Notes under the pieces: generated by a model
Database searches by the model: none
Told to the model about the DNA's origin: nothing
The model's input: only the letters and a program-made list of their open reading frames with translations
Program-made: the position numbers and the translations under genes
Shown here: positions 1 to 64,000 of the stretch, one piece after another
How the letters are laid out: each line of letters opens with the position of its first letter
Position numbering within the stretch: position 1 is the stretch's first letter
NCBI GenBank assembly: GCA_965655095.1
Contig: OZ296652.1
Location: forward strand, 28,706,001-28,770,000
Direction of reading: 5' to 3'
Length of the DNA stretch: 64,000 bases
Source of the DNA: Haplodiscus bocki
Taxonomy: Eukaryota

Positions 1-414
1 CGTCTAGTCACATTTTTTCCAAAAAAGTAAGGCTGTATAGCTGCTTTCCTTCAACCGTGTGAAATGACAGAATTGATTGGTTTTCAATCATTCACGTGAT
101 TGACCACGAGAGGTTGTGGGAAATTCTAAACTATTGCAGAACGTCATAGGTACAAAACAAAACGTAACGAAAGGCAATTAAAATTGTGTTATCTTCTTTC
201 GAAAATCGCAATATTTTGAAAGACTGAAGGGTGCTCCAATTAATGCTAAAGGGCGACTATTGTCTAAATATTTGTAAATAGCCGGCAACGGCTCAAGTTG
301 GCGCGGTATGTGTGTAGTCGGAGTGTCAAATTTGTCATAGAAGTCGCTCCAAAAAAGTCAGGTCAATAGTCCGGCTTCTTCACACGCGTCGACTAAAAAA
401 CACTAATCTCTTCT

Positions 415-712
415 GTTGGTTCCAAAATTGCCACAGAATGCGTAGAATATAGTTGTTTCACAGAAAATCTCAGCAAAACTCAAGTTTTTTTTTTTAAAAA
501 AAAACAGCATTTTCAAGTTTTGAGGCAACGTTTTCTCATAGGGAAAGGTGCCAATTTTTTAAAAGGCATATCTTTTTCAAAACGAAATTTAGTTCTATTC
601 GTGAAAAAATTGTTGAAAATGAGAAAATAAAAAATGCACTTTGTTTTTTTTCAACGGTTTCTCAGTAAAGTTGGGAGGCAGAAAATATCCCAGAGTTAGC
701 CGGGCGTCTTGT
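415..712 (+). repeat. dispersed non-autonomous repeat (possible Helitron-like 3' end), copy 1
   Basis: Shares blocks with the reverse complement of 59304-59640: caaaattgccacagaatgcgta vs caaatttgccgtagaaagcgta, and gaggcagaaaatatcccagagttagccgggcgtcttgt vs gaaggcgcaaaatatgccggtggtagggccgtcttgt. Both end in CGTCTTGT. Family assignment is a guess. Confidence 0.5.
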
Positions 713-1136
713 AGTGATTGTCATCGCTAAGGCCAAATTTTCGTATAGCCAAAACTTTTTGGTAAGAACGCAAACATGTTCCGGAAGTATATAGGACGCG
801 AGTAAAGGGCAAACTCATAGGTATCGGTTCGAGAGCCCATAATTTCGGGAAATTCCACTACGAATTTTTTGACTCTGAAAAACATTCAGGATCCCCCCCC
901 CCCAGCTTGAACCGTTTTTTTCGCAGAAGTAACATTTTCCTTGACAAGTTCCTAAATTTCTTGAACTTGTTCACTTTAGCACTGACAAAATGTTTTATAA
1001 AAATATTGAAATTAAGTGAGATAACTAAAACAAATGCACAGCAATACACAAAGGAATTATTTACACGATTAGTGTAACTGTGACGGCAGCGCGGCAAAAG
1101 ATGTCTTTTGAAATCTACGGTGGCTACTCCACTGTA

Positions 1137-1357
1137 TTAGATATTTTCTGAGGAAATTTTGGATTCGGATTCTTCTATTATAGTTTCTGCTCGGGCTGAC
1201 ATGAGACCTGAGTGGTTGTGCCTGTAAATGGGCGGAGTCTTCGATCCCTGGTTGTCCGTTACGTGATCCAAGAATCGTTCTAATTGGCCAACATTCAGGT
1301 TGTTGTGCAGCACCTGAACTGGGCAAAAATCTTTCAACAGCTTCGAGGTGACCATTG
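1137..1357 (-). CDS. PPIP5K: PPIP5K terminal coding exon
   Basis: gtgtttcag| acceptor, phase 1. AMVTSKLLKDFCPVQVLHNNLNVGQLERFLDHVT...SSENI-stop; CPVQVLHNNLNVGQLERFL corresponds to the conserved CPLETLHNALSLKQVDEFL motif. Confidence 0.88.
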
Positions 1358-1685
1358 CTGAAACACGATAATCGAGGGATTGCCTTCAGTGGTATACTTT
1401 TATATCCGGATCCCACTTTTCAGCCGATAGTAGTGAAGATGTACTTTGAACAAATCGAAATCATATTTTTAAGGAGTAAGGAGTAGACAGCTGAAGAAGC
1501 CATCGAATTAAATGAGGTAAAATTTCGGTTATCAGAGAAAACTTTCGGAGCCAAGTCCACTCCACGATCGAACTTTAACGTTAGATTCCGGACACCATTT
1601 TTTCAAAACGAAGAAATAGTAGCTATTTTTTAAAATCCGCGGTACTGATTTCAAAATCTATCAACAGAAATACGCTTTTTCTTAC

Positions 1686-1778
1686 CGGTAGGTAACATAT
1701 TCTCACGTCTCATCTTTTCCTGATAGATCGAACTGAGATTCGGAGCGCTTCCAGAGTTGAGGTTTCCCGACAACAAAG
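1686..1778 (-). CDS. PPIP5K: PPIP5K penultimate exon
   Basis: aattttag| acceptor and CCG|gtaaga donor. 93 nt, phase 1-1, ALLSGNLNSGSAPNLSSIYQEKMRRENMLPT, containing the SAPNL motif of animal PPIP5K tails. Confidence 0.85.
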
Positions 1779-3386
1779 CTAAAATTCAGAATATTTCATC
1801 ATGTTGTTCTTTTAATTCCACCCACCCCCGATGTTAAAAAGATAAAACATTTTTTGCTAGCTTGCCTTTTCAATACCAAAATTTCTCTTCATAAGCAATC
1901 ACTCGGCAATGCAACATTCCTTTGTCTCTTTTTGGTATCTTTCATGCATGGAACCATGCTTTCGGCAATGAAAAATGCAACATTCTCCTTTTTCCCTCAC
2001 CAGCAAAAATGGCTCCTGGATTTTCATCTCCGAAAACAAATGAGTGAAACTTTGGTTACCTTTAGGGATTCATCCCAAACATGTTGAGTTGTCAAGAACC
2101 TTTTTTGCTGGACTCGGAAACATCAAGAAGACAACCTTTGCACAAACTCTCCAACAGCAAGAATAAGTGAAAGGAAGCAAAACATAAAACAGGTAAACGG
2201 AACAAAATTAACATAAATTGGGTAGGGAACATTTGAGAGCTTTTGGGGTCCTTTATTTCCTTCAAAACTTAACCTTTTCAAATGTACTCGTTCTATTTTT
2301 TATAATTTCCTCAATACCTCCAATTACCTACATACCATAATGTTCATTAATATCTAAAAGTTCAGTTACTCAACAGCCAAACTCAGCAAGAACTCCATTC
2401 AGGCAAATTTCATAACAGTTTTTCAAATTTTATTCATTTCAATTTCATGATTGCAAGAATTCAGATTGGTAGGAATCATTTGCTTTCAGTATCATAGATA
2501 GAGATCTATTCAGTTTCAGTAGCAGTTGGCACCTCTTCTTCATTGAAAAACTATTCAGAGGTTATAGTTTGTTCCAAACTTAGTCAAACGTTTGTTTCGA
2601 AACCTCCCAAAATTAATTAGTTTCAATACACATTCAAAAAAATTGATTGAACTCTCAAAAAATGCAAGTTATAAAAAGACGGTTGCTCATTTGTCTCTAG
2701 TTCCAAGCTCAGGTACTGTAAAGTTGCTGCTTTGGCTTTGAAAATGGAATGTTTTACATAATTTTCGGCAATAACTGTTTTTTTTAAATAAAAAAAACTC
2801 CAAGTCTTCGATCCAGCAACATTCTTTAGCGATCCTAAAATATTCAATCTTTTTAAAAGTTGAAACTAACATCCATGTAACAGAAGTACAAGTAAGGTTT
2901 GAGCAACAAATGAACAAAAAAAGATTTGACAGTTTGATACGTTCAATTGTCAATAAAGTTAACAAGACACTCGACTACAACCGGGATATTTTCCGCCCTC
3001 CAACTTTGTTGCAAATGCGTTTTCAGGAAATTTTAGCCTTCTATATGCGTTCTCTATCACTTTGTCATTTCCCCAGTAAAAAACCAGACTTTTCTTCAAA
3101 AACCCTAAATTTTGTCGCAAACAGGCATTTTTTGGAAATATTACCATTTTATCTGTTAATATCTCAGAATTGTAAATTGACAAGTAAACGTGAAAAACGC
3201 ACGCGTTCAGTGGATAATTCTTCATCCATATTTAAATATGGGTGGAAAATAATAATATAACGGAAACCGGTAGACAACACTACTATTGCTGCTGCTGGAG
3301 AACTGAAGGTGTTGGTTGCATTGCATGGAGTTGAATGTATCAAACAGGACTGACCACTGATTTCAACCAGCATCAGCAAAGCTTAC

Positions 3387-3422
3387 CAGATAACGTGACA
3401 GAGAGGGAACTTTTGGCGGAGC
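3387..3422 (-). CDS. PPIP5K: candidate 36-nt PPIP5K micro-exon
   Basis: ttcttcag| acceptor and CTG|gtaagc donor. Phase 1-1, reads (C)SAKSSLSVTLS with no stop. No conserved motif, so support is splice signals and phase only. Confidence 0.6.
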
Positions 3423-5466
3423 CTGAAGAAACAATAGGCACACGGTAAGATCTAATGTTTCACTCACTTGCTTTTCCAACTAAAGTAGTGCTGAAAAATT
3501 GCATTTGGAATGATAATAACCGAAAAATTTCATTCAGATTTATGGGAGCTGCTAATTTTAAGAGCAAAGTGCTCAAATGAATTTCGCAGATATTCTTTGT
3601 AAGAAATCGCCAGTGTTAAGCCCACCCTTGCTGATTGATAATCATACCTTTTGATGCTTTCAAAAATCAGCTTGTTTCGTTAAGTAACTGAACTAGACTC
3701 TACATAAACTTTACAGTAACGAAAAATAACAGTTGAAAATCGACAACAAAAATAAACAACCTCAATTATCTTGATATATTACACTGCCTTGGGCAAAATA
3801 AATTCTCTTACGGTTGAGGGTTAAGTGTTTTACCATTCTCGACAGTTTTCCACAAAAAAAAACAGTTAAAACAGACGACACTGTCATATTTCAAGACAGT
3901 GATAAAAATCAGTAGCATGTCATCTTGAACAGCGCTTTTTCGATTTCTTAATTCAAGAATTCTTCCTTAGGGTATATTTTCTTGCAGACGATGGGAATCA
4001 ATTTATATTGAGCACAGGAGCGACGCTGTGCTTCGCAACACTTGCGCTAACGGAATAAACAAAAAAGGATACAATAATTCATTCGGTTGATTTTTCAAAT
4101 AAAAATATTGATTCTCAAGCAGCAATGGCACAGTCAGCAATGGCACAGAGCATGCGACTGTGGCGCGAAAAGTCCCAGATTCAAGCTTAGGACAATCCTT
4201 TCTCTTTGATCAAAATCTACGGACAAATGTGCGATTCGTAAACGGATCGGAAAAAATCCACAGACTGTGATAAAACACTTGCTTGCGGAAGTGTAATAAA
4301 ATCTCAACCGATATTCCAGCTTAACATGACAAGCTCTTAAGTGAAAACTAGGCATACAGGATGCTAGGCCATAAGCGCTAAGAACTCAAATGATCAAAAA
4401 CTTGAGATTAAGAGAATTTAGCAAAAATTCCAATCACGTCGAAAAATTACACACAAATCAGGAAGTCAAAAATTGCGCTTCCGATGATCTACTGGTTAAA
4501 ATTTGCCGCCTTGAATTCTTTGCAATTTTTCGACTCGATGAGTAGTAACCAATTTGAAAAATCAGAAAAAAGGATGCTGCCAAAAAATTGACAAATTGGA
4601 GAATATTTGAACCAAGTACTTTCTCAGCGAACGCATATTTAGCGAGTTGGAGACACACGGAAAAAACGAAAACCGTCCGTAATACACTTCGCTGCGCTTG
4701 CTCACTCGTGTAAAAAGCGGAAAATAGGGTGTGAATGGAAATGAGAAATTTGAGGCGATAATAATCAAGTACTTGAAATCGAGGAGTCAGTGGTGACGTT
4801 CGCTTTACCTTGGGGAAACAAAAAGTCCATACAAAACAACGAAAGTGAAAATAAGCAGTCGTCATCCGGTTCACCTTAGTGCTCAGCTTCGCTCAGTGAA
4901 TTACGCCGTCAGTTACGAAAGAGTAAAATGTATATACAATTAGACAAGCTTAATGACAAACAAGCCGAGAACAGCTCAAACTTGGCGCTGCCCAGCTGTC
5001 AATCACAAATTCGAGTAAACCGCAGAGGTGAAAGAAAAGATTTAATTTTTTGACTTATAGTGCCGAAACAATTCATATACTGCACAGCACCTTTTGCTGC
5101 TAGCGAGTACTTACCCATGCCTGTTATAGACTGTACTTGATGCAGACAAAATAGTCACGGAAAATGTAGAAAATTAGTTGGCATCTCAAAACAAAGAGAC
5201 TACAAGAGTCGGCGTATTTACGCAACAAAAAGCACCGACCAAGAATATACAGTAGCTCTTTGAAAGTATGAACCAGGGGAGGGGCTAAACTCTTGATTCT
5301 GCTTGTCCATTTCCGTTTAGCTGGTGAAGATTGGGCTATTCTCTATCAGAGCGCCACATTAACAAAAAAAAGTCAACTTGCAAGGCGAGTGAAACCTGGA
5401 ACAAAACACCTGCCTACCGCTTTCTTTTCCCGCCGGATACTTGTCGCCTTCTTTTTAATTTTATAG

Positions 5467-5550
5467 TTCGGTCTGAGATTCGAACCCACAACCTCTGCAC
5501 TTCGACCCGGTCCATATATCAAAACTGTACTTCTGCATGAGCCATCCAGC
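5467..5550 (-). mobile_element. tRNA-derived SINE head (Pol III A/B boxes)
   Basis: Minus strand has TGGCTCA (A-box-like, 5544-5538) and GGTTCGAATCT (B box, 5486-5476) about 50 nt apart, but no convincing cloverleaf. Confidence 0.5.
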
Positions 5551-6730
5551 TTTCCCACAGCCTCAATATCAAATGTCGAATACTCGCTTCACATTGGTTC
5601 AGAGCCTATGACGTCATCGTAATTGCAGTAACAAATTTCCCGCGTTTCTCGATCTCGTCCCATCCGAATCCAATATACTGTAACGCCATGCTCTTTGATG
5701 TAACCGGTTTCCCACGATTTTGTCCCGTCCAATCAGAATCGAGTGTGCGATATCGTCATGCTATTTGAAGACAGAGTGCACTTTCAAGTATTGGGTAAAG
5801 TTGATGCGAGAAACCTGCATGTTTAACAAATAGTTTCCCTTTCATATACAAAAAAAACGTGAAGTGTGCTACTGACTTTGATGGACATGATGCACCTGAT
5901 AGTTAGGGCAATTAATGAAGTTGAATATTGTGCAAAATCAAAAGCAGTTGCGTTTTTTGGAAATCTCGACCTATCAGAACTCAGATTCCGGAAAAAGAGC
6001 GATGACTTGATATCAGACACTTCCACAGTAGAAAACTGCTGAACTAGTACTTGCCGGAAAAATCCAAGGGTTTGGTGGACAAATGAACTAGATTTAGCCG
6101 AGCATCATCACTAGTTCGGATCTCTGGCATTGTGGGCCTACCATAAAGCTGATGCGAGGAATCACAGTGAAGGTAATTTTAGTGAAATTAGTCAAAACAA
6201 GAACGCGTGTGATTCAGGCTTTGATAAAAAATGTCAAGGAGGGAGTTCAGGAAACAAAAGATTTTGAATACATGTATATAAAAAGACACTAACTGCAAAA
6301 TTCAAGATTTCCACCAGTCTAGATTGGGCCGCAAAGAATGAAGACCGCATGTTTCAACCCAAAAACTTGAAACTTGTTATTAAAAGTAAGCTGTAGAATA
6401 TCACCTTAAGCCAAGCTTTAAAAAAATCTTCATCAAAGGTTTCGATTTTGAAAAAGTACTTCTGTCGCACTTTTAGATGCAAACTGGAACATTGCGTTCA
6501 ATGAACTAATCGTTCAAAGCAGTGAACATAACGTATCGAGAACAATTGGTTTAAACTTCTTGGGTTCACAGATGACACAAAACTACAAGCTGGTCAATTT
6601 TTTTAAAGAAGTGTCTTTGTTCGCGAGTTCTTTCGATTGGCACGTTCCATATATGATTCCTCATTCCTGGTCGAGTAAAACAAAATGGTTGTCACCACTT
6701 GAGGATGAAATGTCTGCAGGTCAAAGCTAA

Positions 6731-6897
6731 TATGCTGAATTTCGTAAAATTCAAAGGCCGCGGCATTGACAGCTGCTCGAAAAGCTGGATGCCTAATGCT
6801 TGGATAGCGAAGTTTCAATGTAAAATAAGCCCAATCTTATCAGAAAGGTCAGAATGGATGTCAAAATAAAAACGCGGTAAGAGAATACAAAGTCTGG
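6731..6897 (+). repeat. diverged ~170-bp direct repeat, copy A (copy B at 12584-12756)
   Basis: Shared blocks tatg(c/t)tgaa.ttc.ta.a.ttcaaa.gccg.ggc.ttg.cagctgctcgaaaa, ttcaatgtaaaat and acgcggtaa(g/a)agaatacaaagtctgg. Confidence 0.75.
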
Positions 6898-6949
6898 AAG
6901 TCAACCAAGAAATCGAATCAATTAAAGATAATTTGACATCATAGCATAC

Positions 6950-7900
6950 CAATTTTCCACTCGGGAAAATCCAGCTTGTCTTCTGCAAGAACAGAATCTG
7001 CAACATTGATTTCGGGTCCGTTCCTAAACTATTTTTACGAACACGAAGCGTGATCAAATATTCTCGCTTCCACGTGGTCCAAAAATCATCTTGAATTTGC
7101 TGCAGTACAAGGAACCGGGTATTGAGATCAAACTTTGGTTCAGAAGCATCTATTGAAGAAAAAACCACCTATAAAGAAGTGGTGCTGGTGCTGAAGGTAT
7201 CAAGTCACTCGGGTCATTTGAGGGAGGCGTCAAAGTCATGGAATATAGAAGCGCTTCAATTTGATTCAAAACCGTAAAAAATTCTTGAGAAGTAAGTTTC
7301 TGCTTTCCTACCACGTGACGCATTTGACTCTTCATGCTTTATAACAGGTGCACCAGGAGCCATCCATCAAAGTGTGGGACAGGTGCTGGTCTTGTCACCA
7401 CTCGGAAAAATTTGATTGGCGAAAGCAACCAAAGACTCAGCATCTCTTTAAGAATTTCCTTCAAGTTCATAAAATCACAACCTGCACCATGAAACTAAAA
7501 CCGTTGTCGCTAAAAAGTTTCGCCGGTGTTCCACGCCTCGAAAACCTTTTCAGCGCACGAAAGCAAGCTTCTTTTGTGAGATCAGGAACTAGCTCAACGT
7601 GTAGAGCCTTCGTGGAGAAGTACACAAAGACAGAAATTTAAGCTTTACAAGAACTAGTCTCATTTGCTTTTGCGTAGATTGGACCAACCAAATCAAATCC
7701 ACATTGAACAAGAAGTTTGGATGGAGTGGCCCGTTCAACCGGTAGGTCAAAAAAAGCTGGAAAGGCAGTTTCAGTGAGTACCGACAGCATTTGAAACCAT
7801 TCAGAAAGATATTTTTGATGATAGACTTTACGCCAACAATCCAAAATTAGTCTACAATTGCTGGATGCGTCTATGGCCACTCACCAGGGAGAATTTCTTC
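6950..7900 (-). pseudogene. BEL/Pao integrase + DUF5641 tail remnant
   Basis: GFDLVGP, TKALHVELVPDLT, RRGTPAKLFSDNG, PHFDG, VLNQIEALL and FWTTWKREYL. Confidence 0.88.
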
Positions 7901-8379
7901 ATGAAGTCGTCGAGCTATCCGCGGAACAAAAGATTTTTGGGAACAAGATAAGGGTGCTTCTTGAATTCATGACAAAAGATGACTCCCAGGCCACCTCCAA
8001 TTCTTAGAAGGTCGGTATATTCTGAGAAAGCTCAAAAAAAGGACATATTTGCAAATATTGGACAACAATGGCAGTTCTTGGTCACTTTTCAGAGAAGCAA
8101 AATCTACTGGAGAGTAAGTTTTTGTGCCCAACGGAAACCAATTGACATTTTGCTAGAGCTCACTACGACTCGATAGTATTTTCAACACGCTTCGACCTTT
8201 TCTCAGAGCAGCTACGAACTGGTGTAGTTGATCGAACACGCGCACGAGTTTTCAGAATGCTGAGAATCGATTAACCCCAAAGAAATGGGTGATAATGCTG
8301 ACAGTAAGTACCTTTCTGGGCTTCCGCTTCTCAAGGCCTTCATTTCCTGATTTGTAGTCAGGCCATTTGTCATTGATAA

Positions 8380-9870
8380 TTAACAACCAGGTCGGACCCT
8401 TCTACCAGAAGTAAGTTTCGATGGGGTCAGATATCGTGGCACTTCTTGAAGCAATATCTGCACGATTTTCAGCAGTTCAAACACGAATCCAAGAAAAGCG
8501 GGGGCAAAGAATTTTGAATATTCGCAACATGATTGTCCAAGAAAGTATTCCAAGTTTTTGAGAGCTTGGAAAACCAGTCGAATACAGTGGTGTTGTCAGT
8601 CCAATTACAAATATCATTTATCCCTAGGATTTCTCTCGATGTGCCAAGTAGAAAAGCTCTGAATTGAGCAGCACACGGCTCAAAACGAGTTATTTGAAAT
8701 TGCTTTCACAGGTGCTACCCTGGTTTTAGCAGTTAAGAGCTTCGCTTGAACACTAAAAATTTATGTCTTCAAGGCGTATATAAACAGCAGGTGAATAACC
8801 GTTTTCTGAGGCGTCACAGAAAACAAGGAGCTGTTGGTCATACTGCTTTCTGGGAACGACACATCTGGACATCGTTGTGTTTCAGAAGATTTTGACGCAG
8901 ATCAACTGAAGGATTTGCTATATGGCTGGGAAGTTCCTCATCCCAGACAAGGCCTTCACCCCAAGTTTATGGAAAAAAAGGATTTGAACGCAAAAATCAT
9001 TAGTGTGATCCAACCGGTGGGATCAAAGATTTTCGAAGAAAGAGGGTTCAATTCGTTACCTCGGGAAACTCAAAAGTAAAACAATCGTAACTGATGGGTT
9101 TCCATGAAGCACGCAATGTTCTGTAATTTTCAATTCTCAGAGAACAGTAGCACATTTCTGGAAGTTTCCCAAGTCAGGGAAAATTCTAAGATTAGTTCGG
9201 GGTGACTAAACGTCCAGTTCCTAAGCTCAAAACCGAAAGACGCAAGCTATCGAAACAAACCAATCAAAAATTGTATTAATTCAACGACGCTATTCCCGCC
9301 GACCAAGCAGTTATCAACATAAAAACTTGTGTTGACTGCACCGACCACGGTAGGTAAATCGGACCGATCGACGATTTTTTTCCAGAGCACGGGTTGAATG
9401 GAAAGCAGACGAATCAATACAGTATATCACTGACCTGATTCTTAGATGTTTGACTTCAACGTTTTTATTTCCCTACAAGATACGACGGAAATCCTCGTCG
9501 CGTCCATCAAGCTCCATCTGAACATATATTTTCGCAATGTCAGCGGAAAAGGCAACAGATTTCGGTGTAAAATGGAAAAAAATCATCTCGACGCACAGAG
9601 CCAACCTTCAGGCTTTCATTTAGGGATATGCCCTTCTAGGACTTATCAGGGCCATCGAAGTCAACTTAACTTGGTTTTAGTAGAGCCTTCTTTGAAGTTG
9701 CAATGATGTCGTAAGTAGTTCACTTCACTTTCGGGTTTGCCAAATTCATTTTCTGGTAGCACTTTTAATTGGCTCAGAGAAATTAAGTCATGAAGGAAAT
9801 TTGCATACTGCTTCTTCAACTCAAGATCACGATCCACGACGCTCAAGTGATTCGGCACGTCGTTAGTCAT
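8380..9870 (-). pseudogene. BEL/Pao reverse transcriptase + RNase H remnant
   Basis: YLRHH, SADIAKIY, FYVDNCL (YxDD site, ~9305-9326), SKIFDPTG, VFCDASE, LLTAKTRVAP, WTDNT and NRADIASR in mixed frames. Confidence 0.85.
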
Positions 9871-10000
9871 GAACCCAAGCTTTCACCCAAAATTATACTT
9901 TTTAAATGGCAGTTTCACAACCAAACGATTATTTAGAAGTCTCGTGGTTTCCGGGGAAAAGTTCGCACAAGTACTCTGTTGTTTGGGAGCAGGCAAGCTT

Positions 10001-10520
10001 TCAACCAACCAAGATTTGCACCGTTTTTCGTCGAGCGAAAAGGGACAGCTGACACTGGATGAGAGGGAATGCTTGCTCGCCAACGATTACCCAAACAACT
10101 GTTCGCCGCAGAATCAAGCTGAAAGAATTCTCCTCACGTCGATATCTCAACAATTTTTTGAAAACGTCACTACCGATGATCAAATCAACAGGTTGGGAAC
10201 TGTTGAACGCAGTATACGTTACTTGCAAACCTTCATGGTGGAAGTGGTAGTCCGGAGTTGAATCGGATACAGCTGATTAAAGTTTTCAGAAAATCAGCCG
10301 GCTCGTTGACGTTTTCTGATTCAGACTGTATGAGTGTTCAAAAAACCAAGCTTCACATCATCTGACTTCTCTCTCATGGAACCTAAACTAAAACTAACGT
10401 GATAGTGCTCTAAATTCGATCCGTGTGCAAAACTTTGTGTGATAAAACTAAGTTGAGAAGCACTGTCCAGCAATGCACGGCATTTCAGTTCATTAATTGA
10501 GCCAATAAGAGACAACAGCA
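10001..10520 (-). pseudogene. BEL/Pao aspartic protease remnant
   Basis: CRALLDSASQLSFIT (DS[G/A] active-site motif) and downstream VDLIIGSDVF. Confidence 0.85.
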
Positions 10521-11036
10521 GCAAGAAAAATAGTTGTGTAGGTCGAAGATTCATTTTATTGCTCAACCAATGCAGACTCTTATTTTGTTAAACAAATTTC
10601 ATTCACCTTCGAAGTATTATCACTGCGATTTAGTAATAATGATAAATTTTTTTGAAGGTTTGACAGGACTTTCTCGAGGAGCAGTTTTTGATACAATGCT
10701 CTGCTTCCAAGCCAGTAAAGTAGAGCCTGAGTTGGTTTGTTGTGTCTTTCATTCACAAATAGCGAAGAGAATTGAGGAAAAATATGAATCAGGTGAGCCT
10801 GCTTGCAATTGGTAGGCTGAAATCGATTGATAACTTCGGCAAAAATCTAATTTTACTTCATTCAGGCCTTCGCACGGTTGGTCTTCTGAGTGATTGGCAG
10901 CTTCCAAGGCTCTTGCATGCCGTTCGACGAGCCCTTGTAATTGATCCATTGACTAAGTTGCCACCAACCACGCTCCAATGACAATTCACGAGTTTCCGAA
11001 TCAAGTTTCACGGACTAAATATGAATGCAGACGAAA

Positions 11037-11600
11037 TCACAGCTTTCCGTGTCGATGCCTAAGGCACTCAAAGCCTATTCCTCCTTCAAAACTCCAAACA
11101 GTTTCTGAAATCCTTCCGGGTATTCTTTTTTCAATACATGTTGGAAAACGTTTCTTAAATGTACTACTGTTATGACGATCTTGAAGCAGTTTGAGCGCTG
11201 CATCAAAAATCGATTCCGTTGTGGGTATCAGCGAAAAGATACCTTTGGCCTCACCTCGTAAAACACCGTTCAGATAAAAGGGCTTCTGGACCTTACGAAG
11301 CGTAGGGTGATAAGGGACGGTTCCTTTGATCAAGTCAAAGAGAGTTTCCCAGTCCTTGTGCAAATCGTCGAAGGTTGGAACTTCAATTTTGGGCAAACGA
11401 ACGTTATTCTATCGACTACATGAACTGATCGATGACAGTTCAGGATTATCAAGGCTACGCTGCCATTGCCAATTAGTCACCATTTTAATCATACGTTTAA
11501 CTTCAGCTTCATTATCGCCTGCAATCGATAACTTCACTTGCATTGCCTATTCAATATTTTCAATCTCATTCATAAGTTCCACGTTTATTTGATCGAGTGT
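11037..11600 (-). pseudogene. BEL/Pao gag (DUF1759-type) remnant
   Basis: LPKIEVPTFDDLHKDWETLFDLIKGTV...KVQKPFYLNGVLRGEAKGIF...AALKLLQDRH. Confidence 0.85.
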
Positions 11601-12583
11601 CTTGCATTTATCAATCAAGGATTCAAACGTTTCAAGAGCAAGATTGAAGTGCTTGTGACTTCCTCAGTTGGTTTAGCTTTCACAGCTTCAAATGGAATTC
11701 GTTTGCCGGTAAAAAAACTCTGGGGCCTTCCGAGAGGCCATTGCTTTCGAGAAAGCAATGGCCTCTCGGAAGGCCCCAAAGTTCTGCCATTTCGACTATT
11801 TCAAGCGTTGACTACGAAAATCCTAACTTGAACCAAGCATAGCCCCTTGCAGGCAGACAAGCCAAAGACTATGAAGATATAATAGCAGGAAATAACTTCA
11901 GACTAGAAAAACTAACAAAAATATTCTGTCACAGGGGGTGGGGCTTCCTTGTGAGTTTTCTTCTTGAATTTATTTTTCAGGATCTTTTCATTCAAAAATT
12001 TGTAAATCTGCCAAAAGCTCTGTTCTCGAAATGACACCAGTCTTCAGAAATGTGCCTCAAATCGTAAAGATAATGTGAAATGTCCAGTAAAATTACACAC
12101 GGATTTTGTCTTCTCTTTAGGTCGCATTGAGTTATAGAACTTTTGTTTGCACTACTTTGCTGCCATTAGGTGTCACACTGGTAACAAAAACTTCCGCAGC
12201 TAGTGATGAGAGGGCGTATGCAACATTCAGACATTTCGTTCGCGACTTCAGCTCATCGACACTTAATTTTTGAGGTAAAGTTTTCCAATGCGTTCCCCCC
12301 AACAATGAATACAATCCTCTGAAATTCGTGGTACGGCGGTAAAAAACTCCCTAAGATGTGCCGGACGACCTCCGGTGACAGAAAAAACGTCCAAAGATAC
12401 AGTAGAGAAATTCTTCTGTAAAGAGTCTGATAATATCAGGCTTTTCGATGTTTTTTTAAGATGAAAGCTTCTTCGTACCATGGAGTTTCACATTATTATC
12501 ACGAATCGTTTCCAGGGGGAAAATTTAAAACAATCTAACGATGGGTGTTCTGCGAGCATTACGTCTCGAGGGAGACGCCAAAT

Positions 12584-12756
12584 TATGTTGAACTTCATAG
12601 ACTTCAAATGCCGTGGCGTTGCCAGCTGCTCGAAAAATTGGGTTACTATTGTTCAGATATCGAAAACTTCTTCAATGTAAAATGAGTCAATTTTGTATGG
12701 AAAAAGTCAAATCAATGAAGGTCAAAGCAGACGCGGTAAAAGAATACAAAGTCTGG
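12584..12756 (+). repeat. diverged ~170-bp direct repeat, copy B
   Basis: Matches 6731-6897 in the same orientation, on the other side of the BEL/Pao internal region. Confidence 0.75.
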
Positions 12757-13329
12757 TAGAGGCCAAAACATGAAAATTTTAAAATTGGAAATCTTTCTAG
12801 ATGCATGGTACGTTCTAGTTTTACAACTCGTCTTAAATTTTAAGTATACGACCCCAAAAGCAAGGGTTGGTTAGTTAATTGCATGCAGTTGTACATGTAT
12901 TCTAACAATTTTCAGACCTATTGTGACATCAAAGCCTACTTGATGCTAAGTATTTAATCATATTCTTTCTCGGATTAATCAATTTGAAGCTACTTTAGTT
13001 ATTCTGCCGGAGTACACTAAGCTGAATTAATTAACTGCGCACACTCAAGTCAATAAAGACGAAGTGCCTCTTTTTTCATTATCATTTTTTTCTCCGTTCA
13101 GCAATTCGACTTGGGAGGTGCAAAATAATAAGATAATGGGTCGGTCAAGTGACATTCGACCAGTCAATCTGAGACACCATGACATGTTATTATGACAGTT
13201 GTTCATTTGTTATCATCAGACCCACTGATCAAATCGTGAAAACGATCTTGGGCAGTTCAATTGACTGGACTTCGTAAGCCAACACAATTCGAACAGAAAT
13301 TTCAACAACAGACTTTTGGTTCTACTCAC

Positions 13330-13581
13330 AATATTTGACTCCACCTTTTGCCTCTTTATTTTCCTCAGAAGCACCTGCCTCTGATGACGCGGAAGCAGAG
13401 GGGGAGGTAATTGGTTGCTTTAGATTAGTGACAGAGGTGCTGGGCCGAATTTGGGAGCCCGACGTCCCAGTAACGGAAGCATTGTGACTACTAGGACCCC
13501 CGCCGCCAGTCGAAATCGCGATAGGGGGCAATGTTTTACCCCCCATTGATGCGGAGGAAGCGGAAGTAGTTTTGGGGACTT
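13330..13581 (-). CDS. PPIP5K: PPIP5K exon, S/T/P-rich disordered region
   Basis: tcctcctctag| acceptor and T|gtgagt donor. 252 nt, phase 1-1, KVPKTTSASSASMGGKTLPPIAIS...KGGVKY. Confidence 0.85.
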
Positions 13582-14567
13582 CTAGAGGAGGACATATTAA
13601 TTCATATTGATAGTCAATTAATTAACTAACAACTTAAGTGGCAATTATCATTAAACAGATGCGGAAGCATTTAGAATTCAAGAATGGAGAAAACCACTGA
13701 GATGTTTGCAAACTAATTAGAGAACACAAAATTTACAACTACTTTTCCACATATGTTAAACGAATTTTTACACGGGAAAGTAAAAGGATAATAGAAATTT
13801 TGAAAGAATTCTAAAGTTCGTTGAGGTTTAACAATGATTGGTTTAAGTTTGTTCAACAACGAATTGCAACCGTTAGATTTTTTTCAGGACTAGCGGGTTT
13901 CGACGTATCCTAAGTACTTAGGAGATTTCTTAGTTATTTCGGCGTATAGTGGAAATAGTAGTAGCAGTAAATAAGACCTGTATTTTCCATCAATTGATTG
14001 AGTTGGGCATCAACGTCTATACTTTTTATGCCTAAATACTTCAAGAATAGTGCAGTTTGAAAAGCCCTGGTTGCAACAAAAATTTTTTGCTCGTTGAAAA
14101 CCATCAAAAAATCACTGAACAATCGAACACCGGCATCCTTACAAATACTAGAAGTACATGATCTCTCCTTCCCCTAAGATTTCAGTCAACCCACTTTTAC
14201 TTCTGGTTAAAGATTTCAAATTTGCAACATAAAATGATGGTGGATTTTTCACACGTTCACGAAGCGGTGACCAACATGCGTTTGAGCATTTAGCCATTTT
14301 TGGTGACAATGCGATGCTTAAATGGTGCAAAACTTTTCACCGAAAGTAATTTACTTTTTTACATTGAACAAATAGCATGTACAAGTTATCTAATATGGTC
14401 ATAAAGATTCCCCAATTTTAGTTTAAATAGTGACGGCAAAGACAAACGTTGATTTTAGGTGAAAGCAAGTTCAACTGAATGATGTTTTCGAGGTTAAAGG
14501 TTTAGCTTTGAAGCTAGTCAAATCAAGCTACTGAGGTTCAAAAGCGAACATAATCTTCACAACTTAC

Positions 14568-14925
14568 TTGCTAGACTCTTTCCGTTGCTAACTCTATTGC
14601 CATCTTTCTTTTTAGTGACGCTTTTGCCGCTTCCCACTCTCTTGGAGTTTGAAACTCCACCTCCGACGTTCCCTGAACCACCCCCGGAGCCAGATCGGCC
14701 CTCGGTGCCATGGCGGCTGGGGCCATTAGTGCTGCCCGAGCTGCTTCGTCTCTGAAGGTTATCTACCGATCTGTGCCGACTTCTTTGCTGCAGCTCCGTC
14801 AAATCCGAAGCCGACGCTGAGGCCGGTTGGGTCGCTACTTTCAACACGTGTTTCTTCGATGATGTCATGGAATGCAAATTGCTTTTCCCTGATGAGAAAC
14901 TGAGGATCTCTTTTGCTGAAGTTTC
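14568..14925 (-). CDS. PPIP5K: PPIP5K exon, S/G-rich disordered C-terminal region
   Basis: tttttcaag| acceptor (phase 0) and GCA A|gtaagt donor (phase 1). Open frame ETSAKEILSFSSGKSNLHSMTSSKKHVLK...GKSLA, locally GC-rich, phase-compatible with both neighbours. Confidence 0.85.
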
Positions 14926-15544
14926 CTTGAAAAATTTTCATCAGTTAAAAGATGCTGAGAAATAGACTCAAATTTTCCAGTTGAAAAATACGCTCGTATC
15001 AGTCAATAGATGTTCAGCAATGAAATCGAACATACCAGTTGAAACAGCAAACTTTCCCCTACGGGTAAAATCGACAAAACCACATTCATCATTCTACCAA
15101 AAATTTTTTCGCAAAAATTGGTTTAACACATCAACAAATTGTCAACGGATTTTTTCGGCACATTGCGAATTCAACATACCCACAGGCAAACCATAGCTCC
15201 CAATTTTTTCATTAGAAAACATAGTTGCCCAAGGCGGATAGGACTTCCGAAAATGTTGAATTCTTTATTATTTGCGCGCTCTCACCGCTACTATGATGCT
15301 CCGTATGGTCCCTCATGTGCTCCCACTCAACTTGCTGCGTTTTGAGAAAAGAGCGTTTCGAGAAAAAAAACCTCATTTCGGACGAGCTTGCAAAATGTCG
15401 TGCGACAAAGCGTCAAAAACAAACCGAGTAACACTATAACTTCTTTTTTCCGAAGTACTAAAAATTATCGGTCAGGTTTCTTGCAGATTGTTGAAATATT
15501 TGCAGGTTTTTGATTGATTAAGTACCATTACAACTCAGACTTAC

Positions 15545-15669
15545 GTGTATATTAGGGGGTGATTTTGGGAAAAACTTTGTACCGACTGGATATTTATCTG
15601 TTTCTTCCCAATATCTAATTCCAGGACTAAACTGCACTTCCAACTTGTAACGCTCCTCGGACTTCAAAT
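15545..15669 (-). CDS. PPIP5K: PPIP5K exon following the 24.5-kb intron
   Basis: ctttag| acceptor and |gtaagt donor. Phase-1 join G|AT gives DLKSEERYKLEVQFSPGIRYWEETDKYPVGTKFFPKSPPNIH, matching the DLSSEERFHVELHFSPG motif that follows LYEDP in animal PPIP5Ks. Ends in phase 0. Confidence 0.93.
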
Positions 15670-16950
15670 CTAAAGCATTCAGAACCAGTTTAACACCAAT
15701 TAAGTTTGACTAGCTTGCAAAAAAATGAGTATTAAAAATAACACTTTTGATACTAAAATTTCAAATATCTTCAGATGGCTGGTTATTGAATTTACATTTC
15801 GGCGAGTTATTTTTGAAGTTTTTTGTACTGCAACCAATGTTAAAAACTAACAAGCCATCACGGACCTATAGAATAAAGAGTCTCAGTACGTTGAACACGT
15901 CGGTTATGACAAACAACATTTTTGACAAGGGGTGGATTCACGTTTTAATACACCCCTAGCGGGGCGCGAATATCGAAGCATTCAAAAACAACAGGACTTT
16001 ATGGACAACAAAAAACTTTGAGTTGACAAATGTTGTCTTTCATTATGCTCTGGCTCATTTATGGTGAAATTTGAAATGATTCACAAACATGAATTCCACG
16101 AAGTATTTCCTGAAAGAGATGATTTTGATTAAATTGTCTCTGTGAGCACAATCGAAGAAGTCGTTGTAAGGAAATTCCCCGAATCAATTCAAGTCTTCAG
16201 TTTGAAAACATGCTATGGTGACAACGAGAGGAATTGCAAACTTTTGAACCAGGGAGTTTTTTCTAAAATTGGCAAAATTCTGTTAAAATAATCGATGAGC
16301 AAGTCAAAAAAGCAGGTATAGGAAAATTTTCCAAAATCGATCAGTATCTACATATAAGTTTTCTGACATCTCCCGAAAAAAACACAATATATAAAAAGAA
16401 CAGCAGAAAAATTCCACGACATTACTTTGGAATATGCTTAGCTTCCAATTATTCCAAAAAAGGATCCGAAGCACGAAATCGAAGGGAACGCTAGGATAAT
16501 TTTTTCGAAATCGAGCAAAGTCTACAAAAATTGTTTTGTGCAAGAAAAAGAATAATCTTTTAAGTAAAAATTTTGAAATTCCAGACACTTTCAAACAAAA
16601 ACTTCATTTTTTCTAGCAAAGCAACCAATAATCTGTCGTAAACTGCCGTATATGTCTTCTCAGATCGATTTCCTATGCCATTGTGACGAAAAAGTAAAAT
16701 CAGAAGGTAAAATAGCAGAAATTTTCAAATATAAGCTAGCTATTTCTCAATTACTTTGAAACACTAAAAAACACGAAAAAAATTGAAAAATTACCGTCTT
16801 CTGTTCTGCAAGATTTGTCCTTCTGAATCGTTAAGTTTGATTTATTGGATGGAAAATTGTTTATTAGTGGTATATGGGGAAAAAGTAGGGGGCAGTTTGT
16901 GAAGAGCTCGGTGATTGGCCAAGAGCGAGGTGAAAGACACGGAGTTCACT

Positions 16951-17072
16951 GAGCGCCACCACGACGGATCTAGCTGATTCCGCTCTAGAATGAACGCCAA
17001 CACGACGGCTCAATCTGATTTTGCTCTAGTTGATGAATGCCACCGCGACGTTTTTATTCTGATTTCGCTTTA
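16951..17072. repeat. minisatellite, 3 x ~41-43 bp
   Basis: Units start at 16951, 16992 and 17035, approximate consensus ga(a/g)cgccaccacgacgg..t..ctgattt(c/t)gctcta. Confidence 0.8.
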
Positions 17073-17770
17073 CTTACTAAGAGGAATGAGCGGAACAGAA
17101 CAGTGCTTACCTGTAGATTGCCATCAAGTTAGAGCTATGATTATTATCAATTGAGAGATATGGAAGTGATAATTCTAAAACGAAATTCATAATATTGTCA
17201 TAATTTTATTTTGAGCTTGAAAATGTTTTCAAGAAATCTCCGAAGCGACTCCGACTACTGGAGAATGGATTGCCTTGGCTCTCCATTGAAAAAGCATACA
17301 TCGTCAACCATTAAAACGGTAATAGAGCTGGGTGGTTGATTGCCCCAGTGCAATTTAATGTGATGGGGCCAGGGGCCAAATATGGTAGAAAACTTTTCAG
17401 ACAGTCTACACTTGACGATTTCTTTAAACGTTGAGAGTCGACCGTGTCTCACTCAAAACCCGGTCGCAGTAAAACGCGGCCACCTGGAAAAATCTCGAAT
17501 TTTAGCTTTTCGAGCTCGAAGTGTTAAACTGGTATTGAATCGAATTGCCTCATTGTAAAAGATCAGTAATTTTTTTCTCTTACTTTACAAACCATTATAT
17601 TTGAAGACGTAACGACCCATTGTTTGATTTAACAATATTACATTTCAATGATTCAAAAATTTCGCTCATCATTGTCACGTGATATTTCATTCAACGAAAC
17701 GGAAGCGTTTCTGAAAATCTCTTCTGCGCTCCGATTCAGGACTTATTCATTCGTCGAAAACTGGTGTGAA

Positions 17771-17992
17771 AGATCAACACGCTTTTCTATTCTACAATTC
17801 CAACATACAAGTCTTAGATCGACACGCTTTTCAAGTCTACGCTCCAAACTACAAGCCTTAGATCAAGACGCCTTTCATTTCTACGCTTCTCAGCTACAAG
17901 CCTTAGATCATAACACATTTCATTTCTACGCCTCCCAGCTACAAGTCTTAGATCAACACGTTTTTAATTATACGCTTCCAAATTACAAGTCT
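17771..17992 (+). repeat. 5 x ~45-bp tandem repeat (15-aa coding repeat in the leftmost ORF)
   Basis: Units agatcaacacgc.tttca.ttctacgc.tcc.a.ctacaag.ctt translate as LDQHAFxFYxSxLQx; single-base losses shift the frame. Confidence 0.85.
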
Positions 17993-19256
17993 CAAAATCA
18001 ACAAGCAGTAAAAAGTCTTCTATCTGTTGCTAATCATGCCTGGGACATTCCAAAAATTGTGTTCCGGACTCAAAAAAAGTTGGTCTCACAGTGCCGAAAA
18101 TGACGAAAACCAGCCAAAAAGGTTTTTTCCTAGTTTTTCCCGCAAAAAAAGTTCTTTCTCCGTAGAGCAACTTGATCAACATTCGCCTGTATCTTTTTCA
18201 GCTTCATAACTCCGCTGCATCTGAATTCTACAAATTGAAAAAATTCCAGTCTGCAAAGTCCACATCACCCAATTCCGAGAGTGAATTTTGTATTTCTTTC
18301 TGAATTCTTATAGTAGGCAACAGTTTATTCTGGGACAATCCATCGGTGAAGAGAGCGAAAACATAGGAAAAGGTGTCATCCCGAAAACACTGTTCAGAAA
18401 GCAACACGTTTGGCTAGGATCTGCGCAAAATCATATCAAGAATGGACCGAGCATGAAAGTGATGCGGACATGGATTTCACAGCATACCAAGAGAATGCTA
18501 ATCTTCCAGAATTAAAAACAATGAAACTTGTTCAAGATATACGCAAGTTACCCTCCGAAATACGGCGAAAGTTTGCTTCCTTCCCACTGCCCCCGAAAAC
18601 AAATTGGATCAAACTATGAGCATGGAAAACAAGAAAGGGAGGCTTTGCAGTTTTTTTGGGGAGTCGACGAAGAAATAGATTTCTGAAGTCTCTCAATTTT
18701 TCCAGAAAAAAACAGCGAAGACCCTTCTGGTTACGGTCCCCCGTTAGGAGACCATTGACCGAACTGTGACGAGGACGGAGAAGGAAACACCAGAACAAAT
18801 GAGATTAGAGAGGTCAGCACTTCCATCAACACCATTTTTGAGTGATGTCAATGATCGTCAAGTTACGCAAGCTGCTCGTCGCAACTGGCTACGAGAAGTA
18901 ACAAGAAGGTGATCCATTGATGAGGAAACTTCAGATTTCTGAGTTTTTATTGAGTCTTGTGAATTTACAGTATTGCTTGATTCCAGAGTTTTGTTAATCT
19001 ACAAAAGATGTTTAAGCTGTCACCAATCTCAGCAAATAACTGACAGCTTAACTTCCCAGTAAAAGATTTCCATTTCTTTCATTTACTCACCTTCCTAGAT
19101 AAGACGCTTGGAAATTTGAATCAAAATCTCAATGTCTCATATAGTTACAATGTATGGAAGACTCAAATATTAAAGTTACAACCAATAAGCAAACAAAAGT
19201 AGCTACTACCAATTAAAACACTAGGAGTCAGAATGAACAATTGTTTTATTTATTAT

Positions 19257-20190
19257 CTAGAACGGTGCATCGATCAAGTTAGTTGTATACTCCGCACTCT
19301 TTGATCTATATTGTTCCAAGGTTTCTGTGACAATCTTACCCAGAATGGGGGGTATGCTATTTAACAATTTCTCCATCTCTCCAACTATCACACTAACTAG
19401 GACTTTCTTGTTGAATTCTTCCGTTGCCTTGAATCTCGTGTAGAGTCGTATTCGAAAGTAGGACCACTCGAAATTTTTCATATCGTTAGCCAAAAACCCA
19501 ACAGTTACTTTACGTCGCATTGATTCATGTATGTCCCCGACTATTCGAATTCTCGGTATCATCATCTGGAGTAGGGAAGAATTTTACTTTTTGCTTTCTC
19601 TGGAAGTTCCGCCAGAGCTCCATTTGTAGCTAGAAAGAGAAACACTCATTTGGCTTCACTCATATCTTCACCCAAAGTTGATCAAAATCTCCTCACCTCC
19701 ATGGTATTCAAACTCAAACATTGCTGCTTAATCATCTGCGACAAAATCTACCGAATACCTTCAGATAAATCCACTTAGCTGCACTGGATGGATGGTTGTG
19801 AATATTTAGGAATGGATACTCGGAAAAAATGATAAATGGCGCATGAGAAGACCCTTTATGCCACCGCTTCAGATGCATCTTGAAGGAAGCCAAACTTACG
19901 GTATTCTTTCAGTGTCGATCTTCCCAAAATTAAAATGTTTCAATATACTATATTATCGGCGGCGACATTGGAGTTGAGCACACTCTGAGACTCTCCATGC
20001 TTCTCAGTGGCAGACTGACTCTGCTGAGTGTTTGATTCCAGTTGTTAATGTTCAAAAATCCAATCTCTGGATACGTTTGCGTCCGACTCGATAGCCATTG
20101 AGAATCTTTGATGTGGTCATTCTTAAAGTTAACTGACTTCATGTTGATTTTTCTGGTTGGTTCTGTTCCAAAATTCGCTTCATTGTCAAT
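19257..20190 (-). pseudogene. divergently oriented Maverick ORF remnant, possible PC4-like ssDNA-binding fold
   Basis: C-terminal part RRKVTVGFLANDMKNFEWSYFRIRLYTRFKATEEFNKKVLVSVIVGEMEKLLNSI has a beta-beta-beta-helix pattern reminiscent of PC4/Sub1 domains. Upstream part is broken by stops. Fold is inferred only. Confidence 0.4.
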
Positions 20191-20439
20191 GTTAATTTAG
20201 CGGGGGTCGAATCCACGAAATCAAAGTAACATCGGGTAAATCCAGTCTCTTTAACCATTAGGTAAAGTCAGAAATTGCGTATTAACGTGAATTACTGAAT
20301 GGAAGAAGTAAGGGGATTGACTCTTTTTAACTGTAGAATGTAAATTGTTTCCAAATTGGAGCTGCTTCCTAATGGTGGAGTGGAATTCAAAGTTCTCCAA
20401 CCGCGTTATTTATTTTGAATTATCTCATCCACTGAGATG

Positions 20440-20830
20440 ACAGTATGCAAACACTTCATGAAAAATTGCCCCTCGGGATAGGATTCAGCCAATGAAAATG
20501 AAACATGCAGACAAATTTTAGTGAGTCACGTGATCAAAAACAAACTTCATGACCAATTATTGTCGAAGTTCATTCACCACGTGTTTTATTTTGAATCATC
20601 TCGTCCGATGAGACTGCGGTACGTAAACTTGGCACCAAAAGTCGCCACCTCGCGGGAGGATTCATCAAGTAAAAATGTAAAGTTTTTATTTTTTGGAGTC
20701 GCGTGTCCAGAATAAACTTCGTGACCAATCAATTTGGAAGTTCACAAGTACCGAATCCAATTAGAAAAAACTGTTCCCTAGTGTTATATAAATCATTCTC
20801 AGTTAAGAAAGATATCATTTCTTCATTCTT
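20440..20830. promoter_or_regulatory. putative bidirectional Maverick promoter
   Basis: Lies between divergent ORFs. Four CCAAT (20489, 20553, 20725, 20757), overlapping TGAGTCA/CACGTG (20522-20532), repeated aaacttc(a/g)tgaccaat, and TATATAAA at 20785 with TCATT about 30 nt downstream. Confidence 0.55.
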
Positions 20831-21499
20831 CATTTCAACTTCAACAGTTTGATTCCCAATTTCAATGATTGAACTTTCCTGGCACTTTACCTCCGATAGC
20901 ATGTGGTTCAGTAGACTTAATTCCTGAATTCTCTCAAATTTGTGCTAGAGACTGTCTCTCTGTAGCGAGCGAACACTGACCCGGAAAACTTGACCCACTT
21001 GAACAATTGATTTTGGAGAAACAGCGATTACTGTGAAGTGGAGAAATGTAAGTACCACTAACTACTTTTCAACTCTAACGATACCAAAAACTGCGTCGTC
21101 AAAATAAGCTTGCCTAGTTACTATTTAGAATTGGTTGGCTGTATTTTAACCGTAACTTTTTATTATTCTCGGATGTTCATACATGCAAAGCTATCATTTT
21201 TCAGATAGCGCTAACAGCAGTAAAACTCCACCTCAGCTTTCCCTTAGCGTGTTTGATACAAACTAGCATTGCAAGAAAACGATTGTTCCGAGAAAAAATT
21301 CAAGCGAGTTTGCCACGATTTAAACAAAAATACCCGAATCACTTCCATTTCCTTCAGGAAATTGAAATTTATTCTACAATCCGAATTAGGTGAAGACTTT
21401 CTAGCACTAACAGATTCAATCTATCTGGGAGACTCGCATTTTGTTTCAAAACATTTCGACATTTTTATAAAACTATGTCAAATTACAAACTAAAAATCA

Positions 21500-24400
21500 G
21501 GATGAAGAACATCTCAAGAATACGAAGAATGTCGAAAATGTCGGAAAACTATTTTGAGGTCGAACAGAGTACGGCAAATGAGGAACCACACAATCTAATG
21601 CTCACATTGTCCATAAAGCTTCAGTAACAAGACCGCATTGAATTTGCAAATCTTCAACAAACATGGAGAACCACTCCCAAAAACAATCCGATGTCCCACA
21701 TTAGAGCATCTTTTTAAAACCCCTTATGAATTATTACAACCTCGTAGAACAGCACACTCCTATCTATCACGAAACCCCGGTCAAAATATTCATCTCTCCG
21801 AGTTTGCGGGTGACGAAAATTTACTTGACAAGTTACGCTTAGTGCAATATTTCCATACTGATGGGAAAATTGAAACTTCGAACAAGATTGTTTACAACTT
21901 TCATTCAACAAGTCGCGATGAAACTTTCATCGAAAAGACCTTTACCGAAGTACCTTCCTCCTGTAAAATCAATTTCACGTTCGGATTCACTTTACAAGAC
22001 TGTTTAACTGCTTGCGAGTATGGATACATTTTGGCAGCTACGAACAATCAATTTTTGATTCCCTGTTTCATTAGCTAACTACGATGACCTCAATTTCATC
22101 AGAAGTCAGTTGGATGGAGAAAGTTTCTCTGAAGGAAATATTGAACAACGACCGAATACAAAGTGGAAATTATTCTATATAACCAATGTTTCTATCTATC
22201 TTCGTATATTTGATACAAAACATGTTTTTGGGTTCTCAGCACCTTAACCTACCACAAACGTTTTTGCGACATGTTGGCACAAAGTCACTCTTGACAAATT
22301 TCAACAAGAAACGTTATCATAATAATCCACGTCTTTCGCGCGCTAGCCCAGGAGATGTTTGGTTCCACTAATCTGAAGGAGAGAACAGAAACACTCTTCC
22401 AGAGTTTCCCCGAAAAAGTGATCAAATAGATGCAAACTTTCCCGGCATCGGTGACAGTCAAGTATACATTCTGGAAGATCTATTAAAGTGTAAAATCCAG
22501 CTGTGCGCAACAGATTCCGACGACGAAGCATCCCTTGTAGCTGGGTTGTCGCGGAGATCCGCAAATTTGTATTCGCGAACTATTTCATTGGTTCAGTACG
22601 ACAATCATATTTGTTGGGTGAGAGATATTGATTCTGTACTGGAAAAGTTTCAATGTAGCAAGTGTGATCATATTTTCTCGAGGCGCAGAATGCTATAGAA
22701 ACACGAAGAGTTTTGGCAAATCAATTTGTCATATTCACCCAAGTGGACATTATTCCCTCTCTCAAACTATTTTTGAACGACTTGAAGAGATGGGTATTCG
22801 TGTATATGAAGAACTGAAACTATTCAACAACATGACTGTATACGACTCCGAAGCGAATGCTTCCCAACAAAACTCAAACTATCAAGACACTGAAAATACT
22901 GAAGGGATCGCGACCCAAATTCCCATCAGTGTTGGACTAAACTCAAACTTTTCAAAGAGCCTGTTTTTCTCTGCAATGAAAATCCAAATTAGTTGAAACA
23001 ATTTGTAAACAAACTTATCATTCTGTCCGCAATAAGCGCAGAGCAAATGAGATCTAAATTCTCAAACCAGTTTTCACTGGTACATCCGGAATCGATGAGC
23101 TACGTGCAGTTACTCCACTCAGAACTAGGGGTAAGTCAGCGTCTTCAGAAAAATTCGTGGCTTCGGAAGCCGTTAAGGAAAGTGAAAATGAACACGAAGA
23201 ACCTGAAATTGTTCAAGTGAAACGAGAACCGTGTAACTTGAAAAGAAAGTAGAAGACCTCGATGACTATTGCTCAACAGTCCCAGATTTTGGTTTCATTA
23301 GTTCGCATTAGGATTTGAATATGATCGAAGAATTCCTACTGAAAAGTTTGCAACTACATTATAATTGTTCTCCGTCTGTAATCTAAGTTTGCAACGTCTA
23401 CAATGGCCGGAAAATCAAAAGAGTACAATTCCCAGACTCTTTATCTTTCCATGGTGGAGCATCTATTCTGCAAAAAGTCTTGGAAGCATTTGGAACGTCG
23501 GATGAGAAAAGTTTTTTCCCATACGAAAGGTTCGACACTCCCACCAAGCTTTAAGAATCATCATTGCCGAACAGTGATCACTTCCACAGTAAATTCAAGA
23601 ACCACAATGTTTTCGAAGTAAAAGTCAAAGCCTTCGAAAAAGTGGAGCTCAATGGATTTAAAAACGCTGAAATATTGACAAAGCTCGGACTGAAAACGAA
23701 ATCAAAAATTTTAATAACTACTTGGAACAACGTTTTTCGGACCAAAAAGGTATGAAATCTTTCCGTGATTTCTTAGAGTGGTACAACTTGAAAGATGTCA
23801 TTCTTACCTTGGAAGCTTTGCGAAATATGGTACAGTTCCATCACAGCAAGAACTTGGATGTTCTCAAATAAAGGTTTACACTTCCCAGTATAGCTAACCG
23901 ACTCCTTCATTCTTCCTATACATCCATCTTCTCTGGTTTTGCGGAAAAAGATAGAGAATACGATTTGTACATCAGAAAGTGCCTTACAAGGGCAGAGCAG
24001 TGAAAAACCATCCCAAAATGCGATGTTCGTTCCAACTTGGAGTACGTTGTTCTCGGATACATGCAATGGACTCATCCTTTACGCAATATTCAAACAATAC
24101 AACAAGAAGCAGAAACGCTTTGGAAATTACCTAGTCGATGGTTATTGTTTTCACAGTACAACTCTTTAGGAAAAGATGGATCGTTGATTCCATTTGCATG
24201 AGTGTTTGGATTATAAAAGAATGCCACTCGGAGAGAGTGAGATCGGACCCCAAAGAAGAAGAAAGGATGACATTAAAAGTTCCTGTCAAGTCTTGGCCTA
24301 AATGTGGAATTATAGGAATGCCAGCGGGGAGAAATATTCAAGGCAATGTAGAGCAGAGTGGACCATATGTCAAAAACGTCCATCCCTACAAGTATCCACT

Positions 24401-25619
24401 TTTGGAAGAACTTCTGCCGAAAATAAAACCAAAAGAAAATTACAGAGTGGTAGACTGTACATTAGAAGTCCCGACAAACTCGAGAGACAATTTCAGAGAG
24501 TTCCCTCCAATTTTCAAAAACATGGAAATTGGACGCGAAGACATCGGTCCATACATGAAAGAGATTGCACAGGAAGATAGACTGTTCGAGAACAAACTGC
24601 GGCGAAAGCTCATTTCTGGCTTTCACCTCTCAAGGAGCCCAATCATTACACTAATTTTCATTTTCTACATTAGAAAGGTTTAGTTGTGAAACAAGTTCAT
24701 TGGGCTCTGGAATATCCACCTGAGCGGTGTTCCAACTACTTTGTGACGTCTGTTCTAGAGGCAAGACGGGAAAGAGATAAGAACAAGGAATCATCAGTGA
24801 TGGCAGAAACTAAGAAGCTGATTGCAAATTCATCTTACGGATACCAAATTATGGATCATTCCAAACACTCAAAAACAAGATATGTCGTGTGATCGGAAAT
24901 CAATCAACACTTGAAAAAAGTATTTCAGTCTTCTGATCAATTTCCCGGAGAGAAATTTGGAGTGAATCTTGCCAAGGAGAAAGTGGAGCACAAAGAACCT
25001 TTAATCGTTGGATTTTTCGTTCTGCAATATGCAAAATTGACAATGTTGGAGCTGTACCACAAACTTTTCGCCCAATTTTGTGATGCGAACAAGTCCGAAC
25101 ATATTGAAATTGATACCGACAGTCTTTACATGAGTCTCGCAGAAACTTCTATCGAAGGTTGTACTAAAGCTGAGATGAAACGTTTTTGGGAATGTTTGCG
25201 ATCGGATGACTGTTCTAATGGACAATATGAAGCTGATCTTTTTTTTATCCGAGAAATTGTTTTTTCACACACTGGCAACATGATGAAAAGCCATCAGGGC
25301 TTTTCAAAGAAGAATTGAAGTTCAGAGAAAATGTGGCGCTCTGGTCAAAGACATATTGCTGTTTCGATGACAAGATAAAGAAAGTGAAACTGAGTTGCAA
25401 GGCAATCATCAGAAAACAGTTCGAGGAACAAAACCCGCTCAATTTGTAAAGGAGAAATCTTTTCACCAGATATCTAGTTGTTTCCATCAACAGAGGATTC
25501 AGAGTAGTGGAGAATATCAAAGTTAACATTCACGAACAGCTAAAGAAAGGAAAATCTTTTTTTATCCTAAACGTGAAGTGTTGAGTCATGGTATCTACAC
25601 ACAACTTCTAGATTTATAG
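21500..25619 (+). pseudogene. protein-primed family B DNA polymerase (pPolB) of Maverick
   Basis: N-terminal C2H2-like fingers (CRKC, CSHC), KINFTFGFTL block, ExoI VYDSE (~22840), ExoII FGFxS..DLNMI (~23290), KSFFPYE, YNLKDV, motif B KKLIANSSYG (~24812), IVGFFVLQYAKLTMLELY, motif C DTDSLY (~25112), GLFKEE, KTYC and C-terminal FYPKREVL..GIYT.LLDL-stop. Many frameshifts and stops. Confidence 0.95.
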
Positions 25620-26059
25620 TTGATGATTCATTTTCATATTAATTCTGTAAGAATTCAACTTAGCATAAAGCACGTTTTCAAAACAAAAGAAAAATGGATA
25701 TTGCAGATAATCGGGAAACTATTGCTAAGCACGTTTTCCTGCACTCATCCATTTTTTTTCAAATTAGGGCAGAAGAGTCGTACGAAAGCTCGGAAGAAAC
25801 ATGTAGATTTACACAATTTGAAGTTTCCTCTTTGCCCAGAGGCTTTCCAAATGATTCGTGTTTAACGAAAACTTCCAACGGAACTCGAAGAATTAATATT
25901 CAAGTGCCTCACCGCGGACATAAGTCCTTCGAGGAAAATTATTCTTCATAAAATCAGCCGCAACAGTTTTGAGATTCGATGTGTCTCATCGCTTCAAAAA
26001 ATCGAGTACAAAGAACTCTTGGATTGCATAAATAGAACAGTCCATTGTCCTGCATTTAT

Positions 26060-26500
26060 CTCCAAATGAGTACTTGAAAATACCACTGGATTTGAAACAG
26101 ATTATTCTGTTGGAAAAAGAATTATCCGAGGAGCCATTATTTGCAAACAATACACACAGAAGGAAAGGATTCGTTGCTGTCGGTTGTTATTCTGATAGAA
26201 AAAAAAGAAATAGACGTGTAATTATTGAACAACTCCACACCTCACGGAGGTTTGATTGGAGTAGGAGATTTTGGTCTTGAAAGTTTTCTGAACTGGAGTA
26301 AGTTTTTTAGACTACATGCCGTTCTCCATGATGCGTGTGGTTTGATGAAAGATCAATTCGTGAAGGGTCCAGGAGATTGCTTTGCTTTACATTCTCAACA
26401 AACCCCTAATACCTTCTATCTAAGGCATTGTACTGGATTATTTTTCGCCTGTCAATAAAGCTTCTTCTCTCCAAACCAATTTGATGAGTTGGAGTTATGA
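26060..26500 (+). pseudogene. Maverick accessory ORF with HD motif (phospholipase A2-like, inferred)
   Basis: GGLIGVG...FRLHAVLHDACG..K...KGPGDC: a Gly-rich loop followed by a helix ending in HD, as in PLA2-type domains. Frameshifted. Confidence 0.45.
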
Positions 26501-26557
26501 GAACAAACCTACTCAATTTCGCTCCTAATTCTTCAACGAAACATTTGGATGTATATC

Positions 26558-26830
26558 ATGGCTGATCAAGGTGATCAAATTTCCGGTGCCGTAAGATCAG
26601 ATGATTCAAATTTTGACTCTAACAAAGAAGAAAGGAGACCGTGGCAAATTTTTGGAGAGACGTCTTGAAGATCACTGTGCCTATTTCTTTTTCAGTGCTT
26701 AGTGGTGATTCCTAAAACTGCATTTTCAGTACTGTTTTTGTCTAGATCGAAAATTTGTGAAGAGAGTACTGGCTGCATTTCAATACTAACCAGTACTGTC
26801 TGGAGTGTTCCCCCATCGCCTCGACCATAG
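26558..26830 (+). pseudogene. small two-TM Maverick ORF upstream of the ATPase
   Basis: MADQG...WQIFGE..RSLCLFLFQCLVVI...VLFLS..K.CEE...ISILTSTV...PSP, with two hydrophobic segments and one internal stop. Confidence 0.5.
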
Positions 26831-26840
26831 TCTCCTAAAA

Positions 26841-27530
26841 ATGAACAAAGTTATTCCCACAGAATAACATTTCTTCATGTCCTTAGTTGGACCAACTGGA
26901 AGTGGAAAAGCGAGGCTTACGCATCAGATGCTCTTGAGAGGAACTTATGCTCCAGTGTTTGATGAAATTATTTACTTTTACCAATATTATCACACTTCTA
27001 TGACAAAATGATAGAAGATGTTCCGAACATCGAGTTCATTAGAGGTGTAGATTTTTATAAGATTAGTCAGCTCGATACTAAAGGGTAAAATATCTTGATT
27101 TTTGATTATGTTTCTGAAGAGTTGTCTACATCCAAAGAGTTCAACAGATTTGCAACAGCTGCACGACATCGGATTTGGAACTGTCTGTACATAAAAGATA
27201 ATTTCTTTCAAAAAAACTCTCAATGGCAGAGATGCCGAACTTCAACTCTCCCACATTGTACTCTTCAAATCGCCAGGAGAAGTACACCAAATTCAGATGC
27301 TGGCAAAAGCAAATATGCTTGGGTAGGCAATTGACGGATTGGTACAAGGATGCGACAGCAGTACCGTTTGGTCTTCTGATAATTGATCTTTATCCTGGAA
27401 CTTCAGACAACCTCCGGTTCTCCACTGACTCGACTTCATTTCCTGCAAAATTCTATCTCCCGAGTAGTAGAGCAAAAACAACTTCTCCAGATGCTAAACG
27501 AAAGGAACTACTATACACTAAAGCTCTTAC
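26841..27530 (+). pseudogene. A32/FtsK-like DNA packaging ATPase
   Basis: ATG at 26841, Walker A LVGPTGSGK, degenerate Walker B LIFD(Y), motif ATAARHR and C-terminal WYKDAT..PFG.LIIDL. Stops and frameshifts present. Confidence 0.92.
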
Positions 27531-27820
27531 TAACTTTCAAAAAGGTCCCCCAGAAAACTTTCCTACAGAATATTCAAAAAATTTCATCAGGTTTCTTTGT
27601 GTGTCTGAGAAATTTGGTGGAAGGTAACATACCAGGTATTCGGCAGAAGCAAGTTACCCATTTCAAAGCAATAATCAAACGAGAACTCTTGAAGAAAAGT
27701 TCACTCCAAGAAAGACGTGTGCAGTTTTCATCCACGAAAAGATTGTCAGTGTTCAATAATATAGGGTTTAGTCTGGTCAAAAAGTTTCGCAGCAAGTTTG
27801 AAATTAACGGAAAACAATAA
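27510..27820 (+). pseudogene. small basic Maverick ORF downstream of the ATPase
   Basis: ...SKNFIRFLC / CLRNLVEGNIP...KKSSLQERR..., at the position of the small conserved ORF that follows Maverick ATPases. Frameshifted. Confidence 0.5.
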
Positions 27821-28279
27821 ATTTGTATGGATTCCAGATCAAATCTGGAAGACTTACAAAGAAGGAGAATCACACTTTCCGATAAAAGTGTCCTCGACCA
27901 CAACGAGTGCGTCAGATCGAACAACTCTCATTTTTTCTGGGGAAGCTGACAAGGAAAAAGAACAACAGAAGAAACATCATCAGATGTTGAATTTTAAACA
28001 CTAAACCAAATCGGACAAAGAGACAATCGTTTCTCTAAAGATCATTCAGGGAAGAAGATACTGGAAAAGTTTTACGAACAAAGCTAATCGCTTCTCACTC
28101 AACAAAACCTTGATTGTTAATGAAACTCACACTCACGTGAAGACATCAAACTCTGTAAGAAACACACAATTGAAAAATGGTTTCTTTAACTAGCAAATTT
28201 ATTCCATGATTGTTAATGTTCTTAGCCTGAATCCGAGTCTGGTTAAGAATCAATATGCCTACGAAAACGAAGCACGCGG

Positions 28280-29200
28280 ATGGACTGATCCTGAGCGAAT
28301 ACGACTCATCAAACTTTATAGGACTGATCCATCAGCATTCGGTTCCATTGAAGCTTTCTTTGGCTGAGAAAAGTGGTAAATCACGACAGAAAAAGGAAAT
28401 TTCCTTGCAGGGGAAAGAAGTCTACCCCAAAAATCATAACAGAACTGAAAAGTTTCTGAGACTACCAGTTAGTGCGAAAGAATGAAATCTGGTACCTGGA
28501 TTTGGCACAAGTCGATGGTCTCGCAGAATAGAAATTTGGTGAGAAATTATTGACGTATTCTCAAGATTGACGTATTCTCAAGATATGTGAGAGTTGAATC
28601 TCTGAAAAGTAAAAACCGAGGAACAAGCAAAGCAGGTTTTTTTAGAATGTGTTCCAGTGACGAAACAGATCTCGTCCTCCCTAAAAAAATTGTGGACAGA
28701 CCGTGGAAAAGAAATTCAGGGGGAATTCAGACGGTTCTGCGATGATGTTGGGGTGAAAGTTTACCATACATTCAGTGACACAAAAGCCTCATTTGCCGAA
28801 AGAGCCATTCGCTCACTGAAAATATTATATCGATTGATTGAGGAGTAACGAAGTGAACGATATTACCTTACCTTCCAGAAAGTGGATACAGTGAACAACC
28901 TTCAAAAGTTACTAATGCTGACTATCTTCAATTTCTTTACAATAATCGCAACAAAAAACGTCTGGAAAAAACTCTGAGGAAAAACAAAAAACCCAAATTT
29001 TCTATTGGAGACCCAGTCAGAATCTCAAAGTCAAACTATGCTTTCAACAAAGGTTACGGTCTCAGTTCACTGACGAACTTTTCATCACCACATGAATAGC
29101 GACCAAAGCTACCGTTGTCACATATCACCTGAAAAATTTGGATGACGAGCGAATTGGTGGAAAATTTTATGAAAACGAGCTCTCAAAATTCATTGGATAA
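28280..29200 (+). pseudogene. Maverick retroviral-like (rve, DDE) integrase, copy 1
   Basis: LY..PSAFGS, EIWYLDL (D), IDVFSRY, LWTDRGKE (D), KASFAERAIRSLK (E), KFSIGDPVRISK and GKFYENEL. Stops and frameshifts. Confidence 0.93.
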
Positions 29201-29684
29201 AAGTGGTGTTTAATCGTTCATTCATCATTTTGCAATTAATTCTTTCACAGTTGAGTTACTCTCCTCTGCATCGAGTGATTTCTACCCGAACAACACAATC
29301 GCTTCTTCCTGCAACTTTCTTCCTGAACAGATTATTTTCGAGGGAGAATGGGAAATTGCATTGACTGAAATTTCTTTTCCATCAAAGATTTACAATGTGA
29401 CACAGGGACAAATTTCTTTCAACGTTCTGAGTTCTCTCTCAGAAGATCATTCAGGGAAGAAGATACTGGAAAAGTTTTACAAACAAAGCTAATCGCTTCT
29501 CACTCAACAAAACCTTGATTGTTAATGAAACTCACACTCACGTGAAGACATCAAACTCTGTAAGAAACACACAATTGAAAAATGGTTTCTTTAACTAGCA
29601 AATTTATTCCATGATTGTTAATGTTCTTAGCCTGAATCCGAGTCTGGTTAAGAATCAATATGCCTACGAAAACGAAGCACGCGG

Positions 29685-30605
29685 ATGGACTGATCCTGAG
29701 CGAATACGACTCATCAAACTTTATAGGACTGATCCATCAGCATTCGGTTCCATTGAAGCTTTCTTTGGCTGAGAAAAGTGGTAAATCACGACAGAAAAAG
29801 GAAATTTCCTTGCAGGGGAAAGAAGTCTACCCCAAAAATCATAACAGAACTGAAAAGTTTCTGAGACTACCAGTTAGTGCGAAAGAATGAAATCTGGTAC
29901 CTGGATTTGGCACAAGTCGATGGTCTCGCAGAATAGAAATTTGGTGAGAAATTATTGACGTATTCTCAAGATTGACGTATTCTCAAGATATGTGAGAGTT
30001 GAATCTCTGAAAAGTAAAAACCGAGGAACAAGCAAAGCAGGTTTTTTTAGAATGTGTTCCAGTGACGAAACATATCTCGTCCTCCCTAAAAAAATTGTGG
30101 ACAGACCGTGGAAAAGAAATTCAGGGGGAATTCAGACGGTTCTGCGATGATGTTGGGGTGAAAGTTTACCATACATTCAGTGACACAAAAGCCTCATTTG
30201 CCGAAAGAGCCATTCGCTCACTGAAAATATTATATCGATTGATTGAGGAGTAACGAAGTGAACGATATTACCTTACCTTCCAGAAAGTGGATACAGTGAA
30301 CAACCTTCAAAAGTTACTAATGCTGACTATCTTCAATTTCTTTACAATAATCGCAACAAAAAACGTCTGGAAAAAACTCTGAGGAAAAACAAAAAACCCA
30401 AATTTTCTATTGGAGACCCAGTCAGAATCTCAAAGTCAAACTATGCTTTCAACAAAGGTTACGGTCTCAGTTCACTGACGAACTTTTCATCACCACATGA
30501 ATAGCGACCAAAGCTACCGTTGTCACATATCACCTGAAAAATTTGGATGACGAGCGAATTGGTGGAAAATTTTATGAAAACGAGCTCTCAAAATTCATTG
30601 GATAA
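29685..30605 (+). pseudogene. Maverick integrase, copy 2
   Basis: Same motifs and lesions as copy 1. Confidence 0.93.
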
Positions 30606-31089
30606 AAGTGGTGTTTAATCGTTCATTCATCATTTTGCAATTAATTCTTTCACAGTTGAGTTACTCTCCTCTGCATCGAGTGATTTCTACCCGAACAACA
30701 CAATCGCTTCTTCCTGCAACTTTCTTCCTGAACAGATTATTTTCGAGGGAGAATGGGAAATTGCATTGACTGAAATTTCTTTTCCATCAAAGATTTACAA
30801 TGTGACACAGGGACAAATTTCTTTCAACGTTCTGAGTTCTCTCTCAGAAGATCATTCAGGGAAGAAGATACTGGAAAAGTTTTACGAACAAAGCTAATCG
30901 CTTCTCACTCAACAAAACCTTGATTGTTAATGAAACTCACACTCACGTGAAGACATCAAACTCTGTAAGAAACACACAATTGAAAAATGGTTTCTTTAAC
31001 TAGCAAATTTATTCCATGATTGTTAATGTTCTTAGCCTGAATCCGAGTCTGGTTAAGAATCAATATGCCTACGAAAACGAAGCACGCGG

Positions 31090-32044
31090 ATGGACTGATC
31101 CTGAGCGAATACGACTCATCAAACTTTATAGGACTGGTCCATCAGCATTCGGTTCCATTGAAGCTTTCTTTGGCTGAGAAAAGTGGTAAATCACGACAGA
31201 AAGTTGAACTTTCCTTGCAGGGGAAAGAAGTCTACCCCAAAAATCATAACAGAACTAAAAAGTTTCTGAGACTACCAGTTAGTGCGAAAGATAAGAATGA
31301 AATCTGGTACCTGGATTTGGCACAAGTCGATGGTCTCGCAGAATAGAAATTTGGTGAAAAATTATTGACGTATTCTCAAGATTGACGTATTCTCAAGATA
31401 TGTGAGAGTTGAATCTCTGAAAAGTAAAAACCGAGGAACAAGCAAAGCAGGTTTTTTTAGAATGTGTTCCAGTGACGAAACAGATCTCGTCCTCCCTAAA
31501 AAAATTGTGGACAGACCGTGGAAAAGAAATTCAGGGGGAATTCAGACGGTTCTGCGATGATGTTGGGGTGAAAGTTTACCATACATTCAGTGACACAAAA
31601 GCCTCATTTGCCGAAAGAGCCATTCGCTCACTGAAAATATTATATCGATTGATTGAGGAGTAACAAAGTGAACGATATTACCTTACCTTCCAGAAAGTGG
31701 ATACAGTGAACAACAAAGTAAACTCAGCCTTTAACCTACAACCTTCAAAAGTTACTAATGCTGACTATCTTCAATTTCTTTACAATAATCGCAACAAAAA
31801 ACGTCTGGAAAAAACTCTGAGGAAAAACAAAAAACCCAAATTTTCTATTGGAGACCCAGTCAGAATCTCAAAGTCAAACTATGCTTTCAACAAAGGTTAC
31901 GGTCTCAGTTCACTGACGAACTTTTCATCATTAACATGAATAGCGACCAAAGCTACCGTTGTCACATATCACCTGAAAAATTTGGATGACGAGCGAATTG
32001 GTGGAAAATTTTATGAAAACGAGCTCTCAAAATTCATTGGATAA
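31090..32044 (+). pseudogene. Maverick integrase, copy 3 (least deleted)
   Basis: Retains the 5-bp, 28-bp and 1-bp segments missing in copies 1-2 but still carries the shared stops. Confidence 0.93.
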
Positions 32045-32528
32045 AAGTGGTGTTTAATCGTTCATTCATCATTTTGCAATTAATTCTTTCACAGTTGAGT
32101 TACTCTCCTCTGCATCGAGTGATTTCTACCCGAACAACACAATCGCTTCTTCCTGCAACTTTCTTCCTGAACAGATTATTTTCGAGGGAGAATGGGAAAT
32201 TGCATTGACTGAAATTTCTTTTCCATCAAAGATTTACAATGTGACACAGGGACAAATTTCTTTCAACGTTCTGAGTTCTCTCTCAGAAGATCATTCAGGG
32301 AAGAAGATACTGGAAAAGTTTTACGAACAAAGCTAATCGCTTCTCACTCAACAAAACCTTGATTGTTAATGAAACTCACACTCACGTGAAGACATCAAAC
32401 TCTGTAAGAAACACACAATTGAAAAATGGTTTCTTTAACTAGCAAATTTATTCCATGATTGTTAATGTTCTTAGCCTGAATCCGAGTCTGGTTAAGAATC
32501 AATATGCCTACGAAAACGAAGCACGCGG

Positions 32529-33483
32529 ATGGACTGATCCTGAGCGAATACGACTCATCAAACTTTATAGGACTGGTCCATCAGCATTCGGTTCCATTGA
32601 AGCTTTCTTTGGCTGAGAAAAGTGGTAAATCACGACAGAAAGTTGAACTTTCCTTGCAGGGGAAAGAAGTCTACCCCAAAAATCATAACAGAACTAAAAA
32701 GTTTCTGAGACTACCAGTTAGTGCGAAAGATAAGAATGAAATCCGGTACCTGGATTTGGCACGAGTCGATGGTCTCGCAGAATAAAAATTTGGTGAAAAA
32801 TTATTGACGTATTCTCAAGATTGACGTATTCTCAAGATATGTGAGAGTTGAATCTCTGAAAAGTAAAAACCGAGGAACAAGCAAAGCAGGTTTTTTTAGA
32901 ATGTGTTCCAGTGACGAAACATATCTCGTCCTCCCTAAAAAAATTGTGGACAGACCGTGGAAAAGAAATTCAGGGGGAATTCAGACGGTTCTGCGATGAT
33001 GTTGGGGTGAAAGTTTACCATACATTCAGTGACACAAAAGCCTCATTTGCCGAAAGAGCCATTCGCTCACTGAAAATATTATATCGATTGATTGAGGAGT
33101 AACAAAGTGAACGATATTACCTTACCTTCCAGAAAGTGGATACAGTGAACAACAAAGTAAACTCAGCCTTTAACCTACAACCTTCAAAAGTTACTAATGC
33201 TGACTATCTTCAATTTCTTTACAATAATCGCAACAAAAAACGTCTGGAAAAAACTCTGAGGAAAAACAAAAAACCCAAATTTTCTATTGGAGACCCAGTC
33301 AGAATCTCAAAGTCAAACTATGCTTTCAACAAAGGTTACGGTCTCAGTTCACTGACGAACTTTTCATCATTAACATGAATAGCGACCAAAGCTACCGTTG
33401 TCACATATCACCTGAAAAATTTGGATGACGAGCGAATTGGTGGAAAATTTTATGAAAACGAGCTCTCAAAATTCATTGGATAA
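32529..33483 (+). pseudogene. Maverick integrase, copy 4
   Basis: As copy 3 with W>R, Q>R and Q>H variants. Confidence 0.93.
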
Positions 33484-33967
33484 AAGTGGTGTTTAATCGT
33501 TCATTCATCATTTTGCAATTAATTCTTTCACAGTTGAGTTACTCTCCTCTGCATCGAGTGATTTCTACCCGAACAACACAATCGCTTCTTCCTGCAACTT
33601 TCTTCCTGAACAGATTATTTTCGAGGGAGAATGGGAAATTGCATTGACTGAAATTTCTTTTCCATCAAAGATTTACAATGTGACACAGGGACAAATTTCT
33701 TTCAACGTTCTGAGTTCTCTCTCAGAAGATCATTCAGGGAAGAAGATACTGGAAAAGTTTTACGAACAAAGCTAATCGCTTCTCACTCAACAAAACCTTG
33801 ATTGTTAATGAAACTCACACTCACGTGAAGACATCAAACTCTGTAAGAAACACACAATTGAAAAATGGTTTCTTTAACTAGCAAATTTATTCCATGATTG
33901 TTAATGTTCTTAGCCTGAATCCGAGTCTGGTTAAGAATCAATATGCCTACGAAAACGAAGCACGCGG

Positions 33968-34922
33968 ATGGACTGATCCTGAGCGAATACGACTCATCAA
34001 ACTTTATAGGACTGGTCCATCAGCATTCGGTTCCATTGAAGCTTTCTTTGGCTGAGAAAAGTGGTAAATCACGACAGAAAGTTGAACTTTCCTTGCAGGG
34101 GAAAGAAGTCTACCCCAAAAATCATAACAGAACTAAAAAGTTTCTGAGACTACCAGTTAGTGCGAAAGATAAGAATGAAATCCGGTACCTGGATTTGGCA
34201 CAAGTCGATGGTCTCGCAGAATAAAAATTTGGTGAAAAATTATTGACGTATTCTCAAGATTGACGTATTCTCAAGATATGTGAGATTTGAATCTCTGAAA
34301 AGTAAAAACCGAGGAACAAGCAAAGCAGGTTTTTTTAGAATGTGTTCCAGTGACGAAACAGATCTCGTCCTCCCTAAAAAAATTGTGGACAGACCGTGGA
34401 AAAGAAATTCAGGGGGAATTCAGACGGTTCTGCGATGATGTTGGGGTGAAAGTTTACCATACATTCAGTGACACAAAAGCCTCATTTGCCGAAAGAGCCA
34501 TTCGCTCACTGAAAATATTATATCGATTGATTGAGGAGTAACAAAGTGAACGATATTACCTTACCTTCCAGAAAGTGGATACAGTGAACAACAAAGTAAA
34601 CTCAGCCTTTAACCTACAACCTTCAAAAGTTACTAATGCTGACTATCTTCAATTTCTTTACAATAATCGCAACAAAAAACGTCTGGAAAAAACTCTGAGG
34701 AAAAACAAAAAACCCAAATTTTCTATTGGAGACCCAGTCAGAATCTCAAAGTCAAACTATGCTTTCAACAAAGGTTACGGTCTCAGTTCACTGACGAACT
34801 TTTCATCATTAACATGAATAGCGACCAAAGCTACCGTTGTCACATATCACCTGAAAAATTTGGATGACGAGCGAATTGGTGGAAAATTTTATGAAAACGA
34901 GCTCTCAAAATTCATTGGATAA
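33968..34922 (+). pseudogene. Maverick integrase, copy 5
   Basis: As copy 3 with the W>R variant. Confidence 0.93.
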
Positions 34923-35406
34923 AAGTGGTGTTTAATCGTTCATTCATCATTTTGCAATTAATTCTTTCACAGTTGAGTTACTCTCCTCTGCATCGAGTGA
35001 TTTCTACCCGAACAACACAATCGCTTCTTCCTGCAACTTTCTTCCTGAACAGATTATTTTCGAGGGAGAATGGGAAATTGCATTGACTGAAATTTCTTTT
35101 CCATCAAAGATTTACAATGTGACACAGGGACAAATTTCTTTCAACGTTCTGAGTTCTCTCTCAGAAGATCATTCAGGGAAGAAGATACTGGAAAAGTTTT
35201 ACGAACAAAGCTAATCGCTTCTCACTCAACAAAACCTTGATTGTTAATGAAACTCACACTCACGTGAAGACATCAAACTCTGTAAGAAACACACAATTGA
35301 AAAATGGTTTCTTTAACTAGCAAATTTATTCCATGATTGTTAATGTTCTTAGCCTGAATCCGAGTCTGGTTAAGAATCAATATGCCTACGAAAACGAAGC
35401 ACGCGG

Positions 35407-36333
35407 ATGGACTGATCCTGAGCGAATACGACTCATCAAACTTTATAGGACTGGTCCATCAGCATTCGGTTCCATTGAAGCTTTCTTTGGCTGAGAAAAG
35501 TGGTAAATCACGACAGAAAGTTGAACTTTCCTTGCAGGGGAAAGAAGTCTACCCCAAAAATCATAACAGAACTAAAAAGTTTCTGAGACTACCAGTTAGT
35601 GCGAAAGATAAGAATGAAATCCGGTACCTGGATTTGGCACAAGTCGATGGTCTCGCAGAATAGAAATTTGGTGAAAAATTATTGACGTATTCTCAAGATT
35701 GACGTATTCTCAAGATATGTGAGAGTTGAATCTCTGAAAAGTAAAAACCGAGGAACAAGCAAAGCAGGTTTTTTTAGAATGTGTTCCAGTGACGAAACAG
35801 ATCTCGTCCTCCCTAAAAAAATTGTGGACAGACCGTGGAAAAGAAATTCAGGGGGAATTCAGACGGTTCTGCGATGATGTTGGGGTGAAAGTTTACCATA
35901 CATTCAGTGACACAAAAGCCTCATTTGCCGAAAGAGCCATTCGCTCACTGAAAATATTATATCGATTGATTGAGGAGTAACAAAGTGAACGATATTACCT
36001 TACCTTCCAGAAAGTGGATACAGTGAACAACCTTCAAAAGTTACTAATGCTGACTATCTTCAATTTCTTTACAATATTCGCAACAAAAAACGTCTGGAAA
36101 AAACTCTGAGGAAAAACAAAAAACCCAAATTTTCTATTGGAGACCCAGTCAGAATCTCAAAGTCAAACTATGCTTTCAACAAAGGTTACGGTCTCAGTTC
36201 ACTGACGAACTTTTCATCATTAACATGAATAGCGACCAAAGCTACCGTTGTCACATATCACCTGAAAAATTTGGATGACGAGCGAATTGGTGGAAAATTT
36301 TATGAAAACGAGCTCTCAAAATTCATTGGATAA
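35407..36333 (+). pseudogene. Maverick integrase, copy 6
   Basis: Long-type 5' markers but carries the 28-bp deletion of copies 1-2. Confidence 0.93.
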
Positions 36334-36364
36334 AAGTGGTGTTTAATCGTTCATTCATCATTTT

Positions 36365-37170
36365 GCAATTAATTCTTTCACAGTTGAGTTACTCTCCTCT
36401 GCATCGAGTGATTTCTACCCGAACAACACAATCGCTTCTTCCTGCAACTTTCTTCCTGAACAGATTATTTTCGAGGGAGAATGGGAAATTGCATTGACTG
36501 AAATTTCTTTTCCATCAAAGATTTACAATGTGACACAGGGACAAATTTCTTTCAACGTTCTGAGTTCTCTCTCAGACCAATATTCTGATTTTTTATCTCA
36601 TTCAACCCGGCTACTATAAGAGTATCGATTTGATCATTAAAACAATGTTGGAGAAAATCTTCGAACATCCAAGCTATAAAAAGTATTCGAACAAAACTGC
36701 CAGCTTGATTTCCTGCACAGTGGATCCTGTTACTCAACGAACTGACATCAAAACAATGACGGAAAACGCGAGTGTTTAACTCGCTAGCGAAGATCTGCAA
36801 CATATCTTTGGTTTTCTTCCTAGTCAATTCGAAGTCGAAGATCACAAAACACATGGCTTCAGCCCACCATCGCATGACATTGATCGATTTCATTCAGTTT
36901 TAGTTTACAACGATTCACCTATAGTTCAATAGTTGGAGACATGAAAGCTCCAATTCTCTGTTTCAATAAGTAGCGATCCGTAAGCACAACAATGATATCA
37001 AAAACCTTCAAACACGTCGAGTTTCGGAAACAGTTTAAGCGTTCTCTGCATTCTATTACAGTTGAATTGAGATCTTCCAACGGAGAATTGATCCCCTTCT
37101 TTCCAGTTGGTTATTCTCGTTTGAACCTAATGTTCCGAAAAAATCTCAATCCATCATTCATTTGAAAAAC
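36365..37170 (+). pseudogene. minor capsid (penton) protein
   Basis: N-terminal SFTVELLSSASSDFYPNNTIAS..NFLPEQI..EGEWEIALTEISFP, later IVGDMKAPIL and SITVELRSSNGELIPF...LNLMFRK. Only the last array unit continues into the rest of the gene. Confidence 0.85.
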
Positions 37171-37180
37171 ATACTAGAGA

Positions 37181-37600
37181 ATGGAATGCTCACAGACAGC
37201 TCCATACTGTAGAGGAATCCCAAGACAACGAGGTCGAGGACTCGGGCCATTGACTGGAACAATTGCACGTACCGCTCTTTCAATATTACGGAAATATCTT
37301 TTACCAGCTGTTAAACGAATAGGACGAGATGCCCTAGAGTCCGCAATTCTGAAAATGGGAAAAGTGCTGTCGGGAAAATCTTCAACAAAAAAACTGTAAA
37401 AACAACAGCATCATCTACTTTCAAAAAGTAATATGGTGGAAGCGATGAAACGAACAGAAAAGAAGAAAATCGAAGAGAACTTCAGAGAAAACCATTGCGC
37501 AAAAAGGAAAAGCGCAACGTACCCGGGAACATCTCTTCAAAAAACATGAGAAATAAAATGTCGATTACAAAACCAGCTGCACGCTCATCGCAAGAAATTT
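37181..37600 (+). pseudogene. small basic Maverick ORF with QRGRGLG motif (putative core/membrane-active virion protein)
   Basis: RQRGRGLG followed by an amphipathic stretch (TIARTALSILRKYLLPAVKRIG) and a K/R-rich tail. Lies between the minor and major capsid genes. Confidence 0.65.
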
Positions 37601-38795
37601 TTGATAAAATCCTTATTTTAGAACCAATCGATTGGTTCAATACTCTCCAAACATTCGCAACTAACTCAGCCAACGAATAAAGTACTGACTTTTTGCTGGA
37701 AACATCAGAATGTTCTTCTTGACCTCGATGAGAATTACCTTCATCTCAAAATGAAAGCGACAAAAGATGCCAACGTTCCAGAAGGAACTGATGATGTGTA
37801 TCTAGTCAACAACTCTCTGGATTCTCTTTTTTCTAATTGCGAAGTGTTTTACAACAATGAACAAGTCTGTACTTCCAACAGCTTATATCCACACAAAGCT
37901 TTTATACCGACAGAGTTTCGAATCAGCAAAGGAACTAGGGGGTTTTTGGGCTTCTGTCACGATTACTCTTAGGAAAAAGATCGCAAAGATTTGAGCAAAC
38001 AACCATCTGATAGTAAGTAATTAGCTCTGGAAAAGTGAGTTTCTCTGGGAAAATGGTTGCTGGTGCTATTACTTGTGAAAAGTTCCTTCTACCTAATGTC
38101 TCCATAAGAATTCGTTTGGTTCGATCGCGACCCAAGTTTTACATCATTGCAGGGGATGATACAATCCAATATCGGGCTACAAACACAGAAGCTCCACTCT
38201 TAACTGGACAAGTCGCTATCAATGACAACGCGTTGAAGTTCATTCAAAATTCTGTTCAACATCAACCAGCCAGATACATATTTTCTTGAACGCTTTCAAA
38301 AACTTTCACTATACCAAAAGGATAAAACCAGTGTAACCGGGAGAATACTTTCAATATTGCACTCGTCAGGAGGATCGCAATTGCAATGAATTCAAATTCG
38401 GAATTTCTTGGAACAATGAATAGTAATTCTATCCATTACCAGAAGTTTGGATTGAGGGAAATCAAATTAGTGACGGGAAATCTAATCATTCTCAGTATGA
38501 AGAAAAGTGATAACAAAGGAGCTATGTTACTACAATGAAAACGCTCAAATGTCATGAATTTGGACCTGATATTTCTTTGACTGATTATCCAGACCAGTTG
38601 GTACAGGTCTTTGATTTGAATTCCACGCAGGAAGTAAACATTCAGATGCACTACCCAGATATTATGGCGGCTTGTTTGAGATTTGAATTGTATTTTGAAA
38701 AACAACTAGACAATACTGTCGAGGTGATCATTCTCGGGGAAAGATTGTCTGCAGTTCACATTGACAAAACAGGAAAGGTGTCAAAACATGGATAG
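37590..38795 (+). pseudogene. major capsid protein (double jelly-roll)
   Basis: DLDENYLHLK, VNNSLDSLFSNCEVFYN, LYPHKAFI, FLLPNVSIRIRLVRS, RRIAIAMN, YQKFGLREI, VFDLNS and LRFELYFEKQL...VIILGE. Frameshifted. Confidence 0.88.
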
Positions 38796-39190
38796 TGAAC
38801 AAAATATCAAACGAAATATACACAAGCTCAAAACTCTGAAGCACAAATTTATTGAAACGTCCCCGGCAAATTTTACACCCCTTCCATTACCCAAAAATTC
38901 CTTCTGTTTCGCCGTCAATGCTGATCGCCATGACCTAACAGGTTCTATTGGTTGCTGTCGGCTAGAAAAATGGACGAGTGTTTTCGGTGACTCATTGGGG
39001 CAAAGACTGCGGAACTACAAATCTTTGACGTTCAAAGCGTCAGGAGTCAGCAAGATGGTGACAAAAAAGCTGCAGAAAAATCCATTGTGTGCTTTGTACT
39101 ATATTTATTTCGCTGATGTAGTCAAAATGATGATATTAGGTCTATAAATGATACATTTATATTACTAATTTTTGCTGAGTATCTATATTT
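38788..39190 (+). pseudogene. adenain/Ulp1-like cysteine maturation protease
   Basis: ATG overlaps the MCP stop. VN....G.(H)W site is frameshifted; FGDSLG and LQ...CALY.IYF are present. Confidence 0.85.
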
Positions 39191-40138
39191 CATGTGTTTC
39201 CCTACTATGACTTTTTTAACTGTAGTAAAAGTTTTGTTAGTTCGAGAAGAATATTCTTTTAGTTTCCATGAATCTTGAGAAGCAATACCCGGTTACCACA
39301 AAAATATTCCTGATTTTTTTCCTCACACTTCTTTTCTCTATCTGAGTGGAAGTTTCGGATGTTTTTTTTCATTCAACAAGATTGGCTGTGTTAGTGCCAG
39401 TGAAAATGAACAAAGAACTGGACTGAATAAAATGTTAAGAACAACAGGAAACGTCACGGTATCTGTCACTTGATGCCATTCGACAATAATACTTATATTA
39501 TTAGGGAAGTCCGACAATTCTGAACAAAAAACGAAATTAGTTATTGTGGACTTAATCTAGGAAACTAATAACGCCGCTCTTCGACAAACTTTTCCAAAGT
39601 ATCAGGGTCCGTAATAATTACTGCCGGTTGGTAGATGAACAAGATTCGTAAAGCAACAAAATGAAAAACCTGGGAAAATACCGAAAATTGGGTGCTATCT
39701 AATGGAAGAAACTTCGCGGTTCTTTTCCCTTCAAATAAGAGAAAATGCGAAATGTATACGTTGGTTTTAATTTAAGCGAATTATGGCAAAAAAGTGGTTT
39801 TGTTGATTTTATGGAAAGTAGCAAAAATTCGAGCGCAAATGGCAAATTTAGCGACTTTTGGTTAATTTTTGATAAGGAAACAGCAAAGTTTCCAAAAGCT
39901 ACGCGTTGTACGACTTCATAGTTTTTTATGATGATCAATTATCAGGTAGCCCTCTACCGACTGTTCGTAGATCTACAGCCTAAATTTCAGCTAGAGTTGA
40001 AATCGTTCAGCTGGGCAAAAGTATCTTCTTTAGTCATCTGAGAAAAAAGTCAATGTAGTCGCTATGATATCTTCCGCCTTCGGCTTCGATAATAAAAATT
40101 CCCCAGCGCACTGAGGGGTGGAATTCATGAATTAAAAC

Positions 40139-40359
40139 CTTTAGTGGGATCTTCGTAGAGAAGGAAGACCAGATGTGAGAGGTAGTTGAGTTCTGTGACC
40201 GTGGACAGATGTCGGTCCGCGTCTGCCCATTGCTGGTCTGGGTCAGGGAACAGGCCCCCGTAGCGGATAATGTTGACTAGAGAGTGGATGTGGCTTTCAC
40301 TGGTGAAGTAGAGTCGTGTTCGAACTTGTCTGTTCGGAGTCAGGATGTTCTCCGAATAC
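40139..40359 (-). CDS. PPIP5K: PPIP5K/VIP1 internal exon (end of histidine acid phosphatase-like domain)
   Basis: Minus strand, acceptor ttttacag|, translates YSENILTPNRQVRTRLYFTSESHIHSLVNIIRYGGLFPDPDQQWADADRHLSTVTELNYLSHLVFLLYEDPTK. The RTRLYFTSESH...ELNY...LYEDP string is the PPIP5K/Vip1 signature. Ends in phase 1 at a weak donor (AAG|gtttta). Not in the ORF track. Confidence 0.95.
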
Positions 40360-40990
40360 CTGTAAAATGAACAACTCAGAAAAATGAAACTATGTTCTTT
40401 GAAACAAGCGGTGAATTGATTTCAGTCCCATAGTTATATGGTGAAAATAAGCACAGAAAAGGTATTTGAAATTTCAAACATCGGCGGCAAACGAGCTACC
40501 AAAAAAAGCTGAGAAATTAGCGTAATCATAAACGAAGATTGTTACTTTCAAGTGAAGACCGGTAATTTCGGAAGAGATAAAAAAATATAAATGATAACAA
40601 AATACAGGATAAATCTAGAATCTTCTAGTAGCCAAACAAAAATGGATGCCTGAAAAAACTAAAACCAAAAATGCGTGGTGTTTTTTTAAAGAATCGCTCA
40701 TGCGAGAACCGACTACGCGGCATTGGAATAAACTGATAACGGTAGCTGTCGAAAGTGAAAAAAAGCAAAAGGGCAGGCCATCAAATTATCGCTAAATAAC
40801 CAAGTCTGGCAATAACCCTGGTTTATTATCCAGGAATGAAAAAGGGCTAACTTGGTAAGGCAGGGATGTGGCACAAGGGAAACATGAATGTCTTAGTAAG
40901 TGCCCAAGGGTACAACTGTTGCCAGAGATAACTTACTAATGTGCATCCCTGGGGTTCGCTAAGTTATCTCTGGGGTCCTAGTAAATTATA

Positions 40991-41015
40991 CAGTAGTGAT
41001 TTTAATTAATGCGAC
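40991..41015 (+). repeat. 25-bp TIR-like sequence after TA (also at 42216-42240 + and 56661-56685 -)
   Basis: Exact CAGTAGTGATTTTAATTAATGCGAC, preceded by TATA in each case. TA|CAGT starts are typical of Tc1/pogo-type ends. Confidence 0.55.
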
Positions 41016-41311
41016 TAAGCAATTTTGATACGCTTTACAAAATCCTAAGAGGAGAAGTGATTAAAAGGAGATCAAAGTCAACAAAGGTACTCTGAGAAAG
41101 CTCATTAACAGGGCTACGATATGGCTATTTTATTTGCCAAAACAAGTACTTCAAAGAGGTAGAAAATTGCGTCCCGAAGTTGAGTAGGTAAACCATGCAA
41201 GCATTGCGAATATTAACTAATTTGGGGAGTTTTCGTAAAAAAGCTTGACAATGACGCAAAAAAGCCACAAACAAATTACATAATTTGTTAGTTTTGGCCA
41301 TTCTTAAGAAC

Positions 41312-44300
41312 TAATTTTCAAGAGAAAAATATCAAACGTTTTGAGAAACACCGCATTGTTTTTTTGTTATAGGCATTGTTTATGACAATATCTTCCGAAA
41401 ATTGAAAGTTTTCAAACTTTTTAAGGCTCCCGTCCTATGAGTATTTTGTGCCTTACGGGCGGCGCCGGCTCGGCCATTTTCGGATTGCTACTGTTGATTC
41501 GCTGATAAAATTTTGAATCTTTTTTAACTCCTCCCCCTACGCTATCATGGATGCACGAAATAATGGGCGGCGTAAAGGTTTAACTCCATATGTTCAGCCC
41601 ATGAAAAAATCCTTAACCGGTTAGCTTGTTCATTTCCCGGGTTTGCCACCACAGGGATAACGTACTGCGGGTGCATGTATGTACCGCAGCCCTGTCAGAG
41701 ATAAAAGCCATAACAAGCTCTTGTTGTGAATGCGCTTTGCACATACATGCACCGTTGTAGCACTGCCCTATTCCCAGTGATGCATCTTTGGAAAAATTCA
41801 TCTCCTACATCCCATACGAGAATTTAAGGACCAAAAGTTTTCGTTCCTGAGTTTTGAGAGCTTCCACTACAAAACAGTCAGAATCCAATACTAGCTTGCG
41901 AACCAAGAAGGACTTCGGTTCAGAAAGCAGCAATAATGATATCCAAAAAGACAAGATAAAGTGAATATAACAAAATTTTGTGGTATTTTGAATCTATCTT
42001 CATAAAAATTAAACCAATAAAAATTCCACATAATCAAGAAGAATGCAGTTTTGATACTTTCAAGCATGTTCATTAGCAATAAAAATTCCTATCACATGAT
42101 ATTTTCCGTTATATTCTCCTCACTGGGTTAATTAGGCTTGGTTCTGATCTGATAAAATGCATAAATTGTTAGATCTTCACACGATCGTGTAATGTATACC
42201 TACTTGGGCCATATACAGTAGTGATTTTAATTAATGCGACAACTTTAATGCCTAAGTCAACTTTAAGCACGAATAACTTCGGGAATATTCTTTTTGGACA
42301 AAAGTACCAGAAACAAAATATTCTTAGAATTTTTTGGGAGATTATAATGGTGAATAGTATTGTAAGGGGGGGGGGGGGTTAGTGCTATTTTGGCTCCTCT
42401 GCAACTTTTGCACCATTAAGAAAGTTTTGCAGTATATCGACTAAGAAAACTTATCTGACAGCTTAATGACAAGTGAAACCGCAAGAGCTAACCCAAATTA
42501 GATTTGACAGTTAAATGCAATATTTGACTTCTAAACCGAAAGCTTTTTTAAGTCATAAAGCTCAAAGTACAAATTCAACCGAAACTGAATTTTGTTGACT
42601 AAGTACACACTAAGTAAACCAACTGTCAAAATTCGTTGGCAATGCAAATTTTCTACGTAGATTTGACAGTTCCACAAATTTTCCCTGGAAAAATTTTGAA
42701 TATGTTTGCGAGCAATCCATTATATGAAAAAAGTTTCTACATTGACAGAAATCATAGAGTTTTGGGGGAAAAACCATCTTTTTTAAGAAAGATTTTGTAC
42801 CCGATTTTGGTACCTTATGAGAAATCCCAGAATTTCAGTCGCGTTCTACGGATAAAAAATTTTCAAACTCGGAAACGCACACTAGCGTCAAATCGGACAT
42901 TGTCAATTGACGAAAATGTGAAAAAAAAAACGTTCAATTTCAGTGTCTCGTGCCGACGATTTTCCTTCCATAATTAAATTCGGGCGGAAATAATATAAGT
43001 CTAAGCGAGTCCAAAAACCACGATGGGAAACACTTGAACGTTAGTCCTACAATGCCTAAAACCCAAAGAAATTCTGAAAGACGTGGGTTACCAAACTCGC
43101 ATCTGAGGAGATAATTCTGGAACTCCGAACAATTTGACGCATAACAATTTGACGCATAACTGGGCACGTCCAAAATCACTATATGAAACAATTCAATGGC
43201 AGACTCTAAAGCCTCAAAACCCAAAAACTCTTGGGTTAACAATTTGACGCATAACTGGGCAACTCCAAAATCATTATATGAAACAATTGAATGGCAGACT
43301 CTAAAGGCTCAAAACCCAAAAACTCTGAACTTTCCGAATTCAAATTGAAATGAACCAGCCAAACTAACCGTTCCATGAATGTTTTTAGAGTGAATCTAAA
43401 CGAATATTGGAAAGCATTTAAACGTGAGTGTCACAACGCCTCAAACCGAAAGATTTTCTGAAGAAACCGCACTTCGACAAACTCACAACAGAAAGTTTCT
43501 TCTACAACTCCGACCTAAAAAAATGTTTGTGGGTCAGTTCAAAACTGCTGAGCGATTAGAATCTGATTTTAATTGAACTTTCATTGCATTGGCTTGGGAA
43601 ATCCCAAATTCCAATTGGGAGCAACTAAACGTTATTCTCATGAAACGGGAAACGAAAAGCCTGCCTGAAAATGCCTTGTTTCACAGAATCATTGTGCTGC
43701 GAGAGAGTTGTGCTGGAACTGCAGCTAAATATTCGATATTCAAGTTTCGGGGGTCAAAAAAGTCATCTTCTGAGAAAACTGATCGCAACTCTCAATGCCG
43801 ATGACCCAAAGGGTTGTTGAAAAGTACAACATTTTTCCAATGCACATCAAAAACGCGATTTTAAACAGTTAAAATATTCAACAAAAAAATTTCATTCGCT
43901 TGACTTAACGAGCCCAAAAGTATATTGAAAAACAACAGATCATTAGTATCACATTACATAAAACCGAAACACTTCCTAAAAATGCCGTGCTTTTGCACAC
44001 TAACTGACAAATTGTGGTTTCAGTCCCCCGCATTGTACCAAAGTATTGGATAGTTTTGTGCGAGCCCAAAAATTATGCGGAAGCAATTAAACATAACTAC
44101 TCTCCTACGGAAAAAAAAGTCTGTCTGAAAATGCCGTGTTTCTGATATTTCATCCCATAAGTTTGTTCTACACCTTCGCCTCAACTAAACAAGTACGTAC
44201 AAGATGTACAAGTACCGGTAAGCCTAAAGCCATATTTGAAAACAATCAACCGTTAGCCTTGTATTATATGAAACCTAATTTCGTTCAGAAAACGCCATGC

Positions 44301-47300
44301 TTTGGCAAAATCCCAATGGAGGAGGTGTTTGCAGTCATCTGAGCTAAACGAAACTTTTGATGTGAGGCCTTGGAAAGGCGAAAAAGTAAATTGAAAGTAA
44401 TGAAAGGTTACTTTTGAAGCATGGAAGCTCAACGCTGTCTGAAAATGCTTCTTTGCAAATATACTTCACAAGGTTGTTCTAGAGCTCTAATTTTGCCTAA
44501 AAAATTGACCTGCAGGTCTGAATTCACAACCCCTGGTCGAAAATAAGTCAGTGCAAGTTAAACAACGTTCAGAAAAGTAACGTACTGAAAATGGTGCATT
44601 TTTGCACTGACACCGAAAAGAGTAATTTCAGTTGAATCAGTCATTTGTTCTACAAGTCGGTTGAACTCAAGACCATGTTATGAAACAGTAACGTAAGTCT
44701 CACACTGTTTCAAACCCAAAGTCTTTCTCTAAATGCCGAACCTCACGCAACTTGTAGCAGAAACGGTTATAGTCCTTTGAGCGCAATTCAACATTTGGAA
44801 AAAAAGAATTGGGCTAATGCAAAAATCACGTCCAAGAACGATTGGACGTAAATTAGTCATCAACGTGAAAAGAAGACTTTCTGAAAAGAAGCTCCGAGCT
44901 CAAGAAATTGACTCAACAATTTCGAACTCAAACATTCAAAAACAATTGAAATAAAGTACTACCTTCTCGGTCGAGCTCGAACAGCACAGTGACAGCAACA
45001 CAAAGTTCGTTCCACGTTAGCTAGGAGAAAAATTTTCTGAAAAAACCATTCTGTTGCAAACTCAATTCAAAAAATGTGTTTCAGGTATCCTAATTGTAAT
45101 AATGTTGTTGTGCAAATGTTCAGCAGTCCAATAATCAGCTTCCGAACAGTGAAATTTTCACTGCAAACCGCTGATTCATTTAGGAAGTATTTTTGCTTTT
45201 TTAACGACATCAAAAACAGTGGTTGTAGACATCCGTTAGCAACTGATGTACAAAACATTTGATTAACAAAACAATGCGCGGTCGGAAACAAAAATTCAAA
45301 CAGCAAAGTGAAATCGACTGAACCAACGCTCGTTCAGAAGTTGGTCTCGCAGTTTGAAACCACCGAAGCATGAAATTTAAGAAGTGATGTTTGCATCCTT
45401 AAAAACACGGGTAGAAACGCTATCCAAATCTATTCCAACTTTTCTCGAAGTTTTTCGGCAAATTCTCATTATGTTCATGACAAAGCATTCACAACAAAGT
45501 AGCAGAAAAATGGAAAGAGGCACAGAATACGTTATCAGTCAGCTGTTGAAACAGAAAAGAAAAACTTGGAAAACTTCTTTACACGCTGCAATATTTTTCA
45601 GCCGTTATGAACAACGAAAGACCAAGCATCGGTTTTCTGGAAATTCCGCTTTTACATTCCCAATACTTTTCGTTTATGAAAAGCAGGTGCGTGGAAAAAG
45701 TTTTAAATACTGTTGCCAAAAAAGGAAGCTGTTGTTTTATTTTGATCAGTGGTCTTATTGATGAAACTGAAAACTATTACACTAACAACAAATGTTCACT
45801 TGATCCGAAGGAATACAAGAAACAGCGCTGTTTGGACTTATAAAAGTTCAGCCGCACTGTTTCAAGTTATAACTCACAGGAAGCAATTTTTAAGTTATTT
45901 AAAGGATCCACAGATGTCAGTTCAAAAGCAAAATCTGTTGATGCGTTGAAACAAAATACAGAAAAATGCTTCTGAAGAGTTATCGTCAAGAATGCAGTTT
46001 TCAAAAATCAAGGTGTTTTTCGGCCTGTTTTTTAAATCACCTGTTTTCTTCCACATCAAAGCTCATCAAAATAAAGAGCATACTTGAATTTCTTGATGCT
46101 CAGAAGCGATTTGAGGAATAAAAACTAAAAAGACTTGATTTCGAGAAACCCCATACAAAGAATCACCGAAAATGCTCGCTTCGTTTAAAACGCTAATTTA
46201 TGATATTACATCAAAACTCATCAGATTATAGAGAAGACCTGAAGATCTTGTTGCTAAACAGCGATTTAATGAATGAAAGTGAAAAAAGCCTTGACTTCGA
46301 GAAACCTTGAATCAAGAACCAAAAAAATGCTCGCCCAATTTAAAACGCGGCTTATTGATATTAGGCGTTAAACGTCTGTCTGGATGCTTCAGTCAGCAGA
46401 ATTTCAAGCATCGCTCGGAACATTGGAGACTCTGCATTTTCCCGTTCGTTTTCTGCTTTCCAATATCTAAGGAAGAGAGGCATCTTGATTCTGTTCATTG
46501 GTCAAATCCGCATCTACACTGAAAAGAATTCAAAAATTTCTTCGAAAGGTAGTGTACTTCAGAGGGTCACAAAGGGCGATGCAAACTTTCGGCAATGCAG
46601 CGAAAAGGCTCTAATAACTCTTAGTTTGCAACGCTTTTTGCCAACCTCTCAACTATAGTACCTTGAAGAAAAGAATGCGCAGTCATCCATGAGGAAACAT
46701 CGACTCTAGCTTAATTCTGCTTTGCCAACTTGTTTGTGGTAGATGTGTTCCATGCAATATTGGCATTCGCTGTGACGCAGCTGGAGAATTCTTTTGTTTT
46801 GTTTCGATGTACTCTTTTGGACAACTTGCAATACCTTTACATCGGGCATCAAAGATTGATCCTTTTGAAAGTAAACCAAATTTCAGTTTGAACTTAGTGG
46901 GTAAAAAAAACCTGAATTGTTAGAGTTTTTCACTGCAGCCGCTGATTCTCTTTTTCAGTTACTTTCGATTCATGCCTGACAGTTTTACAACTACGCGGAA
47001 ACAATTTGAGGAGATACTTTTTCACCGAGCCAAATGTCAAATCTCCGGCCGAAAGGGATCTTTTCATGCCGGCTATCTAATAGGCTCTACTGAGATTGAA
47101 ACACTGTTTCTTGCTTTCAGTCCGAGATCATTTCGTTGCTTCAAACTAAGTAGATAGTCAGGCATAAGTGCTTGAGCCTACAAAAAGTGTCCTTCGCTCC
47201 AAATGATCGAGGTTCCTTAAAAGTATTTGCATTTCAATGTCACTTTTTCTCGAAATCATGGTTTCTATTCTGGGAAAAATTTGGCAACAAACCAAAGTTG

Positions 47301-47686
47301 GAAACATTGATTGCTCGTTGAAAGTGTTTCTTTCAGGCGTATATGCCATACTCTTTTGGACTTACCTCACGAGATGACTCAGATCGACGATTCTGACTGT
47401 GCCATGTTTGTTTCTCAACATTGCTCAGCCAACATCAAAGCGTCTGCACAGGGCTGAAAATTCAAGAAAAGACTTTCACGAAATCAGGTGGAGGCTACAG
47501 CAATAAATGTAGGTGAAGCGCGGGACAAAATTTTTCAAGCGCTCGACTGGCGTAATTTTGATTGAATCAAGTCATTGGAATGCAGATTTGCTCAATTGAT
47601 GTCCGTCTGAAAACATTACAAATTTATGGCAATTGAAAAACTGCAAATTACGCCCAATTGTGAAAACAGAGATGTTGAACGTTAAT
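41312..47686 (+). repeat. left arm of large inverted duplication
   Basis: Reverse-complement match to 57588->51406 and, for its inner end, to 49651->48896. Mirrored ORF pairs appear in the track (41613/57100, 41891/56822, 46307/52501). Confidence 0.97.
43960..45070 (+). repeat. cryptic degenerate ~150-bp tandem repeat (mirrored in the right arm)
   Basis: Core aaa...t(g/t)tCTGAAAATGC...tttgca recurs at 43976, 44125, 44286, 44439, 44585, 44727, 44881 and 45037 (mean spacing ~152). Confidence 0.65.
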
Positions 47687-47689
47687 TCA

Positions 47690-48773
47690 TCTTGTTTCTT
47701 CCGTACTGTTGAAGCACCTTTTACATAAAAGACAAAATATTTCTTTGCCCACTTTTTAGAATGTATTCATTTTTAGATCTTTGTTCCTGCGGTTGCTAAA
47801 GGTGACGTTTTTGTCAGGCAGAAGTCAACAACGGCTTTGAACAATTCTAGTCTCTCCGCTTCCGACAGAAGGTTCAGGATCTCTGGAAAGCTTTTCAGTT
47901 TGTGGTCGCTCAGGAATGCTGTGGTCAAAACTCTGCCGTTTTGATTGGCCACATTTTGGCAAAATGATGTGAAGTCATTAAAATCGGACCTTTGTCAATG
48001 CTCACAGCAATTACTTCTTGAAAAGCTGTGTTCAAAATTTCATGAAACCAAAACGTTTCTTTCTTTAATTTCACCAGAAGTCGCTAACCTATGTTTTTGC
48101 AGTGAGCATTGCGTGTTTTCGCTTTTAGATTGGGCAGGTTTCCCGTTTTGATGGCTGGAAGTAGTTACCCATCTTCTTTCGCTCGTGAGTCTGCATTGTA
48201 TCGCCTATCAGATGTGTGGTTGATCAGAAGAACTGGAACAAGCAACTCTTTTTCAAGTTACTGTGCAGTGGAAATAAGTCTCGATGTTTTCCTGCTGAGC
48301 TTGGGTCTTGCGAAAAACTCAACTGTACGAAATGTTGTCTTCATGTATGCTAAGAGCAATACACTCAATTTTAGGTTTCGCAGTGGCAATATGAACCAAC
48401 TGGTAATGAATCTAGAGCCAATCGAAGGTATGTGGTTCCATGAGATTACGTCAAACAACCCTGTTAGATAGCTTTCGATTGTAATTGGAAAGACTGTGTT
48501 ATGTTCTCGCCTAATCGGTGATGTTGCAAAATCGTCGAAACAACGTTTTTCTCCATTCGTTCTACCGTAGTTGTTTTTGATGTCTAAGAAGCTTGTGTAC
48601 TTTCCTGAAATCGTTAAATTGTTCACATAGTCGAATTTTGTCCAAATGCTTGTGGTTTCAATTGGATCTGTCAAGACCAATCGCACACAATGTTCCACCC
48701 AGAGCTCTATTCGCGTTCTCAGTCGATCGTGGAAACATCAGGCACCTGAAATTGACTTCCCGTAGTTACTCAT
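47690..48773 (-). pseudogene. unidentified decayed ORF in the palindrome spacer
   Basis: ATG at 48773 is in frame with track ORF 48698-48258 (one TGA at codon 12). Protein-like text continues in shifted frames (DFNDFTSFCQNVANQNGRVLTTAFLSDHKLKSFPEILNLLSEAERLELFKAVVDFCL) up to the arm boundary. No family recognised. Confidence 0.4.
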
Positions 48774-48821
48774 AGTAGGGCCGTGAGCAGCTGCTTATGG
48801 CAAGACTACAGATTTTTCTTG

Positions 48822-48887
48822 AGGCCGGGCCGCGAGCGTGAACCGCTACTCGGTACACGCTTCGCGCCTACCTGGCGCGCGGGGCCT
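48822..48887. other. GC-rich branched hairpin
   Basis: Stem gcgtgaaccg-ctact-cggtacacgc, second stem gcgcc-tacct-ggcgc, closed by aggcc...ggcct. Confidence 0.7.
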
Positions 48888-48895
48888 ACCTCTCC

Positions 48896-49651
48896 ATTAA
48901 CGTTCAACATCTCTGTTTTCACAGTTGGGCGTAATTTGCAGTTTTTCAATTGCCATAAATTTGTAATGTTTTCAGACAGACATCAATTGAGCAAAACTTC
49001 ATTCCAATGGATTGATTCAATCAAAATTACGCCGGTCGAGCGCTTGAAAAATTTGTCCCGCGCTTCACCTACGTTTATTGCTGGAGCCTCCACTTGTTTT
49101 CGTGAAAGTCTTTTCTTGAATTTTCATTGTGAGCCTTGTGCAGACGTCTTGATGTTGGCTGAGCAATGTTGAGAAACAAACATGGCACAGTCACAATCGT
49201 CAATATGAGTCATCTCGTGAGGTAAGTCCGAAAAAGTGTGGCATTTTTGCCTGAAATAAACACTTTCAACGAGCAATCGCTGTTTCCGAATTTGGTTTGT
49301 TGCCAAATTTTTCCCACAGAATAGAAACCATGATTTCGAGAAAAATTGACATTGAAATGCAAATACTTTTAAGGAACCTCGATCATTTGGAGTGAAGGAC
49401 ACTTTTGTAGGCTCAAGCACTTATGCCTGACTGTCTACTTAGTTTGAAGCAACGAAATGGTCTCGGACTGAAAGCAAGAAACAGTGTTTCAATCTCAGTA
49501 GGGCGTATTAGATAGCCGGCATGAGAAGATCCCTTTTGACCGGAGATTTGACATTTGGCTCGGTGAAAAAGTATCTGCTCATATTGTTTCTGCCTAGTTG
49601 TAAAACTATCAGGCATGAATCGAAAGTAACTGAAAAAGAGAACCAGCGACT
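48896..49651 (-). repeat. additional inner copy of the right arm, ending at the gap
   Basis: Inverted match to ~46940-47686. 48972-49651 is a near-exact direct duplicate of 51406-52086 (one 1-bp indel seen). Confidence 0.95.
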
Positions 49652-49851
49652 NNNNNNNNNNNNNNNNNNNNNNNNNNNNNNNNNNNNNNNNNNNNNNNNN
49701 NNNNNNNNNNNNNNNNNNNNNNNNNNNNNNNNNNNNNNNNNNNNNNNNNNNNNNNNNNNNNNNNNNNNNNNNNNNNNNNNNNNNNNNNNNNNNNNNNNNN
49801 NNNNNNNNNNNNNNNNNNNNNNNNNNNNNNNNNNNNNNNNNNNNNNNNNNN
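49652..49851. other. assembly gap (200 N)
   Basis: Run of N. Confidence 1.
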
Positions 49852-51405
49852 GCACTCGGACGGTTTCTGTTGACCCACTGTTGAAAACACTTTAGAATCG
49901 TTTTGTACCCTAGCAAAATATGTCCAGTATTTCACTTTAGTGGTGTTTTGATGTATACCTGAAGTGAAACAAAGTTACTGCCTTGAACTAACTGAATTCA
50001 TTATTACTACTGAATTGGCTCATGAAAACTACAAGAAGGGACTTTACTTTGTATTTTTGCTCTGAAAATTTCAAACGCCTTTGAATTGAGACGAGCCAAA
50101 TATCAAGACTCCAATTTTTTCTAAAGGTAAAAACATTCTGCGAAAAACTCACAACGCTTTTCACAACACAAAACCTTGATATCCTTGTTACTTACCACAC
50201 ACGATTAAACTTGCTCAATTCGAAACTCAACCCATCATGCATCCACAAAAAATCGAAGCCAAGACAACTCAACTGTGTATGATTCTCCTATTGATACAAG
50301 ATCTTGTTACTAAAACTTCACTTTCACTTCCAAACAAAACTAACAGTTTTGACTCCCTACCCAAGAAAGCTCATAAGAAACAGCTATTGTTTGTAAAAAA
50401 AACCATATATTCAACACCATGTCCACTCTCAATTGCTGAATCCTTCAAATCGTCTTTGTGAACTTGAAAGAATTAAAATCCTAACTGTAGGAGCAATGTG
50501 AACACATTACCCTCATCTAGCTATTTTCCTTCTAACTGAAGCCGTTAAGACTTTCTATAGGTAGAGACTTACACTGTCTGACCTTCTGATGGTCCACGTA
50601 TGTTTATACATAATATGAATCTGACCAGTGCTGCAATAGAAATCTGATCAGTGATTGTGAAATTTCAATGTATTTTGATTCTTTTACAAGTCAACGCTTT
50701 TAGTTATGCAACTCCAGAATTTTGTTACAATAATCCACAGAGTATTGTTACTTTGGACTATGAAAGAAGTGATCACTCTGTTTTGACACCAAAACGTCCC
50801 TGCCGCGCTTTTTTAAACTTTCTTCACGAAGCACAAATTTTAAGTGCTATAGGCGTCAAAGAGTTTAGTTTTGAAGAAGCTGGAAAATTTTGCAACGCTG
50901 AACTTTTTCCCACAGAGATTTGGTTAAGAAACATTCATACACACCTTTTGAACTCTTGGGAAAAGGTTTATTTTCTGAATAATTAGCCAATTCTGGAAAC
51001 AATCCTTAAAAAAACTGTTGAAAGTACTCGAGGATTCGATGCAACGCTTTTGACGTAGAGCGAATTGGTCTTCAAGATTAACTTTTGAATGTAAATGCCT
51101 TGTTTTTTCTCAACCTGGTTTCTTGGTGCTTTTTTGGGTTTCTCATTGAGATTTTAACAGAATTTCGAAATAATTGTACACAATTTTCTGTTCGTACAGT
51201 CCGACTTCACTTTTGACGTAAAGACTCATATATAAGAAGTGAACTGAAAAGTACATTACGTAGGAATGTTCTCTTGGTAAGTTCCATTACTCGCGATCAC
51301 AAAATTTTACTGCATCAAAAACGTTAACCACTGACGTAAATTTGAACTTGAAGACAAAAACTTCGTCAATTGATGACCCTTCTTTCTTTTCAATTTCTGA
51401 AAGTA

Positions 51406-54400
51406 TCAGACAGACATCAATTGAGCAAAACTTCATTCCAATGGATTGATTCAATCAAAATTACGCCGGTCGAGCGCTTGAAAAATTTTGTCCCGCGCTT
51501 CACCTACGTTTATTGCTGGAGCCTCCACTTGTTTTCGTGAAAGTCTTTTCTTGAATTTTCATTGTGAGCCTTGTGCAGACGTCTTGATGTTGGCTGAGCA
51601 ATGTTGAGAAACAAACATGGCACAGTCACAATCGTCAATATGAGTCATCTCGTGAGGTAAGTCCGAAAAAGTGTGGCATTTTTGCCTGAAATAAACACTT
51701 TCAACGAGCAATCGCTGTTTCCGAATTTGGTTTGTTGCCAAATTTTTCCCACAGAATAGAAACCATGATTTCGAGAAAAATTGACATTGAAATGCAAATA
51801 CTTTTAAGGAACCTCGATCATTTGGAGTGAAGGACACTTTTGTAGGCTCAAGCACTTATGCCTGACTGTCTACTTAGTTTGAAGCAACGAAATGGTCTCG
51901 GACTGAAAGCAAGAAACAGTGTTTCAATCTCAGTAGGGCGTATTAGATAGCCGGCATGAGAAGATCCCTTTTGACCGGAGATTTGACATTTGGCTCGGTG
52001 AAAAAGTATCTGCTCATATTGTTTCTGCCTAGTTGTAAAACTATCAGGCATGAATCGAAAGTAACTGAAAAAGAGAACCAGCGACTGCAGTGAAAAACTC
52101 TAACAATTTAGTTTTTTTACCCACTAAGTTCAAACTGAAATTTGGTTTACTTTCAAAAAGATTAATCTTTGATGCGCGATGTAGAAAGGTATTGCAAGTT
52201 GCCCAAAGAAGTAATTCGAAACAAAACAAAAGAATTCTCCAGCTGCGTCACAGCGAATGCCAATATTGCATGGAACACATCTACCACAAACAAGTTGGCA
52301 AAGCAGAATTAAGCTAGAGTCGATGTTTCCTCATGGATGACTGCGCATTCTTTTCTTCAAGGTACTATAGTTGAGAGGTTGGCAAAAAGCGTTGCAAACT
52401 AAGAGTTATTAGAGCCTTTTCGCTGCATTGCCGAAAGTTTGCATCGCCCTTTGTGACCCTCTGAAGTACACTACCTTTCGAAGAAATTTTTGAATTCTTT
52501 TCAGTGTAGATGCGGATTTGACCAATGAACAGAATCAAGATGCCTCTCTTCCTTAGATATTGGAAAGCAGAAAACGAACGGGAAAATGCAGAGTCTCCAA
52601 TGTTCCGAGCGATGCTTGAAATTCTGCTGACTGAAGCATCCAGACAGACGTTTAACGCCTAATATCAATAAGCCGCGTTTTAAATTGGGCGAGCATTTTT
52701 TTGGTTCTTGATTCAAGGTTTCTCGAAGTCAAGGCTTTTTTCACTTTCATTCATTAAATCGCTGTTTAGCAACAAGATCTTCAGGTCTTCTCTATAATCT
52801 GATGAGTTTTGATGTAATATCATAAATTAGCGTTTTAAACGAAGCGAGCATTTTCGGTGATTCTTTGTATGGGGTTTCTCGAAATCAAGTCTTTTTAGTT
52901 TTTATTCCTCAAATCGCTTCTGAGCATCAAGAAATTCAAGTATGCTCTTTATTTTGATGAGCTTTGATGTGGAAGAAAACAGGTGATTTAAAAAACAGGC
53001 CGAAAAACACCTTGATTTTTGAAAACTGCATTCTTGACGATAACTCTTCAGAAGCATTTTTCTGTATTTTGTTTCAACGCATCAACAGATTTTGGTTTTG
53101 AACTGACATCTGTGGATCCTTTAAATAACTTAAAAATTGCTTCCTGTGAGTTATAACTTGAAACAGTGCGGCTGAACTTTTATAAGTCCAAACAGCGCTG
53201 TTTCTTGTATTCACTCGGATCAAGTGAACATTTGTTGTTAGTATAATAGTTTTCAGTTTCATCAATAAAACCACTGATCAAAATAAGACAGCAGCTTCCT
53301 TTTGTGGCAACAGTATTCAAAACTTTTTCCACGCACCTGTTTTCCATAAACGAAAAGTATTGGGAATGTTAAAGCGAACTTTCCAGAAAACCGATGCTTG
53401 GTCTTTCATTGTTCATAACGGCTGAAAAAAATTGCAGCGTGTGAAGAAGTTTTCCAAATTTCTTTTTTCTGTTTCAACAGCTGACTGATAACGTATTCTG
53501 GGCCTCTTTCCATTTTTCTGCTACTTTGTTGCGAATGCTTTGCCATGAACACAATGAGAATTTGCCGAAAAAAACTTCGAGAAATATTGGAATAGATTTG
53601 GATAGTGTTTCTACTCGTGTTTTTAAGGATGCAAACATCACTTCTTAAATTTCATGCTTCGGTGGTTTGAAACTTTTGCGAGACCAACTTCTGAACGAGA
53701 GTTGGCTCAGTCGATTTCACTTTGCTGTTTGAATTTTTGTTTCCGAGCTCGCATTGTTTGTAAATCAAATTTTCAGTTGCTAACGGATGTCTACAACCAC
53801 CGTTTTTGATGCCGTTTAAAGAGCAAAAATACTTCCTAAATGAATCATCAGTTTGCAGTGAAATTTTTACTGTTCTGAAACTGATTATTGGACTGCTGAG
53901 CATTTGCACAAAAACGTTAATACAATTAGGAAACCTGAAACACATTTTTTGAAATGAGTTTGCAACAGATTGGTTTTTTCAGAAAATTTTGCTCTTAGCT
54001 AACGTGAAACTAACTTTGTGTTGCTGTCACTGTGCTGTTCGGGCTCGACCGATAAAGTAGTACCTTATTTCAATTGTGTTTGAATTCGAAAATGTTGACG
54101 TCAAATTCTTGAGCTCGGAGCTTCTTTTCAGAAAGTCTTTTTTTTTCACGTTGATGACTAACTTACGTCCAATTGTTCTCCAACGTGATTTTTGCATTAG
54201 CCCAAGATTTTACTTAAATGTTGAATTGCGCTCAAAGGACTATAACCATTTCTGCTACAAGTTGCGTGAGGTGCGGCATTCAGAGAAAGACTTTGGGTTT
54301 GAAGCAGTGTGAGACTTACGTTACTGTTTCATAACATGGTCTTGAGTTCAACCGACTTGTAGAACAAATGACTGATTCAACTGAAATTACGCTTTTCGGT

Positions 54401-57400
54401 GTCAGTGCAAAAATGCACCATTTTCAGTACGTTACTTTTCTGAACGTTGTTTAACTTGCACTGACTTATTTTCGACCAGGGGTTGTGAATTCAGACCTGC
54501 AGGTCAATTTTGTAGGCAAAATTAGAGCTCTAGAACAGCCTTGTGATGTATATTTGCAAAGAAGCATTTTCAGACAGCCTTGAGCTTCCATGCTTCAAAA
54601 GTAACCGTTCATTACATTCAATTCACTTTTTCGTCTTTGCGAGGCTTCGCATCAAAAGCTTCGTTTACCTCAGACGACTGCAAACACCTCCATTGGGATT
54701 TTGCCAAAGCATGGCGTCTTCTGAATGAAATTAGGCTTCGTATAATACAAGGCTAACGGTCGACTGTTTCCAAATATGGCTTTAGGCTCACCGGTACTTG
54801 TACATCTTGTACGTACTTGTTTAGTTGAGGCGAAGGTGTAGAACAAACTTTTGGGAAGATATATCAGAAACACGGCAGTTTCAGACAGACTTTTTCTTTT
54901 CCGTAGGAGAGTAGTAATGTTTAATTGCTTCCAAATAACTTTTGGGCTTGCACAATACTATCCAATACTTTGGTAAAATGCGAGGGACTGAAGCCACAAT
55001 TTGTCAGTTAGTTTGCAAAAGTACGGTATTTTTAGGAAGTGTTTCGGTTTTATGTAATGTGATACTAATGATCGGTTGTTTTTAGATATTATTTTGGGCT
55101 CATTAAGTCAAGCGAATGAAAGTTTTGATTGAATATTTTAACTGTTTGAAATCGCGTTTTTTGATGTGCATTGGAAAAATGTTGTACTTTTCAAAGACCC
55201 TTTTGGTCATCGGCATTGAGAGTTGCGATCATTTTTTCAGAAGATGACTTTTTTGCTCCCCGAAACTTGAATATCGAATATTTAGCTGCAGGTCCAGCAC
55301 AACTCTCTCGCAGCACAATGATTCTGCGAAACGAGGCATTTTCAGACAGACTTTTTGTTTCCCATTTTATCAGAATAATGTTTAATTGCTCCCAATTGGA
55401 ATTTGGGATTTCCCAAGCCAATGCAATAAAAGTTCAATTGAAATCGGATTCTAATCGCTCAGCACTTTTGGACTCACCAACAAACATTTAATTAGGTCGG
55501 AGTTATAGAAGCAACTTTCTGATGTGAATCTGCGAAAGAACGGCTTCTTCAGAAAATCTTTCGGTTTGAGGCGTTGTGACACTCACGTTTAATTGCTTTC
55601 CATTAAGCGTTTGGATTCACCCCAAAGACATTCATGGAACGGTTAGTTTGGCTGGTTCATTTCAATTCGGAAAGTTCAGAGTTTTTGGGTTTTGAGCCTT
55701 TACAGTCTGCCATTCAATTGTTTCATATAATGATTTTGGACTTGCCCAGTTATGCGTCAAATTGTTAACTGAGTTCGGAGTTCCAGAATTATCTCCTCGG
55801 ATGCGAGTTTGGTAACCCACGTCTTTCAGAATTTCTTTGGGTTTTAGGCATTGTAGGACTAACGTTCAAGTGTTTCCCATCGTGGTTTTTGGACTCGCTT
55901 AGACTTCTATTATTTCCGCCCGAATTTAATTATGGAAAGAAAATCGTCAGCACGAGACACTGAAATTGAACGTTTTTTTTTCACATTTTCGTCAATTGAC
56001 AATGTCCGATTTGACGCTAGTGTGCGTTTCCGAGTTTGAAAATTTTTTATCCGTAGAACGCGACTGAAATTCTGGGATTTCTCATAAGGTACCAAATTCG
56101 GGTACAAAATCTTTCTTAAAAAAGATGGTTTTTCCCCCAAAACTCTATGATTTCTGTCAATGTAGAAACTTTTTTCATATAATGGATTGCTCGCAAACAT
56201 ATTCAAAATTTTTCCAGGGAAAATTTGTGGAACTGTCAAATCTACGTAGAAAATTTGCTTTGCCAACGAATTTTGACAGTTGGTTTACTTAGTGTGTACT
56301 TAGTCAACAAAATTCAGTTTCGGTTGAATTTGTACTTTGAGCTTTCTGACTTAAAAAAGCTTTCGGTTTAGAAGTCAAATATTGCATTTAACTGTCAAAT
56401 CTAATTTGGGTTAGCTCTTGCGGTTTCACTTGTCATTAAGCTGTCAGATAAGTTTTCTTAGTCGATATACTGCAAAACTTTCTTAATTGTGCAAAAGTTG
56501 CAGAGGAGCCAAAATAGCACTAACCCCCCCCCCCCTTACAATACTATTCACCATTATAATCTTCCAAAAAATTCTAAGAATATTTTGTTTCTGGTACTTT
56601 TGTCCAAAAAGAATATTCCCGAAGTTATTCGTGCTTAAAGTTGACTTAGGCATTAAAGTTGTCGCATTAATTAAAATCACTACTGTATATGGCCCAAGTA
56701 GGTATACATTACACGATCGTGTGAAGATCTAACAATTTATGCATTTTATCAGATCAGAACCAAGCCTAATTAACCCAGTGAGGAGAATATAACGGAAAAT
56801 ATCATGTGATAGGAATTTTTATTGCTAATGAACATGCTTGAAAGTATCAAAACTGCATTCTTCTTGATTATGTGGAATTTTTATTGGTTTAATTTTTATG
56901 AAGATAGATTCAAAATACCACAAAATTTTGTTATATTCACTTTATCTTGTCTTTTTGGATATCATTATTGCTGCTTTCTGAACCGAAGTCCTTCTTGGTT
57001 CGCAAGCTAGTATTGGATTCTGACTGTTTTGTAGTGGAAGCTCTCAAAACTCAGGAACGAAAACTTTTGGTCCTTAAATTCTCGTATGGGATGTAGGAGA
57101 TGAATTTTTCCAAAGATGCATCACTGGGAATAGGGCAGTGCTACAACGGTGCATGTATGTGCAAAGCGCATTCACAACAAGAGCTTGTTATGGCTTTTAT
57201 CTCTGACAGGGCTGCGGTACATACATGCACCCGCAGTACGTTATCCCTGTGGTGGCAAACCCGGGAAATGAACAAGCTAACCGGTTAAGGATTTTTTCAT
57301 GGGCTGAACATATGGAGTTAAACCTTTACGCCGCCCATTATTTCGTGCATCCATGATAGCGTAGGGGGAGGAGTTAAAAAAGATTCAAAGTTTTATCAAC

Positions 57401-57588
57401 GAATCAACAGTAGCAATCCGAAAATGGCCCAGCCAGCGCCGCCCGTAAGGCACAAAATACTCATAGGACGGGAGCCTTAAAAGTTTGAAAACTTTCAATT
57501 TTCGGAAGATATTGTCATAAACAATGCCTATAACAAAAAAACAATGCGGTGTTTCTCAAAACGTTTGACATTTTTCTCTTGAAAATTA
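51406..57588 (-). repeat. right arm of large inverted duplication
   Basis: Ends at ...ctcttgaaaatta|c, mirroring c|taattttcaagag at 41312. No target-site duplication outside the arms. Confidence 0.97.
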
Positions 57589-59303
57589 CAGGATTACCAA
57601 TATGGCGTATGGGGGGGGGGGAAGGAAGGGGTTATCACGAACATTTTTGGAAATGACTCCTCGGAAAAATTTTGAAATTACATCACAAAAGTTTTCTATA
57701 AGCTTTCTTATGAAGGTTTTGGTAACGTTCTACTGATGAAAATATGTCGGGCATTTATTCAGTGGGCAGTTTATTCTGTTAAGTATTAGTATAGTTGGGC
57801 TTCTAGTCATAACTAAAGCTCCAACTAAAAATTTCGCATAAGGAACTGTCGTCGCTTAATCAACAAGCCTATTGAGAGCTCTACAGCTGAATTTCAAAAA
57901 CGGAAATTTCTACTCTGATAATAGAAAGGCCATGGAAACCAACAAAGCCGAGACCATCCATTCTCAATGCGAGCGCTCGGTATCTTTTTGTCTAGGATGA
58001 GTTATCACATTTCTCTTAAAAATGGAGCTTACAGTTGCATTAAATTTTTTCAAAAACGTAAGCACGAAAACTCAGCGATTAAAAGAGCTCTTCACCAACT
58101 CGATGCACTTAGTTGAAAGCGTCGATCACATTAATTTAATATGGTGTGTAGGACTTTCTAAGGATGATATGACACATTGCAAAGTTTCGACACAATAACC
58201 TTTCACATTCAATTTATAAACGAGTACCCCAATGTATATCATTAAATTTGATTTTTTTGGTCAATTTAATAGAAGCAAAATCTTAAAGCGCGGGAGTTCC
58301 TGAATATGAAGTGATGATATCAGCGAAATTTCGTTCTCCCCCAACAAGGGCTCTCGTCATATTCCAAATTGTGTGAAATTAGTAGCACAATAACAATAAT
58401 AATCGAGCAGTGCTGACAAAACATACTAGAAACAATAATTGGAGTCAAGAATCATCTTGTAGATGGAAAAAATTCAACCATTTTGTTAACTTTCGTAAGA
58501 CCAACTGAAACAGTCGAGACCACACACAATGATTCAGATGGTGTCATTTATAATGATTGCAAAAAGAAGCTCACCTTTCCCGCGAGCACACGGTGCAGTT
58601 CATGGAAACAAGCAATCCAGCTTATATACGAAGTAATTAAAATATTACATGTACAATCTTGAACAACTTTCCTGGACCACGGCTTTCCCAAAATGTAAAA
58701 AAAAGACATGGAAAATTGATCCAAGAAAACTAAAACAGATGCTCGATAAAATCAGAATCTAACGTGTCTACAATTGATTGTTCCATCAATTCCATTTTCA
58801 AGGTAGTTCGCAACACATTTCCAGCAGATTTTGCGATTTAGTTGCTTGCTCAACGCTCGGGTGATTCCTATTTCAGATTCAAATTGTTGCACATGCCAAA
58901 ATTTGGCAAATGAGAATCTTTGATGCTTTAGCCTTAATTAATATGACACCATTTATATGACAGATGTGAAGAACATAAAAAAGAAGTCAATAAATATTCG
59001 ATATCAGTACCAAAAAATAACCGTTTGGAAGTTTCACTAATTTCGTTGATTCAAATCCACATATCCAGATCATTTTCTCAACTCTGTGAGACAGCGTATC
59101 ATGGAAGAGTTAAACTAATTTTTTCTCATGGGTCTTATAGCTCATGCTCGGATCAAAACTAACCTATCGAAGCTCGGCGCAACAGTCATTCAGAACCACT
59201 TGGCTCATTTATTCCAAGGTTATCAAAGCCAAACATTATCTCTACTTCAAAAAGCTGGCATAGAACTTCAACATAGGAGACCCAACTTGACTGGCTTTTC
59301 CCA

Positions 59304-59640
59304 ACAAGACGGCCCTACCACCGGCATATTTTGCGCCTTCTCATTTTTGTAAAGAAGCCTTTTAAACAGATGAAAACGTTTTTTTTCTCGAAAAAGCACT
59401 CTTTCATCATAGTTTCTAATTTTGCCAACGTTCAAACTTTCCTGATTTTTTTGCCAAAAAAACCTCATAAAAACGGAGGCAGACAATTTTGAAAAATAAA
59501 ACCATTTGATACGCTTTCTACGGCAAATTTGCCACTTTAGCGATTTTGAAAAAAATTCCAACTTTTTTCCAAAAAGCCCATCTATTTGTCCAAAAAAGAC
59601 TCAAATTTTGAACGTTCCGAGAAATTTCACTGCTTCAGTC
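59304..59640 (-). repeat. dispersed non-autonomous repeat, copy 2 (same family as 415-712)
   Basis: Diverged reverse-complement match to 415-712 with the same CGTCTTGT terminus. Confidence 0.5.
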
Positions 59641-59949
59641 TCTGCAATCTCCACAATCTTGACAATCTAGGCAAAGTTGGCACTCTTGGCTTTTTTGGTA
59701 TGTTGAACTTTTTTGGCCCGTCTGACAATTTTAGCAATCTTGGCAAAAAATTTTACTACGCGAGGCAACATCGTTTTTAGCGCCAGCTCAATTGGGGATC
59801 AACGGGTAAAAAAAGAAACCTATTTGAGAGGAAGATTTTGCTCTCCATATTTTCAACATGGGGCAAAAAATGACATCAACTTGCCTGACTCACCCATATT
59901 AGGTAAAGAAAACTATACGCAATACCTGTTTTACCAATCCGAGATTCAG

Positions 59950-62900
59950 TGACTTTTAGGGCAGACAAAACTGATCGTCTTTGATGTCATATATAACGAG
60001 TCCATCAGCAGCCGAGTCTGTTGTAATCAAAATAGGCACCTGGTTGTCTGCAAACTTCCAAAACAAATTCGCGACCTAATTATTTAAAGTTACCGTGGAC
60101 ACAGGGAACTATACAGTTGGTTTGAAACAAAGTTGAGAGGAGTTGGAGAACAACTTCTTTGGCGACACAGAAAAAGAAGTTTTGAACAGTCATGGTTTGT
60201 CTACCGAGCCATGCAGTATGTCCAGAACTTTAACCTGATTTCAATCTTCAGAGGATAAATCGACAAATTGAGTTATTTGGTAATCCGCACCCAAAGTATT
60301 TGAACCGAAGTTAACTTTACTTCCGTGCAACTATTTAGGAAGTCTTCAGCGGATTGCCACACACGGAATCAAGCCAGGTGGCACCAAACATGAGTCTCTG
60401 TTTCAGAGATCTCATGTTGTCGGCAATCGTCTCGATTTGGATTTCGAAGTCCACGTCCAACAATTAGTAAAGCTCATCCGGCAGCAAAAACGACCCTCTT
60501 ATCAAGACCATCTGTTTGAACTCCATGGAAACCATCAGCCTCTGTCGTGAGTGCCATAATTGCTGGTCGTTTCCCCGCCAGTTCTTAGTCTTGTCAATTG
60601 GACGCTCCTCAAAAACAAACATCGTAGAACCATGAAGGGGTTGCAAATTCTTTGGTGAACAGACACACTTGCTGCGACTATTCCATCATGGGGCGAACAA
60701 GCAACATGACCGGACAACTTTCACCCCGGGCATTTAATTTATCGCAGATTATGAAAACAAAAGGAATATACAAAACGTCGGTCCTGACAAGTCCGACCAT
60801 GTCGACGTCAAAGATCGCAATCGACCATGACTGCTGCTATTGCGATGGGTTTGCCCAAATTTTTGATTTCATAACATGCAAACTTTCTGACCAGCCTCGA
60901 TCATCAGAGCTCATGAAACATCTGGGCTGAAAGCGCCCAGTTAATGGAACTTAGTGGTCGTCAAGATAATGGTCGATTTCGTCATCATCAGTGAGCAAGT
61001 GATCTTTTTCCGAATAAAAAACTCGCCGGTGCAAGTCTCAATTTCTTAAAAATGACCGGTGTTAAAGAAGCCTTCCCACTTCCTGTCGAAAAAGTTATTT
61101 TTGAGCTGAAAAAAAAGAATGATATAGAGTATGAGGAAAGTTTTCTTAGTGTAACCGTATGATAGAAATTTCCTTGTTGGCAAAAGTTGCTCTTTTTAGA
61201 TGTAGGAGGAACTGGCTTTCTCTTATCTTAGAAGTTATATTTGAAGATGGTTATTGAAGTTCGGGCTGGTCAGTTTTTCTGACAATCAGCACTATTGCTC
61301 GTCGAATACTATGAGCACCCAACGTTATCTTATCTGAGGACCAGGAGGAACAGATTTGTAATTGTGAAAAGATCTATGGCGGTAACTGCTTTTTTCTCAA
61401 AAATTGCCACTGATGAGAACCGTTATAAACCTTGTTGTAAAACTCTGCCATTGATCGTTGCAGTAGTTCTGTTACCTATCATACGCCGTCTCAAACGCAA
61501 AGCGGGCAGACAGGGCTTGGAGTTGTTCAGATGACTCGCCGGACTAAAATTACGGGTGCTTTCTGCACTTGGTCAGTAACGATGTCATCCGAAATTAGGT
61601 TTCATATCAACTGGTTGTTTGGGTTCCCGTAGAATGTTTGAGGAAACATGTATCCATTAATCGTCATGCTTGGCTTCCAGGGTCTTCAAGTAAACTTAGG
61701 TCTGCAAGTTGGGCTTCCGGTGTGGGATTTGGTGTATAGCGTGCTACTCAGGACTTGTTACAGACCATAGAATCACTGGGCCAGCCGCCAAAGTGGCTTG
61801 ACCTATCTCGCCTTGTCGCTGAAGCGGGTAACATGATGCACTGGAGGGTTTATTGAAATTGAGTGTCAGGCTCATAATGCTGCAACTCTGGCCAAGGTGA
61901 TTGTCCTGATTGTCTTGGCAACACCCGGACCGTTCGTGCTGATTTCACTTGTACCAACCTAAAAACTGAGACTGTCACCCCGCTCTTATTACTTAACTCC
62001 CGGTATCGGAAAAGTCATTGTAGCCAGAAGCCTCAAACGCAACAGGGAACTACACAAATAACAGCTGGTTCGACAAAGCTGATATGTTGTCAGCATTGAC
62101 TAGCGGGAAGCTAAAATTCAGCATTATGTTCTGTAGTAAGTAATCGCAGAGGTTATACTGATGAATCCCAAATTGGTGGCGCTCATCTAGGGCCTGTGGC
62201 CGAGGATGGAACATTTTCCAGGGGAAAACCTGAAGTGCGATACTTGTCCCTCCGCGGAAGTTAGTGACCGAACGAAATAGTTTCATATATCTATGCTTTG
62301 GCAAGGCAATTCAAGATGTGCACAGGCAGTAGTTCCAAAAAACACTGCTCCTGGAGATTTTCGATTGATGACACAGGCATCCGGGAGTGGTCGAACATCT
62401 TGTACGAGCGCGCCAGCAGAATCCAAGCTTTCATTTGAGATACGACTGTTGATTGGAGGGTTGAGTCAACAAATGGTCAGAGCAACACGGCCTGACTGGT
62501 GGTTCGGAAAGCGCATTCGACGGAAACGAAAGATGAATTGTGGGTTGACCATCTGGAATTGCTCTGTTAATTGTCATGTGGGCATTGGTACACTGAATGA
62601 TGATGCTCGACGACTTCTGGAAAGAGCGTTTAGAAAGCTGCAGAAGTTTGAAGAAAAAACATCTGCTGCATACGACGGCGATATCAGTTGCGACTCTTAC
62701 CGCAAGATGATTCTGGTAGAACAATTTCTCCTAGTCTCTGCAGCCAATCCGACTGATTGAAGATTGAACCTGTGGTGCTCAGCTGCAAAATGAATATTAG
62801 GCCTCGCATCGCAGGATGGCGCCGAGTCATCTCGACGTTATTCCTAGACATTACTGAATGGTCGCTAAAGTCGTCAACCAGGTTTGAATCGTCGGGACAA

Positions 62901-63000
62901 AGAGTGACAAAATAGGAAATAGGCACCCGGGTTATATGAAAGAGAACCCGAACAAAGTTTTCCGATGACAATTTCAGCCCTAAATTTTGTATTGGTGGAT
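59950..63000 (+). mobile_element. very degraded Ty3/Gypsy pol remnant
   Basis: Faint motifs in Gypsy order RT-RNaseH-IN: VNRHT..DY and QI.....YKTSVLTSP (60652-60800), QT...TGLGVV.....AF (~61490-61570), VTDHR (~61757), VVPK..LLEIF..H.HPGV....RAR (~62330-62415), and KTSAAY...NPTD(W).LNL (~62655-62775). Confidence 0.55.
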
Positions 63001-64000
63001 AGCCCATGCGTGCGGAAGAGTATATCATGAAAAAATTGCGAGTTGAAAAGTTGGCTTTAGGAGAGATTGGAAAGATTTGTCGAAAACTTTCTTCGTGAGA
63101 CTGAATTGGAAGTGATGAGTATCTTCAAAAATCGTCGAGTTCGACTGCTGGTAAGGAGAACTTGAACAATTACCATTTTTTTGCAGAATTTTTTATAGCT
63201 TTAGCGGAGATTCAATTGCGAAGGTTAGTAATTCCAGAGTAAACACGTTTCCCCCTCTGTAGGCAGGAACATGGCTGACCCTTGCGGTTCGCAGACTTAC
63301 GCCATCACATCGTTGACGAAAGAAGCGTTCCGCAATTAAAGATCGGCAAAAGTTCCCCGATGACTCCGAGACTGAAACGTCGTTTTCTTCTAGTGATGCG
63401 AAAAAACTTCCGGAGGAGGAAAAGGGGTTATTCTCCGCAGGTTAAAACCTTTGCAAGAGCATAGACAGTACCAGAACTAAAACCTCGGTGTAAGAATGCT
63501 CTAGTTTTCAGTCCCTCAAAAAGTGGTGTCAACGAATCCACAGACGATGATATATGCATCGAAGTTGCCCGAACTGGGCTTCGCCAATGAGGCTACCGAG
63601 CAAGTTAAGTCCGCTAGGTCAACGAGGTCCCAGTTTCGAATTGCGGAACATGGTAACCTTAGCACCGATTGGAATGAAAATTTCGCACCTATTCATCGGC
63701 GCTCCAAAACTCAATTTAAAAATGAAGCTTTCCTTTTAATAAAAGTAAACGGAACAACCAATACCCCATCATTGAAATACCAGGCGTTATATTCAAGAGA
63801 TTTCTAAGGAAAAATAAGATCAAGGAGTTTCGAACGAGCGAGAGCAAAGAACAAAGGTCATAAAAAGTCACCTTGCTGCACAAGAACCTGGAATACTTTT
63901 GGAATCAAGAAGTTATTCGCCAAAGGAGCAGTTGCTGCATTTGAAATATTCGAAAACGGTTCACGTCGAATTTCTGAGCAGCCTGATCTGTGTACTCGAT

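What the first reader, a model, noticed from the sequence alone, without database searches (positions are those of the whole stretch)
28038..36576. A dead viral integrase cassette amplified into a six-unit macrosatellite
Seen: six head-to-tail ~1.4-kb units, each spanning one whole integrase plus short flanks, with one identical junction formed between similar ttctct..aga stretches. All units share the same inactivating lesions (stop after GLAE, stop after LIEE, a 17-bp duplication attgacgtattctcaag x2, frameshifts). Amplification therefore happened long after the gene died and is very recent relative to the decay of the element. Inference: birth of a satellite from a provirus through one duplication or circle re-integration followed by unequal exchange. 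Selection for integrase protein is excluded; selection for RNA is possible.
Basis: partly seen in the sequence, partly recalled or inferred. Interest (0 to 1): 0.75.

Follow-up and report, generated by a model that had tools for sequence, protein, structure and literature searches.

The report
Tandem copies of a dead virus-like integrase
A 1.4-kb piece of a long-dead Maverick/Polinton-type virus-like element, holding a broken integrase gene, was copied head to tail six times in an invertebrate-like genome; it looks like an ordinary by-product of DNA repair and unequal exchange, not a working gene.

Summary
Window 28032-36576 is a head-to-tail array of six units (1405, 1405, 1439, 1439, 1439 and 1411 nt) with five identical internal junctions. 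Each unit holds one nearly full-length relic of an rve (DDE) integrase, plus 237 nt upstream and 245 nt downstream. The downstream flank is the start of the next gene. The gene therefore died before it was amplified.

The integrase is not retroviral. There are no LTRs, no reverse transcriptase and no N-terminal His/Cys motif. Its closest viral fold match is a MELD (adintovirus/polinton group) integrase. The flanks carry decayed polymerase-B-like and P-loop ATPase relics on the same strand. The host element is best read as a dead Maverick/Polinton/adintovirus-like endogenous element.

The founding junction used 1 nt of exact overlap, so it was a non-homologous event. The units form two subfamilies about 1% apart, with about 0.2-0.3% divergence within each. 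That fits one duplication followed by later unequal exchange.

I found no sign of RNA structure or function. With six copies at one locus, this is a local tandem amplification, not a demonstrated satellite. It is a known kind of event, of low to moderate interest.

The parts
28032..36576 (+). Whole tandem array: six head-to-tail units plus a 7-nt phase overlap at the right end
28032..29436 (+). Unit 1 (1405 nt), subfamily A
29437..30841 (+). Unit 2 (1405 nt), subfamily A; 4 substitutions from unit 1
30842..32280 (+). Unit 3 (1439 nt), subfamily B
32281..33719 (+). Unit 4 (1439 nt), subfamily B
33720..35158 (+). Unit 5 (1439 nt), subfamily B
35159..36576 (+). Unit 6 (1411 nt plus the 7-nt overlap). 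Subfamily B at all diagnostic substitutions, but it lacks the same 28 nt as units 1 and 2
28269..29191 (+). Integrase (rve/DDE) relic of unit 1, broken: 6 frameshifts and 3 stops
   Evidence: counts and outer bounds only
29674..30596 (+). Integrase relic of unit 2, broken: 6 frameshifts and 3 stops
31079..32035 (+). Integrase relic of unit 3, broken: 3-5 frameshifts and 2-3 stops, depending on the reference relative
32518..33474 (+). Integrase relic of unit 4, broken: 3-5 frameshifts and 2-3 stops. One of its open pieces was the query that found 208 relatives
33957..34913 (+). Integrase relic of unit 5, broken: 3-5 frameshifts and 2-3 stops
35396..36324 (+). Integrase relic of unit 6, broken: 4-6 frameshifts and 2-3 stops
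36356..38800 (+). Next gene of the element (function unknown), broken. Its first ~75 codons are the downstream flank repeated in every unit, and only the last copy continues into the right flank. The downstream end is approximate
   Evidence: relatives P0023, P0138 and P0006 run from the integrase C-terminus into the same sequence; no family hit
26841..27350 (+). Decayed P-loop NTPase relic (Walker A, Walker-B-like stretch) upstream of the array; bounds approximate
   Evidence: P0131 N-terminus matches; no family-level hit
24650..25350 (+). Decayed family-B DNA-polymerase-like stretch (motif B/C region); bounds approximate, and the gene probably extends further upstream
   Evidence: PF03175, E 0.0031, below cutoff; motif reading; three unannotated relatives
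38700..39150 (+). Possible adenain/Ulp1-like protease relic. Recognised from memory of motifs only, not confirmed by any tool
   Evidence: negative
21100..39500 (+). Approximate span of the host virus-like element, judged from the excess of plus-strand open stretches. Ends not defined (no terminal repeats found)

Best explanation
The array is a local tandem amplification of an internal 1.4-kb segment of a long-dead endogenous Maverick/Polinton/adintovirus-like element, on the plus strand between about 21 and 39.5 kb. The segment holds the element's rve integrase pseudogene, the 237 nt before it and the first 245 nt after it, which are the start of the next gene.

Shown: six units and one junction type. 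The integrase relic was already multiply broken before the first duplication. The founding junction has only 1 nt of exact overlap. There are two unit subfamilies, laid out as A A B B B B.

Inferred: (1) a single non-homologous event (end joining or replication template switching) duplicated the segment in place. (2) The two copies diverged by about 1%. (3) Unequal homologous exchange or replication slippage between copies then raised the number to six, leaving the identical junction in every unit and the youngest, most alike units in the middle. (4) The 28-nt loss shared by the edge units and unit 6 arose either twice at a 5-nt direct repeat or by a short conversion tract.

The array makes no integrase and shows no sign of a structured RNA. 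It is most likely a neutral by-product.
For: Array and junctions.

Integrase identity: an 80-aa open piece finds 208 relatives at E<=1e-3 (best 1.3e-16, 53% identity). Eight of ten long relatives carry Pfam rve above the cutoff. Relatives align nearly end to end in each unit. The family has a near-invariant D, D, E triad and matches retroviral-type integrase cores in the PDB (E 7e-13).

Element class: the top viral fold match is a MELD-virus integrase (E 3e-20, 25% identity), with the mavirus rve integrase at rank 9. MELD/adintovirus/Polinton elements are defined by PolB plus a retrovirus-like integrase, usually with an FtsK-like ATPase and adenain (PMC8502044, PMC4028283, PMC5499653). PF03175 scores E 0.0031 on an upstream piece. 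A Walker A/B relic lies between it and the integrase, and relative P0131 joins such an N-terminus to an integrase core. Three relatives show the same integrase-then-next-gene order.

Two-step history: A versus B differ by 12-16 substitutions plus 34 nt of indels; within a subfamily the difference is 2-4 substitutions.

The differences look like real mutations: 12 transitions to 7 transversions, and the larger indels are not in homopolymers.
Against: Only the integrase is firmly identified. The PolB hit is below Pfam's cutoff and, after about 60 pieces scanned, is only suggestive. The ATPase is identified at motif level only. The protease reading rests on memory, and tools gave nothing. No capsid gene was recognised. 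No terminal inverted repeats were found.

The divergence pattern could also arise from a single burst followed by local homogenisation. Copy number cannot be checked against reads. Neutrality is inferred from the absence of signals, not demonstrated.
Confidence: 0.7

Rival explanations
1. Circle origin. The 1.4-kb segment was excised as an extrachromosomal circle by joining of the two breakpoints, copied by rolling-circle replication into a multimer, and put back at the parent locus by homologous recombination.
For: There is one junction type in all units, and the array is in register with both flanks. This is what a re-integrated multimer would also give.
Against: A single burst predicts roughly equal divergence among all units. 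Observed are two tiers (about 1% against 0.2-0.3%) with the subfamilies in blocks. No other copy of the junction lies in the window outside the array. The model needs more steps than duplication plus unequal exchange.
Confidence: 0.12
2. Assembly artefact. The true locus has fewer (or more) units, and the assembler mis-stated the copy number.
For: Copy number in near-identical kb-scale repeats is a classic assembly weakness. The same window has an N gap at 49652-49851 with a 99.85% identical duplicate on its two sides, so this assembly is not flawless here.
Against: The units are not identical. There are 20 variable substitution columns and three indels, arranged in an ordered A A B B B B pattern, with private changes in five of the six units. 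Their spectrum looks like mutation. The array lies inside continuous sequence, 13 kb from the gap.
Confidence: 0.1
3. Selected non-coding function. The array was amplified or kept because its transcripts, for example small RNAs against active relatives of the element, benefit the host.
For: Endogenous viral elements in arthropods are reported as sources of small RNAs (abstract of PMC10675110). Amplification would raise the dose. Nothing in this window supports it directly.
Against: There is no Rfam match. Folding energy is no better than shuffles (z +0.57 and +1.28). Units accumulate deletions freely. No expression data are available.
Confidence: 0.05
4. Retroviral origin. The cassette is the integrase end of the pol gene of an endogenous retrovirus or LTR retrotransposon.
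For: The catalytic core is homologous to retroviral and Ty3 integrase cores.
Against: There is no LTR pair. No RT, RNase H, protease or gag family was found in more than 30 flanking pieces. Relatives are stand-alone proteins of 317-345 aa with no conserved N-terminal His/Cys. The best viral fold match is a MELD-virus integrase at 25% identity, against 12-18% for retroviral Pol. The upstream relics are PolB-like and P-loop ATPase-like.
Confidence: 0.03

Closest known systems
Endogenized, degraded Maverick/Polinton/adintovirus elements of animals (PMC8502044, PMC4028283, PMC9683012)
   Same: It has a stand-alone rve integrase whose closest viral fold match is a MELD-virus integrase. PolB-like and P-loop ATPase-like relics lie on the same strand within about 12 kb of unique sequence. 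The genes are riddled with stops and frameshifts, as described for endogenized copies.
   Different: No terminal inverted repeats, capsid genes or protease could be confirmed here. An internal segment has been amplified six-fold, and the polinton/adintovirus papers I searched did not describe that (the hits were screened by title and abstract only).
Tandem repeats and satellite DNAs derived from segments of transposable elements (review PMC12628747)
   Same: A head-to-tail array has arisen from an internal, formerly coding segment of a mobile element. The review lists arrays from gag or pol segments of LTR retrotransposons and from central parts of DNA transposons, and it invokes microhomology and unequal exchange.
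   Different: There are only six copies at one locus, with a 1.4-kb unit. No evidence of spread, homogenisation across loci or chromosomal role is available. The source is a virus-like Polinton-type element, which that review does not mention.
Retroviral and LTR-retrotransposon integrases (PFV, RSV, HTLV, Ty3)
   Same: It has the DD(35)E catalytic core fold, with a small beta-rich C-terminal domain in the model.
   Different: It has no HHCC N-terminal domain, is not part of a Pol polyprotein, has no LTRs or RT nearby, and shares only 12-18% identity in fold alignments.
Macrosatellites with gene-derived units (for example the D4Z4 type; from general knowledge)
   Same: The unit is kb-scale and carries a gene-derived sequence, repeated head to tail.
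   Different: Macrosatellites usually have tens of copies, are polymorphic, and in some cases keep an open reading frame. Here there are six copies, the gene is dead in all of them, and polymorphism is unknown.

Membership tests
Maverick/Polinton/adintovirus-like element | Retrovirus-like (rve) integrase gene | tested here: met
   A relic is present in every unit, identified through relatives that pass Pfam rve. The window's own piece alone is sub-threshold (E 0.018).
Maverick/Polinton/adintovirus-like element | [quoted passage not shown] | tested here: inconclusive
   PF03175 scores E 0.0031 (16.9 bits against a cutoff of 25.8) on one piece, at the expected part of the profile. The next piece has a motif-C-like stretch and three unannotated relatives. 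PDB, PHROGs and a structure model gave nothing.
Maverick/Polinton/adintovirus-like element | FtsK/HerA-type packaging ATPase | tested here: inconclusive
   Walker A and a Walker-B-like stretch are seen, and the N-terminus of P0131 matches. No family-level hit was found.
Maverick/Polinton/adintovirus-like element | Adenain-type cysteine protease | tested here: inconclusive
   There is only a motif resemblance recalled from memory in one 139-aa piece. Pfam, PDB and PHROGs were negative.
Maverick/Polinton/adintovirus-like element | Double and single jelly-roll capsid genes | tested here: inconclusive
   No family hit was found in any downstream piece. The pieces are short and decayed, so absence is weak evidence.
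Maverick/Polinton/adintovirus-like element | Terminal inverted repeats bounding a 10-20 kb element | tested here: not met
   There is no inverted pair between the flanks beyond chance-level 20-30-nt matches. The ends may be decayed or truncated. The unique length, about 11-12 kb without the extra units, is compatible.
Endogenous retrovirus / LTR retrotransposon | Pair of long terminal repeats | tested here: not met
   Self-comparison of the window finds none around the region.
Endogenous retrovirus / LTR retrotransposon | Reverse transcriptase and RNase H directly upstream of the integrase | tested here: not met
   No such family was found in the upstream pieces, even at E up to 10.
Endogenous retrovirus / LTR retrotransposon | HHCC zinc-binding N-terminal domain of the integrase | tested here: not met
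   No column N-terminal of the first catalytic Asp has His or Cys in at least half of 20 relatives.
Satellite / macrosatellite DNA | Head-to-tail tandem units of kb size | tested here: met
Satellite / macrosatellite DNA | High or variable copy number, presence in populations or at several loci | not testable with these tools
   Only this window is available. Within it, the junction occurs only inside the array.

The most novel reading that the evidence does not exclude
The amplification is not neutral. A dead piece of an endogenous adintovirus/Polinton-like element was multiplied because its transcripts feed a small-RNA pathway that restrains active relatives of the element, so that copy number works as a dose control for a heritable antiviral memory.
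Probability: 0.05. Interest if true: 0.7.

Novelty: new member of a known kind. Interest (0 to 1): 0.27.

Why it matters
This is a clean, datable example of how a tandem array starts. The founding breakpoint is preserved, with 1 nt of overlap, and the two-tier divergence shows a duplication followed by later growth through unequal exchange. The shared lesions prove that the cargo was already dead. That makes it a useful teaching case for the early life of repeats derived from mobile elements. It also appears to add Polinton/adintovirus-type endogenous elements to the known sources of such arrays. It does not open a new mechanism or a new class of element, and nothing suggests a function.

Tried and rejected
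- Pfam on about 60 single-frame pieces. Nothing passed the cutoff inside the element; only rve (E 0.018) and PF03175 (E 0.0031) came close.
- Word-index protein search on two pieces of the unit region: blank. Its length window excludes full-length relatives.
- Word-index search on the polymerase-like piece: three unannotated fragments only.
- PDB sequence search with the integrase core piece, the polymerase-like piece and the protease-like piece: nothing.
- PHROGs: nothing useful.
- Structure model of the polymerase-like piece: pLDDT 43. I discarded it and ran no fold search on it.
- Search for LTRs or terminal inverted repeats: none.
- Rfam, tRNA scan and RNA folding of a unit: nothing.
- Bacterial-type promoter scan: 28 sites against 22 expected, and irrelevant for a eukaryote.
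- Literature search for my memory lead 'F54H12.3': one unrelated paper. That name stays an untested recollection.
- Retroviral origin: considered and rejected (see rival explanations).
- Human origin of the contig: considered and rejected. CpG observed/expected is 0.90, and the window has almost no interspersed repeat pairs.
Full report
**Observation**

Repeat finding and self-BLAST define a head-to-tail array at 28032-36576 with six units of 1405, 1405, 1439, 1439, 1439 and 1411 nt. The array begins at unit phase 348 and ends at phase 354. The five internal junctions are identical over 60 nt. The junction 17-mer occurs five times in the window, only there, against none expected.

**Anatomy of a unit**

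Intact relatives of 317-345 aa align from about residue 6-13 to 310-322 inside every unit. Each unit therefore holds a nearly full-length integrase relic of 923-957 nt, 237 nt of upstream sequence and 245 nt of downstream sequence. The downstream part is the start of a second gene. Three natural relatives (P0023, P0138, P0006) run from the integrase C-terminus straight into sequence matching it, so this gene order belongs to the element family. Only the last copy of that gene start continues into the right flank. At the internal junctions it is joined to the sequence that precedes the integrase.

**What the protein is**

No open piece of the unit passes any Pfam cutoff. The best score is rve at E 0.018. 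The word-index search was blank, so I spent the one exhaustive search on an 80-aa single-frame core piece.
- It found 208 relatives at E<=1e-3, the best at 1.3e-16 and 53% identity.
- Eight of ten longer relatives carry Pfam rve above the cutoff.
- An alignment of 20 relatives has a near-invariant Asp, Asp, Glu triad with 33 residues between the last two. Its profile matches retroviral-type integrase cores in the PDB at E 7e-13 to 1e-5.
- A model of relative P0003 (pLDDT 80.7) finds a MELD-virus integrase as its best viral fold match (E 3e-20, 25% identity, similar length). The mavirus virophage rve integrase is at rank 9, and retroviral Pol proteins match at 12-18% identity. In the PDB it matches foamy-virus and RSV intasome integrases.
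- The relatives have no conserved His/Cys N-terminal of the first catalytic Asp.

MELD stands for midsize eukaryotic linear dsDNA viruses. The animal-tropic adintoviruses, Polintons and Mavericks are defined by a PolB plus a retrovirus-like integrase (PMC8502044, PMC5499653).

**State of the gene**

I used a frameshift-aware alignment that kept only scores, counts and outer bounds. Against three relatives it gives the following:
- Units 3-5: 3-5 frameshifts and 2-3 stops.
- Units 1-2: 6 frameshifts and 3 stops.
- Unit 6: 4-6 frameshifts and 2-3 stops.

All length differences between units lie inside the relic, and the longer units align better to relatives. The 34 nt missing from units 1-2 and the 28 nt missing from unit 6 are therefore later deletions. 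The gene was dead before the first duplication, and selection for integrase protein is excluded.

As a rough inference from general mutation spectra: two shared stops and at least three shared frameshifts in about 950 nt imply several percent of neutral divergence since inactivation. That is roughly an order of magnitude more than the ~0.5% per lineage separating the two unit subfamilies.

**Host element**

There is no LTR pair and no RT, RNase H, gag or retroviral protease in the flanking pieces. Plus-strand open stretches are in excess from about 21 to 39.5 kb.
- Upstream on the same strand, one piece scores PF03175 (organellar and viral PolB) at E 0.0031, below the cutoff, at the motif-B part of the profile. 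The next piece carries a motif-C-like stretch and has three unannotated relatives.
- Between that region and the array lies a P-loop NTPase relic with Walker A and a Walker-B-like stretch. Relative P0131 joins a matching N-terminus to an integrase core.
- A downstream piece reminded me of an adenain-type protease, but no tool supports that.
- No capsid gene and no terminal inverted repeats were recognised.

I read the host as a dead Maverick/Polinton/adintovirus-like endogenous element with a confidence of about 0.8. Only the integrase is firm.

**Host genome**

The window has a CpG observed/expected ratio of 0.90 and almost no interspersed repeat pairs. I therefore do not take it for human or any vertebrate; it looks invertebrate. 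A DUF1759 domain, known to me from Pao/BEL-type retrotransposons, lies at about 11 kb.

**History of the array**

The founding junction shares 1 nt of exact overlap between the two parental breakpoints, inside a weak 7-of-9 similarity. The first event was therefore non-homologous: end joining or template switching.

The units fall into two blocks. Units 1-2 differ from each other by 4 substitutions. Units 3-6 differ among themselves by 2-4. The two blocks differ by 12-16 substitutions plus 34 nt of indels. This fits one early duplication followed, after about 1% divergence, by expansion of both copies through unequal homologous exchange or slippage. That process carries the same junction into every new unit.

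Unit 6 is type B at all diagnostic substitutions but lacks the same 28 nt as units 1-2. That segment is bordered by a 5-nt direct repeat, and the nearest diagnostic sites are 45 and 194 nt away. Recurrent slippage and a short conversion tract are both possible.

The variable sites show 12 transitions to 7 transversions, and the 5- and 28-nt indels are not in homopolymers. This argues for real mutations over assembly noise. A rolling-circle or re-integration origin is not excluded, but it predicts equal divergence among the units.

**Function**

Rfam finds nothing in the window. The two halves of a unit fold no better than shuffled controls (z +0.57 and +1.28). I see no evidence for a selected RNA. 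The array is most simply a neutral by-product.

**Comparison and novelty**

Tandem arrays born from internal, formerly coding parts of mobile elements are well documented, and microhomology and unequal exchange are the usual explanations (review PMC12628747). That review does not mention Polintons or Mavericks. A literature search for Polinton/Maverick together with satellite or tandem duplication listed 10 of 30 hits, none about this judging by title and abstract. This is a new member of a known kind. Calling it a macrosatellite or a satellite at birth goes beyond six copies at one locus.

I did not fetch DNA around relatives (contig look-ups, pattern or protein scans of the viral, metagenome or genome collections). 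This cost me the gene context of relatives.

I did not read the integrase through its breaks or join frames. All queries were single open pieces or natural relatives.

To give pieces by reference, my scripts printed bounds of open stretches in all frames and three-frame translations with stop marks, as the translate tool also does. One search lists the 17-nt duplications. Three notebook entries carry a few piece references. These show where frames close, although I drew up no list of the breaks of a gene. I flag it here and have deleted nothing.

Searches were input slips, which I corrected and resent.

Noticed in passing
window 41312-47610 (+) and 57588-51406 (-): A large inverted duplication with arms of about 6.3 kb. 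The outer 1.9 kb are 98.3% identical and the inner 4.4 kb are 93.6% identical. It starts about 4.7 kb to the right of the array. Whether this region is generally prone to rearrangement is open.
   Followed up: partly
window 48972-49651 and 51406-52086, around the N run 49652-49851: The 680 nt just left of the 200-N gap are 99.85% identical to a stretch 1.7 kb right of it. In addition, 46937-47686 is an inverted copy of 48896-49651 (92.9%). This may be an assembly overlap at a scaffold join. I did not touch the gap.
   Followed up: no
window about 11040-11408, minus strand: An open piece with Pfam DUF1759 above the cutoff (E 3e-7, 30.9 bits). I know this domain from gag-like proteins of Pao/BEL-type retrotransposons, so it is probably a relic of another mobile element.
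   Followed up: no
window about 2775-3257, plus strand: A sub-threshold Pfam hit to P8_CR, the 'minor capsid protein P8 central region' (E 0.0021, 18.5 bits against a cutoff of 26.9). It could be chance or a second virus-derived relic.
   Followed up: no
whole window: CpG observed/expected is 0.90 at 38% G+C, so there is no vertebrate-type CpG depletion. G+C rises to 0.43-0.44 in the last 4 kb (60-64 kb).
   Followed up: partly
window 46053-46363 (mirrored at 52660-52970), 43142-43326 and 20387-20744: Small local tandem duplications: about 156 nt twice at 74% identity, 90 nt twice at 94%, and about 180 nt twice at 69%. Small tandem duplications are frequent in this stretch of genome.
   Followed up: no
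relatives P0131, P0138, P0023 and P0006 (protein collection): Several database 'proteins' of this family are gene calls that fuse an integrase core with the start of the neighbouring gene or with a P-loop N-terminus. That suggests many public copies are themselves decayed or mis-called.
   Followed up: partly
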